Shown in pieces: positions 1 through 64,000 of a stretch of 64,000 nt of DNA (positions are counted from its first letter, which is position 1; the number at the start of each line of letters is the position of its first letter). The notes below the pieces were generated by a model. It worked only from the letters and a program-made list of their open reading frames with translations. It searched no databases and had not been told where the DNA came from. The stretch is from an uncultured Actinomycetota bacterium (GTDB lineage Bacteria > Actinomycetota > Actinomycetes > Mycobacteriales > Mycobacteriaceae), in contig CAVXKX010000006.1 of NCBI GenBank assembly GCA_963762535.1, positions 66,638 through 130,637 of the forward strand. The letters are read 5' to 3'. A program made the translations under genes and the position numbers.

Positions 1-644
1 CGCGGCACGGTCAGCGGGCCACGCACCGAGAAGAACTCCCCGACATGGTGCAGTTCGTGGACCTTGTCGGGGTCGGCGTAGATGCCGTTGACCCGGTCGT
101 GCAGGATCGCGTCGTCTTCCCAGGTGTCCCACAGTCCGACGGTGGCTTCCAGGAATTCCTCGGCGCGGTCATAGCGGGCGTCATGGCCCAAATGCACGTC
201 CATACCGAAGTTCTGCGCCTCGCTGTCATTGACCGAGGTGACGATGTTCCACGCCGCCCGGCCGCCGGACAGGTGGTCCAGGGTGGCGAAAGTACGGGCG
301 ATGTGGAACGGCGTGTAGTAGGTGGTGGAACCGGTCGCGCCCAAGCCGATGTGCGACGTCGCCTGCGCGAGCACACCCAACACGATGGACAGGTCCAGCT
401 TCACCGGCCGCGCGCCGTATTTGACCGCGTCGGCGACCGAGCCGCCGTAGATGCCCGGCATGGCCAACCGATCGTCGAAGAACATCAGGTCGAAGCAACC
501 TTCTTCGAGTGTCCGACCGATCTTGGCGTAGTACGACGCGTCGAGGTAGCCGTGCTCGGTGGCGGGGTGACGCCACGAGCCCGCATAGACCGACGTGCTG
601 CCCGCTTGCATGAAGGCGACGAGCGCCATCTGTCGTGTAGTCAT
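1..644 (-). CDS. LLM-class FMN-dependent monooxygenase, NtaA/DszA/DmoA family (5' part only; runs off the window)
   Basis: Manual translation from ATG at 644: MTTRQMALVAFMQAGSTSVYAGSWRHP...FDLMFFDDRLA...STTYYTPFHIARTFATLDHLSGGRAAWNIVTS, which are the family hallmark motifs. It is absent from the ORF track because there is no stop in the window. Confidence 0.88.
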   Translation of the reverse strand, partial: MTTRQMALVAFMQAGSTSVYAGSWRHPATEHGYLDASYYAKIGRTLEEGCFDLMFFDDRLAMPGIYGGSVADAVKYGARPVKLDLSIVLGVLAQATSHIGLGATGSTTYYTPFHIARTFATLDHLSGGRAAWNIVTSVNDSEAQNFGMDVHLGHDARYDRAEEFLEATVGLWDTWEDDAILHDRVNGIYADPDKVHELHHVGEFFSVRGPLTVP

Positions 645-648
645 TACT

Positions 649-674
649 GATGTCTAACATCTGATATATTAGAT
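649..674. promoter_or_regulatory. Candidate GntR operator: two overlapping inverted repeats in the divergent promoter
   Basis: GATGT-CTA-ACATC (649-661) and ATCT-G-ATATAT-T-AGAT (659-674) lie in an AT-rich 71-bp gap between the monooxygenase and the GntR gene. Confidence 0.45.
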
Positions 675-715
675 TTCAAGTCCTACCAGCTTCCGACTCC
701 CTTAAGGTCCTCGCC

Positions 716-1387
716 ATGGCCCCGAACGACGGCGTTGATATCGCCGGGACAGTGCGTGAGCGCGCCGCGCGTGAACTGCGCGACCGCATCCTCACCGGTG
801 CGCTGCCCGCCGGTACCCGGCTCGATCTCGACGCGATCACCAAGGAATTCGCCACCAGCCGCACCCCCGTGCGCGAGGCGCTGCTGGAGTTGTCCTACGA
901 CGGGCTGGTGCGGGTGGCGCCGCGCAGCGGCATCACGGTGATCGGCATGAGCCCCCAAGACGTGCTCGACAGCTTCACGATCCTGGGCGTACTGACCGGT
1001 CAGGCCGCCGCATGGGCGGCGCAACGGGTGACCGACGAGGGCATCAGCCGATTACGGGAACTGGCCTCCGGCGTCGAGGCGCACGCCGGCCAGGACGGCA
1101 TCGTCGAGGCAAATTGGCAGTTCCACCGCGAAATCCACCGAGCATCCCACTCGCGGCGCTTGATGGCGCAGATTCGCCAGGCCGTCCGGGTGGTGCCGTC
1201 GAATTTCTTCGGGATGTTCCCCGAGCACGAACACGATGCGATCGAGGAGCATGCGGCATTGGTGACGGCGCTGGCCGATCGCGACGTCGACAAAGCCCGG
1301 CACATCGCCGAGCGACATGTGCTGGACGCCGGCCGGTCGCTGGCCGATTTTCTTCAGCAGGCTGATACCGGCGGCATCGACAGATGA
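716..1387 (+). CDS. GntR family (FadR/FCD) transcriptional regulator
   Basis: N-terminal wHTH (LRDRILTGALPAGTRL...FATSRTPVREALLEL) and FCD domain (NWQFHREI...EEHAALVTAL). Confidence 0.92.
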   Translation: MAPNDGVDIAGTVRERAARELRDRILTGALPAGTRLDLDAITKEFATSRTPVREALLELSYDGLVRVAPRSGITVIGMSPQDVLDSFTILGVLTGQAAAWAAQRVTDEGISRLRELASGVEAHAGQDGIVEANWQFHREIHRASHSRRLMAQIRQAVRVVPSNFFGMFPEHEHDAIEEHAALVTALADRDVDKARHIAERHVLDAGRSLADFLQQADTGGIDR

Positions 1388-1408
1388 GTCACGGTGCTGC
1401 GATGTTGC

Positions 1409-2752
1409 TCAGCGCCGGCGCCGGATAATCGCCCGCAGCTTCTCCAACCGTGTGCTGATCTCCCGTTCCGCGCCCCGCCCGGTCGGCCGGTAGTAGTCGA
1501 CACCGACCAGCTCATCAGGCGGATATTGTTGCGGCACAACACCATCCGGATCATCATGGGCATACTTATAGCCCTGGGCGTTGCCCAGCGATGCGGCGCC
1601 CGAGTAGTGGCCGTCGCGCAGATGCGGCGGCACCAAGCCGGCCTTGCCGGCGCCGATGTCCTGCATCGCCGCCCCGATCGCGGTCGTCACGGCATTGGAC
1701 TTCGGTGCCGTGGCCAGATAGATGGTGGCGTGCGCCAAAGTCAGTTTGGCCTCCGGCATGCCGATCAGCGCCACCGTCTGCGCGGCGGCGACCGCAGTCT
1801 GCAGCGCGCCCGGGTCGGCCATCCCGATGTCTTCGCTGGCCAGGATCATCAACCGGCGCGCGACGAACCGCGGGTCCTCACCGGCCACCAGCATCCGGGC
1901 CAGGTAGTGCAGCGCGGCGTCGACGTCGGAGCCGCGCACCGATTTGATGAAGGCGCTGATGACGTCGTAGTGCTGATCGCCGTCGCGGTCGTAACGGACC
2001 GCGGCCTTGTCCAGCGACTGCTCGATGGTTTCGACGGTGACCTGCTCCGTCGCCTCGGCCGCCACCTCCAACGCGGTCAGCGCCCGGCGCGCGTCCCCCG
2101 CCGCCAGCCGGACCACCAGGTCGACGGCCTCCGGGGTCACCTGCACCCGGCCGTCCAGTCCGCGCGGATCCTCGATCGCGCGCAGTACGACCGCGCGAAC
2201 GTCGTCGGCAGTCAGCGGATGCAGCTGCAGGATCAACGACCGTGACAACAGCGGTGCCACCACAGAAAACGACGGGTTCTCGGTGGTCGCCGCGACCAGC
2301 AGAACCACCCGGTTCTCCACCGCGGCCAGCAATGCGTCCTGCTGAGTCTTGGAGAACCGGTGCACCTCGTCGATGAACAGCACGGTCTGCTCGCCGTGCG
2401 CGGCGGCGCGCCGCGCTGTATCGATGACGGCGCGGACTTCTTTGACCCCGGCCGACAAGGCCGACAGCGCCTCGAACCGGCGTCCGGTGGCTTGCGACAC
2501 CAGCGACGCCAGCGTCGTCTTTCCGCTGCCGGGCGGGCCGTAGAGGATGGCGGACGCCATCCCTGAGCCTTCGACCAGTCGCCGCAGCGGAGAGCCCGGC
2601 TGCAGCAGGTGAGCTTGCCCGACGACCTCCTCAAGACTGGCCGGGCGCATCCGCACGGCCAGCGGCGCGGCGGCCGAGCTGCCATGCGCGGGATCGCCAC
2701 GGCTGGTCTCGTCGGGGACGTCGAACAGACCGTCGGGCACGCAGTCAGGCAT
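1409..2752 (-). CDS. rarA: Replication-associated recombination protein A (MgsA/RarA AAA+ ATPase), Rv2559c ortholog
   Basis: PLAVRMRP, Walker [10 protein letters not shown], Walker [10 protein letters not shown], and the [15 protein letters not shown] motif. Confidence 0.95.
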
Positions 2753-2871
2753 ACCACGTCACCACGACACGTGAGCGCCCAGTGTGAGCTCTCAGCGGCG
2801 CTGCCGAATACTTGCTAAGTTCTCGAAGGCACACGCCCGGACAACTCCCCGACGACGAGGCAGGAGCGGCT

Positions 2872-3907
2872 ATGAGCCAACCTCCGGAGCACCCTGGCAA
2901 TCCGAACGAGCCGTACGGCGGAAGCCAAAACCCAGGCGACTATCCGCCGCCGCCCGCCTACGGGCCGCCTCCCGGATACGGCGCGCCGCCACCGCCGCCC
3001 GGGTACGGACCTCCGCCAGGGCAGCCGCAGCCCGGCTACGGGCCGCCGCCCGGATATGGCGCGCCGCCACCGCCTCCCGGGTACGGACCGCCCCAACCGG
3101 GCTACGGGCCACCGCCCGGCTACCCGCCGCCACCGGGCTACGGGCCCCCGCCCGGCTACCCGGCGCCGCCCGGATATGGACCGCCGCCCGGGCTCGGGGT
3201 TCGACATCGGTCAAGCGTTCGGCTGGGCCTGGAACAAGTTCAGTCAAGAACCTCGGCCCACTGATCCTTGCCGCGCTGGTGTACCTGGTGCTCTTCGTCG
3301 TTGTGCAGGCTCTGGTCTTCGTGATCCTGGGCGGCGCCTCGGCCAACACCGATGCCGACACGCGATTCCTTCACCGCAGGTTTGGACGCCGGCGGATTCT
3401 TCATTCTGCAGATCGTCACATTCGTCTTCGGCATTTTCGCTCAGGCCGCGTTATTTGGTCCGGGCTGCTCGACATCCTCGACGGCAGGCCGGTGACTGTC
3501 GGCTCGTTCTTCAAGCCACGCAACTTCGGCAACGTGATCCTGGCCGGCGCGCTGCTGGCGGTGATTTCAGCGGTGCTGAACTCGCTGTCGCTGGTGCCCG
3601 GCTTCCTTTTCGCGTTGCTGTCGCTGGTGCTGATCTTCGTCTTCGCCTTCTTCACGCTGTTCACGATCGCCTTCGCGACTGATCGCGCGCTGGCGCCGAT
3701 CGACGCACTGAAGGCCAGCTATTCACCGTGGTGAAGGCGAACCCAGGGCCGACCCTGCTGTCCTTGCTCGTGCAGGCCGTGATCCTGGTGGCCGGGGTTT
3801 TCGCGTGCGGTATCGGCGTCATCGTGGCCGGCCCGCTGGCCCTGCTGATCCAGGCGTACACCTACCGTCGGCTTTCCGGAGGACCGGTCGCGCCGCCCAC
3901 TCCTTGA
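2872..3907 (+). CDS. Proline/glycine-rich membrane protein, Rv2560-like (frameshifted in this sequence)
   Basis: Begins MSQPPEHPGNP with GYGPPP repeats, then FDIGQAFGWAWNKF and several hydrophobic helices spread over different frames. Syntenic after rarA. Confidence 0.75.
2930..3195 (+). repeat. Coding minisatellite encoding (G)YG(P/A)PPP(P) units
   Basis: Translation ...YPPPPAYGPPPGYGAPPPPPGYGPPPGQPQPGYGPPPGYGAPPPPPGYG... Confidence 0.85.
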
Positions 3908-3913
3908 TCTTGC

Positions 3914-4010
3914 TTGGCGGCGACCCGTTCGCGCGGCTTCGCCGCCCTTGCGATCGGCGACCTTGATTGGCGGCGACCCGCTTCGCGCGGCTTCGCCGCC
4001 CTTGCGATCG
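3914..4010. repeat. Two-copy ~53-bp tandem repeat (MIRU/VNTR-like) between convergent genes
   Basis: TTGGCGGCGACCCG(C)TTCGCGCGGCTTCGCCGCCCTTGCGATCG occurs at 3914-3956 and 3967-4010. Confidence 0.85.
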
Positions 4011-4019
4011 CCTTAGGCG

Positions 4020-4856
4020 CTAGGGCTGGGTGACGAAGTCGATCAGCTCTTCGACCCGGCCGATCAGCGCCGCGTCAAGGTCGGTCCAGTCGCGCACCTT
4101 CCCGCGGATGCGACGCCACGCAGCGGCGATGTCGGCCTGGTCGGCATGCGGCCAGCCCAGCGCCGCGCAGATCCCGTGTTTCCAGTCCGTTCCGCGTGGG
4201 ATCACCGGCCACTGCGACAGCCCGAGCCGGGCCGGTTTGACGGCTTGCCAGATGTCGACGAACGGATGGCCGACGACCAGAGTGTGTGCGCCGCCCGGGC
4301 CGCGGCGTACGGCGTCGGCCAGCCGCGATTCCTTGGAGCCGGCGACCAGGTGGTCGACGAGCACCCCCAGCCGTCGTTGCGGACCGGGCCGGAACTGCTC
4401 GACGATGCCGACGAGATCGTCGACGCCGCCGAGGTATTCGACGACCACGCCCTCGATTCGCAGGTCCTCGCCCCACACCTGTTCGACGAGCTCGGCGTCG
4501 TGGCGGCCCTCCACGTAGATCCGGCCGGTACGGGCAACTCGGGCACGCGCCCCGGTCACCGCCACCGAACCGGACGCCGTCCGCGCCGCGGCCTGAGGTG
4601 ACGGACCGCGCGGAGCGGTCAGGATCACCGGTTTTCCGTCGACGAGAAAGCCCGGGCCGACCGGGAACGGCTTGCGACGGCCGTGCCGGTCCTCGAGTTG
4701 AAGACGGCCGTACTCGACGCTCACCACCGCCCCGACATAGCCGGTTTGCGCGTCTTCCACGACCATGCCGAGTTCGATCGGCAGTTCGGCAGACCGCGGT
4801 CGGCGCGAGTTGTGCGGGTCGCGCGCGAGAACGTCTGAGCCGTAACGATCATCCAC
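4020..4856 (-). CDS. DUF3097 domain protein
   Basis: Likely GTG start (MDDRYGSDVLA), then RIYVEGRHDAELVEQVWGEDLRIEGVVVEYLGGVDDL and GHPFVDIWQAVKP, typical of the family. The ORF-track start at 5225 is over-extended. Confidence 0.85.
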   Translation of the reverse strand: MDDRYGSDVLARDPHNSRRPRSAELPIELGMVVEDAQTGYVGAVVSVEYGRLQLEDRHGRRKPFPVGPGFLVDGKPVILTAPRGPSPQAAARTASGSVAVTGARARVARTGRIYVEGRHDAELVEQVWGEDLRIEGVVVEYLGGVDDLVGIVEQFRPGPQRRLGVLVDHLVAGSKESRLADAVRRGPGGAHTLVVGHPFVDIWQAVKPARLGLSQWPVIPRGTDWKHGICAALGWPHADQADIAAAWRRIRGKVRDWTDLDAALIGRVEELIDFVTQP

Positions 4857-4915
4857 TCGAGCGATCCTAGGAACACTCGGCGGCCAATCGCGGTTACGCC
4901 ACTCCGGCAGCCGCG

Positions 4916-5302
4916 TCAGTCCCGAAGCGTGCGTCCCTGCGCATCGGTGACCTTGCCGGTCAGGATCAAGATCGCGTCGATCAGCGGCCATATCCAGCCG
5001 GCAATACCCAAGGTGAAAATCGTAATCGCAAGTTGGGCAAAGCCGATCCCGATGTAGCCCAGATAAAACCGTCCGACTCCGAAGCCGCCGAGGAACAGTT
5101 GCAACAATCCGGCAGCGACCTTGCTCTTGTCCGACAACGCCGGCCCCCCATACGGGTTCCCACCCTGGTAGACCGCGCCGCCATAGGCTGCCGCCGCGGA
5201 CTGACCGGCCGGGGAATCGAGCCATTGCCGGCCATCCCAGTACCTCTGCACGGGAGCTCCACTCGGGTCCGGGTACCAGCCCGCACCGATCTGATGAGAC
5301 AT
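4916..5302 (-). CDS. DUF2510 + TM2 domain membrane protein
   Basis: AGWYPDPSG..QRYWDGRQW (DUF2510) and KSKVAAGLLQLFLGGFGVGRFYLG (TM2). Confidence 0.85.
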   Translation of the reverse strand: MSHQIGAGWYPDPSGAPVQRYWDGRQWLDSPAGQSAAAAYGGAVYQGGNPYGGPALSDKSKVAAGLLQLFLGGFGVGRFYLGYIGIGFAQLAITIFTLGIAGWIWPLIDAILILTGKVTDAQGRTLRD

Positions 5303-5410
5303 CGATTGCGTCGCTCTCTGTGTAGGGAAGGGGGATGACTGAGCTGAGAGAAGAAGCATCCTGAGTTTGCCGCGCTGCGTCAACCAGGTTGGCGTGATGA
5401 GATGGCGGTT

Positions 5411-8400
5411 ATGACCATCAAAGTTGCGCTGGAGCACCGCACCAGCTACACCTTTGACCGGCCGGTCCGGGTGTTCCCGCACGTCGTGCGGCTACGCCCG
5501 GCGCCTCATTCACGCACGGCGATCGAGGCCTATTCGCTGCGGGTCGAGCCGGCCGACCACTTCGTCAACTGGCAACAGGATGCCGTGGGCAACTTCGTCT
5601 ATCGGCTGACGTTTCCCAATCCGACCAGCCGGCTGACGATCACCGTCGGCCTCATCGCCGACCTCAAGGTGATCAACCCGTTCGACTTCTTCATCGAAGA
5701 TTGGGCCGAAATCTGGCCGGCCGGCGGATTCAGCTATCCCGAGCCGCTGGCCGACGAGCTCAAGCCCTATCTGCGACCGGTCGATGAGGACGGCGCCGGT
5801 TCGGGGCCCGGCGAGCTGGTGCAGGCCTGGGTGCGCACGTTCGCGGTGCCGCCGGGCACCCGCACGATCAACTATCTGGTGGAGCTCAACAGACGGATCA
5901 ATGCCGACCTCGGCTACAGCGTGCGGATGGAACAAGGCGTGCAGACACCGGATTTCACGCTGCGAACGGGAGTGGGCTCGTGCCGCGACTTCGCGTGGCT
6001 GCTGGTATCGGTAGCGCGCCAGATGGGTCTGGCCGCCCGATTCGTGTCCGGTTATCTGGTGCAGCTGACCTCCGACGTCACGGCACTCGACGGGCCATCA
6101 GGCCCCTCCGCCGATTTCACCGACCTGCATGCCTGGGCCGAGGTCTACGTCCCGGGGGCCGGCTGGATCGGACTGGACCCGACGTCGGGGCTGTTCGCCG
6201 GCGAGGGCCACATCCCACTTGCGGCCACGCCGAGTCCGGCGAGCGCGGCCCCGATCACCGGCGGCGTGGAGCCGTGTGAGTCGACGCTGGAATTCTCCAA
6301 CACCGTCACCCGCATTCACGAAGATCCGCGGGTCACGCTCCCCTATACCGACGAAGCGTGGACAACAATTCAGGACGTCGCCCGCGGTGTGGACGAGCGA
6401 CTGACTGCCGGCGACGTCCGGCTCACCGTCGGTGGGGAGCCCACGTTCGTGTCGGTCGACAACCAGGTCGACGACGAGTGGAGCACTGACGCCGACGGCC
6501 CGCACAAACGCCAGCTGGCCTCGGAGTTGGCCGCGCGGCTGAAGAAGCAGTGGGCCCCGCAGGGACTGATTCACCGTGGGCAGGGCCGGTGGTATCCCGG
6601 TGAACCGTTGCCCCGCTGGCAAATCGGGCTGTACTGGCGCACCGACGGCCAGCCGCTGTGGCCGGATGACACATTGCTGGCCGACCCGTGGGGCAGCGCC
6701 CCGGCCGGACCACCGGCAGACAGCACAGCTGCCCGCGACCTGATTGCCGCCGTCGCCGCCGAGCTGGGCCTACCCGACTCGCAGGTGCGTCCGGCCTACG
6801 AAGATCCGCTGTCTCAGCTGGCAGCCGAAACCCGTTTGCCCGACGGTGATCCGGTGGATTCCAGTGCGGATCTGGATCCGGAGACCGGCCACGACACGCC
6901 CGCCGGCCGGGCTGGGCTGCTGTCCCGCCTCGACCAATCCACCGTCACGCCAACCGCATTCGTGCTTCCACTGCACCGCCGTGAGGATGGCCTCGGCTGG
7001 GCCAGCGCCAACTGGCGCTTGCGCCGCGGCCGCATTGTCCTGGTCCCGGGTGCATCGCCGGCCGGTCTGCGACTGCCACTGGAGTCGATCAGCTGGAAGC
7101 CGCCGCGGACGTCGTTCGTCACCGATCCGACCACCGTCGGTGACGAGCTGAGCACCTCGGGCGCCGAGGCCTCGGTGGAGGATGACGACACCGCGCCGAC
7201 GACGGCGATGGCGGCCGAGGTGCGCGACGGCTTGCTGTATGTGTTCCTGCCGCCCACCGAGGCGCTGGACGACTTCGTCGACCTGATCGGCCGGGTGCAC
7301 GCCGCGGCCGCCAAGGTCGGCCACCCGGTGGTCATCGAAGGCTACGAACCACCGGCGGACCCGCGGGTCACGTCGACGACGATCACTCCCGATCCCGGTG
7401 TCATCGAGGTCAACGTCGCACCCACCGCCAGTTTCGCCGACCAAACCCGCCAGCTGGAAACCCTTTACGAGCAAGCCAGACTGGCGCGCCTGACCACGGA
7501 GTCATTCTCCGTCGACGGCAGCCACGGCGGCACCGGCGGCGGCAACCACATCACGCTGGGCGGCGTCACCCCGAAGGACTCTCCGCTGTTGCGCCGCCCG
7601 GACCTGTTGGTATCGCTGCTGACCTATTGGCAGCGGCACCCGTCGTTGTCTTACCTTTTCGCCGGTCGGTTCGTCGGAACCACCTCGCAGGCCCCGCGAG
7701 TTGACGAGGGCCGCGCCGATGCGCTCTACGAGCTCGAAATCGCATTCGCCGAAATCGACCGGCTGACTTCGGGTTCCGGGTCCGCTTCGCCACGGCCGTG
7801 GATCATCGACAGGGCACTTCGGCATCTGCTCACCGACATCACCGGCAACACGCACCGGGCCGAATTCTGCATCGACAAGCTCTACAACCCGTACAGCTTG
7901 CGGGGCAGGCTGGGGCTGCTGGAGCTGCGCGGCTTCGAGATGCCACCGCACCTGCGGATGGCGATGGTGCAGTCACTGCTGGTGCGTTCGCTGGTGGCCT
8001 GGTTCTGGGACGAGCCGCTGCGGGCGCCGCTGATCCGGCACGGCTCCAACTTGCATGGTCGATACCTGTTGCCACACTTCATTATTCACGATATCGCCGA
8101 CGTCGCGGCAGACTTGCGGGCACATGGCATCGCGTTCGAGACCAACTGGCTGGACCCGTTCACCGAATTCCGTTTTCCGCGGATCGGCACCGCGGTGTTC
8201 GACGGCGTCGAGATCGAGCTGCGAGGCGGTATCGAGCCGTGGAACACCCTGGGCGAGGAGTCCACCGCTGCCGGCACAGCCCGCTACGTCGACTCATCAG
8301 TCGAACGCATCCAGGTGCGGGTCATCGGTGCTGACCGCCACCGTTATCTGGTGACCTGCAACGGATATCCGGTGCCGCTGCTGGCCACCGACAACCCCGA

Positions 8401-8749
8401 CGCGCACGTCGGTGGCGTCCGGTTCCGCGCCTGGCAGCCGCCGAGCGCGCTGCACCCCACGATCACCGTCGACGGTCCGCTGCAATTCGAGCTCATCGAC
8501 CTCACCACCTCGACGTCGCGTGGTGGCTGCACCTACCACATCGCCCACCCCGGCGGTCGTGCCTACGACGAACCGCCGGTCAACGCCGTTGAGGCCGAGT
8601 CGCGGCGAGCCCGGCGATTCGAGGCCACCGGATTCACGCCGGGAAAGCTCGAGCTCTCCGACGTCCGGGAAATGCAGGCGCGAATTTCCACAGACGTCGG
8701 CGCGCCGGGCATTCTCGATCTGCGGCGCGTGCGTACCGTTCTGCGGTAA
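5411..8749 (+). CDS. Large transglutaminase-family protein with C-terminal DUF2126 (amidoligase-like) region, Rv2566 ortholog
   Basis: N-terminus IKVALEHRTSY. Transglutaminase triad motifs GSCRDFA, DLHAWAEVY and GWIGLDPT. C-terminal GTGGGNHITLGG and ELRGFEMPPH. Confidence 0.92.
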   Translation: MTIKVALEHRTSYTFDRPVRVFPHVVRLRPAPHSRTAIEAYSLRVEPADHFVNWQQDAVGNFVYRLTFPNPTSRLTITVGLIADLKVINPFDFFIEDWAEIWPAGGFSYPEPLADELKPYLRPVDEDGAGSGPGELVQAWVRTFAVPPGTRTINYLVELNRRINADLGYSVRMEQGVQTPDFTLRTGVGSCRDFAWLLVSVARQMGLAARFVSGYLVQLTSDVTALDGPSGPSADFTDLHAWAEVYVPGAGWIGLDPTSGLFAGEGHIPLAATPSPASAAPITGGVEPCESTLEFSNTVTRIHEDPRVTLPYTDEAWTTIQDVARGVDERLTAGDVRLTVGGEPTFVSVDNQVDDEWSTDADGPHKRQLASELAARLKKQWAPQGLIHRGQGRWYPGEPLPRWQIGLYWRTDGQPLWPDDTLLADPWGSAPAGPPADSTAARDLIAAVAAELGLPDSQVRPAYEDPLSQLAAETRLPDGDPVDSSADLDPETGHDTPAGRAGLLSRLDQSTVTPTAFVLPLHRREDGLGWASANWRLRRGRIVLVPGASPAGLRLPLESISWKPPRTSFVTDPTTVGDELSTSGAEASVEDDDTAPTTAMAAEVRDGLLYVFLPPTEALDDFVDLIGRVHAAAAKVGHPVVIEGYEPPADPRVTSTTITPDPGVIEVNVAPTASFADQTRQLETLYEQARLARLTTESFSVDGSHGGTGGGNHITLGGVTPKDSPLLRRPDLLVSLLTYWQRHPSLSYLFAGRFVGTTSQAPRVDEGRADALYELEIAFAEIDRLTSGSGSASPRPWIIDRALRHLLTDITGNTHRAEFCIDKLYNPYSLRGRLGLLELRGFEMPPHLRMAMVQSLLVRSLVAWFWDEPLRAPLIRHGSNLHGRYLLPHFIIHDIADVAADLRAHGIAFETNWLDPFTEFRFPRIGTAVFDGVEIELRGGIEPWNTLGEESTAAGTARYVDSSVERIQVRVIGADRHRYLVTCNGYPVPLLATDNPDAHVGGVRFRAWQPPSALHPTITVDGPLQFELIDLTTSTSRGGCTYHIAHPGGRAYDEPPVNAVEAESRRARRFEATGFTPGKLELSDVREMQARISTDVGAPGILDLRRVRTVLR

Positions 8750-8773
8750 TGGCTATCGGCGACATGGCTTGAC

Positions 8774-11432
8774 ATGATTTTGCATCCCGGCGATTCGTCG
8801 GCAGCTTTCCGCGACCGCCCCGACGTCGATCGGCTGCTGGCCGGATACCGCACCGCACGCGCCCAGGAGACGTTGTTCGACCTGCGCCCACCCGCCCTTC
8901 GGGGCCCGGTTATCGGTTACGACGAGTTCCTCGACGAGACTGGACAGGTACGCCCGGCCTGGGCCGACCTCGCCGACGCGGTCGGCGACCGCGGACGGGC
9001 CGGCATGACCCGGCTGAGCTCTGCGGTACGCCGGCTGGTGGACAACGACGACATCACCTACACCGGTGTCGATCCGGCCAAGCAACCCGTGGCCGACGGT
9101 CACGACGAGTCGCGGCCGTGGCGCCTGGACCCGCTGCCGCTGGTGGTCTCGGCTGCCGACTGGGATGTGCTCGAAGCCGGACTGGTGCAACGATCCCGGG
9201 TGCTCAACGCCGTGCTGGCCGACGTGTACGGCAACCGGCGGTCACTCATCGAGGGGGTGCTGCCACCGGAACTGCTGTTCGCCCATTCCGGTTACGTTCG
9301 TGCCGCCAACGGAATCGAGGTGCCGGGGCACCACCAGCTCTTCATGCACGCCTGCGATGTCAGCCGGCGCTCCGACGGCAGCTTTCAGGTGAATGCCGAC
9401 TGGACGCAAGCCCCTTCGGGCGCCGGATATGCGCTCGCCGACCGGCGGGTGCTCGCGCAAGCGCTGCCCGACCTCTACGAGAAAGTCGGACCGCGGCCGA
9501 CGACACCGTTCGCTCAGGCGTTGCGGCTGGCACTGATCGATGCCGCACCTGACGGCGTCCAAGATCCGATGGTCGTCGTCTTGAGCCCGGGCATCTACTC
9601 CGAAACCTCGTTCGATCAGGCCTATCTCGCCACCTTGCTGGGTTTCCCGTTGGTCGAGAGCGCGGATCTGGTGGTTCGCGACGGGCGATTGTGGATGCGC
9701 TCGCTGGGCACGCTCAAACGCGTCGACGTGGTCTTCCGCCGTGTCGATGCCACCTACACCGACCCTCTCGATCTGCGCGCCGACTCGCGGCTCGGCGTGG
9801 CCGGACTGGTGGAGGCACAGCACCGCGGCACGGTGACCGTGGTGAACACCGTCGGCAGTGGAATCCTGGAAAGCGCTGGGCTGCAACGGTTCCTGCCTGA
9901 TCTGGCCACCCGACTACTCGGTGAATCGCCGTTGTTGTCCAGCGCGCCCAGCTACTGGGGCGGCATCGACAGTGAACGCTCCCATTTGCTGGCGAACCTC
10001 CCGTCGTTGTTGATCAGGCCCACCATCGGCGGGCAAACGCTTGTCGGCCCGACCCTTTCGTCGCAGCGACTCGAGGAGCTGGCCGCCTGCATTGCCGCGA
10101 TGCCCTGGCAGTGGGTCGGCCAGGAGTTGCCGCAGTTCTCCTCGGCCCCCACCAGCTCGGGCTCGGAATTGGCCACCGGCGGGGTGGGTATGCGGCTGTT
10201 CACCGTGGCTCAGCGCGGGGGCTACGCGCCGATGCTCGGCGGCCTCGGTTACGTGCTGACGCAGGGAGCATCGGCGTACACATTGAAAACGCTTGCAGCA
10301 AAGGACGTCTGGGTTCAGCCGACCGACCGGTCGCGCACCGAGACGGTCACCCTACCGGCCCCGGAGACACCGGCGAAAACGGGCGCGGGCACGTTGGCGG
10401 TCAGCTCACCGCGGGTGCTGTCCGATCTGTTCTGGATGGGACGCTACGGTGAGCGAGCCGAGAACATGGCCCGATTGCTGATCGCCGCTCGCCGGCGCTA
10501 CCACGAATTCCGGCACCGCCAAGAGATTTCGGAAAGCCAGTGTGTGCCCGTACTGATGGCCGCGCTGGGCCGCATCACCGGAACCGTCCCAGGGGCGGAG
10601 GATCATGCCGAAACGATCGCGATCGCGCCCTCCACTCTGTGGTCGCTGACCATGGACCGGGATCGCCCCGGGGCACTGGTGCATTCGGTGGACCGGCTGG
10701 CGCTGGCCGCCCGCGGGGTGCGTGACCAGTTGTCCAGTGACACCTGGGTGGTGCTGGCCGGGCGTCGAGCGGGCGCTGGCCCACAAGGCCGAACCGCCGG
10801 ACTCCCTGGCCGAGGCCGACGCCGTGCTGGCGACGGCGCAGTCGCAGACCCTGGTGGGGATGCTGACGCTGGCCGGGGTGGCTGCGGAGTCGATGGTCCA
10901 GGACGTCGGCTGGACCATGATGGACATCGGCAAACGCATCGAGCGCGGCCTGGGACTCACCGCGTTGCTCAACGCCACGTTGACCACCGTCCTGGCCCCG
11001 GCGGCCGAGCGGACGGTCATCGAATCAACCCTGATCGCCATGGAATCCGCGGTGATCTATCGGCGCCGCACGGTCGGCTTGGTCAGTGTGGCCGCCGTGG
11101 CGGAACTGATGTTGTTCGACGCGACCAACCCCCGATCGTTGGTCTACCAGTTGGACCGGCTGCGCACTGATCTGGGCGACCTGCCCGGCTCGTCGGGCTC
11201 GTCGCGGCCCGAGCGAATGGTCGCTGAGATCGCCACCCTGCTGCGGCGGTCGTCCCCCGCTGAGCTGGAATCGGTATCCACCACCGGTCGCCGCACGCGA
11301 TTGGCCGACCTGCTGACCGCGACCCACGCCGCGTTGCGCGAGCTGGCCGAGGTGATCACCGCGACGCAGCTGGCATTGCCCGGTGATATGCAGCCGCTCT
11401 GGGGTGGTGACGAGCGGCGGATCATGCCGTGA
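8774..11432 (+). CDS. Circularly permuted ATP-grasp + alpha-E domain protein, Rv2567 ortholog (frameshift near 10760)
   Basis: DWTQAPSGAGYAL and VDVVFRRVD...DPLDLRADSRLG motifs. Alpha-E LFWMGRYGERAE and MDIGKRIERG occur in frames 8774-11170 and 10722-11432. Confidence 0.9.
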
Positions 11433-11443
11433 CGACGGGCGAG

Positions 11444-12496
11444 TCAGGCGCGCACCGGGTCGCGTTTACCGCTGACCGCCGTCACCTCGTCGATGACGTT
11501 GTGGATGAACTTCATCTTCTCCAGCACGGCGACCGGCAGCACGAACGGGTAGAGGTCGTCGTGGCCCATCGACCGGTTCACCATGTTGAGCGACCATGAC
11601 ACCGGCAGCCACATGTCGATGATGGTGGCAAAAGAGCTGGGGCCCAGTACCGGTCGGTCGAACGTTGCCGTCGCCGGCGCGAAGCCCGACCAGGCCGCGG
11701 TGTCGAGGGTGTCCCGGATGTGCAGGTAGTGCGCGAATGTCTCGGCCCAGTCCTCGGCCGGATGCATGGTCGCATACGACGACACGTAATGCTTCTGCCA
11801 ACCGTCGGGTGCACCCTGGCTGTAATGCCGGTCCAGCGCTTCCTGATAGTCGGCATTCGCGTCACCGAACAACGCGGTGAACTGGTCCACATACTCGGCG
11901 GACGGCGTGATCAGCCGGTAGTAGTAGTAGTGCCCGATCTCGTGGCGGAAGTGGCCCAGCAGAGTGCGGTACGGCTCGTCCATCTCCACCCGCAACTGCT
12001 CGCGGTGCACGTCGTCACCCTCCGCCAGATCGATGGTGATGACCCCGTTTTCGTGTCCGGTCATCACCTTCTCGTGCGCGCTGGACAGCAGCCGAAAAGC
12101 CAACCCGTAGTCGGGATCCTCAAGACGTCCGACGATCGGCAACTTCAGTTCGTGCAGTTCGACGACGAGCCGACGCTTGGCCGCCTCGGCCCTGGCGAAC
12201 TCGGCAAGGCCCGCCGGGTCGGCATCGTTGGGCCGCTCGATGGTCAGCTGGCAGGACTCGCAGAGCCGGCCGGGATTGCGGGGCACCAGCCAATTGCATT
12301 CGGCGACATAGCGGTTGGCGCACAGGTCGTAATCACTGGCGCTGACGAAGCCGGCGCGGTCGGCGTCCTGACCGGTCGTGATCACCAGCAGGGCCATCTC
12401 GGCGAGCGAGAATCCCAGCGCGCTGCCGCACGCCAGACATGCCGAGTTCTCGAAGGTCAGTCGCTGACCGCAATTGGGACAATGGAAGTCACGCAT
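11444..12496 (-). CDS. Putative zinc-binding metallopeptidase with N-terminal Zn ribbon, Rv2568c ortholog
   Basis: MRDFHCPNCG..FENSACLACG Cys motifs, HFRHEIGH (HExxH) and YATMHPAEDWAETFAHYLH. Confidence 0.9.
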   Translation of the reverse strand: MRDFHCPNCGQRLTFENSACLACGSALGFSLAEMALLVITTGQDADRAGFVSASDYDLCANRYVAECNWLVPRNPGRLCESCQLTIERPNDADPAGLAEFARAEAAKRRLVVELHELKLPIVGRLEDPDYGLAFRLLSSAHEKVMTGHENGVITIDLAEGDDVHREQLRVEMDEPYRTLLGHFRHEIGHYYYYRLITPSAEYVDQFTALFGDANADYQEALDRHYSQGAPDGWQKHYVSSYATMHPAEDWAETFAHYLHIRDTLDTAAWSGFAPATATFDRPVLGPSSFATIIDMWLPVSWSLNMVNRSMGHDDLYPFVLPVAVLEKMKFIHNVIDEVTAVSGKRDPVRA

Positions 12497-13457
12497 ACAA
12501 CTCGTCACCTTCGTAGGGCACGACATCGACCGCGACGTCGATCACGCTGTTCTTGGCGTTGGTGTAGATGATGCCCCGCAACGGCGGCACGTCGGCGTAG
12601 TCGCGACCGCGCCCGACGATGACGTACCGCTCGTCGACCATCTGGTCGTTGGTGGGATCGAGTCCGAGCCATTCGAATTGGCCCGGCGGCTGCGGCGTCC
12701 ACACCGCCGCCCAGGCGTGGGTCGCGTCGATACCGATCATGCGCTCCTTTCCCGGCGGCGGGTCGGTGGCCAGATATCCGGACACGTAGCTGGCGGCCAG
12801 ACCGTGTGCGCGCAAGCAGGCGATCGCCAGCCGCGCGAAGTCCTGACATACCCCTTCCCGCGCCCGCAGAACCTGATTGACACCGGTGGACACCGTGGTC
12901 GAGCCCGAGCGATAGGTGAAGTCCGCATAAATCCGCGAGGTCAGGTCACGCAGCACCTCAGCCAGCGGCCGTCCCGGCGCGAAGCTGGGTGCGGCGTACT
13001 CGCGGACGTCGTCGGTGATCTCCGGCGGGTTCAGGTCGAGGGCGAACTCGGTCGCCAGCGCTCCCCGCACGCCCACCGGACGGGCCAGCTCCCACGGCGC
13101 CAGCGCCGGTCCGGCTCCCCACCGCTCCGGCGGTGACGGGTACACCTCGACGACCGACTCGCTGGTGACCGTCAGCGTCTGATGCGGCTCGGTGACATGG
13201 AAATACGAGCTGACGTTCCCGTAGGTGTCCGGGCTCGTCGAGCTGTCCGCGGGGGGTGGCGAGATCCGCAGCTGGTGAAAAAGGCAGCGCTGTCGCGACA
13301 AATCTCGCGGAGTGAGAAACCCGCGACCGTAGGAACTGGTCACCACGTCTGAGTAGCGGTATTCGGTGCGGTGGGTGATCCGGTAGCGGGCGCCCGGGCC
13401 CGACGGGTGCTGATCCGGTGACTGTGCTGGATCGCCGGCAGGGCTCAACGACGTCAC
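12489..13457 (-). CDS. Transglutaminase family protein, Rv2569c ortholog
   Basis: YRITHRTEYRY N-domain, then GVCQDFA, ATHAWAAVW and LDPTN. The GTG start at 13457 was chosen by homology. Confidence 0.9.
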   Translation of the reverse strand: MTSLSPAGDPAQSPDQHPSGPGARYRITHRTEYRYSDVVTSSYGRGFLTPRDLSRQRCLFHQLRISPPPADSSTSPDTYGNVSSYFHVTEPHQTLTVTSESVVEVYPSPPERWGAGPALAPWELARPVGVRGALATEFALDLNPPEITDDVREYAAPSFAPGRPLAEVLRDLTSRIYADFTYRSGSTTVSTGVNQVLRAREGVCQDFARLAIACLRAHGLAASYVSGYLATDPPPGKERMIGIDATHAWAAVWTPQPPGQFEWLGLDPTNDQMVDERYVIVGRGRDYADVPPLRGIIYTNAKNSVIDVAVDVVPYEGDELYA

Positions 13458-13544
13458 GCTCCAACAGTAGTGAGGCGCAGGGCCATGCGCAGCGGGGCAG
13501 TCTGATCGGCCCCATCGCGAGTGCGCCCGGTAGCACAATGGGTC

Positions 13545-13934
13545 ATGGCCACCTGGGACGACGTCGCCGGCGTCGTCGGAGAGCTGCAACTCACCAAGGA
13601 GTCGTCGCCGCACGAATGGCGGGTCGGCAAGAAGCTGATCGCCTGGGAGCGGCCGCTGCGCACGTCGGATCACGACGCGCTGAGCGCACTCGGGGTCGAG
13701 CCGCCGCAGGGTGACATTCTCGCGGTGCGGGTGGCCGACGAGGGGGTCAAGTTCGCGCTGATCGCCGACGAACCCGATCTGTACTTCACCACCCCGCACT
13801 TTGACGGCTATCCGGCGGTGCTGGTCAGGCTCGCGGCGATCGACGAGCGTGGGCTCAGGGAGCTGATCGTCGAAGCCTGGCTCACACAGGCGCCAAAACG
13901 CCTGGTCCAAGAGTTTTTCGGGGAAGCACGTTAA
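13545..13934 (+). CDS. MmcQ/YjbR family protein, Rv2570 ortholog
   Basis: MATWDDV...FTTPHFDGYPAVLVRL...LIVEAWLTQAP. Confidence 0.85.
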   Translation: MATWDDVAGVVGELQLTKESSPHEWRVGKKLIAWERPLRTSDHDALSALGVEPPQGDILAVRVADEGVKFALIADEPDLYFTTPHFDGYPAVLVRLAAIDERGLRELIVEAWLTQAPKRLVQEFFGEAR

Positions 13935-13939
13935 CCAGC

Positions 13940-14177
13940 GAGTTCACATCTCCTGTCACTTAAGTAACAGCAGCATCACAGGCCACTCTAATTAACTCCA
14001 TCACGACAAGATAACTAGATTCACATATAACACACTAGTTATAAACCGCCCCAATAGACCCACTAATTAACTTGAATTATCACCAGCAACAGAAAACGCT
14101 TCTTAAACAATTATCTCACTAAATTGCTAATGTCCCACGCATTGACTCTTTTCCCGCGTGTTTGTTAGAAGTGTTAA
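13940..14177. promoter_or_regulatory. AT-rich intergenic region upstream of the rpf gene, with one inverted and one direct repeat
   Basis: ATAACTAG-N16-CTAGTTAT (14011-14042). CTAATTAACT occurs at 13988-13997 and 14063-14072. Visibly far more AT-rich than the flanks. Confidence 0.55.
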
Positions 14178-14606
<429 letters not shown>

Positions 14607-14706
14607 GCCGTTCACCGGCCGGGTAACCACCCTGTGATCGGTGCCGTGATAGGCCCGTGACCGTGCCCTTTCCCGGGCCGGTTGACGGTCTAACTATCCG
14701 GCTGGG

Positions 14707-15144
14707 CTAACTGGCCGGCTGCAGCTCGAATACCGGGATGACCCTGGTGGTTTTGGCCTGATACTCGGCGAACACCGGCGCCAACGCGGTCAGCTTCCGG
14801 AACAGGTCATCGCGTTCGGCCGCAGATAGTTCCCGAGCGGTCACATCCGAGGAATCGTTACCGACCTCGATGTGCGCCGACGGGTTGGCACGAAGGTTGT
14901 GCACCCAGCCCGGGTTCACGTCAGCACCCGCGAAGGACCCGACGATCAGCAGCTTGCCGTCGACGCGGAAGTAGGCCAGCGGCGACAGTCGTGGCTGACC
15001 CGACTTTGCGCCCGTCGTGGTCAGCAGGAGCAGGTTGGCACCCTCGAACTGGCCGCCGACCTTTCCGCCATTGGCGCGGAACTCCTCGGCGATGCTCTGG
15101 TTGAACGCTGTGATCGTTGCGGTGTCAGGAAATTCTTGAGCCAT
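14707..15144 (-). CDS. F420H2-dependent (deazaflavin) nitroreductase/oxidoreductase, Ddn/DUF385 family
   Basis: LLLTTTGAKSGQPRLSPL, PGWVHNLRANP and YQAKTTRVIPVFEL. Confidence 0.9.
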   Translation of the reverse strand: MAQEFPDTATITAFNQSIAEEFRANGGKVGGQFEGANLLLLTTTGAKSGQPRLSPLAYFRVDGKLLIVGSFAGADVNPGWVHNLRANPSAHIEVGNDSSDVTARELSAAERDDLFRKLTALAPVFAEYQAKTTRVIPVFELQPAS

Positions 15145-15172
15145 GACCGGTCAACCCAGCCGATGCCGGGGT

Positions 15173-16966
15173 CTATTCCGGTTCGACAGGCTTGCGGCCG
15201 CGCGTCTCGCCGGGCTTCACGTCGATGCCCGATTCCTTGCGCTGTTGCGCGGTGATCGGCGCGGGTGCATCGGTCAGCGGGTCGACGCCGCCGCCGGACT
15301 TGGGGAACGCGATCACCTCACGAATGGAGTCAGCGCCGCAGAGCAGCTGGACGATCCGGTCCCAGCCGAACGCGATCCCGCCGTGCGGCGGGGCGCCGAA
15401 GGTGAACGCGTCCAACAGGAATCCGAATTTTTCCTGCGCCTCGGCGGCGCCGATGCCCATCATCGCGAACACACGTTCCTGTACGTCGCGGCGGTGGATA
15501 CGAATAGAGCCGCCGCCGATCTCGTTGCCGTTGCAGACGATGTCGTAGGCGTCAGCGAGTGCGTTAGCGGGATCGCTGTCAAAGGTGCCTTCCGACTCGG
15601 GCTTGGGTGAGGTGAACGCGTGGTGCACCGCGGTCCACGCCCCGGTGCCCAGCGCGACATCGCCCGCTGCGGTGGCCTCGTCGGCCGGCTCGAACAGCGG
15701 AAAGTCCACCACCCAGGTGAACGCCCAGGCATTCGGATCGATCAGGTTGAGCCGATGCGCGATCTCGACGCGGGCGGCGCCGAGCAGCGCGCGCGACGAT
15801 TTCGCCGGCCCCGCCGAGAAGAAGATGCAGTCGCCTGGCGCGGCGCCGACATGCGCGGCCAGACCGTCACGCTCGGCGTCCGAGAGGTTTTTGGCCACCG
15901 GACCGCCCAGCGTGCCGTCGTCGGCGACCAGCACGTACGCCAGTCCTTTGTGGCCGCGCTGTTTGGCCCACTCCTGCCAGCCGTCCAACGTCCGACGCGG
16001 CTGCGACGCCCCACCCGACATCACCACCGCCCCGACGTAGGGTGCCTGGAACACCCGGAAGGTGGTGTCGGAGAAGAACTCTGTGCATTCGACAAGCTCC
16101 AGCCCGAACCGCAGGTCCGGCCGGTCCGAGCCGAACCGTCGCATCGCGTCGGCGTAGCTGATTCGCGGCACCGGAGTGGGGAGGTCGTAACCGATCAGTG
16201 CCCACACCGCTTTGAGAACTTGTTCCGCGGTGGCGATGACGTCGTCGGCTTCAACAAAGCTCATCTCCATGTCGAGCTGGGTGAACTCCGGCTGACGGTC
16301 GGCGCGGAAATCCTCGTCGCGATAGCAGCGGGCGATCTGGTAGTACCGCTCCATGCCGGCCACCATCAGCAACTGCTTGAACAGCTGCGGGCTCTGCGGC
16401 AGGGCATAAAAGGAGCCGGGCTGCAACCGGGCGGGCACCAGAAAGTCGCGCGCGCCTTCCGGTGTCGAACGCGTCATCGTCGGAGTCTCGATCTCGACGA
16501 AGTCATTGGCTGACAGCACGCCACGTGCCGCGGCATTCACCTTGGAGCGCAACCGAATTGCGTTGCCAGGACCTTCGCGTCGTAGATCCAGGTAGCGGTA
16601 GCGTAACCGGATTTCCTCGCCCGCAGGCTCGTCGAGCTGGAACGGCAGCGGCGCGCACTCCCCCAGCACGGTCAGCGACGTCGCGTTGACCTCGATCTCG
16701 CCGGTCGCGATCTCCGCGTTCGCGTTGCCCTCCGGGCGGATCTCGACAACGCCTTCGACGGCCACGCAGAACTCGGCGCGTAGCCGGTGGGCCTGGTCCA
16801 GCACGTCGGCGGCGCGGAACACCACCTGAGACACACCCGATGCGTCGCGCAGATCGATGAAGATCACCCCGCCGTGGTCGCGCCGGCGCGCTACCCAGCC
16901 GGCCAGCGTCACCTGCTGCCCGGCGTCGGTGGCCCGCAATGAACCCGCGGCGTGACTGCGCAGCAC
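15173..16966 (-). CDS. aspS: Aspartate--tRNA ligase
   Basis: [54 protein letters not shown] and [15 protein letters not shown] start with a GAGGAG SD. Confidence 0.97.
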
Positions 16967-17031
16967 AAATACTCCTCGCGAAAGGTGGAAACGACAGCCC
17001 AGTCTATGAGGCGGTAATTTCAAGGACGGTC

Positions 17032-17925
17032 ATGGATGTCATTGACGAGGTAGCAGTTGTCGGTCCGGGTGCCGTCGGCACGACGGTCGCCGCATACCTT
17101 TCCGCCGCCGGGCACCCGGTACGGGTCTGCGGGCGGACCCCGCGATCGCAGATCGAGCTTCGGCCCGACGGTGCCGATCGCATCACGGTGCCGGGGCCGG
17201 TGTGCACCGACCCCGCCGAGATCACCGGCCCGGTGAGCATCGTGCTGCTGGCGGTCAAGGCGACCCAGAACGCCGACGCGGCGCGTTGGCTGGCCCGGTT
17301 GTGCGCCGAGGACACCATCGTGGTCGTCTTGCAGAACGGCGTCGAACAGGTCGAGCAGGTGCAGCCGCTCTGCCCGATGTCCACCGTCGTCCCCGGCATC
17401 GTCTGGTTTTCGGCCGAGACACAGCCGCAGGGTTGGGTGCGACTGCGCGGCGAAGCACGGCTGGTTTTGCCGACCGGGCCGGCCGCGACAGCCTTTGCCG
17501 ACCTGTGGCGCGCCGCCGGCGGCACCGCCGACTGCGACCCCGACTTCGTCACCGCTGCGTGGCGCAAGCTGCTGGTCAACGCGGTGGCCGGCCTCATGGT
17601 GCTGACCGGCCGGCGATCCGGAATGTTTCGCCGCGACGATCTCGCGGAGCTCGCCCGCCGGTACGCCGGCGAATGTCTTGAGGTCGCTCGTTGCGAAGGC
17701 GCCCAGTTGGCCGATGACGTCGCGGCCGGCACGGTGGAGATGTTCAGCGCGGCGCCCACCGACATGGGTACCTCGATGCTCGCCGACCGTGAGGCCGGTC
17801 GCGCGCAGGAGTGGGACATCCGCAACGGCGTGATCATCCGCAAGGCGCGCGCCCACGGCATGGCGACGCCGATCAGCGACATCCTGGTGCCGCTACTGGC
17901 GGCGGCCAGTGACGGTCCGGGTTAG
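17032..17925 (+). CDS. panE: 2-dehydropantoate 2-reductase (PanE/ApbA family), Rv2573 ortholog
   Basis: VVGPGAVG Rossmann motif, LLAVKA, LQNGV, WRKLLVN and SMLADREAGRAQEWD. Confidence 0.85.
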   Translation: MDVIDEVAVVGPGAVGTTVAAYLSAAGHPVRVCGRTPRSQIELRPDGADRITVPGPVCTDPAEITGPVSIVLLAVKATQNADAARWLARLCAEDTIVVVLQNGVEQVEQVQPLCPMSTVVPGIVWFSAETQPQGWVRLRGEARLVLPTGPAATAFADLWRAAGGTADCDPDFVTAAWRKLLVNAVAGLMVLTGRRSGMFRRDDLAELARRYAGECLEVARCEGAQLADDVAAGTVEMFSAAPTDMGTSMLADREAGRAQEWDIRNGVIIRKARAHGMATPISDILVPLLAAASDGPG

Positions 17926-17944
17926 CGGGTGAGGCTGGGCACGG

Positions 17945-18460
17945 TCACAGCCCCAGGCCGGCTGCTGTCCCGACGATGAACAGCTCGGGGACGACGACAT
18001 CGAGGTACTCATAGCCGACGAGGTAGGAATCCACCGCCCCGACGATGTGACCACCGGCCAAATCGAGTGCGGCGGTGTGTAAGTCACCCTCACCGATCAG
18101 TGCGAGAGCGGGCGCGACGATGAGTGCGTCGTTGAAGTCCGCGGGCGCGGGAATCGTCCAACTCAGCGCGGAGTCGACCGGCTCGCCGGTCAGCCCGGCC
18201 AGCGACCCCTGGACGAAATTGTTCGGCACGGAGAGCAGGAGGTCGTCGACACCGCCGTAGAAGGTGGCCAGACCGTCGGCCACATCACCGTTGGCGAAAT
18301 CCGCGTTGGCGAGCGTGAACGCCTCCTGGCCGAGGGCAAAGTCGCCCTGCACCGCCGCGAGCAGATCGGTGACGGGATCATCGGCGCGGGCTACCGGCGC
18401 GGTGGCCGTTGTCGTCATTGCCGCCGCGACAAACGCACCAAGGACTGCAGCCAACTGCAT
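17945..18460 (-). CDS. Hypothetical secreted acidic protein
   Basis: Signal-like N-terminus ending ARA-DD, followed by an Asp/Ala/Leu-rich mature part. No family recognised. Confidence 0.7.
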   Translation of the reverse strand: MQLAAVLGAFVAAAMTTTATAPVARADDPVTDLLAAVQGDFALGQEAFTLANADFANGDVADGLATFYGGVDDLLLSVPNNFVQGSLAGLTGEPVDSALSWTIPAPADFNDALIVAPALALIGEGDLHTAALDLAGGHIVGAVDSYLVGYEYLDVVVPELFIVGTAAGLGL

Positions 18461-18499
18461 CCCGCCTCGTGGCTTAGCCTTTCGGTTCTGGTGAACGAC

Positions 18500-20054
18500 C
18501 TACCAAAGACGTTGCCGAACCTCGCTGTTCGTGGAGTTCCGGTAACCTGCGCCGCACAACGACATTGGGCTCGCGACGACGTACATGCCGCCGAGCGGGG
18601 CCCCGCCCGCAAAGATCATGAACATGTCGTTGATCAGTCCTGCCGATGCGTCGAACGACGGCGGCATGCTGAAGTCACCGAAAGGGGTCACCAGCGTTTC
18701 CATGACGTAGTCCCCGCGGGTGTCGCCGAGGCGATGTCGGAGTAGAGGTTCTCGAAACCATTCCCGACGTTGACAATTTCGAATTCCGAACCCTTGGGTA
18801 TGGCCGCATCCGTCGAGCTGGTCACCAGAATAGTCTCGGTGGAGTCGACGAACTGGTCGAGCGTATTGGTGACGTCGGCGGTGAAGGTTCCCGCGGACGC
18901 ACCGTCGACCAGGACACTGAAGTCTTGACCGCCTTGAACACCGACGTCCACCGGCGGGAGGCCGTTGACACCGGTGACTCCCAGCTCAGTGGTGGGGTCG
19001 AAGGTCGTGCCATTCGGGAAGGCGATCGACGAATTGCTGAGATCTTCGGCCTTGGCGGCGTCGACAGTGACCGGGATGACGAAATTTCCGATCGGCGTCG
19101 CTAATGTCTCGCTGATCGTATTTGCGCCGCCGGTGGTAGAGACGACATCAGCGTAAATGCTGTCGTAGCCGAAGAAGTTGATCGTATTGAAGATCGAGCC
19201 GTCCCCGACGGAGCCGTCGGTCGGATGGAGACGTAGCCAGCACTGCCTGGGTGTAGGTGCCGGCGCCGTCGGTGGTGGTCGTGTCGACGGACTTGAAAGT
19301 GTCCGTGGCGTTGCCGTCGATGTCGAAGGTCTGAGTTCCCTGGAGAGCCACGGTCAACGGTGGAATACCGCTTATCGACCCGACTAACTCAGAGCCAACT
19401 GGATTTATGGTGTCACTGCCGATCCCGTCAGGAACACCTCCGGCGTCGGCCACCGAACCGTCGGCGGCATCAAACGTGGTGGGGATGGCGATGGTTCCGG
19501 TCGGCGTTTGCAATGTATCGGTGACGGTGGCAGTGCCATCGCCGTGGGGGATCGCCGAGTAGGTATTGGTATAGGTGCCGTATCCGAAGGAGTAGGTGTC
19601 GAACACCGAACCCACTGACGGACCGCCGGCACCTGTCACGCCGCCGGCGACGTAGACCTCGTTGTTGATGCCGCCGAGGCCGTCGTTCGAGTAGCTCTCG
19701 TAGCCGTGGAACGTGCCGCTATTGCTCGGCGTCACGTTGGCCCAGTCGAAGACCTGGTTGCCCTGGATGCTTCCCTCGACCGCCGGTGGTGCGGTGTCTG
19801 CCCCTTTGTAGCCGTGTCCGTAAATCCCGGTGATCGTTTCTACCGAATCGGGGTCCGGAGTGACGCTCCAATCGTCGGCGTGGGCGATAGCCAGCGGCAG
19901 GAACGCCAACCCGAGCAACCCACAGGCAGCCGCACCGATTCTGCCGGAACGTCGGCTCGATCGAGGTGGCCTGACTCGCGGCTGAGCGGAGCCGGAGCTC
20001 TGAAAGCGAAAGGCTCGCCAGTATTTCACGGTTCTCGATCGAATGCTTGCGCAT
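18500..20054 (-). CDS. Hypothetical secreted protein with three ~105-aa internal repeats (frameshifted; start and stop uncertain)
   Basis: Signal peptide RIGAAACGLLGLAFLPLAIAHA-DD. Three units of pattern PP.....QG.Q.F...G.F...T.D...GS.F......Y.....TL.TP.G...IP...DA, joined across frames near 19220 and 18720. Confidence 0.65.
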
Positions 20055-20079
20055 GTTGCCAATCCTTCGGTGCTGGTCG

Positions 20080-21199
20080 TTAGCCGGTCATGTCCGAGAG
20101 CCCGAATGCGTCGTAGATGAACCCGAGGTCTGCGCGAATCCGCTCTGGGGTGAGGCCGAACTGCGACGGCGAGTACCCGTGTCCGCTGGTGTAACTGCGC
20201 TGCCGTGCTGCCTGCTCGCGGACTTCGTCGACAAAGGCCTCTGTCGGCTTGATCTCGACGAAGTCGAGGATCCGCTCGATCGTCGGTTCGAGGTCGTTGA
20301 TCAGATCCTCGTAGCGCACGATGCACAGGTTGTGTTCGGGGATCTCGCCGGCCGAATATGCGTCGTAGAAGTAGCGCAGCATGTCGCAGGAAGCCTGGTA
20401 GAGATTTTCCACCCACCGCCGCTGGTCTTCTTCCTTCGTGCGGTTCCACACGTCGTACCCGTTCTCGAGCACGCTGGCCAACAACGACATTCCCGACGGG
20501 ATGACCTCGACCGGATCGCGGATGACGTAGACCAGTTTGCAATCCGGGTACCGCCGCAGCACCGCGTCAAGACGCATGATGAGCATGCTGGTCTTGGCCA
20601 ACACGCGGTCGGCGCACTTGATCGTCAGGTTCCGTCGCCAGCATGCGTCGTAATAGTTGAAGAAGCGTGTCTTCCTCGCGCGGCGTCACGCCGTCGATCG
20701 CGAATTCGCGCCGTGACAAGCCACTTCCCCAAGTGTCTTGCCAAGCAAGGAAATACGCCCACGCGAAGGGGCCGTCCATGGTCCGGAAGAACCAGGCTAC
20801 GTCGTCGGTCTCGATACCGCGCAGGCTGGTTTCGTGCACATCGGACGGGTGGTAGCGGGCCGGTGACAGCTTGTCCAGTCGTGGGCACGATACCGCCGAG
20901 CAGTTTGCGCGCGGTGATAGCGGGGAACATCATCTCCCACAGCTCGAGAGCGGCCATGTCGCCGGCTCCGAGAAGCAGCCGGTGCAGGAACGTGGTACCG
21001 CTGCGCGGGTTACCGATGATGAAGATCGGCCGGTCGATCGCATGCTTGCGGTGACCCGGGTAGAACACGTGGTCCAGCCCGAGAGTGGTCGCCGAAATCA
21101 CTTGGCGCAACTGTAAAAGCACGAATGGCGCCCGAGTGGCCGGAACCATGACCCGAACGTCTGGCCGATCACCTTGTAGACGCGCAGATAACGCCCCAC
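20080..21199 (-). CDS. PAPS-dependent sulfotransferase (Sulfotransfer_3 / Stf-like), frameshifted in this sequence
   Basis: 5'-PSB loop PIFIIGNPRSGTTFLHRLL, 3'-PB YVIRDPVEVIPSGMS, and C-terminal IVRYEDLINDLEPTIERILDF. The GTG start at 21199 directly abuts the upstream TAG. Confidence 0.88.
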
Positions 21200-22262
21200 C
21201 TAGCTCTCCCACACGGCCGTAGCGCATACGATGGTGAAACCTGATGCGGCGCTGGCGATCACGATCTTATCCCCATTGTTGACGGTGCCGTGCTTCAGAC
21301 GGTGGTTGAGGGCGACCGCCCATGAGGTGCTGGCGCTGTTTCCATAGAGCGAGTGCGTGTGCACACGCGCTTCGGGCCGGGCACCGAGTGCATCGAAGAC
21401 CCGCTCCAGGATCGCCTGGCTCGGCTGGTGGAAGATGTAGTGGTCGACATCTTCGGCTGTCCATCCGGCATCGGCGAGGAGTCGCTGCACCTCCCCGGGC
21501 ACGTGAACAGCAAGTGCGAACAGCTCTTTCGAGCGCGAGATGAAGTGTCCGTCGATCGGTGCAGAGCACAGGTGATAGTGCTCGGCCAACGTCTTGTGCT
21601 GGAAGCCGAGCAGCCGGGCACCGCCGGCGGCCAGGGACTCTCGAGTCACCAGGAACGCCGCGGCGGCGTTACCCAGGGTCAGGCCGGCGGCAAAATTCGC
21701 GACGTCGTCGAGTGTTTGGAGGTCGTAGGTGACGCGGTCGCGCCAGAGTTCGCCGGCGCAGACCAGCGCGGTCTTGAGCTGGGGGTGCAGGGCGAAGTAA
21801 CCGGCGACGACGTGGATCGCCTCGACAAGTCCGGCGCATGCACACGTGACGTCGAACGCGTGCAGTGGTCGTGCGCCCAAGCGCCCCGCCACCTCGGCGG
21901 CGGTCGCGGGTTCGAAGTTCTCCCGGGCAATTCCCGCCGTAAACCAAAAGATCGACCTCGGACGCCGCGACGCCGTTGTCGAAAAGACAGGCGGTCGACG
22001 CGCGTGACGCGAACTCGCCAGGCGAGAGCGTCTGGTCCGGGTCGATGTAGCGGACCTGGGTCTTACATCGGTCCAGTACGTACTCGACGCCCTGGGCGAT
22101 CGCTCCCCATTCGGATTCCGGTCCGCGAAACGATTCCCGGACGCGTGCGAGCACCATCTCGTTGTCTACAGCCGAGTCCGGAATGACGACCGCGGGCCGC
22201 GAGAGATACATAGACGGAAGCTGAGAACTTTGGCTGGGTTTTTGAGACACGATGGCCCCCAT
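21200..22262 (-). CDS. OleA-like thiolase-fold condensing enzyme (KAS III superfamily); one +1 indel at the C3 run 21933-21935
   Basis: Removing one base joins the frames: VDLLVYGGIARENFEPATAAEVAGRLG...FDVTCAC (Cys) ...LTLGNAAAA...HQPS (His) ...GNSAS (Asn). Confidence 0.85.
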
Positions 22263-22383
22263 TCCGTCGAGGCCTATGGGCGTGACCTCGTACTATTGCC
22301 TAAAGTTACTCCCACGGACGGCTTTTGTTCATCTATTGATTAAATATCCGCTCGATGTGTCTCAGGGAATACTTATTTCTGAG

Positions 22384-23877
22384 TCAGCAGACCGCCTGCC
22401 ATGCCGTACGCCGCGGGGCATCCGGATCATCGACGATGGCGTCCCGAAGGGACCGAAAGACCAGTGTTTGCCGGCGTTCGGTGCCATACCGCGGCCAGTC
22501 ATTCGACCACCGCCGGTCGTTCTCCGCCGAGCCGGCGAACTCCAGCCAGATCCGCTGCATCCGGCGTCCGACCGCAGGCGCCCGCCACGTTCCCAGCGGG
22601 TGTAGCCGCCGACCCAGCTGCGACCCGTAGGTATGCAGGATGTGGACTATCTCGCTGCCGTGCACCGCGCCCAGCCCGGTGATCCGCAGCGTGGTGGGCG
22701 TGTGGTCGAACCGGTAGACATAGGTCGGCGCATGCGCGCTGTAGGCGTCGGCGAACGCCCATGTCGGCGCACCGAACATCGCGTCGGCGCCGATCATCTC
22801 CAACGCGCGGCGGCGCGGATAACCCGGGTAAGCCGCAAGCACTCGCGCCCTGATCTCCGGCCCGAACTGATCGAAGTAGCTATCGACGGTCTCCGGTGTC
22901 GTCGGCAGCATCGGGGGCCTGTCACGGGCGAACAGCGACGCCTCCCGCCGATTGGTACCGAGGATCAACGGGATGCGAGCCGTCGCGCCTATCCGCGCCG
23001 CCTCGATCGGGTGCCGCGGCAGCAGGTCGACACCGTAGGTCAACCCGTGTGCGAGAGTCGGCGAGGAAGCCACACTCGCGAGCTGCAGTTGCCCTGCTGC
23101 GCGGCGTAACTCACGCGCACCTAGCCCCTTCAGCTCCCCCGCCTGGACCTCGAGCTGCGCAAGGAACCGCTGCGCCTGCTCGGCCCGGGCTTCGCGATCG
23201 GCGATCAGCGGCAGCGCGGGGCTCTGCGCGATCGCCCGAGCGAAGAGCCCATCGGCGGCCGGGCTGGCCAGCAGCGCCAATACCGAAGTGGCACCGGCAG
23301 ATTCACCGAAAACGGTCACCCGGCCCGCATCGCCGCCGAATGCCGCGATGTTGTCGCGCACCCAGGTCAACGCGGCGATCTGGTCGCGCAGGCACAGATT
23401 GTCGTCGAAGCCGTCGCCAAGATGGCCGAGGTCGAATCCGCCGAAAACCCCGACCCGATAGGTGACATTGACGACGACGACATCACCGTTGGCGGCCAGC
23501 CGCGAACCGTCGTAGAGCCGTAATTGCCCGGCCCCGTTGAGGAATGCCCCACCGGGGATCCACACCATCACCGGCAGCGACCCGGACGGGTTCGGCGACC
23601 AGACCGTCACCGTCAAGCAGGCTTCGTCGCGAATCTTCGGGTCGTTTCGGTCCCCGGAAACAATCGAGCGGCTCTGCGGTGGCAGCGGGCCGTGCTCGAT
23701 GGCGTCACGCACACCCGTCCAGGGCGACAACGGAGCCGGCGCGGCGAACCGACGCTCGCCAACCGGTTGCTGTGCGTAGGGCACCCCACGCCACACCGCG
23801 ACGCCGCCTTCGACCGCGCCCCGGAGATCGCCGAGCGCCGTGCGTGCGATCGGTGGAACTTCGGCAACCGCGGGCAC
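22384..23877 (-). CDS. Type-B carboxylesterase (alpha/beta hydrolase, LipT/PnbA-like)
   Basis: WRGVPYA, EACLTVTVW, VMVWIPGGAF, FGESAGA (nucleophile Ser), GTNRRE and GAVHGSEI. Confidence 0.93.
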   Translation of the reverse strand: MPAVAEVPPIARTALGDLRGAVEGGVAVWRGVPYAQQPVGERRFAAPAPLSPWTGVRDAIEHGPLPPQSRSIVSGDRNDPKIRDEACLTVTVWSPNPSGSLPVMVWIPGGAFLNGAGQLRLYDGSRLAANGDVVVVNVTYRVGVFGGFDLGHLGDGFDDNLCLRDQIAALTWVRDNIAAFGGDAGRVTVFGESAGATSVLALLASPAADGLFARAIAQSPALPLIADREARAEQAQRFLAQLEVQAGELKGLGARELRRAAGQLQLASVASSPTLAHGLTYGVDLLPRHPIEAARIGATARIPLILGTNRREASLFARDRPPMLPTTPETVDSYFDQFGPEIRARVLAAYPGYPRRRALEMIGADAMFGAPTWAFADAYSAHAPTYVYRFDHTPTTLRITGLGAVHGSEIVHILHTYGSQLGRRLHPLGTWRAPAVGRRMQRIWLEFAGSAENDRRWSNDWPRYGTERRQTLVFRSLRDAIVDDPDAPRRTAWQAVC

Positions 23878-23961
23878 GCCTGAATCGTAGTGTGCAAAGC
23901 TGATCTGGCCGGGCGAAGATTTCCTGACAGCTATGCCATAAAAGCCGCAACGGAGAATGCG

Positions 23962-24846
23962 ATGACCTTCAACGAGGGTATGCAGATCGACACCAGCACC
24001 ACGGCGTCGTCCGGAGGTGGTGGAGGGCGGGGAATCGCGATCGGCGGTGGGCTCGGCGGGCTGTTGTTCCTCGTGGTCGCACTGTTACTCGGGGTCGACC
24101 CCGGCAAAGTGGCCACCCAGCTGCCAGCGCCGAGCGCCAGCCAGGACGTCGCACCCGGGTTCGATCTGAGCAAGTGCAAGACCGGGGCCGACGCCAACCA
24201 GTACGTGCAGTGCCGGGTGGTCGCCACTGGCAACTCCGTCGATGCGGTGTGGAAGCAGCTGATGCACGGCTACACCCGTCCCCGCGTCCGGCTGTTCAGC
24301 GGTCATGTCAATACAGGTTGCGGCGCGGCCAGCACCGAGGTGGGTCCGTTCTACTGCCCGGTGGACAAGACCGCCTACTTCGACACCGGCTTCTTCGACG
24401 TGCTGCGCACCCAATTCGGTTCAAGCGGTGGGCCATTGGCGCAGGAGTACGTGGTGGCTCACGAGTTCGGGCATCATGTGCAGGATCTGCAGGGTTCGCT
24501 CGGCCGCGCCCAGCAGGGCGCGCAAGGCGCCGGCGGCAACGGCGTGCGCACCGAGTTACAGGCCGACTGCTACGCCGGAGTGTGGGCTCACTATGCCTCC
24601 ACGACCAAGCAGGAGGGGACCGGCGTGCCGTTCCTGGAACCGTTGAGCGACAAAGACATTGCCGATGCGTTGTCGGCGGCGTCGTCGGTCGGCGACGACC
24701 GCATCCAGAAGGCTTCCACCGGCCGCGTCAATCCCGAGTCCTGGACGCACGGCTCCTCGGAGCAGCGTCAGCACTGGTTCACCGTCGGCTACCAGACCGG
24801 CGACCCCAACCAGTGCGACACCTACCATGCGCCGGATCTGAATTAG
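23962..24846 (+). CDS. Predicted neutral zinc metallopeptidase (YpfJ/KPN_02809 family), Rv2575 ortholog
   Basis: MTFNEGMQIDTS, GPFYCP.D, VVAHEFGHHVQ (HExxH), ELQADCYAG and SWTHGSSEQR. Confidence 0.92.
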   Translation: MTFNEGMQIDTSTTASSGGGGGRGIAIGGGLGGLLFLVVALLLGVDPGKVATQLPAPSASQDVAPGFDLSKCKTGADANQYVQCRVVATGNSVDAVWKQLMHGYTRPRVRLFSGHVNTGCGAASTEVGPFYCPVDKTAYFDTGFFDVLRTQFGSSGGPLAQEYVVAHEFGHHVQDLQGSLGRAQQGAQGAGGNGVRTELQADCYAGVWAHYASTTKQEGTGVPFLEPLSDKDIADALSAASSVGDDRIQKASTGRVNPESWTHGSSEQRQHWFTVGYQTGDPNQCDTYHAPDLN

Positions 24847-24847
24847 C

Positions 24848-25861
24848 TCAAAACAGCGTCGGCTGGACCGTCTCGGCGACGTCCTGCGACCTACGCGCGT
24901 CACGGCGGCGATGATCGCCGGCCAACCCGTATCTGGCGATCAGCGGTGCCGCTTTGGCCCGTAGCTCGTCCCGATATGACGGCGGCAAATACGCTCCGCG
25001 GCGGTACAATTGGCGATACCGCCCGACCAGCTCGGGGTGGGTCTGCGACAGCCACGACATGAACCAGCCGCGGGTCGATCCGCGCAAGTGCAGCCCGAAG
25101 ACCGTGACACCGTTGGCCCCGGCCGCCGCGATTTCGCGCAGCAGGGCGTCGAGATGCTCGACGGTATCCGTGAGATAGGGCAGCACCGGCGCCACCATCA
25201 CGTGGCAGTCCAAACCGGCCTCACGGATCGCGGCGATCAAGCTCAGCCGCGCCTGCGGGCTCGGCGTGCCGGGCTCCACCTGCTGGTGCAGTTCAGCGTC
25301 GCCGACGGCAAGCGACACCGACACGCCCACCGGCACCTGCTCTGCGGCTTCGGCGATCAGCGGCAGATCCCGGCGCAGCAAGGTCCCTTTGGTCAGGATC
25401 GACAGTGGAGTACCCGATCCCGCGAGCGCGCCGATGATGCCCGGCATCAGCACGTAGCGGCCCTCGGCGCGTTGATAGGGATCGGTGTTGGTGCCCAGTG
25501 CGACGGTCTCGTGACACCAGGACCGCCGGCTCAACTCGCGGCGCAGCACATCGACAACATTGGTTTTGACGACCACCTGAGTGTCGAAGTCCTTGCCGCA
25601 GTTGAACTCCAGATACTCGTGTGTTGGCCGGGCGAAGCAGTACCGGCAGGCGTGCGAGCAACCGCGATAGCCGTTGACGGTGTATTGAAATGGTAGGCGA
25701 GCGCCACCGTGCGGAACTTTGTTCAACGCCGACTTGCACAACACCTCGTGGAACGTGATCCCGTCGAACTGCGGCGTGCGCACACTGCGGATGAAAGCCA
25801 TGCGTTCCAGCCCGGGCAGCGCGCCGTCGTTCACCCGGACGCCTTGGCCGTCCCATCGCAT
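24848..25861 (-). CDS. Rv2578c-family radical SAM protein (SplB-like)
   Basis: CxxxCxxC motif GCSHACRYCFAR and GTNTDPYQRAEGRY. The start MRWDGQG lies just downstream of a LexA box. Confidence 0.93.
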   Translation of the reverse strand: MRWDGQGVRVNDGALPGLERMAFIRSVRTPQFDGITFHEVLCKSALNKVPHGGARLPFQYTVNGYRGCSHACRYCFARPTHEYLEFNCGKDFDTQVVVKTNVVDVLRRELSRRSWCHETVALGTNTDPYQRAEGRYVLMPGIIGALAGSGTPLSILTKGTLLRRDLPLIAEAAEQVPVGVSVSLAVGDAELHQQVEPGTPSPQARLSLIAAIREAGLDCHVMVAPVLPYLTDTVEHLDALLREIAAAGANGVTVFGLHLRGSTRGWFMSWLSQTHPELVGRYRQLYRRGAYLPPSYRDELRAKAAPLIARYGLAGDHRRRDARRSQDVAETVQPTLF

Positions 25862-25868
25862 ACCATAT

Positions 25869-25884
25869 TCGAACGCGTGTTCGA
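25869..25884. promoter_or_regulatory. LexA (SOS) box
   Basis: TCGAAC-GCGT-GTTCGA is a perfect match to the mycobacterial TCGAAC-N4-GTTCGA consensus, 7 bp upstream of the radical SAM ATG. Confidence 0.9.
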
Positions 25885-25984
25885 TGCGCTTGTCAACTCC
25901 CGCAAAAGCTGAGGAATTGCCGTCACCCTGTGGCTCGCGCCAATACGCCTGCGACGAGCGGGTTGTCATTTAAGGTGGATCATC

Positions 25985-27007
25985 GTGACGTCTGATACTG
26001 ACGGCCCAAAAGACAACAAAAATCTGAAGTGGGCTATGGGTGGGGTGGCCGCGGTTGCCGTATTGGCAACAATCGTCGCGGCCGTATTGCTATTCGGCGA
26101 CGGCGGTTCCGGGGGACCGGCGGGTGGGTCCGACAACGGGCCGGGTCAGGAGACTGCGGCCGTAGCCAGTGCGAGAGACACCGGGCCGGTGGCAGTGATC
26201 ACCGATGATCCGAGCTGCACGGCGTGGACGTCGATCAACAACGAATTGGCCAACAGCGGCCAGGGGCTGTGGAACGACCGCGACCGGTCCGTACCGGCAT
26301 CGGCGTGGACGCCGAAGCAGCGTGCGCAATTCGTCGCGGCCGGACAGTCGATCCGCACCGCGGCCGCGCAAGCGGTCGGTCTGGTCAAGCTGACACCGCA
26401 CCGCGTCATGCGCGAGCTCTACCAGCAGTTCATCGCGTACGCGCGCGCGTACACCGAGCGGATCCCGAAATACACGCCGGCAGACAACAATCTGGCCGGC
26501 GCAGCCAACAGTGCCTCCTCGGCGCTGGGATCGATATGCGCGGCCATCGGCGACGGTTCGGCCGCCGCGCGGGGCCCGCTGGTGACGCCGTCGGCACCGC
26601 CCTCCGACATCGCCCCGGTGGGCAACCTGGCCAGCCCCCAACCCTTCCTCACGACAGACAACAGCGTCTGCCCGCAATGGAAGTCCGCACTCGACCAGTT
26701 CGGCCAGCAGACCGCTCAATGGCAGCAACTGGATCCCAACGTCCCGTCGATCTACTGGAACAAAGAGCAGAAAGCGGTGAACTATGCGGTGGGACCGGTG
26801 ATGAACGCGTTCGCCGGCAAACTGGAACAACTTGGCCGGCAAAGTGATAACGCCATCTGGCAGGACATCGCCAACCTGTCGGCCCAGTACCGCCGGGCGT
26901 TTGTCACCGCGCTCCCGACGTACGCGGCGACCGACAACCATCTGGCCAACGCGGCCAACTTCGCGTCGACCATGATCCTCGGTGGTTGCGCGGCAGTCGC
27001 GGAGTAG
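25985..27007 (+). CDS. Membrane-anchored exported protein with two Cys-flanked helical repeats
   Basis: Single TM (WAMGGVAAVAVLATIVAAVLLFG). Repeats D.SC..W...W...Q...Y.RAY...IP.Y...DN.LA.AAN.....C at about aa 75-185 and 225-335. Confidence 0.8.
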   Translation: MTSDTDGPKDNKNLKWAMGGVAAVAVLATIVAAVLLFGDGGSGGPAGGSDNGPGQETAAVASARDTGPVAVITDDPSCTAWTSINNELANSGQGLWNDRDRSVPASAWTPKQRAQFVAAGQSIRTAAAQAVGLVKLTPHRVMRELYQQFIAYARAYTERIPKYTPADNNLAGAANSASSALGSICAAIGDGSAAARGPLVTPSAPPSDIAPVGNLASPQPFLTTDNSVCPQWKSALDQFGQQTAQWQQLDPNVPSIYWNKEQKAVNYAVGPVMNAFAGKLEQLGRQSDNAIWQDIANLSAQYRRAFVTALPTYAATDNHLANAANFASTMILGGCAAVAE

Positions 27008-27077
27008 GCGTCTGGCCGTGTCGCGCATGCGCAAGAGGATTAACGTCGTCGGCAACACCTATCGAATGCGCCCAAAG

Positions 27078-27115
27078 CAAAACACACCGGGCATCGCGAT
27101 GCCCGGTGTGTTTTG
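27078..27115. terminator. Perfect 38-bp palindrome, likely a bidirectional intrinsic terminator
   Basis: CAAAACACACCGGGCATCGCGATGCCCGGTGTGTTTTG lies between convergent genes, with a T-tract on both strands. Confidence 0.8.
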
Positions 27116-27139
27116 ACGCCCTTTAAAGAGGGGAAAGCG

Positions 27140-27424
27140 TCAGGCCCAGCTGCCGCCGACGGCGGAGTCGGTGCTGTTCATGTTGTTGCCGGCGGTCTGC
27201 ACCTTCTGGCCGTGGCTGTTGGCCTGCTCGTAGATGACCTGGAAGTTGCGACCCAACTGGGTGATGAACTCCTGGCAGGCCACCGAACCCGAGCCGCCCC
27301 AGAAGTCACCGGCAGCCAGCACATCGCGCACGATGGACTGGTGCTCGGACTCCAGGGAAGCGGCCTGGGCGCGGATCAACGCGCCGTGGGCATCGACATC
27401 ACCGAACTGGTAACTGATCGACAT
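27140..27424 (-). CDS. WXG100 protein, EsxN/Mtb9.9 subfamily (ESX-5 type)
   Basis: MSISYQFGDVDAHGALIRAQAASLE...DFWGG.GSVACQEFITQLGRNFQVIYEQAN.HGQKVQ. Confidence 0.95.
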   Translation of the reverse strand: MSISYQFGDVDAHGALIRAQAASLESEHQSIVRDVLAAGDFWGGSGSVACQEFITQLGRNFQVIYEQANSHGQKVQTAGNNMNSTDSAVGGSWA

Positions 27425-27455
27425 GAGTGTTCTCCTAAAAGTGTTCGGTGATCGG

Positions 27456-27752
27456 CTAGCTGGACAGGATCTGCTGAGAGGCCTGCTCTTGGCTCTCGTA
27501 GTTGTTGGCGTCGCGGATCAGCCCGTCGCGCACCCCGTGCAGCATGTTCACGATGTTGCGGAACGCGGTGTTCATCTGACCCATGGTGTCGTGCGACGTC
27601 ATCTGAGCCGTACCACTCCAGCCGGCCCCGGCAATGTTTTGGCTCGACGCCCACATCTTGCGGGCCTCATCCTCAACAGTCTGCGCGTGCACATCGAAAC
27701 GGCCCGCCATCGCCCGCATCTCGTGCGGGTCAGTCATAAAGCGTGTAGGCAT
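27456..27752 (-). CDS. WXG100 protein, EsxM/J (QILSS) subfamily
   Basis: [47 protein letters not shown] (YxxxE), and a C-terminal QILSS. Confidence 0.95.
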
Positions 27753-27821
27753 CTCTATCTCCTTATCTACCTGTCATGTCTTTGGGTTAATGCGTCCTGC
27801 AGCAAAGGCATCCCCCACTTC

Positions 27822-29082
27822 TCATCCGCCGGCCGGCGTGCGAGTCTCAACTTTCACGGACGCCGTCTTGGCGGCCTGCGTGCCCATGCCGCGCCCATTC
27901 ATCGCGCCCATGAGGGCTTGGGTGTACGGGCTGGTCGGCAAATTCGCAGATGTGATGGGGAGACGCGATGCTGTTGGCAGGCAATACCGGCGCGGCGCGA
28001 ACCATTTCCGGAGCGGCCTGCGCCCAGCCGTTCGGGACCGACATGCCGCCCAGTCTCCCGGCGCCGGCGAGTTGGGCGGAGATCTGCGATCCGAATCCGC
28101 GCATTTGGCCGGAGATGCTGGCCAGCAAGGCTTTCAGCTTGCCGTCGACCAGCGACTGGACGTCGGCGAGCATGGCCTGCTGGCCCGCCTGCATCGCCTG
28201 GCTGGCGCCCATCGAGTTGCCCAGGCTGATCAGCATCTTGGCGGGCATGCTGGCCAGCATGGTCGCGTAGTAGGCGCCCTGGACGGGGAGCAGTGTTCCG
28301 GCAGTCGAGGTAACCGCATTCGTTGCGGCGGCCGTACTGGCTCCCGAGGTAGCGGCACCTGCCTGTGCGCCCGTACTCGCACCCGTCAGGTTGGTCACGG
28401 CCGATGAAAGCGCGGACGACACGCCGTTGGCAGAGGAGCCTGCGGTGGTGTTTCCACTCAGCAGCCCCTGTATTGCCGAGGTCAAGTTGTTCACGGTGTT
28501 GGTGACGGAGTTTTCGATCGACTGCACGGCCGCGGCCAGATCCGACGACAGGCCGCCGTCGCTGGTCGACGGCGCCGGGGTCTGCTGTGGCAATACGACG
28601 GCCTGCTGCGAGGTCGTCGCGTAGGTGTCCATCGTCAGGCCGTCCTGGAACCACATCTCCATGTAGTGCGCTTCGGTCGCCATGATCGCCGGGGTGTTCT
28701 GCCCGAGGAAATTGGTCGCAACCAGCGCAGCCAGCAGCGCCCGGTTGGCCGCGATCACCGCCGGCGGAACCGTCGACGCGAAGGCGCCCTCGTACGCCGC
28801 GGCGGCAAACTGTGCCTGAGCCGAAGTCTGGGCGGCCTGGCCCGCGGTGGTCGCCAGCCAGTCGACGTAGGGAGCCGTCGCCGCGGCCATCCGCTCCGAA
28901 GACGGGCCTAGCCACGTCGACCCGGTCAGCTGCGTGAGCACCGCCTGGTATGCCGCGGCGGTTGATTCGAGATCGGCAGCCAGCTCGCTCCACGCCGAGG
29001 CGGCGGCCATCAACGGACCCGACCCCGCGCCGCTGTACATCAAGCTGGAGTTGATCTCCGGCGGAAAAATCATGAAACTCAT
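27822..29082 (-). CDS. PPE family protein (PPE-SVP type); frameshift near 27960
   Basis: [43 protein letters not shown] and GGMSVPNGW. The alternative frame ends ...[14 protein letters not shown] at 27822. Confidence 0.92.
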
Positions 29083-29097
29083 CGACCCAGGCCCCCC

Positions 29098-29397
29098 TTA
29101 GTCGGCAGCAGCTGCATTCAAGGCTTCTGTCAGCGCGTACGCACCCGCCCCGGAACGCAACGCGGCTACTACTTGCTCGTGCACCACCGCTGCTTGGGCA
29201 GCGATCTGCTGATAGGCGGCGCCTTGCTTACCGAATTGCGCCGCCGTCGTCGCCGAGACAATATCCGAAGCGGCCGGTGCCAGGCCGGTAGTTGGCGTCG
29301 CCGCAGCGGCGTTTCGTGCCGCCATCGCATCACCGAGACTCGCGAGGTTGCCCGCGGCCCCGGACAGATCCTCCGGTTGCGCAGTTACGAACGACAC
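29098..29397 (-). CDS. PE family protein (PE domain only)
   Basis: MSFVTAQPEDL..AAGNL...PTTGLAPAASD.VS, with the C-terminal YALTE (YxxxE) secretion signal. Confidence 0.93.
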   Translation of the reverse strand: MSFVTAQPEDLSGAAGNLASLGDAMAARNAAAATPTTGLAPAASDIVSATTAAQFGKQGAAYQQIAAQAAVVHEQVVAALRSGAGAYALTEALNAAAAD

Positions 29398-29446
29398 CGA
29401 CCCTCCTTCAAACAGGCGTCAGACCTCGCGTTGGCCACCAGGATGA

Positions 29447-29461
29447 GTTAATGCAATTAAC
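29447..29461. promoter_or_regulatory. Inverted repeat upstream of the PE-PPE-esx cassette (candidate operator)
   Basis: GTTAAT-GCA-ATTAAC sits 50 bp upstream of the PE start in an AT-rich stretch. Confidence 0.4.
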
Positions 29462-30314
29462 TGATCGCAAAGAGCGCATCTTCGAGGTCTGACTGTTGCG
29501 CAATCTTAAATCACAGAAGTGCATCGTGTGCTGAGAAAAACCAAAGAGACATTGCAGCGATGACAATTTTTTGGCCGCTCATACAGCAAGTTCCCAGGTA
29601 GGCCGGGCGCACAGGAAAACGGCCCCGCCGAGGGGTCGTTATTGGGCGTGTGTCAGTAGCTTTCCGTCCCGCAAAACGCACCGGCCCGAGGCGGCACCGG
29701 GGCGGCGTGAACGACCGACCCGGATGCGGGCCGGCAAAGCAAGCAGCCCCACCCAGCTAACCCTCGGTTGCCCATCCTCGGCCGTAAACGTTTCGCTGTC
29801 TTGGCAATTCGGAGATCCGCGTAGCACCGCCGGTCCCCGTGAAGATCGTTCGCAGGCCCGGCACGGTCGCTGCGCGGCCCGCCCACCTGGCGCGCGTCGG
29901 GGGCCACCTCGGACCGCGGCGCGATCGGGCACACGACATCGGCGCGCCGGGCCGGATACCCGCGCGGTAAAAGCGCGTCGACCATTGTGCGGTTGCCGAT
30001 GATTGTGCACAGATCCTTCCTTATTGTTCGGTCGCCGGCCGACATGATCGAAATCTCGGGGACATCACCAAAGCTGAGAAAATGCTGAAAAAAATCGCTT
30101 TTTGCGAACGCTTTCAACGTGCTGCCGATCGTCGACCCGATCGGGACCGCGGAGCCCGATGATGTGACTGCCGACGAACGAGCCGCAGTTTTGTCGGAAG
30201 ATCGTTCGACCAGACTCCAACGTGTCACATTCGGCATGGCGTGCGACGACCTCGCGATGACAGCACCGCATGTCACCGCGACCGGCGCGCAGGGCGGACC
30301 GGTAAGAAAGAAGC

Positions 30315-31904
30315 ATGGCCGAAGAGTCATCGCCGACAAGCAACGCCGGCCCGGCGCCCGGCATCAGCCGCCGGACGCTGCTGACCACCGGTGCGGCGAC
30401 GACGATCGTCGGCGCGGGCCTGGGCGCCGGCGCTGTGGCGCTCTTCGGGTCGCCCGGCCGCGGGCCCAGCCTGTGGACCCGACCCGATCGCAGCGGCGCG
30501 CAACCGGTGGGTGGGCTGCATCTGCAATTCGGCCGCGACGCTTCCTCCGAGGTCGTCGTCTCATGGCACACCACTGATCCGGTGAGCAATCCGCGAGTCA
30601 TGGCGGGTCCATCGACCGCCGGTTTCGGCCGCACCGTGCCGGCCGAAACGCGCACCTACCGGGACGCGAAATCGGGAACCGAAGTCCGGGTTCAGCACGC
30701 CAGGCTCGACCGTCTCACGCCGGACACCGACTACGTCTACGCCGCGGTGCACGACGGCACCAACCCCGAGCTCGGGACCGTCCGGACCGCGCCCTCGGGC
30801 CGGAGCCCGTTGTGCTTCACCAGCTTTGGCGACCAGGCGACGCCGACATTGGGCCGGCTGACCAACAAGAGCTACGGCAGCGACAACTTAGGATCGCCGG
30901 CGGCAGGAGACATCACCACCGCGATCGAAAAGATCGGGCCGCTGTTCAATCTGGTCAACGGCGACCTGTGTTACGCCAATCTGGCCCATGACCGCATCCG
31001 TACCTGGTCGGATTGGTTCGACAACAACACGCGCTCCGCGCGCTACCGACCATGGATGCCGGCCGCGGGCAATCACGAGAACGAATTGGGCAACGGCCCA
31101 ATCGGTTTTCAGGCCTATCAGACCTACTTCGCCCTGCCCGACTCCGGGTCCGACGGCGAGCTACGCGGACTGTGGTACTCGTTCACTGCCGGCTCGGTGC
31201 GGATCATCAGCCTCAACAACGACGACATCTGCTTGCAGGACGGCGGCAATTCTTACGTTCACGGATACTCTGGTGGCGCCCAAAAGCGTTGGCTGGAACG
31301 CGAACTCGCGGACGCGCGGGCCGACAAGCGGGTGGACTGGGTGGTTGTGTGTATGCACCAGACCGCGATTTCCACGGCCGATCACACCAACGGAGCCGAC
31401 CTGGGCATCCGCCGGGAATGGCTACCGCTTTTCGACCGCTACCAGGTCGATCTGGTGGTGTGCGGTCACGAGCATCACTACGAGCGCTCCCACCCGTTGC
31501 GCGGTGCGCAGGACACCGAAACCAGGACGCCGATCCCGGTGGCAGACCACGGCGAGGTCATCGACACGACCAAAGGGACCGTGCATCTGGTCATCGGTGG
31601 TGGTGGCACATCCGCACCATCGAACAGCTTGTTTTTTCCCGAGCCTCGATGCCGGGTGGTGACCGGCATCGGTGCCGCAACCGACGCGATCGGACGCAAA
31701 GCCTCCATATTCGTGGTGGAGGACGCGCCGTGGTCGGCGTTCAGAGACAGCCGGCATCCGTACGGCTTCGTCGCGTTCGATGTCGATCCCGGGCGCCCGG
31801 GCGGCAACACCTCGATCACGGCGACCCACTACGCCGTCAACGGGCCTTACGGCGCGATCGGCGTGGTCGAGCAGTTCACGCTGACGCGGCCTCGCGGCGG
31901 CTGA
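30315..31904 (+). CDS. Purple acid phosphatase-like metallophosphoesterase with Tat signal, Rv2577 ortholog
   Basis: SRRTLL twin-arginine motif. Metal motifs FGDQ, GDLCY, GNHE, MH and GHEH. Confidence 0.92.
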   Translation: MAEESSPTSNAGPAPGISRRTLLTTGAATTIVGAGLGAGAVALFGSPGRGPSLWTRPDRSGAQPVGGLHLQFGRDASSEVVVSWHTTDPVSNPRVMAGPSTAGFGRTVPAETRTYRDAKSGTEVRVQHARLDRLTPDTDYVYAAVHDGTNPELGTVRTAPSGRSPLCFTSFGDQATPTLGRLTNKSYGSDNLGSPAAGDITTAIEKIGPLFNLVNGDLCYANLAHDRIRTWSDWFDNNTRSARYRPWMPAAGNHENELGNGPIGFQAYQTYFALPDSGSDGELRGLWYSFTAGSVRIISLNNDDICLQDGGNSYVHGYSGGAQKRWLERELADARADKRVDWVVVCMHQTAISTADHTNGADLGIRREWLPLFDRYQVDLVVCGHEHHYERSHPLRGAQDTETRTPIPVADHGEVIDTTKGTVHLVIGGGGTSAPSNSLFFPEPRCRVVTGIGAATDAIGRKASIFVVEDAPWSAFRDSRHPYGFVAFDVDPGRPGGNTSITATHYAVNGPYGAIGVVEQFTLTRPRGG

Positions 31905-31983
31905 GCATCTACCCGATACCGGCCGCCGACCTGCTGATAATGTCATTACCGTTTTAGGCTAATGAAACTCTCGGAGGCGCTGG

Positions 31984-33214
31984 ATGACGGAGTCGGTAGC
32001 GCAGTTCGCCGAGCGGGCCCGCGGGTGGCTGGCCGACAACATGCCCCGCATCCCCGACCCGGCCAATCCGCCCTACGGCGACCGGGGCGAGGCTGACTCC
32101 TGGCAGCACGTCCGCCAATTACAGCGACGCCTCTACGACGGCGGCTTCGCCGGAATCTGTTTCCCGAGCGCCTACGGCGGACTCGGCCTCGACATCGCGT
32201 ACCAGAAGGCATTCGACGACGAGAGCGCCTGCTACGAGATGCCACTGATGCTGAACACGCCGACGTTCACCATCTGCTGCGCGACGATCCTGGACACCGG
32301 CAGCGAAGACCAGAAGCGACAACACATTTCGGCGGCGCTGCGCGGCGACGAGGTGCTCGTGCAGCTACTGTCGGAGCCCAGTGGCGGCTCGGACCTGGCG
32401 GGGGTACTCACCCGGGCCGAGCGACGCGGCGACAAGTGGATCATCAACGGCGCCAAGACATGGAGCACCGGAGCCTTCGCCGCCGACTACGGGCTACTGC
32501 TGGCCCGGACCAACTGGAATGTGCCCAAGCACGAAGGCCTGACGATGTTCCTGGCCCGCCTGGACAGCCCGGGCATCACGTTGCGCCGGATCAAACAGGT
32601 CAACGGCTCCACCGAGTTCTGCGAGGAATTCTTCGACGACCTCGAACTCGGCGACGACGCGGTCGTCGGCGAAGTCGACAAGGGCTGGGAGGTGGCCTCG
32701 CGCCAGCTGTACCACGAGCGGCGCGCGGTGGGCGGCGGCTCGGAGTTCGCCAGTGGCAGCGGCGCCGAGAACAACCAGGAACAGGCGCCCGACTACCACG
32801 CGATCATTCGCGCGGCCGGGCTGAGCGACAACGAAGCGCGCTCGCGAGCTGGCCGGCCGTGCGCTCACCCGACGCGCGGTGTGGGAGCAGCTGATCGACC
32901 ACGTCTACCGCAGCGTGCTGGACGGATCGCTGCCGCCGACCGGTGGCACGCTGATTCGCCTCTTTCAGGCCGAGGAAGTGGCGCTCGAGATCGACACCGC
33001 GTTAACCGTCGCGGGCAGCGCCGGCGTCGTGGACGGATCGGCTGACTTGATGTTCGTCGGCGAGCGCTACCTGTCCCGGCAGACCGCAGCGCTCGGTGGT
33101 GGCACGACGGAGATGGCGCGCAACGTGATCGGCGAACGCGTCCTCGGCTTCCCGCGCGAATTCGCCGCCGACCGGGGCGTGCCTTTCAACCAGGTCAGGC
33201 ACGGCCGTTCCTGA
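31984..33214 (+). CDS. Acyl-CoA dehydrogenase (FadE family); frameshift near 32850
   Basis: QLLSEPSGGSDLA, WIINGAKTWST, PKHEGLTMFL, EFCEEFFDD and GGGTTEMARNVIGERVLGFPRE. Confidence 0.9.
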
Positions 33215-33223
33215 CCGGCCACG

Positions 33224-33290
33224 GGCGCCGAGATCGACGGCAGCGTGCGGCCCTCTCGCGTTTTCTCGCGCCTGCGTCGATCTCGGCGCC
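33224..33290. repeat. REP-like inverted repeat / terminator between convergent genes
   Basis: Perfect 16-bp arms GGCGCCGAGATCGACG (33224-33239) and CGTCGATCTCGGCGCC (33275-33290). Confidence 0.75.
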
Positions 33291-34552
33291 TACCGCTTCA
33301 GTCGCGAAAGTACTTCGCCGACAACGGCATCAGTCGTCACATCGACCTGATCGCCGGTCGTCAGATCTTTGATCCCGATCGTTCCGGCATCGATGTCGCG
33401 GTCTCCGGCCACCAGCGCCAGCCGGGCACCGGATCGATCGGCTGCGCGCATCGCTGCCTTGAGGCCGCGATCGCCGTAGGACAGGTCAACGCGCACACCG
33501 GAGGCGCGCAGTTTTCCGGCCAGCACCGCCAGCCGAAGCTTGGCCTGATCGCCCAGCGGCGCGCCGAACACCTCGCACCGCGCAGTCTGCCCGACGTCTT
33601 TGCCTTCGGCCGCAGCGCCAACATCGTGCGGTCGACACCGAGACCGAAGCCGATGCCGGACAGGTCTTGTCCGCCGAGCTGTCGCATCAGCCCGTCGTAG
33701 CGACCGCCGCCGCCGATACCCGACTGGGCGCCCAGCCCGTCGTGCACGAACTCGAAGGTGGTTTTGGTGTAGTAGTCCAGCCCGCGCACCATCCGCGGGT
33801 TGATCACGTACGGCACGCCCAGCCCGTCGAGGTGGGCCAGCACGGTGTCGAAGTGCTGCTTGGCCTGATCGGAGAGATGGTCGAGCATCACCGGCGCATC
33901 GGCCGTCATCGCCTTGACCTCGGGGCGCTTGTCGTCGAGTACCCGCAGCGGGTTGATCTCGGCGCGCTTACGCGTCTGCTCATCAAGGTCGAGGTGAAAC
34001 AAGAAGTCCTGCAACAGTTCCCGGTACTGCGGTCGGCAGCTGTCGTCGCCCAGCGAGGTGATTTCCAGGCGGAACCCGTCCAGACCCAGCGCACGGAAAC
34101 CGGCGTCGGCGACGGCGATCACCTCGGCGTCCAAGGCGGGGTCGTCCACGCCGATGGCTTCGACACCGACTTGCTGAAGCTGGCGGTAGCGGCCCGCCTG
34201 GGGGCGCTCGTAACGGAAGAACGGGCCGGCGTAACAGAGCTTGACCGGCAGCGCGCCGCGGTCCAGACCGTGCTCGATCACCGCACGCACCACTCCTGCG
34301 GTGCCCTCCGGCCGAAGCGTCACCGAGCGGTCGCCGCGGTCGGCGAAGGTGTACATCTCCTTCGACACCACGTCGGTGGACTCCCCGACCCCGCGGGCGA
34401 ACAACGCGGTGTCCTCGAAGATCGGCAATTCGATATCGCTGTACCCGGCTCGACGGGCGGCATCCAGCAGGGCCGAGCGGACCGCGACGAACTGTGCCGA
34501 CTCCGGCGGGACGTAGTCCGGGACGCCTTTCGGCGCCGAGAACTCACGTCAC
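33290..34552 (-). CDS. hisS: Histidine--tRNA ligase (indels near 34545 and 33600)
   Basis: [48 protein letters not shown] and GGGGRYDGL. Confidence 0.96.
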
Positions 34553-35214
34553 GGGCTGAGCCCTTCGATGAACGGGTTGGACCGGCGTTCCTCGCCGATC
34601 GTGGTCGAGTTGCCGTGACCGGGCAGCACCACCGTGCTGTCGTCGAGAACCAGCAGCTTGTCGACGATCGAGCGCAGCAGGTCGCGGCCGCTGCCGCCGA
34701 ACAGGTCGGTACGCCCGACCGACCGCTGGAACAGCGTGTCGCCGGTGAACACGAGACTTTCCTTATCGCCGCTCACCCGGAAAACCACCGATCCGCGGGT
34801 GTGGCCGGGCGTGTGGTCGACGGTGACGCTCACACCGGCGAGGTCGATCTTGTCCCCGTCGCGGTCGAGTTCGATGACCTGCTTGGGCTCGCGGAAGATC
34901 GCGGCGAGCAGTATCTGACCCAGTTTGGGCCCGAAATCCTTGATCGGGTCGGTCAGCATGAACCGGTCTTCGGGATGGATGTACGTCGGGCAGCCGAACG
35001 TGTCGGACACCTTCTGCGCCGACCAGATGTGGTCGATGTGGCCGTGGGTGAGCAATACCGCCGCCGGCGTCAGCCGATTCTTGTCGAGGATGCGCCGCAG
35101 CTGACCCATGGCACGCTGGCCCGGATCGACCACGATCGCATCCGCTCCGGGATGCGGTGCCAGCACGTAGCAGTTGCACTGCAGCAACCCGGCGGGAAAT
35201 CCGGTGATCAACAC
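34549..35214 (-). CDS. MBL-fold metallo-hydrolase (glyoxalase II-like), Rv2581c ortholog
   Basis: LLTHGHIDH, HTPGHTRGS, FTGDTLF and LPGHG. GTG start at MLITGFPAG. Confidence 0.92.
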   Translation of the reverse strand: MLITGFPAGLLQCNCYVLAPHPGADAIVVDPGQRAMGQLRRILDKNRLTPAAVLLTHGHIDHIWSAQKVSDTFGCPTYIHPEDRFMLTDPIKDFGPKLGQILLAAIFREPKQVIELDRDGDKIDLAGVSVTVDHTPGHTRGSVVFRVSGDKESLVFTGDTLFQRSVGRTDLFGGSGRDLLRSIVDKLLVLDDSTVVLPGHGNSTTIGEERRSNPFIEGLSP

Positions 35215-35237
35215 GCTGTCCAGTTTCCCATCCAGTT

Positions 35238-35283
35238 CGCCCGACGACGATGCGGCCCGCACAGCGGGGGCTGAGGAGCCGGG
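35238..35283. repeat. Single MIRU-like unit
   Basis: CGCCCGACGACGATGCGGCCCGCACAGCGGGGGCTGAGGAGCCGGG resembles the GACGACGATGC...TGAGGAG core of mycobacterial interspersed repeats (recalled consensus). Confidence 0.5.
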
Positions 35284-35377
35284 CCATGTGCCCCGCGCCC
35301 CCGGGTCGCGCCACCCTTATCGAGGGTGAACTGGCACACTCGTGCTGACCCAGCCCGCGATCATGAAGGGACAGGCG

Positions 35378-36247
35378 GTGCCGAGCAACGAACAGCGACG
35401 TGCGTCAGCCAAGCGCAAATTGGAACGGCAGCTTGAGCGCCGCGCTCAGCAAGCCCGCCGTCGCCGAATCCTGGCCATCGTCGGAGGGTCGGTCGCCGCG
35501 GTGGTCGCGGTGGCCGCGATCGTGGTCACCGTCGTAATGGGAAACCACGACGACAAGAAGGCCTCAGCCGCCGGAGACACCTCGACCAGCGCCGCTCCGA
35601 GCGTGTCGGGTGCGGCATTGCCGGCCTTCAAGCCGGCCGCCGACCTCGGTGCCAACTGCCAATACCCGCCGTCGGCCGGGCCGGCGACCAAACCGGCGAA
35701 GCCGCCCCGAACAGGCAAGGTGCCGACCGATCCGGCACAGGTCAGCGTCAGCATGGTCACCAACCAAGGCCACATCGGCCTGCTGCTCGCCAACAACGAA
35801 TCACCCTGCACCGTCAACAGTTTCGCGAGCCTGGCGCAGCAGAAGTTCTTCGACGACACCAAATGCCACCGTCTGACCTCCGGGCCGGCATCGTCGATCC
35901 TGCAGTGCGGCGACCCGAGCGCCGATGGCACCGGCGGACCCGGGCTACCAGTTCGCCAACGAATACCCGACCGACCAGTACCCGCCGAATGACCCCAAGG
36001 CCCGCGAGCCGGTGATCTACCCGAGCGGAACCTTGGCGATGGCCAACAGCGGGCCGAACACCAACGGCAGCCAATTCTTCCTGGTGTACAAGCGACACCC
36101 AGCTGCCGCCCGGACTACACGATCTTCGGCAAAATCCAGCAGGACGGGCTGGACACCCTGGACAAGATCGCCAAGGGCGGCGTCGCCGGCGGCGACGGAC
36201 GGACCGCCGGCTACCGAGGTCATCATCAAGTCTGTGCTGCTGGACTG

Positions 36248-36248
<1 letters not shown>
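35378..36248 (+). CDS. ppiB: Cyclophilin-type peptidyl-prolyl isomerase B, Rv2582 ortholog (frameshifted)
   Basis: MPSNEQRR...TM...SPCTVNSFASLA..FFDDTKCHRLT...LQCGDP...GPGYQFANEYPT...TLAMANSGPNTNGSQFFLVY. Confidence 0.92.
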
Positions 36249-37022
<774 letters not shown>

Positions 37023-37045
<23 letters not shown>

Positions 37046-38036
37046 CCGCTCGACGTAGGTGTGCGCCGCAGCGCCGGATGGAGTCTTCGGTGGGTGTCGG
37101 ATGCCAGCCGAGTTCCCGGGTCGCTTTGGCATGGCTGGCCGGTGAGGTCAATTCCACCAACCGCGCGCTTTGCATAGTGATCGGAAAATCCTTGCCCAGC
37201 AACGCTCCCGCCGCATCGGACAACCGGGCGAAACCGTACATCGCCGCCATCGGAATACCTATCCGCGGCGGCCGGGCGCCGACTGCCTGCGCGGCGATGG
37301 TCAGCAGTTCGCGCTGGGTCATGTAACGCTCCGAGATGATGTAGCGCTGCCCGACCCGTCCCCGCTGAGCGGCCAGCAGTAGTCCGTCGGCCGCGTCGTC
37401 GATACCGACCACCTCGGAGCCGACGCCGCGAACGTAGAACGGCATCTTCCCCTGCGCGGCGAGCTTGATCAACATCCCTTGGCGCGGTTGCCAATCGGGC
37501 GGCCCGTACGGGTTCGACACGTTGGCTACCACACCGGGCAGACCGTGATCGGCGACGTACGACAACACCAGTTGCTCGGCGGCACGCCGGGATTCGATAT
37601 AGCTGCCGGCCCGATCAGCCCAATTGAACGGGGTGTCCTCGTCGACGGTTTCGCCGTGTCGGCCAACCGCAATGGTGCCGATGGTGCTCAGGAAGACGAA
37701 TCGCTGAAGGTTCGCCCGCACCGCCACATCGAGTACGTGACGCAGGGCTTCGACATTGGTCTTGAACAGCGGGGCGGGATCTCGTAGCTCGGCCCGGGTG
37801 TCGACGACGCAGTAATACACGACGTCACGGTCCGCCATCGCCGCCGCGACCGAGGCGCTGTCGACGAGATCGCCGTACTTGCGTTCGACGTCCAAGCCGT
37901 CGATTCCTCTGGTGGAACTGGACTTTCGCAGCAAGACCCGAACCTCGGCACCGGCGGCTGCGAGATGCCGGGTCACGCATGCGCCCACATTGCCGCTGGC
38001 TCCCATGACCAGCGCGCGCTGTCCGGCGATATCCAC
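37023..38036 (-). CDS. NAD-dependent epimerase/dehydratase (extended SDR, DFR/3-beta-HSD-like)
   Basis: VMGASGNVG, TNVEAL, FLSTIG and SYIESRR (Y at the YxxxK position, with Lys replaced by Arg), plus SNPYGP. The C-terminus may be frameshifted. Confidence 0.88.
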
Positions 38037-38039
38037 CCG

Positions 38040-40416
38040 TCAGGCTGCTGACGTCACCCGGTAGACGTCATAGACGCCTTCGACATTGCGGACCACGTCG
38101 AGCAGATGCCCTAGGTGCATCGGGTCACCCATCTCAAAAGTGAAGCGGCTGATGGCCACTCGGTCGCCGGCAGAGGTGGTCACCGACGCCGACAGGATGT
38201 TGACGCGTTCGTCGGCGAGCACGCGGGTGACGTCGGACAGCAGCCGGTGCCGGTCGAGCGCCTCGACCTGGATGGCCACCAGGAACACCGACGACGGCGA
38301 CGGTGCCCAGTGCACCTCGATGATGCGCTCGGACTGCTGCTGCAGCGAGGTGGCGTTGGTGCAGTCGGTGCGGTGCACGCTGACTCCCCCGCCGCGGGTG
38401 ACGAAACCGAGGATCAAATCGCCGGGCACCGGCGTGCAGCATTTGGCGAGCTTGGTCAGCACACCCGGTGCGCCGGGTACCGCGACGCCGACGTCGTCGC
38501 TGCGCGGGCGGCGCGGGATCGCCGTAAGGGTCGAGCGTTCGGCCAGGTCCTCTTCGGCCTGGTCGATTCCGCCGAGTTCGACCAGCAGCCGTTGCACGAC
38601 ATGCTTGGCTGAGATATGGCCTTCGCCCACCGCGGTGTAGAGCGCTGAGACGTCGGCGTAGTGCAGCTCATTGGCCACCGCCGCCATCGATCCGCCATTG
38701 ACCAAGCGCTGCAACGGAAGACCGCCGCGGCGTACCTCGCGCGTGATCGCATCCTTGCCGGTTTCCAGCGCCTCTTCGCGGCGTTCCTTGGCGAACCATT
38801 GCCGGATCTTGGCCTTGGCACGCGGTGAGACCACGAACTGCTGCCAGTCCCTCGACGGCCCGGCGGTGGACGCTTTCGAGGTGAAGACCTCGACGACTTC
38901 GCCGTTGTCCAGCTTGCGCTCCAGCGCGACCAAGCGGCCATTGACGCGCGCTCCGATGCAGCGGTGGCCGACCTCGGTGTGCACGGCGTAGGCGAAGTCC
39001 ACCGGGGTGGACCCGGTCGGCAACGTGATCACGTCGCCCTTCGGGGTGAAGACGAAGATCTCTTGCACCGCAAGGTCGTAACGCAGCGACTCGAGGAACT
39101 CGCCGGGGTCGGCGGCCTCCCGTTGCCAGTCGAGCAGCTGACGCATCCAGGCCATGTCGTCAATCTCGGCGGAGGCGTGCAAGTGCGGTACGCCGTTGCG
39201 GCCCTTGGTCTCTTTGTAGCGCCAGTGCGCGGCGATGCCGTACTCCGCGGTGCGGTGCATGTCGCGGGTGCGGATCTGCACCTCCAGCGGCTTGCCCTCC
39301 GGGCCGACGACAGTGGTGTGCAGCGACTGGTACACCCCGTAGCGCGGCTGCGCGATGTAGTCCTTGAACCGGCCGGCCATCGGCTGCCACAGCGAATGCA
39401 CAACGCCGACAGCGGCATAGCAGTCGCGGATCTCATCACACAGGATGCGAATGCCGACCAGGTCGTGGATGTCGTCGAAGTCGCGGCCCTTGACGATCAT
39501 CTTCTGGTAGATCGACCAGTAGTGCTTGGGCCGTCCCTCCACCACCGCGCTGATCTTCGACCCGGTGAGCGTGGCGATGATCTCGGCCCGCACCTTGGCC
39601 AGATAGGTGTCGCGGGACGGCGCCCGGCCGGCGACCAGTCGCACGATCTCCTCGTACTTCTTGGGATGCAGGATCGCGAAGGACAGGTCCTCCAACTCCC
39701 ACTTGACCGTCGCCATACCGAGCCGATGCGCCAGCGGGGCAATGACTTCCAGGGTCTCGCGGGCCTTGCGCGCCTGCTTCTCCGGCGGCAGGAAGCGCAT
39801 GGTCCGCATGTTGTGCAGCCGGTCGGCCACCTTGATCACCAGCACCCGCGGGTCGCGTGCCATCGCGGTGATCATCTTGCGGATCGTCTCGCCCTCGGCG
39901 GCGCTGCCCAGCACCACCCGGTCCAACTTGGTCACCCCGTCGACCAGATGCCCGACCTCGTCGCCGAAATCGCGTGCCAACTGCCTCCAGGCTGTAGCCG
40001 GTGTCTTCGACGGTGTCATGCAACAACGCCGCCACCAGCGTGGTGGTGTCCATACCCAATTCGGCCAGGATGTTGGCCACCGCCAACGGGTGAGTGATGT
40101 ACGGGTCTCCCGAATGCCGCAGCTGGCTGGCGTGCCGTTGCTCGGCGACCTCGTAGGCCCGCTGCAACAACGACAGGTCGGCTTTCGGATAGATCTCGCG
40201 GTGCACCGCGACCAACGGCTCGAGCACCGGGCTGAGCGTGCTGCGCTGCGCGGTCATGCGTCGCGCCAGCCGGGCGCGGACCCGGCGCGAAGCGCTGCTG
40301 GGCGCCTTGAGTCCGATCCCCGGCTCATTCGCCGCGGGCGCGGCGGACGAGGGGAGATCGGCGAGCTGCAGCGGCTCGGTAGGCGGCTGTACCGCCGTCC
40401 CCTTGTCATCCGCCAC
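38040..40416 (-). CDS. relA: Bifunctional (p)ppGpp synthetase/hydrolase Rel (frameshift near 39985)
   Basis: HD domain [46 protein letters not shown] domain FVFTPKGD and an ACT domain. Confidence 0.96.
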
Positions 40417-40463
40417 GTTCGTCACCTCCGGAGCCTCAAGGATATCGCCCATCACGCCGTGCG

Positions 40464-40985
40464 CTAGAGAACGGCGACGCTGTGCACTGGCAGCGGCGCC
40501 AGGAGCTCACGGCCGCCCAGTCCGGCCAACTCGACGACCACCGCAGCGATACGCACCTGCGCTCCCGCACGTTCGAGCAGCCGGTGCGCTGCGGCAAGCG
40601 TCCCGCCGGTGGCCAGCACGTCGTCCACGATCACAACGCTGCGACCGGTCACATCGATCCCGTCGGCCGGCAGCTCCAGGCTCGCAGTGCCGTACTCGAG
40701 CTGGTAGTCCTCGGTGCGTACCGGCGGGGGTAGCTTGCCGCCCTTGCGAATGGCCAGCACGCCGGTCCGAAGCCGCGCGGCCAGGGCGCCGCCGAGCAAG
40801 AACCCGCGCGCGTCGATACCCGCGATCAGATCGGCGCCGGACGCGACGCCGGCCAACTCGTCGGTGACCGCCGCCAGTCCAGCCGCGTCGGCGAATAGCG
40901 GGGTCAGGTCCTTGAATTGGATGCCCGCCGAAGGGAAGTCGGCAACCTGTCGGGTCAGCGCAGCGACCAGGTCGGCTGCCCTCAC
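40464..40985 (-). CDS. apt: Adenine phosphoribosyltransferase
   Basis: [35 protein letters not shown] and [11 protein letters not shown]. Confidence 0.95.
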
Positions 40986-42655
40986 CTCACCAGGACCCAT
41001 CGGTCCATGTTCCAGCCGGCACCCCAACGGCTGGGGTTGGTGCCGACGGCGTACATCTTCTTCGACGCCAGCAGGGTCCGCTGTTGGCGGTACAGCGGCA
41101 GCGTCGGCATCGCGGCCCAGAGCACCGGTGCGCTCTCGGCCAGCAGCCGGACCAGGTCGGCGGGGTCGGCTGTCACCGCGAGCGAGCCGATGATCCCGTC
41201 GATTTGGCCGTTGGTGTAGCCGGACACGTTGTTGCCGTTGCCGCTGTGCAGGTCGTAGGCGTCCATGGCCGACGATCCGGTCGAACCGCTGCCGGTGGCC
41301 CCGCCGGTACTGGCCAGCAACACGTCGATCTTGCCGTCCTTGAGCGCCTGCGGCCCGACCGAGTCCGACGTGACGTCGGAAACCGTGATCCCCGCGGGAC
41401 CGCAGGCCTTGGCGATGGCGCCGACGATGGCGGCCAGTCGCGCATTGGGTCCCCGATAGCCGATTCGCACCGGCAGCGGCTTGTTCTTCAGCTCTGCGCG
41501 CGCCGCCACCGGGTTCGCTTTGATGAATTGGCCCGCCTCGGGCACGTTTTCGGCCTGACCGATGGCGTCGGCGGCGGCGCTGTGCAGCCGCGCGTTGGCG
41601 ATCGGCGCGGCGGCATCTCGGGCGATCACATCTCGAGGGGTGCACAACGCGACCGCGCGGCGGGCCGCGATGTCGGCCAATGGTCCGCTCGGCGCGAAGA
41701 TCAGCTGCTCGATGCCGTCGGCGGCGAAGTCGGTGCGGCGGTAGGTGTCAGGGGTGGCCAGGGCGCCCGATGAGCCGGCGGCCACGTCGACGACGTCGGC
41801 GCTCTTGTCGTTCACCCGGTCCTGAATGTCGGCCTTCTGCGGCCAGACCGTGACCCGCTTGGTGATCGGCTTGGCACCCCACCACTTGTCGTTGGCGACG
41901 AGAACCACTGCGCCACCGTCCAATACCGATTCGATCTTGTACGGCCCTGCTGACGGAAAGTGCTTGGCGACGACGCCTGGGTCGGTCCCGGGCTTGAGAT
42001 TCCAGGTGGTGTTCCACAGCTGTGCGATGCGCGCGATGACCGGCCCGTTATTGCCCAAAAGCGCCGACGTCACGCTGGCGTCTGGGCCGCCGAGCTCGTC
42101 GGCAATGACATGCGACGGCATCACCGAGGTCGCGGTGAACAGCTGGTTGTAGTCGACGATGTTTCGGTCGGGAGCGAACGACACCCGCGCCTTCTTCTGC
42201 CCCGGTTGGCAATCGATCGACGTGACGTCGACATAGCCCGCCTGGCTGGCTGCGTCGAAGCCGGGAAAACGGCCGGACTGGGCTGCCCAGGCCAACACCA
42301 GGTCGTCGCAGGTGACCGGCCTACCGTCGGAGTAAACGGCGTTGTCGGCGATCTGATAGTCGAGCACCAGCGGCGATCCGCCGACCATCGAGATCGTGCC
42401 GAAGTCGTGGTCGGCGACGACCTGGCCGTCGGGGCCGTGGTAGCCGAATCCGGTCAGGGTGCGGGCGAAAGCCTGCGCTCCCGCCGAGGCCGCGCCGCCC
42501 ACTGTGTTGGTGTTGTAGGTGTCCAACGCGCCGTCGACGACGTAATCCACCTGCCCCGCAGCGCTTCCGGAGCACGCTGTCAACGCACCCGGCGTGGCGG
42601 CGGCAAGCATGAGCACCAGACAGCTGGCGGCCATCCGCCGACGCCAGGCAATCAT
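40982..42655 (-). CDS. Family-5 ABC transporter substrate-binding lipoprotein, Rv2585c ortholog
   Basis: Lipobox [22 protein letters not shown] and SAGPYKI. Syntenic between secF and apt. Confidence 0.9.
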
Positions 42656-42659
42656 CGGG

Positions 42660-43991
42660 CTAGCGTTTGTTCTGTTTGCCAGTCGGACGCGCATGGCGGC
42701 CGGCGGAGTGCCGAACCGGCCGGGCGCCCGGGGCCGGCTTGTTGGGCGCCGGCTCACCGGTGTCGACGAGGGACGCCCGGGCTGGTTTCGAGGACTCACC
42801 GGGCTCGTCGTCGGCCGGCTCGGTACGCGCCCGATCCTTGCCTGAGCCTTTGGCCCCCTTCTCTGAGGCCTTCGCGCCATCGGGTCCGCGTCGCCGCAGA
42901 ACGCGGCGGGTGTGGGTCTGCACCAGTTCGGTGCGCTCGCGCAGCGTGACCAGTAGCGGGGTGGCGAAGAAGATCGACGAGTAGGTGCCGACGATAATGC
43001 CGACCAGCTGCACCAGGGCCAGGTCTTTCAGTGTTCCCACGCCGAGCAGCCACACGGCCACCACCATCAGAGCCAGCACCGGCAGCGTGGAGATCAGGCT
43101 GGTGTTGATCGACCGCATGAACGTCTGGTTGACCGCGAGATTGGCCTCCTCGGCGAAGGTGCGCCGGGCCGTGTGCTGGAAGCCGTGGGTGTTCTCTTCG
43201 ACCTTGTCGAACACGATGACCGTGTCGTAGAGCGAGAAACCCAGGATCGTCAGCAGACCGATGACGGTGGCCGGGGTGACTTCGAAGCCCACCAGCGAAT
43301 AGATCCCAGCGGTGACCGCCAGGTCGAAAACCATTGTGGTCAGCGCCGAAATCGCCATGAAACGCTCGTAGCGAACGGTGATGTACAGGCTGACCAGCAC
43401 CAGGAACACCACCAAGGCGACGACCGCCTTTTTGGTGATCTGCCCGCCCCACGTCGACGACACCGCCGAATCCGAGATCGCCTTCTTGCTGGGCTGACCG
43501 TCGGGCCCCTTGGGCTGGTACTTGTCGAACAGCGCGTCGCGCAGCTTCTCGGTCTTGTCGTTGGGCAACGTCTCGGACCGAATCTGCACCGTCGCCGACG
43601 AGCCGTTGCCGACGATCACCACCGACTCCGGGTCGTGGCCCAACGCCTGGCGGAAGACGTCCTCGACCTGGCTGACCGTCGCATGGCCCTTGTCACCGGC
43701 GACGGGCATCGACATCGTGGTGCCGCCCTTGAAGTCGATGCCGAAGGTGAACCCGCGTACCAGAATGCTCAGCACCGCGATCGCGACGATCAGCCCGCTG
43801 ACCGCATACCACAGCGGACGACGCCCGATGACCTCGAATGCGCCGGTACCGGTGTAGAGGCGGGACAAGAAGCTGTGGCGCGGTAAGGCGCCCGTGTCGT
43901 TGCCCGTCGCCCGGACCACCCGTGCGGTGTCCTTGCTGAGTTCGACGGCGGTCGTGTCGTCGGCGCCGGCCGTGTCCGCGTTTGACGCCAT
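42660..43991 (-). CDS. secF: Protein translocase subunit SecF
   Basis: GIDFKGGT, YSLYDT-like GFSLYDTVIVFDKVEEN, and QTFMRSINTS. Confidence 0.96.
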   Translation of the reverse strand: MASNADTAGADDTTAVELSKDTARVVRATGNDTGALPRHSFLSRLYTGTGAFEVIGRRPLWYAVSGLIVAIAVLSILVRGFTFGIDFKGGTTMSMPVAGDKGHATVSQVEDVFRQALGHDPESVVIVGNGSSATVQIRSETLPNDKTEKLRDALFDKYQPKGPDGQPSKKAISDSAVSSTWGGQITKKAVVALVVFLVLVSLYITVRYERFMAISALTTMVFDLAVTAGIYSLVGFEVTPATVIGLLTILGFSLYDTVIVFDKVEENTHGFQHTARRTFAEEANLAVNQTFMRSINTSLISTLPVLALMVVAVWLLGVGTLKDLALVQLVGIIVGTYSSIFFATPLLVTLRERTELVQTHTRRVLRRRGPDGAKASEKGAKGSGKDRARTEPADDEPGESSKPARASLVDTGEPAPNKPAPGARPVRHSAGRHARPTGKQNKR

Positions 43992-43995
43992 CTCG

Positions 43996-45949
43996 CTACC
44001 CCCGTCCTGTCGTGGACGCCCCGATGGTGGCAGCCCGCCGCTCCCGCGCGATCTGCTGGACCGCTCCCAGGCCGTTGAAAGCCGGCTTCGCCAGCGTCTT
44101 GGAGTTTCCGGCCAGGTAGACCAGCGGCCACGTCACCAGGAACACCACGACGGTGTCGAGTGCGGTCGTGAGTCCCAGCGTGAACGCGAACCCCTTGACC
44201 TGACCGATCGCCAGGACATACAGCACGGCGGCGGCCAGGAAGGTGACCGCATTACCGGACAGGATCGTCTTACGGGCCCGTCTCCAGCCCCGCGGGATCG
44301 CCGACCGGAACGATTTGCCTTCGCGCATCTCGTCTTTGATGCGCTCAAAGAACACGACGAACGAGTCCGCCGTCGTACCGATACCGATGATCAGACCCGC
44401 GATACCGGCCAGATCCAGGGTGTAGTTGATATATCGGCCCAGCAGCACCAGAATCGCGAAAACCATTGCGCCAGAAGCTACTAACGACACTGCGGTCAGC
44501 ACGCCCAGCGCTCGGTAGTACAGCAGCGAGTACAGCAGAACCAGACCCAGTCCGATCGCGCCGCCGATCAGGCCCGCCCGTAGCGACGTCAACCCCAGTG
44601 TCGCAGAGACAGTTTGAGCCTCCGACGACTCGAACGACAACGGCAACGAGCCGTACTTGAGGACGTTGGCCAGCTCCTTGGCCGAGCTGCCGGTGAACGG
44701 CGGGTCTCCCCCGGTGATCTGGGTACGGCCACCGGGGATGGCTTCCCGGATTTGCGGCGCGCTGACCACCTGCGAGTCGAGCGTGAAAGCGGTCTGGGTG
44801 CCGACGTGAGCGGCGGTGAAATCGGCCCAGGTGTTGGCCGCACCGCTCTTGAACTGCACATCGACGACATAACCGCCGCTGCGCTGGTCCATGCCCGAGG
44901 TGGCGTTCTCGATCTGGTCGCCGCTGATGATCGACGGCGCCAGCAGATAGGCCTGTTTGTGGTCCTTGTCGCAGGTCACCAGCGGCAGGTCGGGATCGTC
45001 GTTGCCGGCCAGGATGTCTTCCTGGAAGCAGCGGGTGGCCTGATATTGCAGCGCCAGGAATTGCACGCCCTTGTTGGTGCTCTGCCGCCACTCTCGTTCC
45101 TTGGCGATGCGCTGAGCGAGGTCTTTGCGTGGGTCCGGCGGTCCAGGCTGGATCGGCGGAATGACCGGAGGTGCGGGCTGAGCCGATGGAGCGGGCGCGG
45201 GTGCGGGCTGCGACGTGGCAGGTGCCGTCTGCGCGGGCTTCGGCGGTGCCGGCGTGGGCGACGAGGGCGCGTCCAGCGGATAGGGCCGGGGCTGGGCCGG
45301 GACGCCCGGGGTGTCGGGCAGCAGTGGCAGGTCGCCCGGCAAGCCGGGGTTCGGCGCGGGATGGTGGCTGGCGCCGGCGCGGGCGGAACCACGCCGGGTG
45401 TTGCGCCGGGCACCGGGGCGCCGGGCTGTGCCCCGGGTGCAGGCGCGCCGGGTTTACCCCAGGTGCCGGTGCGCCGGGCGGCGGCGCACCCGGTGCCCGA
45501 CCGGCCGGGCCCCTCGGTACGCCGCGCGGTGCGGGCAGCCGCGGGCCGCCCTGCATGCCGGCACTGTCGACGGGCAGAGCGTTGATGACGGGACGGATGT
45601 ACAACCGCGCGGTCTGGCCGAGATTGCGCGCCTCGTTCCCGTCGGTCCCCGGCACGGTGATGACCAGGTTGTCGCCGTTGACGATGACCTCAGAACCCGA
45701 CACGCCCAGGCCGTTGACCCGGGCGCCGATGATCTGCTGAGCCTGTGACAGCGCGTCCCGGCTCGGCCGCGACCCGTCCGGCGTCCGTGCGGTCAACGTG
45801 ACCCGGGTACCGCCTTGCAGGTCGATGCCAAGTTTCGGGTCGGCCCGCTTGTTGCCGGTGAGGAACACCAGCAAATAGACGCCGATGAGCAGGACCAGGA
45901 AAACCGCCAGGTAGCGGCTAGGGTGCACCGGCGCCGATCGCGATGCCAC
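43996..45949 (-). CDS. secD: Protein translocase subunit SecD (frameshifts in the Pro-rich insert at about 45350-45530)
   Basis: [52 protein letters not shown] and VKGFAFTLG. Confidence 0.95.
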
Positions 45950-46070
45950 GTGTTGAGTCTCCTCCGCTCATGCGCGATGCGCTTTTGTGCAGGTTGTCAA
46001 CCCGCCGTTCGCCTCTCACGCCCCGATCAGTTCGGCCGCACCGAAAAGGGTACGTGGCGGGCCGTCGACC

Positions 46071-46400
46071 TCAGTCGTTGGGCAGTCGGCCCGGGTCGTC
46101 GGCCAGATCGTCGAGCTCGCCGTCCTCGGCGTCCAGGCCGTCGGGATCGATCCGGCTCCCGACCGCCAGCTTGGCCCAGGTGGTCACCACGCCGGGGGCG
46201 ATCTCGAGCTCCACCGTGTCGTCGGTCATGTGGGTGATGGTGCCGTGCAACCCCGAGGTGGTCTGCACCCGGTCACCGATCGTCAGCGACTCGTGCAGAT
46301 CGATGGTGGCCTGCATCGCGCGCTTCTGCCGGCGCGACGCGAAAAACATGAACGCCCCCAAGACGATCAGCATCGGTAGGAAGACAACCGTTTGGTTCAT
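46071..46400 (-). CDS. yajC: Preprotein translocase subunit YajC
   Basis: FLPMLIVLGAFMFFASRRQKRAMQ, GDRVQTTSGLHGTI and LEIAPGV. Confidence 0.93.
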   Translation of the reverse strand: MNQTVVFLPMLIVLGAFMFFASRRQKRAMQATIDLHESLTIGDRVQTTSGLHGTITHMTDDTVELEIAPGVVTTWAKLAVGSRIDPDGLDAEDGELDDLADDPGRLPND

Positions 46401-46499
46401 GTAGGCGAGGATCTTTCGTCGAGGTTGCTGGACGGTCACCAGTGTGCCATCAGGCCGTCTCCATGCTTGATCGCCGTCTCCATGCCTGATCATTGAGCA

Positions 46500-47204
46500 A
46501 TGGAGCACATACCTGTCGCGCAGCCTGCCCCGTTGTCGCTCGCCGAAGCATTGCGCACCACCGGCGCGGTGCGCGACTTCACTGACCGACCCGTCGACGA
46601 CGCGGTGCTGGCAAAGGTGCTCGACACCGCCCGCTTTGCGCCCAGCGGAGGCAATGCCCAAGCCTGGCGGGTGGTGGTGATCAAGGATCCGGCACACCGT
46701 CGCCGGCTGCGCGATTGCTATCTGCGCGGTAGCCGGGACTACCTGGCCTTGGCGGCTGCCGGCCTGCGGCCATGGGCGCCGACCAACGACCGCGAGGCCG
46801 AGGCCCGCGCGTTGGCTGCCGAGAGCTCAACGCCGCCAGGGCATTTCGCGGAGAAGTTCGACGAGACGCCGGTGTTGCTGGCCCTGTTCGCCGACTTGTC
46901 GATGCTGGCGGCGATCGACCGTGACGCGGACCGGTACACGTTCGCAGGCGGCGCGTCGATCTATCCGTTCGCGTGGAATGTCCTGCTGGCCGCGCGCGAC
47001 GAGGGTCTGGGCGGCGTCATCACCACGATCGCGATCCGTGAAGAGGCGCAGGTGAAATCAGTTCTGGGAGCGGCAGACCCGCTGGCGCTGGCCGCTGTCA
47101 TCGCGCTGGGCTATCCGGTTCGGCAGCCTCGCCGACTTCGTCGCGAACCTGTGAGCGCTTTTGTTACGGTCGATTCGATCGACGGCCCCGTATTCGCGGT
47201 TTGA
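46500..47204 (+). CDS. Nitroreductase family protein (FMN-dependent)
   Basis: EALRTTGAVRDF, ARFAPSGGNAQAW and NVLLAARDEGLGG. Confidence 0.9.
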   Translation: MEHIPVAQPAPLSLAEALRTTGAVRDFTDRPVDDAVLAKVLDTARFAPSGGNAQAWRVVVIKDPAHRRRLRDCYLRGSRDYLALAAAGLRPWAPTNDREAEARALAAESSTPPGHFAEKFDETPVLLALFADLSMLAAIDRDADRYTFAGGASIYPFAWNVLLAARDEGLGGVITTIAIREEAQVKSVLGAADPLALAAVIALGYPVRQPRRLRREPVSAFVTVDSIDGPVFAV

Positions 47205-47267
47205 AGCGGGCCAGGGTGTGGCACAAGTGACTTTGTTGGTTCCCAGGGGCTATCGAGGAGGTCCGAA

Positions 47268-47513
47268 GTGAGAAATCTTCTTGGCCGGTTGGCGGGTGCA
47301 CTGGTGCTCGCAGGGGCGGCCGTAGCGTTCGCCACGCCGGGCACGAGCTGGGCTGACCCGCCTGCGAACTGCGAGCCAGGCCAGTACTGGGACGGATACA
47401 GCAATATCTGTCGACCGGTCGGTCAGGGCCCGGCACTCAACTGTCCCCCGGGCCAGTGGTGGGACCCGAACGGCAACGTCTGCCGCGAGTTGGGGCACAC
47501 GGCCGCCGGCTGA
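47268..47513 (+). CDS. Small secreted protein with two CxPGQ[YW]WDxxxxxC repeats
   Basis: Signal peptide ending SWA-D, then CEPGQYWDGYSNIC and CPPGQWWDPNGNVC. GAGGAGG SD upstream. Confidence 0.75.
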   Translation: MRNLLGRLAGALVLAGAAVAFATPGTSWADPPANCEPGQYWDGYSNICRPVGQGPALNCPPGQWWDPNGNVCRELGHTAAG

Positions 47514-47584
47514 TTCAGCTCACCACCGGGCTTCGTCGCAGCTGAACTCCGCGGCCTGACTCTGCAGCGGGCTAGGCTTTTGGC

Positions 47585-48926
47585 GTGTCTGCGATCGAAC
47601 AGAGCCGCCACCTCGTCACCGAGATTCCTGGTCCGGCATCGCTGGAACTGAGCAGACGCCGCGCAGCGGCGGTGTCAGCCGGCGTAGGCAGGACAATGCC
47701 GGTGTTCGCCGCTCGAGCGGCAGGCGGAATCGTCGAGGACGTCGACGGGAACCGGCTGATCGACCTGGGCTCGGGCATCGCGGTCACGACCATCGGTAAC
47801 TCCGCACCGCGGGTCATCGACGCGGTGCGGGCACAGGTCGCCGACTTCACCCACACCTGCTTCATGGTGACGCCGTACGAGCAGTACGTCGCCGTCGCCG
47901 AGAAGCTCAACCAGCTCGCACCCGGCTCGGGTGAGAAGCGCTCGGTGCTGTTCAACTCCGGCGCGGAGGCGGTGGAGAACGCCGTCAAGATCGCCCGCGC
48001 CTACACGCGAAAAGATGCGGTGGTCGCGTTCGACCATGCCTACCACGGTCGCACCAACATGACGATGGCGCTGACCGCGAAGTCCATGCCCTACAAGAGT
48101 GGATTCGGGCCGTTCGCGCCGGAAATCTATCGGGCGCCCCTGTCCTACCCTTACCGCGACGGGCTGATCGACAAGGAGCTGGCCACCGACGGCGAGCTGG
48201 CCGCCCGGCGCGCCATCGACATCATTTCCAAGCAGGTCGGCGCCGACTAATCTCGCCGCGATCATCATCGAACCCATCCAGGGTGAAGGCGGTTTCATCG
48301 TCCCGGCCGAAGGGTTCCTGCCCGCACTGCTGAGCTGGTGCCGGCAGCACAACGTCGTGTTCATCGCCGACGAAGTGCAGACCGGGATCGCCCGGACCGG
48401 AGCCATGTTCGCCTGCGAGCACGAGGGCATCGAGCCTGACCTGATCTGTATCGCCAAGGGCATCGCCGACGGGCTGCCGCTATCCGCGGTCACCGGCCGC
48501 GCCGAGATCATGGACGCCCCACACTCCAGCGGCATCGGCGGCACTTTCGGCGGTAATCCGCTGGCCTGCGCGGCGGCGCTGGCGACTCTGGCCACCATCG
48601 AAGCCGACGGTCTGATCGAACGCGCTCATCAGATCGAACGGCTGATGAAAGGCCGGCTCCAGGCGCTGCAGGCCGCCGACGATCGCATCGGTGACGTGCG
48701 TGGCCGCGGCGCGATGATCGCCGTCGAGTTCGTCAAGCCTGACAGCGCCGAGCCCGATGCCGAGCTGACCAATGCACTCGCCGCCGCTGCACATGCCGCC
48801 GGCGTCATCCTGCTGACGGCCGGCACGTTCGGCAATGTCGTGCGCTTTCTACCGCCGCTGACCATCAGCGACGAGCTACTGACCGAAGGACTTGACGTCG
48901 TGGCCGGTCTGCTGGCGCAACTGTGA
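47585..48926 (+). CDS. gabT: 4-aminobutyrate--2-oxoglutarate transaminase (frameshift near 48248)
   Basis: FNSGAEAVENAVK, YHGRT, EPIQGEGGF, IADEVQTG and AKGIADGLPLS (PLP Lys). Confidence 0.93.
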
Positions 48927-49063
48927 AGCCCATCCGTTAGTCACCTCACATTTCCGCTCGCGGCAACCTTTGGGGAATATCGTTACCTTTGCTAACGTAG
49001 TAGTCCGTAGGCGCAACGAGGCGCCCGTCAGATTTCCCCAAGTCGCACATTGTGAGGTTCCGT

Positions 49064-52000
49064 ATGTCGACAGACACCGAAGAATTCCAGGAACAACGCG
49101 CCGCGAAGTTAGCCGCCGCCGACCCCGAGTTCGCAGCGGCGCGACCTGACCCGACCGTCAGCGAGGCCATCGAGGCCGCCGTGCCGCACCTTCCCGCGGT
49201 CGTCGAGGCCGTGTTGCACGGTTACTCCGACCGGCCCGCCCTGGCCCAGCGTGCGTATGAGCTGGTGACCGACCCGCAGACCGGACGCACCACTGCCACG
49301 CTGCTGCCCTGGTTCGACAAGGTCAGCTACGGCGAGCTGGCCGAGCGCGTCGGTGAGGTGTCTCGTGCGCTGACCGACGGGCTGATCAGCGCTGGTGACC
49401 GTGTCTGCGTGCTCGGCTTCACCAGCGTGGACTACACGACCATCGACATCGCGCTGGGCGTCGCGGGCGCCGTCTCGGTACCGCTGCAGACCAGCGCGGC
49501 GATCACCCAGCTGCAGCCGATCGTCGCCGAGACCGAGCCCACCGTCTTCGCCGCAAGTGTCGACTACCTGGCCGACGCTGTTGACGTGATCCTGGCCGCC
49601 GCCGAGGCGGGCCACCTTCCCGGACGCCTGGTGGTGTTCGACTACCGCGACGAGCTCGACGACAACCGCGAGGCACTGCAGCGCGCCCAGCAGCGGCTGG
49701 CCGGCCTCGAGCTGACCGTCGAGACGCTCAACGACCTCCGCGACCGGGGCGCCGCATTGCCGGCAGTCGGCGCCAAGACCGGCGCGAATGACCCGGAAGA
49801 CGTAGCCGACCCGCTGGCCCTGCTCATCTACACCTCGGGCAGCACCGGCGCCCCCAAGGGCGCGATGTACCCGCAGAGCAACGTCGCCAAGATGTGGAAC
49901 CGCTCGGCCAAGAACTGGTTCGGGCCCAGCGCCGCGTCGATCAGCCTGAACTTCATGCCGATGAGCCACGTCATGGGTCGCGGCACGCTGTACGGCACGC
50001 TCGGCAACGGCGGCACCGCCTACTTCGCCGCCAAGAGCGACCTGTCGACGCTGCTGGAAGACCTGCGGCTGGTGCGGCCCACCGAGCTGAACTTCGTCCC
50101 ACGCATCTGGGAGATGCTGTACAGCGACTTCCAGAGCGAGGTCGGCCGGCGGACCGCTGAGGGTGTCGACCGTCAAACCGCCGAGTCCCAAGTGATGGCC
50201 GAGCAGCGTGACGAATTGCTGGGCGGCCGCTACATCTTCGCGATGACCGGCTCAGCACCGACCTCTCCGGAGCTGCGGAACTGGGTCGAGTCGCTGCTGG
50301 AGATGCACCTGGTGGACGGCTACGGCTCCACCGAGGCGGGCATGGTCCTGCTCGACGGTGAGATCCAGCGCCCGCCGGTGATCGACTACAAGCTGGTCGA
50401 CGTTCCGGACCTGGGCTACTACGCCACCGACCGGCCATATCCGCGGGGCGAGCTGCTGCTCAAGACCCCCAACATGTTCCCCGGCTACTACAAGCGGGCC
50501 GAGACCACCGCCAGCGTGTTCGACGAGGACGGCTACTACCGCACCGGCGACGTGTTCGCCGAGATATCCCCGGACCACTTGGTCTACGTCGACCGCCGCA
50601 ACAACGTGCTGAAGCTGGCGCAGGGCGAGTTCGTCACCCTGGCCAAGCTGGAGGCGGAATTCGGCAACAGCCCACTGGTCCGCCAGATCTACATCTACGG
50701 CAACAGCGCCCAGCCTTATCTGCTGGCGGTCGTGGTGCCCACCGAAGATGCGCTGGCCACCCACAGCGCCGGCGCGCTCAAGTCGCGCATCGCCGAGTCG
50801 TTGCAGACCGTCGCCCGTCAGGCGAACCTGCAGTCCTACGAGGTGCCGCGTGACTTCATCATCGAGACCACGCCGTTCAGCCTGGAGAACGGCCTGCTGA
50901 CCGGTATCCGCAAACTGGCCTGGCCGAAGCTCAAGCAGCATTACGGCGAGCAGTTGGAGCAGCTGTACGCCGACCTGGCCGAAGGTCAGGCCAACGAGCT
51001 GGCCGAGCTGCGGCGCAGCGGCGCCGACGCGCCAGTGCTGGAGACCGTCAGCCGGGCCGCAGCGGCGCTGCTCGGTGCCGCGAAGTCCGATCTGACACCG
51101 GACGCCCACTTCACCGACTTGGGCGGAGACTCGTTGTCGGCGTTGACATTCGGCAACCTGCTGCACGAGATCTTCGACTGCGACGTGCCGGTGGGCGTGA
51201 TCGTCAGCCCGGCCAACGACCTGCAGGCGATCGCCACCTACATCGAGGGTGAGCGACAAGGCAGCAAGCGGCCCAGCTTCTCCTCGGTGCACGGTCGTGA
51301 CGCGGTCGAGGTGCATGCCAGTGACCTGACGCTGGACAAGTTCATCGACGCTGCGACGCTGGCCGCAGCACCTGAGCTGCCCGGGCCTGCCACCGAGGTG
51401 CGCACCGTGCTGTTGACCGGTTCCACCGGTTTTCTGGGCCGCTACCTGGCGCTGGAATGGCTGGAGCGGATGGACCTGGTCGACGGCAAGGTGATCGCCC
51501 TGGTGCGCGCGAAATCAGATGAAGACGCAAGGATGCGCCTCGACAAGACGTTCGACAGCGGCGATCCGAAGCTGCTGGAGCACTACCGGACGCTGGCCGC
51601 CGACCACCTCGAGGTCATCGCGGGCGACAAGGGTGAGGCCAATCTCGGCCTGGACGAGGCAACCTGGCAGCGCCTGGCCGACACCGTGGATCTGATCGTC
51701 GACCCCGCGGCCCTGGTCAACCACGTGTTGCCGTACAGCGAGTTGTTCGGCCCCAACGCTGTGGGCACTGCCGAGCTGCTGCGGATTGCGCTGACCAGCA
51801 AGCTGAAGGCCTTCGCCTACGTCTCGACAATCGGTGTGGGCGACCAGATCGAGCCCGGGAAGTTCATCGAGGACGCCGACATCCGGGAGATCAGTGCGAC
51901 CCGGCAGATCAACGACGGCTACGCCAACGGCTACGGCAACAGCAAGTGGGCCGGAGAGGTGTTGCTGCGCGAGGCCAACGACCTCTGCGGGCTGCCGGTC

Positions 52001-52600
52001 ACGGTGTTCCGCTGCGACATGATCCTGGCCGACACCACCTATGCGGGACAGCTGAACCTGCCGGACATGTTCACCCGGCAGATCCTCAGCCTGGTCGCCA
52101 CCGGTATCGCACCCGGCTCGTTCTACGAGCTCGACGCGGACGGCAACCGGCAACGCGCCCACTATGACGGGCTGCCGGTGGAGTTCATCGCCGAGGCGAT
52201 CTCGGAGTTGGGATCCCGGTTGGCGCATGAAGGAAGCGGGTTCCAGACGTATCACGTGATGAACCCGTACGACGACGGCATCGGCTTCGACGAGTACGTC
52301 GACTGGCTGATCGACGCCGGGTATCCGATCCAGCGGGTCGGCGACTACGCCACCTGGCTGCAGCGGTTCGAGACGGCACTGCGTGCCCTGCCCGAGCGTC
52401 AGCGCCAGTACTCGCTGCTGCCGCTGCTGCACAACTACCAGAAGCCGCAGGCACCGCTCAACGGGTCGATGGCTCCGACAGACCGGTTCCGCACCGCGGT
52501 GCAAGAGGCGAAAATCGGTCCGGATAAAGACATTCCGCACGTCTCGCAGGCGGTCATCGTCAAGTACGTCACCGATCTGCAGCTACTCGGACTGCTCTAG
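49064..52600 (+). CDS. car: Carboxylic acid reductase (A-T-R; FadD9/Car)
   Basis: A domain [11 protein letters not shown] and DGYGSTE, T domain LGGDSLSA, R domain TGSTGFLG and YGNSK. Confidence 0.96.
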
Positions 52601-52607
52601 ACCGGCG

Positions 52608-52661
52608 AACAGACGCAGAATCGCACGGCCGGACACCGGCTCGTGCGATTCTGCGTCTGTT
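52608..52661. repeat. REP-like long hairpin / terminator after car
   Basis: Perfect 20-bp arms AACAGACGCAGAATCGCACG and CGTGCGATTCTGCGTCTGTT, plus an inner GCCGG/CCGGC stem. Confidence 0.8.
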
Positions 52662-52678
52662 GGCGCCTGCTGCCGGTG

Positions 52679-53329
52679 CTACCGGTGTGCGCCGGCGTGT
52701 TTGCGGCGGCGGAAAAAGCCGCCCTTTTCCCGAACTTCCTGCTGGTAGGACTCGGGCGCGCGGTGGGTTTGCGCCTCTGGCGATACTGCCGGCGCGGCGA
52801 AGGCGCCGGATGCGTCCGTAGCCGGCACCGGCTCAGGGTCGCGGGCCAACTCCACATCCCGCGCCGTCCGGATCGTCACTCGCGCCAGGACCGCCCCACC
52901 AAGAAAGACGATCAGCGCACCGAGCCCGGAGAAGGACGCGAGCTCGATCGCCGCGCGCTTGGCGTCCGTCGAAGCGATCGGCTGGCCGACGTCGCCGAGG
53001 CGCAGGGTTGGCGCCAGTGTGCGGCCGATGACAAACCAGGCGCCCCCGATCACCGCGAGCCAACCGCCGAACATTGCCGTGGCGCGGTTTCCCGACACCA
53101 GCAACAGGACGCCGCCCGCCGCGGTGATGACTCCGGGGAACACCTCCAGCCATCCACGAGCAGTGGTCCACAGCCAGGCCTGATCCGGTGTGTGGGCGAA
53201 ATGCAAGTACGGCCCGATGAAGGGAATCAACGCTCCCCATGCACCCAGGCCGATTAGGAGCAATCCGCTCACCGCGCCACGGCTGCGCGGCATGTGCAGG
53301 GCGCGGACGCCCGACCGCGAGTCAGTCAT
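52679..53329 (-). CDS. Conserved actinobacterial membrane protein of unknown function
   Basis: MPRSRGAVSGLLLIGLGAWGALIPFIGPY...WLEVFPG, about four hydrophobic segments and a basic C-terminal tail. Confidence 0.78.
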   Translation of the reverse strand: MTDSRSGVRALHMPRSRGAVSGLLLIGLGAWGALIPFIGPYLHFAHTPDQAWLWTTARGWLEVFPGVITAAGGVLLLVSGNRATAMFGGWLAVIGGAWFVIGRTLAPTLRLGDVGQPIASTDAKRAAIELASFSGLGALIVFLGGAVLARVTIRTARDVELARDPEPVPATDASGAFAAPAVSPEAQTHRAPESYQQEVREKGGFFRRRKHAGAHR

Positions 53330-53573
53330 TTTCGAGTTCTCCTCACACAGTGGACACACCGGTGTGTGTCAAGAGCGTGCTGAGTACCCGTCTGCGTTGG
53401 CGATATAACCTGGGTCGCGGCCGCGTGTCGCGGGCGCTCCTTAGACCCGCCCTAGAGCCGGTCGGCGCGAACCTCGGTGAGCAACGTCGCAGTGTGGCAC
53501 TGAAACGGATAGTCACTGATTTATGAACCGAGCATCCGGATCCAGCAAAGGCTGGATTTTTTCAGTATCCGGC

Positions 53574-53963
53574 CTAGCGCCTGACGAGACCGATCACCAA
53601 CAGGACAACGGCGATGGCCGGGAACGTGCCCTGCGTCAGCGCCGCCCGCGCCTTGTCCGGCGCCGACGCCAGCAACACGGCCGCGGCCGCGACCATCGAT
53701 CCGACGCCGGCGAAGATCAGCGCAGCGCCAACACCCTTGTGCCCCAACTCAATTGCTCCGATACCCACGCCGGTGACGATCGCCAGAAAAAGGTTGTAGA
53801 AGCCCTGGTTGAACGCCAGCAGTTTGGTGGTCTCCGCTTCCTCAGCGGTAGTACCGAATGCGGCACGGGTGCGCTTGCTGGTCCAGGTCAACGACTCCAT
53901 CGTGAAGATGTAGACATGCAGCAACCCGGCCAGCCCGGCGAATACCAATGCGGCAGTGATCAT
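53574..53963 (-). CDS. DUF1304 family membrane protein
   Basis: LLHVYIFTMES, LAFNQGFYNLFLA and ALTQG. Confidence 0.88.
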   Translation of the reverse strand: MITAALVFAGLAGLLHVYIFTMESLTWTSKRTRAAFGTTAEEAETTKLLAFNQGFYNLFLAIVTGVGIGAIELGHKGVGAALIFAGVGSMVAAAAVLLASAPDKARAALTQGTFPAIAVVLLVIGLVRR

Positions 53964-54026
53964 CGCGATCTCCTACTCTCTGGTGTCGACCCGTTTCACC
54001 CGGCTCCGCCGCGCTCACGATCGCCA

Positions 54027-55081
54027 CTACTGGAAAAGTCCCGGCTGCCCCAGACCGCTGGCCCGCGGGGGTGGTGTCATCCCTAGGTGTGTCCACGCCT
54101 GCGGGGTCGCGACCCTGCCGCGCGGAGTGCGGGCGAGCATGCCGGCCCGCACCAGGAAAGGCTCGCACACCTCCTCGACGGTGGTGGCCTCTTCGCCGAC
54201 GGCGACCGCCAGTGTCGACACACCGACCGGCCCGCCGCCGAAGCTGCGGGTCAGCGCCGACAGCACTGCACGGTCCAGCCGGTCGAGGCCGAGCTCGTCG
54301 ACGTCATAGACCGCGAGCGCGGATTTGGCCACGTCACGGGTGATCACGCCGTCGGCGCGCACCTCGGCGAAGTCGCGGACCCGGCGCAGCAGCCGGTTGG
54401 CGATGCGCGGGGTGCCCCGCGAGCGTCGCGCGATCTCCGCGCCGGCCTCGCCACCGAGCTCGATTCCCAGGATCCCGGCAGAGCGGGTCAGCACCCGCTC
54501 CAACTCGGCCGGCTCGTAGAAGTCCATGTGTGCGGTGAACCCGAACCGGTCACGCAGCGGGCCGGTCAACGCACCGGACCGGGTGGTCGCACCGACCAGG
54601 GTGAACGGCGCCACCTCCAGCGGAATCGATGTCGCCCCAGGGCCTTTGCCGACGATGACGTCGACCCGGAAATCCTCCATCGCCAGGTACAGCATCTCTT
54701 CGGCGGGCCGGGCGATGCGGTGAATCTCGTCGATGAACAACACGTCGTGCTCGACGAGGTTGGACAGCATCGCCGCCAGGTCTCCGGCGCGTTCCAGCGC
54801 CGGGCCGGACGTCACCCGCAGCGACGACCCCAGTTCGGCGGCGATGATCATCGCCAGCGACGTCTTGCCCAGCCCGGGCGGACCGGACAGCAGGATGTGA
54901 TCCGGTGTGCCGCCGCGGTTTTTGGCACCCTCGATGACCAGCTGTAACTGTTCGCGCACCCGCGGCTGGCCGATGAACTCCCCCAGCGAGCGTGGCCGCA
55001 GGCTCGCGTCGACGTCGCCTTCGCCGACGGTCAGAGCCGCGGAGACCTCCCGGTCTTCGGGGTCTTCGTCTTAAGGCTCAT
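54027..55081 (-). CDS. ruvB: Holliday junction branch-migration helicase RuvB (indel near the start)
   Basis: [32 protein letters not shown] and LRDRFG. Confidence 0.96.
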
Positions 55082-55113
55082 CGGATCTCTACGCCGCATA
55101 TGTGTCAGCGGGC

Positions 55114-55705
55114 TCACTTCGTCTTCCCCAGCAACGACAGCGCCGACCGCAGCGCCGTCGACGTGGTGGCCTCCTCGTCGGCCGCCAATACTTTGTCGGT
55201 GGCCTCTTCGGCCTGTTTGGCCGCAAAGCCAAGTCCCACAAGGGCTTCCACCACCGGCCCGCGGATGCTATGGCCGTTGAGCGCTGGACCTGTCGACGGG
55301 CGAAACCGGACCGATCTTGTCGCGCAGCTCGAGCACCAGCCGCTCGGCGCCGCGCTTGCCGATGCCGGGAACCCGGGTCAGCGCGGTGACGTCGCCGTCG
55401 GCCAGTGCCTGCCGTAGCGCCGTCGCGTCGTACACCGCGAGCGTTGCCAGCGCGATCTTCGGGCCGACGCCGGAAACTCCGAGCAACGTCAGGAACAGAT
55501 CGCGGGCGTCTGCGTCGGGAAATCCGTAGAGCGTCATCGAGTCTTCGCGGACGATCATCGCGGTGATCAAGCGGGCTTCGCTGCCCCGCCGCAGCGTCGC
55601 GAGGGTAGACGGAGTCGCCATCAGCTTGTAACCGACGCCCGCCGCCTCGATGACCACATGGTCGAGTGCGACATCGAGCACCTCACCCCGCACCGACGCG
55701 ATCAT
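55114..55705 (-). CDS. ruvA: Holliday junction DNA-binding protein RuvA (frameshift near 55290)
   Basis: [34 protein letters not shown]; C-terminal VEALVGLGF in the shifted frame. Confidence 0.95.
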
Positions 55706-56255
55706 GTGGCTGCCCGCACTTTGGCAGCGAACTTTCTGCGCTGCTCGGCGACCTTGGCCTCAGCTTCGGCCATCCGAGCGATCATCGGCGCTCGCCAGCA
55801 GTGACAGATGGCCAGCGCGAGCGCGTCCGCCGCGTCTGCCGGCGTCGGTTTAGCTTGCAGCCCAAGGATTCTGGTGACCATCGTGGTGACCTGAGCCTTG
55901 TCGGCCCGGCCGTTACCGGTCACTGCGGCCTTGACCTCGCTGGGAGTATGGAAGTACACCTCGATGTTGCGTTTGGCCGCAGCGAGCGCGATCACGCCGC
56001 CGGCTTGCGCGGTCCCCATCGCGGTGTTGGCGTTCTGGTTGGCGAACACCCGCTCAATCGCGACGACGTCGGGCAGGTGGGTGTCCATCCAGTGATCGAC
56101 GGTGTCGCTGATCGTGAGCAGCCTTTTCGGCAGCGCCTCGCCGGCGGGAGTGCGCACTACATCGACATCGAGCGCGATGATCTGTCGGCCGCGCCGTTCT
56201 CCACGACTGACAGCCCGCAACGGGTCAGCCCGGGATCGACGCCCATCACCCGCAC
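55702..56255 (-). CDS. ruvC: Crossover junction endodeoxyribonuclease RuvC (indel near 56190)
   Basis: [41 protein letters not shown] and [12 protein letters not shown]. Confidence 0.95.
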
Positions 56256-56282
56256 AGCTTGCTCCGTTAGCCGACCGGTTGC

Positions 56283-56298
56283 CCGAACACTTGTTCGA
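56283..56298. promoter_or_regulatory. LexA (SOS) box upstream of ruvCAB
   Basis: The minus strand reads TCGAAC-AAGT-GTTCGG, a 1-mismatch SOS box 28 bp upstream of the ruvC start. Confidence 0.85.
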
Positions 56299-56814
56299 TC
56301 AGCGTAACGGGCTGTGGCTGACGGCAGCAGGTTAAGGACACGCAGTGTTTGATCGGACGGTCTGATAGAGCGGGCTGACCAGCCAAGATGATGGCGCTCA
56401 GGTCACAGACTGAGCATCGAATCAGCTAAGGTCGAGACTGATGAAACATTCAGTTAATAGGGTATTACTTTTTGCTAACGAATGTCTTTGAATGAATAGC
56501 GTTTGCTTAGTAATCTCGATTGGTGTCAGACCCTATAACGCACAATGGCGCTATGAGCATTGGTAGCGCTGCGGGCGTGCGCTATCTGCTACGGCGTCGG
56601 CACGCGGAGCACAACTCAAGAGGCCTTATCCCCTGGCGCTAAACGATCCGGCTCGATAGCTGTAGTAAAGAGCACCTCGCCGAATTTTGGAACCTGAGAA
56701 CTGACAACTTGACGGGTGTTTGTTAACAGCTCGGTAAATGTCGGGGTTAACGCTGGGCTGGCTGAGCGGCTGTATACGGTCTGACCTGCACGGATGCTAC
56801 ACTATTGCGCACGT

Positions 56815-56930
56815 GAAAATTTCTTCAAGATCTTTTCGCTGTTTCTATTTCAAATGTCGTTACGTAAACGGTACCTTAACGGCACCTGAGATCGACTCAA
56901 GTCAGTCATTACGGAAGGTCTATGGCGATG
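56815..56930 (+). promoter_or_regulatory. Conserved upstream/leader block, copy 1
   Basis: GAAAATTTCTTCAAGATCTTT...GGTACCTTAACGGCACCTGAG...CTCAAGTCA...GGAAGGTCTATGG is shared with 61297-61410. Confidence 0.7.
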
Positions 56931-59900
56931 GCTGGTCAGCGCTCCTCAAAGACACAGGTCGGCGAAGGCTAAGGCTCGTCGGCGTCGGACGTCTAGGCTT
57001 GGGTAGTAGTGCGGGGGCGTTTTTGGCGTTTGGGTTGGACCCGTTGGCGGGTGCGCCGAGCGCGAAGGCTGATGCGTTGACGCATTGGATTGATTTGATC
57101 ATCGAGTCGGCGGTGTCGTCGATGGCGGGTGCGGTGAACCCGGTGGAGTTTTTGGATCCGTGGGTGTTGACGGCGGCGTTTGGTGATTTGGCTACCCCGA
57201 ATGGGTGGGAAACGTTGTTTAATGATCTGTCCAGCATTGCCAGTGACGGGTTGGCGGTTCCGGATGCCGACCAGGCGGCGGCAACCGACACGGCCGGTGA
57301 TGCTGGCGCGGCGGCCTCAGCGACGGATCCGACGACGGCATTCTGGCAGGGTCTTGAGCAGGACTGGATCAACAGTTCGTTTGGTAAGCAGGTCGACAGC
57401 TCGTTGAACGCGTATATGGCCCAAGCCGATCCGGCGGCTGACCCCACCGGTGGGGCGTGCGGGTTGATCTGTAACGGTGCCGATGGCACCGGGGGCGGTT
57501 CGCTGACCGCGGCCGATGGCCAGGGCGGCGGGATCTTCTTCGGTAACGGCGGTAACGGCGCTACCGACGCGGCCGGCCAAGGCGGTGATGGCGGTAACGC
57601 CGACTTCTTCGGCAACGGCGGTAACGGCGGTGTCGGTGCGGATGGCGGGGACGGCGGTAACGGCGGTAACGGCGGGTAGTTCTACGGCAACGCCGGTAAC
57701 GGCGGTGACGGTGGGGCCGGGGTGGCCGGCGAGCATCGGTAATGTCGGCGGCGCTGGCGGTGCCGGCGGTAACGCGGGCACGGTGGGTGCGTTCAACTTC
57801 TTCGGCACCGGCGGCAACGGCGGTAACGGCGGGGTCGGCGGTGCCGGTGGTGCCGGGGCGACCGGTACGACCGGGGCGACCGGGTGTGGCCGGGGTCAAC
57901 GACGGCATGGGCGGCAACGGCGGCAACGGCGGGGTCGGCGAAAACGGTGGCGCGGGCGGGGACGGCGGCGATGCCAGCAAGGGCAGCTTGTTCGGGGCCA
58001 CCGGGGTCAACGGCAACGGCGGTAACGGCGGGGTCGGCGGCAACGCCGGGGCCGGCGGCAACGGTGGTGACGGTGCGGCCGGGGTGATCGGGGTGCCCGG
58101 CACCAACGACGTGAACGGTGCCGGCGGTAACGGCGGCAATGGCGGTGCCCCGGGCACGGTGGGCGGCACCGGTGGGCCCGGCGGGGCGGCCGGTACCGGC
58201 GGCACCGGCGGGATGAACGGCAACATGGGTGGTAACGGCGGCGCCAGCGACGATCGGCGGCAACGGCGGCAACGGCGGCAACGGCGCCGACGGCAGCTTC
58301 GCCGGCGGCGGCGCGGGCAACGGCGGCCTGGGTGGTAACGGCGGCAACGGTGCGGCCGGGTTCACCGACAACGGCGGCAACGGCGGCAACGGCGGGGTGG
58401 GTGCGCAAGGCGTCGCGTCGCCATCCCACCGGCGGTAACGGCGGGCAGGGCGGTAACGGCGGCAACGCGGGGTCGGTCGGTAACGGCGGTAACGGCGGGG
58501 TCGGCGGTAACGGCGGCCAGGGCATCAACGGCACCGACGGGATCACCGGCGGTAACGGGCACGGCACCGACGGCACCAACGGCGGCAACGGCGGCAAAGG
58601 CGGCAACGGCGGCGGCGGCGGCCAAGCCGGCACCGTGTCAGGGGTAACAGCGGCAACGGCGGCAACGGTGGGGTCGGCGGCATCGGCGGGTCGAGGCGGT
58701 AACGGCGGCAACGGCATGGATGGCACCGCCAGTGCACCCCAACGGCGGTGACGGCGGCGATGGCGGCAAGGCCGGTATCGGCGGCACCGGTGGTAACGGC
58801 GGACACGCCGGCACCGCCGGGACACCACCGGGAGCGGTCGGCAACGCCGGCAACGGCGGCCAAGGCGGCAGCGCCGGCACTGCGGGTAACGGCGGCAACG
58901 GCGGCACCGGCTACACCTTCACCAGCGGCGACCACGCCGGCGGTAACGGTGGCAATGGCGGTAAGGGCGGCAACGCCGGTACCGCGGGCAACGGCGGCAA
59001 CGCCGGCACCGGCAACGGCGGCACCGCAGGTGCGGCCGGCACCAACGGCAACGGCGGCACCGGCGGCAACGGCGGCAACGGCGGCAACGGATTCGGCAGC
59101 ACCGGGTTCGCCCGGCAACGCCGGCGATGGCGGCAAGGGTGGTAACGGCGGGAACGGCGGCAACGGCGGCACCGGCGGCACGGCATCGGCACCGGCGGCA
59201 ACGGCGGCAACGGCGGCACTCGGCGGTAACGGCAGCGACGGCGGCGCGGCGCCAACGCCGCTGCAACCCAACGGCAACGACGGCGGCAACGGCGGCAACG
59301 GCGGTAACGGCGGGGACGGCGGTAACAGCGGCCACCTCGGCGGTAACGGCGGCCAGGGCGGCAACGCCGGTAACGGCGGCAACGGCCGGTAACGGCTCGA
59401 CGGGCTTCCAGATCACCAACAACGTGATCGGCGACCCTGGCTTCAACGGCGGTAACGGCGGTATCGGTGGTGCCGGCGGCAACGCTGGTGACGGCGGTAA
59501 CGCCATAGGCACCCTGCAAGCCGGCAACGGCGGCAACGGCGGCACGGCAGGCGAGGGCGGCAACGGCGGCAACGACGGAGCCGGCTCTAACGCGCCTGGC
59601 CAAGCCCGATCAACATCGAAACACCAACGGCGGCGACGGCGGCGACGGCGGCAACGGCGGCTGCCGGCGGTGCCGGCGGCGACGGCGGCAACGGCGCACT
59701 CACCGGCAACGGCGGCACCGCCGCGGCAACGGCGGCAACGGCGGCATCGGCGGCACCGGCGCCAACGGCGGCGCCGCCGTCGGCACCGGCACCGGCGGCA
59801 ACGGCGGCAACCGCCGGCACGGGCGGCAGCGCCGGCGACGGCGGCAACGGCGGTAACAGCGGCGCCCTCGGCGGCAACGGCGGCACCGGTGGCGCCGGCG

Positions 59901-61025
59901 GCACCGGCGGCAACACCGGAGCCAGCGCCGGCAACGGCGGCTACAGCGCCAACGGCACCGGCGGCGACGGCGGTTAAGGCGGTCACGGCGGCAACGGCGG
60001 CTACGGCGGCGACGGCGGCGACAGCGGCAACGCCCGGCAACCGGTAACGGCGGCGACGCCGGCGCCGGCGGCAACGGCGGCAACAGCGTCGACGGCGGTA
60101 ACGGCGGCAACGGCGGGGCGGCCAACGGACAGCCAGGCCGGCGGCAACGGCGGCAACGGCGGCCAGGGCGGTGCCGGCGGCACCGCCGGCGCCGGCGGCG
60201 ACGGCGGCAACGCCGACGGATCCGGCAACGGCGGCAACGGCGGCAACGCCGGCAACAATGGCACCAACGCCACCGGCGGCAACGGCGGCACACGGCGGAG
60301 CGGCCAGCGCCACCGACAGCCCAGCACGGCGGCAACGGCGGCAACGGCGGCGACGGCAACTGCCGGCACCGGCGCCACCGCCACGGTGACGGCGGTAACG
60401 GCGGCAACGCGCCGGGCTCCGGCCACGGCGGCAACGGCGGCAACGGCGGCAACGACACCAACGCGAGTGCCGGCGGTAACGGCGGTAACGGTGGTGCGGC
60501 CAGCAACGTCGTGGGCGGCGGCAAGGGCGGCAACGGTGGCACCGGCGGCAACGGCGGGCAACACCGGCTAACCCGCCGCGGGCGGCAACGGCGGGGACGG
60601 CGGTAAGCGCCGGCCCGGGCGGCACGGCTGGTAACGGCGGTAACGGCGGGACCGCCGGCACCGGCGGCAACGGCGGCAACGGCGGCGCCGCAGGGCCCGC
60701 GGGCGCTGCCGGCGGCGGCAAGGCCGGCACCGACGGAGCCGGCGGCAACGGCTCGGGCGGCAACGCGGGCGGCGACGGTGGCAAGGGCGGCAGCTCTACC
60801 GGCGCCGGCACCGGCGGAACCGGCGGCAACGGCGAAAACGGCTCGGTCGGCGGTAACGGCGGCGCCAACGGCAACGGCGCTCGCGGGTACCACAGCTCCC
60901 GGGCTGGGCACCGCGAACGGCCCCACTGCGGGGACCCGGGCCAGCCGCGACACCGGCGCCACCGGCGGTAGCGGGTGGCAACGGCGGCCACGCGGGTATC
61001 GGCGGCAAGGGTGCGCCCCAAGTAA
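56928..61025 (+). CDS. PGRS (Gly-rich repeat) protein with an N-terminal signal peptide instead of a PE domain, copy 1 (many indels; one TAG at 57677)
   Basis: Basic N-region, then [24 protein letters not shown], an acidic domain, [10 protein letters not shown], and ~3.4 kb of GGNGGNG repeats. Confidence 0.8.
57530..60900 (+). repeat. PGRS GGC-GGC-AAC repeat tract
   Basis: Dense GGCGGCAACGGC / GGCGGTAACGGC 9-bp periodicity. Confidence 0.95.
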
Positions 61026-61041
61026 ATCGCTACAGGAGGCA

Positions 61042-61083
61042 ACACAAGGGAGAGGCCCGCTTCGGCGGGCCTCTCTTTTGTGT
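61042..61083 (+). terminator. Intrinsic terminator after PGRS copy 1
   Basis: An 11-bp stem GAGAGGCCCGC with a TTCG tetraloop and GCGGGCCTCTC, then TTTT. The stem extends with ACACAA/TTGTGT. Confidence 0.9.
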
Positions 61084-61296
61084 GTCGAATCGAAGCGTGC
61101 GTATTAGAACCGCCGGGGGATTTAGGGACACCCTAAAGAAGCATTCCAGCTACCAGTACGGCGAGCCCTCCGAGATCAGGCCGCCAGAGAACAGAAAGCT
61201 TCTTTCGAGAGCTTGCCTTGATCACATAAGTGAGGCCAAGAAAACTTACGGTTGTGAGCCTGCTAAATATAGCTGAGTGGCTCGCCCGACGGTGCG

Positions 61297-61410
61297 GAAA
61301 ATTTCTTCAAGATCTTTTTGCGTTTTCTATTTCGGCTGCGTTACATAAGAGGTACCTTAACGGCACCTGAGAACACTCAAGTCATGCTTAAGGAAGGTCT
61401 ATGGACGATG
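61297..61410 (+). promoter_or_regulatory. Conserved upstream/leader block, copy 2
   Basis: Collinear with 56815-56930 and ends at the equivalent ATG. Confidence 0.7.
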
Positions 61411-64000
61411 GCTGGTCAGCGCTCCTAAGAACAATCGGCAGTCGGCGAAGGCTAAGGCGCGTCGGCGGGATCTGGGCATTAGGCCTTCGGTGGTAGTGCC
61501 GGGGCGTTTTTGGCGTTTGGGTTGTACCCGCTGGCGGGTGCGCCGAGCGCCAAGGCCGATGTGTTCGACGACATCCTGGATCTGGCTGGTCGGGGTCGGC
61601 GGCCTCGTCGGCGATCACCGCGGTCAACCCGATCGATTTTTTGGACCCGGGGGTGTTGACCGGGTTGCTGAGGGATTTGAGCTACCCCGGCGGGGTGGGA
61701 AACGTTGTTCAACGATCTGGGTAACGCCAGCAGCCTTGACGCCTTGTTCTCGGGCCAGACCAGCCTGGCATCCGACACTGGCGCTGGCGCGGCGGCAGCC
61801 ACCGATCCCACGACGGCATTCTGGCAGGGTCTTGAGCAGGACTGGATTAACACCCCGTTTGGTCACGCAGGTCGACTCCTCGCTGAACACGTGGTTCGCG
61901 CAGGCCGATCCGGCCGCCGACCCCACCGGCGGGGCGTGCGGTCTGATCTGTAACGGCGCTGACGGTATCGGCGGCGGCTCGCTGACAGAGGCCGATGGCC
62001 AGGGCGGCGGGATCTTCTTCGGTAACGGCGGCAACGGCGCCACCGACGCCGCGGGCCAAGGCGGTGTGGGCGGTAACGCCGACTTCTTCGGCAACGGCGG
62101 TAACGGCGGCGTCGGTACGGACGGCGGCGACGGCGGCGATGGCGGTAACGGCGGGTTGTTCTTCGGCAACGCCGGTAACGGCGGTGACGGTGGGGCCGGG
62201 GTGCCCGGCGGCATCGGTGAGCCCGGCGGCGCCGGCGGTAACGGCGGTAACGCCGGCCAGGTGGGCCAGTTCGCCTTCTTCTTCAGCAACGGCGGCAACG
62301 GCGGCAACGGCGGGGTCGGCGGCATGGGCGGTGCCGGGGCCAGCGGCGCCACCGGGGCCACCGGGGTGGCCGGGGTCAACGACGGCATGGGCGGCAACGG
62401 CGGGTAGGGCGGTGTCGGTGAAAACGGCGGCGCGGGCGGTAACGGCGGCGACGGCAGCAAGGGCAGCGTGTTGTTCGGCAACACCGGCACCAACGGCAAC
62501 GGCGGCAACGGCGGGGCCGGCGGCAACGCCGGGGCCGGCGGCAACGGCGGCGACGGCGCGGCCGGGGTCTTGGGGCCTCAATGGCGCCAACAACGTCAAC
62601 GGCGCCGGCGGTGATGGCGGCAACGGCGGTGCCCCGGGCACGGTGGGCGGCACCGGTGGGCCCGGCGGGCACGCCGGCACCGGCGGGGTCGGCGGTGATC
62701 AACGGCAACATGGGTGCCAACGGCGGCGCCAGCACGATCGGCGGCAACGGCGGCAACGGCGGTAACGGCGGCGACCGGTGACTTCAGTGTGGCGGCCAGC
62801 GCCGGCAACGGCGGCCTGGGCGGCAACGGCGGCAACGGCGCGGCCGGGTTCACCGACAACGGCGGCAACGGCGGCAACGGCGGGGTCGGGAGCCCAAGGC
62901 ATCGCGTCGCATCCCACCGGCGGCAACGGCGGGCAGGCCGGTGACGGCGGCAACGCGGGGTCGGTCGGTAACGGCGGCAACGGCGGGGTCGGCGGTAACG
63001 GCGGCCAGGGCCTCAACGGCACCGACGGCACGGCCGGGTTCAACGGCAACGGCACCGACGGCACCGCCGGCGGCAACGGCGGCCTCGGCGGCGGCGGCGG
63101 TAACGGCGGCCAGGCCGGCACCGTGTCGGGTAACAGCGGCAACGGCGGCAACGGCGGGGTCGGCGGCATCGGCGGGCTACGGGCGGCAACGGCGGCAACG
63201 GCGCTCGAAGGCACCGCCAGTCACCCCAACGGCGGTGACGGCGGCGATGGCGGCAACGCCGGTGCCGGCGGCACCGGCGGCAACGGCGGACACGCCGGCA
63301 CGGTCCCGGTGACCAACACCACCGGGGCGGTCGGCAACGCCGGCAACGGCGGCCAAGGCGGCAGCGCCGGCACTGCGGGTAACGGCGGCAACGGCGGCAC
63401 CGGCTACACCTTCACCAGCGGACCGGCCACGCCGGCGGTAACGGCGGCAACGGCGGTAAGGGCGGCAACGCGGGTACCGCGGGCAACGGCGGCAACGCCG
63501 GCACGGCGGCAACGGCGGCACCGCAGGAGCGGCCGGCACCAACGGCAACGGCGGCACCGGCGGCAACGGCGGCAACGGCGGCAACGGCATTCGGCAACGG
63601 CGTTCGACGGCGGCAACGCCGGCGATGGCGGCAAGGGCGGTACCGGCGGCGCCGGCATCGCGCAACGGCGGCACCGGCGGCAACGGCGGCATCGGCGGTA
63701 ACGGCAGCGACGGCGCGGCAGCCAGTGTGTTGTCCAACGGCAACGACGGCGGCAAGGGCGGCACCGGCGGTGACGGCGGGGCCGGCGGTAACAGCGGCCA
63801 CCTCGGCGGTGACGGCGGCCAAGGCGGTAACGCCGGTAACGGCGGCAACGCCGGTAACGGCGCAGCCGGCTTCCAGATCGCCAACAACGTGATCAGCAGC
63901 GCCGGGCTACAACGGCGGTGACGGCGGTATCGGTGGCACCGGCGGCACCGGTGGTGACGGCGGTAACGCGATGGGCACCCTGCAAGCCGGCAACGGCGGC
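61408..64000 (+). CDS. Signal-peptide PGRS protein, copy 2 (truncated by the window end; many indels)
   Basis: Same ATGGCTGGTCAGCGCTCC start, [41 protein letters not shown], then Gly-rich repeats collinear with copy 1. Confidence 0.8.

What the first reader, a model, noticed from the sequence alone, without database searches (positions are those of the whole stretch)
56928..64000. PGRS proteins with a signal peptide rather than a PE domain, and CGLIC replacing the GRPLI linker
Both Gly-rich genes lack any PE N-terminus. They start with a basic, Arg-rich stretch, a hydrophobic core ([14 protein letters not shown]) and an A-x-A cleavage site (AKA-D). An acidic domain follows, then [12 protein letters not shown] where PE_PGRS proteins have GRPLIGNGA.G. 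Established: canonical PE_PGRS proteins use the PE domain for ESX-5 export. Inference: these PGRS proteins are exported by Sec or Tat, may carry a disulfide-bonded linker, and could be an ancestral or alternative PGRS architecture. M. tuberculosis has PE_PGRS44 in this same neighbourhood, on the other side of ruvABC.
Basis: partly seen in the sequence, partly recalled or inferred. Interest (0 to 1): 0.65.

Follow-up and report, generated by a model that had tools for sequence, protein, structure and literature searches.

The report
Signal-peptide PGRS genes with CGLIC linker
Two tandem genes of an environmental Mycobacterium encode glycine-rich "PGRS" surface proteins. They are led by an ordinary export signal and a cysteine-pair linker instead of the PE domain of tuberculosis-type bacteria. 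They belong to a widespread, unnamed family that may show where PE_PGRS proteins came from, but both copies in this assembly are broken by many frame errors.

Summary
Gene 1 (56928 to about 61030) and gene 2 (61408 to about 65500, past the window end) are 85.7% identical tandem copies. Each has:
- a long basic signal peptide ending A-K-A|D
- an acidic, lysine- and arginine-poor N-domain
- the motif [12 protein letters not shown]
- about 1,150 residues of PGRS repeats

No PE domain lies near them in any frame.

They belong to a real family:
- There are at least six paralogues in the same genome, 110 protein clusters, and 56 loci in environmental Mycobacterium MAGs and Mycolicibacter isolates. 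Many of these loci are intact, and several exceed 1,100 residues.
- CG[LF]ICNG aligns in register with GRPLIGNG of PE_PGRS (hhalign 98.8%).
- In intact members its two cysteines are the only ones in the mature protein.
- The motif occurs in 52 of 301 Mycobacterium genomes and in none of 133 genomes from other genera.
- Carriers almost never have GRPLIGNG (1 of 52 against 7 of 26).

Sec export is my best guess. Tat is not excluded.

Both window copies carry about 15 and 24 frame breaks plus stop codons.

This is a new variant of a known kind, and earlier windows of this scan have already met it.

The parts
56815..56927 (+). AT-rich leader shared by both copies (second copy 61297-61407). It includes a Shine-Dalgarno-like GGAAGG at 56913-56918.
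   Evidence: The blastn alignment of the two units starts here; sequence. There is no Rfam family and no sigma-70 consensus hit.
56928..57070 (+). Gene 1 signal-peptide region: MAGQRSSK... basic n-region, [17 protein letters not shown] h-region, APSAKA c-region. It is read across three frames as assembled.
   Evidence: Three-frame translation; comparison with 53 intact homologous leaders.
57071..57451 (+). Gene 1 acidic N-domain of 127 aa (D+E 19, K+R 1, pI 4.05), with the conserved [19 protein letters not shown] block.
   Evidence: AlphaFold2 predicts it helical at low to moderate confidence. It has no Pfam, NCBIfam or PDB relative.
57452..57487 (+). Gene 1 linker [12 protein letters not shown] (CxxxC), the start of the PGRS fold.
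   Evidence: Pfam PGRS model position 1 falls here. hhalign puts it in register with GRPLIGNG. pLDDT is 85-92 from here on.
57488..61030 (+). Gene 1 PGRS body of about 1,150 codons, with about 15 frame changes and in-frame stops (TAG at 57677-57679).
   Evidence: Frame-following Viterbi; per-frame glycine content; end region.
61049..61074 (+). GC-rich hairpin followed by a T run after gene 1, probably an intrinsic terminator. The same hairpin follows gene 2.
   Evidence: Weak Rfam hit to the 3' hairpin of RsmY. The hairpin and T run were read by eye from the translations.
61408..61557 (+). Gene 2 signal-peptide region (MAGQRS..., [23 protein letters not shown]), frame-shifted.
61558..61930 (+). 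Gene 2 acidic N-domain, with about three single-base insertions relative to intact homologues from Illumina MAGs (85-88% identity).
61931..61966 (+). Gene 2 linker [12 protein letters not shown].
61967..64000 (+). Gene 2 PGRS body. It continues to about 65500 in window numbering, beyond the window, with about 24 frame changes in all.

Best explanation
These are two tandem copies (a 4.48-kb unit) of a signal-peptide PGRS gene. This family is specific to Mycobacterium in the broad sense and runs parallel to PE_PGRS.

Proposed mechanism
1. The precursor carries an unusually long signal peptide of about 49 aa, with a conserved polybasic n-region (shown).
2. The general Sec pathway most likely carries it across the plasma membrane unfolded (inferred).
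3. Signal peptidase I cuts after A-x-A, exposing Asp (inferred).
4. The mature protein is extremely acidic and almost free of Lys and Arg (shown).
5. It starts with a helical N-domain of about 125 aa (predicted at low to moderate confidence). Then comes C-G-L-I-C-N-G, the structural equivalent of the GRPLIGNG that opens each PGRS 'sail' in PE_PGRS proteins (register shown).
6. The two cysteines are the only ones in the mature protein (shown). They probably form a small disulfide clasp after export (inferred).
7. The roughly 1,150-residue polyglycine-II body that follows would sit on or leave the cell surface (inferred). In relatives the same leader carries other passengers: a beta-propeller and a phosphoesterase (shown).

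The copies in this assembly are interrupted many times. I cannot tell whether that reflects sequencing error or real decay.
For: Family
- At least six paralogues lie in the same genome.
- There are 110 protein clusters at E<1e-3, named only 'PGRS repeat-containing protein' by NCBI.
- There are 56 loci in environmental Mycobacterium MAGs and in Mycolicibacter senuensis, algericus and kumamotonensis. Many are intact, and several exceed 1,100 aa.
- All 19 sampled CGLIC loci from complete genomes have signal-peptide-like N-termini and no PE domain.

Signal peptide
- Across 53 leaders the mean length is 49 aa, n-region charge +8.5, h-region 21 aa with Kyte-Doolittle mean 1.43, and A-x-A|D in 53 of 53.

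PGRS identity
- PF21526 scores 34-57 bits in intact members (cut-off 27), starting exactly at the motif.
- hhalign against 14 PE_PGRS N-termini gives 98.8% probability, E 1e-16 and 49% identity, starting at G-L-I-C aligned with P-L-I-G.

Cysteine pair and charge
- C130 and C134 are invariant.
- They are the only cysteines in mature proteins of 900-1,160 aa. K+R is 0-8 against D+E 48-105.

No PE_PGRS in this genome
- All 16 PE hits sit in frames of 303 aa or less.
- The seven long PGRS-type glycine-rich loci all carry this leader. One other long glycine-rich stretch, on contig C17, is unrelated low-complexity sequence.
Against: - Neither window copy is an open frame. There are about 15 and 24 frame changes, plus stops, so expression of full-length protein from this locus is unproven.
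- Sec is not shown. RR is present in 87% of leaders and a basic residue at -2 in 83%. The h-region is only moderately hydrophobic, which are Tat-like traits.
- Some relatives have a near-canonical RRFLA.
- One passenger family, PF04185, includes known Tat substrates (my own knowledge).
- An i/i+4 disulfide is geometrically awkward in an extended polyglycine-II strand, and I could not inspect model coordinates.
- The N-domain model has low confidence (pLDDT about 50-75).
- How such a protein would cross or insert into the mycomembrane is unknown.
Confidence: 0.7

Rival explanations
1. The same family, but exported folded by the twin-arginine (Tat) pathway rather than by Sec.
For: - The signal peptides are long, about 49 aa. 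RR occurs in 87%, the h-region is glycine- and alanine-rich and only moderately hydrophobic, and K, H or R sits at -2 of the c-region in 44 of 53 ('Sec-avoidance'-like).
- The G035 tandem members have RRFLA[TA]G.
- The same leader fronts PF04185 phosphoesterases. That family includes Tat-exported phospholipases C (my own knowledge).
Against: - A TatP-type motif, RR.[FGAVML][LITMVF], quoted from memory, fits only 27 of 55 leaders. It fails in all Mycolicibacter isolates and in most of the phosphoesterase subgroup.
- RR is replaced by RH, RP, GR or SR in several members.
- Pfam TAT_signal and the NCBIfam models gave no hit.
- A lone conserved cysteine pair suits oxidation after unfolded export.
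- Glycine-rich passengers of 120 kDa or more are atypical Tat cargo (my own knowledge).
Confidence: 0.25
2. The two window genes are true pseudogenes, decayed relics of a tandem duplication, and make no protein in this organism.
For: - Their frame-break density is about 1 per 250 bp. That is five to eight times higher than in the other PGRS paralogues of the same assembly, at 1 per 1-2 kb.
- There are in-frame stops from substitutions, such as TAG where gene 2 has TTG.
- Gene 2 has single-base insertions in non-homopolymer context within its non-repetitive N-domain.
- Long ORFs elsewhere in the genome are intact, up to 4,154 aa, and the genome-wide ORF N50 is normal.
Against: - Conserved neighbours are also split when compared with relatives: the relA-like and secD-like genes, ruvA and ruvC; ruvB also lacks an in-frame start. 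That points to local consensus error.
- The ruvC lesion is one G missing from a G run.
- Related loci from long-read MAGs show the same kind of breaks, while Illumina MAGs and isolates are intact.
- The genome is probably a metagenome bin (94% complete, 3% contamination, 18 contigs).
Confidence: 0.4
3. They are ordinary PE_PGRS genes whose PE domain is hidden by the frame errors or lies just upstream.
For: The N-terminus is frame-shifted, so a single-frame reading is unreliable.
Against: - The six-frame PF00934 search finds no PE within 27 kb.
- Stitched across frames, the N-terminus matches residue by residue the leaders of intact homologues with no PE.
- The 700 bp upstream is AT-rich non-coding DNA running to the divergent ruvC.
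Confidence: 0.02
4. The hydrophobic segment is an uncleaved N-terminal membrane anchor, so the protein stays tethered to the plasma membrane.
For: The h-region is 21 aa, long enough to span a membrane, and the n-region is strongly positive, giving an N-in topology.
Against: - A-x-A with Pro at -6, followed by Asp, is invariant in 53 of 53 leaders. That pattern marks a signal peptidase I site.
- The h-region is glycine-rich, with a helix-breaking G-P.
Confidence: 0.08

Closest known systems
PE_PGRS proteins of M. tuberculosis, M. marinum and related slow growers (PE domain PF00934, then a GRPLI linker, then PGRS PF21526; predicted PGII-sandwich 'sails', PMC9436101)
   Same: - The PGRS body is homologous (hhalign 98.8%; PF21526 over threshold in intact members).
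- The linker sits in the same register ([CG]-L-I-[CG]-N-G-A-x-G).
- Both are acidic with few basic residues.
- Both show modular C-terminal passengers.
- An LEQD..IN[SA]P block before the linker looks alike by eye.
   Different: - There is no PE domain and hence no PE-borne ESX secretion signal. A classical cleavable signal peptide takes its place.
- A new acidic N-domain is present.
- A cysteine pair replaces Arg-Pro...Gly.
- The family is found in environmental Mycobacterium and Mycolicibacter genomes that lack GRPLIGNG. The literature describes PE_PGRS as confined to pathogenic slow growers (PMC10216338, PMC4229189), and a review table lists 0 pe_pgrs for Mycolicibacter terrae (PMC12209268).
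'PGRS repeat-containing protein', the NCBI annotation name for these MAG proteins
   Same: These are the same proteins (for example WP_422225902.1 and MGH3562721.1).
   Different: The name records only the repeats. Neither Pfam nor NCBIfam (as searched here) has a model for the leader, the N-domain or the CxxxC motif. None of three full-text searches turned up a paper on PGRS proteins without a PE domain.
Extended signal peptides of very large surface proteins (ESPR of autotransporters, YSIRK leaders of Gram-positive surface proteins)
   Same: Both have a conserved N-terminal extension of the signal peptide on very large repetitive exported proteins. This is an analogy from my own knowledge.
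   Different: There is no sequence similarity, the envelopes differ, and no function of the extension was tested here.
Snow-flea antifreeze protein (PDB 2pne), a solved polyglycine-II sandwich
   Same: It is the top structural match of the model, and the only polyglycine-II one.
   Different: The match is not significant (E 0.95, TM 0.11-0.25).

Membership tests
PE_PGRS | N-terminal PE domain (PF00934) | tested here: not met
   The six-frame genome search finds no PE within 27 kb of the genes. Pfam on the N-terminal frames shows no PE at E<=1.
PE_PGRS | GRPLI(GNG) linker between the PE and PGRS domains | tested here: not met
   [12 protein letters not shown] sits at the homologous position. 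The GRPLIGNG pattern is absent from the own genome.
PE_PGRS | ESX-5-dependent export through the PE-borne secretion signal | not testable with these tools
   No PE domain is present to carry such a signal. Export was not assayed.
PGRS repeat domain (Pfam PF21526) | Score at or above the gathering threshold of 27 bits | tested here: inconclusive
   The window fragments score 21.4 bits (gene 1) and 26.4 bits (gene 2), just under the threshold because the frames are cut short. Intact family members score 34-57 bits. The profile-profile comparison with PE_PGRS gives 98.8%.
Sec-type signal peptide cleaved by signal peptidase I | Positive n-region, hydrophobic h-region, and small residues at -3 and -1 | tested here: met
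   53 of 53 homologous leaders have A-x-A|D, a 21-aa h-region and n-region charge +8.5. Gene 1 has ...[19 protein letters not shown]|D. This was a rule-based count, since no SignalP was available.
Sec-type signal peptide cleaved by signal peptidase I | Demonstrated cleavage and Sec dependence | not testable with these tools
   This needs N-terminal sequencing and reporter fusions.
Tat signal peptide | Conserved twin-arginine motif (S/T-R-R-x-F-L-K; TatP-type RR.[FGAVML][LITMVF]) | tested here: inconclusive
   RR occurs in 87% of leaders, but the motif fits only 27 of 55. Some relatives have RRFLA.
Tat signal peptide | Match to a curated Tat-signal model | tested here: not met
   Neither a Pfam search of eight leaders at E<=10 nor an NCBIfam search of four proteins at E<=1 returned any Tat-signal model (expected, from my own knowledge: PF10518, TIGR01409).
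Bacterial lipoprotein | Lipobox with Cys at +1 | tested here: not met
   No Cys lies in or next to the c-region. The first Cys is about 100-145 residues into the mature chain.

The most novel reading that the evidence does not exclude
Signal-peptide PGRS proteins are the older form of the PGRS world.
- The polyglycine-II 'sail' first evolved in environmental mycobacteria as a Sec-exported, disulfide-clasped, lysine-free surface module.
- PE_PGRS of the tuberculosis lineage then arose once, when a PE domain replaced the leader and the CxxxC clasp became GRPLI.
- On this reading, PGRS export and surface display do not intrinsically need ESX-5.

Support so far:
- PE-linked PGRS form a single clade nested among signal-peptide forms.
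- Signal-peptide proteins with GRDLIGNG or true GRPLIGNG linkers exist as intermediates.
- The two linker types are nearly exclusive across genomes.
Probability: 0.35. Interest if true: 0.75.

Novelty: new variant of a known kind. Interest (0 to 1): 0.55.

Why it matters
- Papers found here (PMC10216338, PMC4229189) describe PE_PGRS proteins as confined to pathogenic slow-growing mycobacteria. The PGRS domain is discussed there as part of PE_PGRS proteins, with the PE domain and ESX-5 handling export (PMC9436101).
- A family in about one sixth of sampled Mycobacterium genomes puts the same domain behind a classical signal peptide. This shows the domain is older and more widely used than that view allows.
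- It gives a natural experiment on whether PGRS 'sails' need ESX-5.
- It offers tractable, non-pathogenic sources (Mycolicibacter isolates) for the structural and localisation work that has been hard with PE_PGRS proteins.
- The invariant, solitary CxxxC at the exact GRPLI position is a concrete, testable handle on what that conserved linker does.

Tried and rejected
- **The search for related loci with the seven-sequence alignment:** I repeated it with one paralogue.
- **First two ruvABC multiple alignments:** useless because of flanks and mixed orientation. I redid them with oriented sequences.
- **Rfam and promoter or terminator scans of the shared leader:** nothing above noise, except a terminator-like hairpin after gene 1.
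- **NCBIfam on four family members:** no model.
- **PDB by profile and by fold:** no relatives. The snow-flea antifreeze match is not significant.
- **Pfam on the three ORFs between fadD9 and ruvB (52643-54086):** nothing, so there is no PE_PGRS remnant at the M. tuberculosis position.
- **GH5-like C-terminal region of P0054 and P0068:** I suspected it by eye, but Pfam did not confirm it, so I do not claim it.
- **Glycine-rich locus on C17 (292296-294233):** unrelated low-complexity sequence.
- **Upstream LEQD..INxP similarity to PE_PGRS:** not captured by hhalign, so it stays an observation by eye.

Full report
**What is in the window**

The region from 56.8 kb to the window end holds two head-to-tail copies of a 4.48-kb unit. 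Unit 1 (56815-61076) aligns with unit 2 (61297-65554 in window numbering) at 85.7% identity with 214 gap positions. Each unit has four parts:
- an AT-rich leader with a GGAAGG ribosome-binding site
- a start codon (56928 in gene 1, 61408 in gene 2)
- a glycine-rich gene of about 1,350 codons on the + strand
- a GC-rich hairpin with a T run

G+C rises from 0.53-0.59 in the leader to 0.73-0.79 in the repeats. Gene 2 runs about 1.5 kb past the window end. The genes lie just beyond ruvC, which is divergently oriented.

It opens MAGQRSSK, the family's usual N-terminus. The rest of the basic stretch and the hydrophobic core can only be read by stepping through three frames. After that, one frame stays open from about 56985 to 57676. 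It gives ...[23 protein letters not shown]|DALTHWIDL..., then a 127-residue acidic domain (19 D+E, 1 K+R, pI 4.05), then [12 protein letters not shown], then GGxGG repeats. Gene 2 has the same parts.

No PE domain is present. The six-frame PF00934 search of the whole genome finds 16 PE hits, none nearer than 29116-29388. Pfam on the N-terminal frames reports only PGRS.

**State of the two genes**

Neither gene is intact in this assembly. A frame-following model needs about 16 frame switches for gene 1 and about 24 for gene 2. There are also in-frame stops, for example TAG at 57677-57679 where gene 2 has TTG.

I could not decide whether this is error or decay. Evidence for assembly error:
- Conserved neighbours are also split when compared with relatives: a relA-like gene near 39980, a secD-like gene near 45510, two others, ruvA and ruvC. 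ruvB also lacks an in-frame start.
- The ruvC lesion is one G missing from a G run.
- Related loci from long-read metagenome bins show the same kind of breaks, whereas Illumina bins and isolates are intact.

Evidence for real decay:
- The break density, about 1 per 250 bp, is five to eight times that of the other PGRS paralogues in the same genome.
- Gene 2 has single-base insertions outside homopolymers in its non-repetitive N-domain.
- The genome as a whole has intact ORFs up to 4,154 codons and a normal ORF N50.

**A real family**

- The N-terminal 190 residues find paralogues at six further loci in the same genome, each with a readable, unbroken N-terminal leader.
- They match 110 clusters in a 1.8-billion-protein library, 34 of them below 1e-10.
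- Where named, these clusters are called 'PGRS repeat-containing protein' from Mycobacterium MAGs.
- A scan of one genome per species found 56 loci, mostly in soil and water Mycobacterium MAGs. It also found cultured Mycolicibacter senuensis, M. algericus and M. kumamotonensis, where the frame stays open for more than 1,170 codons.

**The leader**

Fifty-three homologous leaders average 49 residues. They share:
- a conserved polybasic n-region of about 22 residues (net charge +8.5)
- a 21-residue glycine- and alanine-rich h-region ([19 protein letters not shown])
- an invariant A-x-A followed by Asp

This is a cleavable signal peptide by every rule I could apply.

The export route is less clear. 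Tat-like traits are RR in 87% of leaders, a basic residue at -2 in 83%, and modest hydrophobicity. Against Tat:
- A TatP-type motif, quoted from memory, fits only 27 of 55 leaders.
- RR is lost in several members.
- No Tat HMM matches.

Some distant members have a near-canonical RRFLA. I favour Sec, mainly because the motif is not conserved and because a lone conserved cysteine pair suits oxidation after unfolded export. This remains an inference.

**The linker and the cysteines**

In a 40-sequence alignment, W99, C130, G131 and C134 are invariant. In intact members of 900-1,160 mature residues, the two cysteines of C-G-[LF]-I-C are the only cysteines in the protein. Lys plus Arg number 0-8, against 48-105 Asp plus Glu.

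Several results place the motif at the start of the PGRS fold:
- Pfam's PGRS model begins exactly at the motif. Intact members pass its threshold at 34-57 bits, against a cut-off of 27.
The alignment starts with G-L-I-C-N-G-A-D-G over P-L-I-G-N-G-A-x-G.
- AlphaFold2 models the stretch from the motif onward at pLDDT 85-92. It models the N-domain as helices at only 50-75.

So CGLIC does occupy the GRPLI position, which published AlphaFold models place at the start of the PGRS domain (PMC9436101). A disulfide between the two cysteines is the simplest reading but is untested. An i/i+4 bond would need a local turn.

**Distribution and relation to PE_PGRS**

- The DNA pattern for CG[LF]ICNG occurs in 52 of 301 genomes of the genus, with 1-8 copies each. 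The reversed control has no hits. The tool's genus evidently includes Mycolicibacter.
- The pattern is absent from 133 genomes of 33 other genera of the family.
- Only one of the 52 carriers has a GRPLIGNG pattern, a single copy. Seven of 26 non-carriers have it, six of them with 8-39 copies. Fisher's exact test gives p = 0.0015, not corrected for phylogeny.
- The own genome has no PE_PGRS. All its PE frames are 303 aa or shorter, and all its long PGRS-type loci carry the signal-peptide leader.

Intermediates exist:
- An own-genome paralogue reads ...INAPFVELFGRDLIGNG behind a signal peptide.
- One relative has a true GRPLIGNG behind a signal peptide with no PE.

In a maximum-likelihood tree of the linker plus 95 residues, the 20 PE-linked sequences fall in one clade (support 96/91) nested among signal-peptide forms. 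Two CGLIC proteins and the GRDLIGNG paralogue sit inside that clade. The root is a midpoint, the segment is short and glycine-rich, and only four PE_PGRS genomes were sampled. This suggests that the signal-peptide form is older but does not show it.

**Modularity**

The same leader and N-domain also precede other passengers:
- a PGRS block plus a YNCE-like beta-propeller (P0013)
- a non-PGRS passenger with a PF04185 phosphoesterase domain (L034, L037)

The [11 protein letters not shown] motif is kept even where the upstream N-domain is replaced by a short unrelated one. The motif therefore belongs to the PGRS start rather than to the N-domain.

In a single-contig relative of 4,411,532 bp, a 554-codon ORF with 37% glycine and GRPLIGNG lies between the fadD9 and ruvB homologues. 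In the window, that gap (52600-54027) holds no recognisable domain, and the signal-peptide PGRS pair lies on the ruvC side.

**Known or new**

None of three full-text searches turned up a paper describing PGRS proteins without a PE domain. Papers found there describe PE_PGRS as limited to pathogenic slow growers (PMC10216338, PMC4229189), and a review table lists 0 pe_pgrs for Mycolicibacter terrae (PMC12209268). NCBI's annotation recognises the repeats only.

Earlier notes of this scan report the same general family in other genomes. Those notes are leads, not evidence, and they lower the surprise. What this window adds:
- the solitary invariant CxxxC at the GRPLI position
- the near-exclusive distribution of the two linker types
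- the lysine-free acidic make-up
- the nested position of PE-linked PGRS in the tree

I class the finding as a new variant of a known kind.

Noticed in passing
window 34231-34996, 38043-40449, 43999-45955, 47585-48341, 54027-56260: Conserved genes are each split between two reading frames relative to two relatives: a relA-like gene, a secD-like gene, two others, ruvA and ruvC. ruvB has no in-frame start. The fadD9-like ORF of 1,182 codons (49052-52600) is intact. This could be scattered consensus indels in a metagenome bin, or unusual gene decay.
   Followed up: partly
window 54000-54029: A 30-nt element just 3' of ruvB recurs in relatives as tandem arrays with a period of about 55-57 nt (for example eight copies in G004 contig C4). 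It looks like a MIRU-type intergenic repeat.
   Followed up: no
contig C6 132269-132388 (- strand), which is 65632-65751 in window numbering, past the window end: A 120-nt copy of the 5' end of ruvC (83% identity) lies just after gene 2. This hints that the duplication history of the PGRS unit involved the ruvC-proximal flank.
   Followed up: no
window 29116-29388 (-): A short stand-alone PE gene (106-codon frame, PF00934 at 91.7 bits). It is one of 16 PE hits in the genome, and none of them is fused to PGRS repeats.
   Followed up: partly
loci L034 and L037 (3001-5052): The same leader, N-domain and CGLIC motif front a non-PGRS passenger with a PF04185 phosphoesterase domain and a weak HpiC1-like (carbohydrate-binding-like) domain. 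A truncated own-genome paralogue lies at contig C2 701338.
   Followed up: partly
loci L120 and L121 (G035 contig C1, about 1086-1088 kb): This is a tandem pair of short-leader CGLICNG proteins. Their signal peptides carry a near-canonical Tat motif (VRRFLA[TA]G), unlike the window's subfamily.
   Followed up: no
locus L114 (G290 contig C1, about 4701 kb): A protein with a signal-peptide-like N-terminus, a long Ala/Pro/Ser-rich spacer and a true GRPLIGNG linker but no PE domain. It is a possible intermediate between the two architectures.
   Followed up: no
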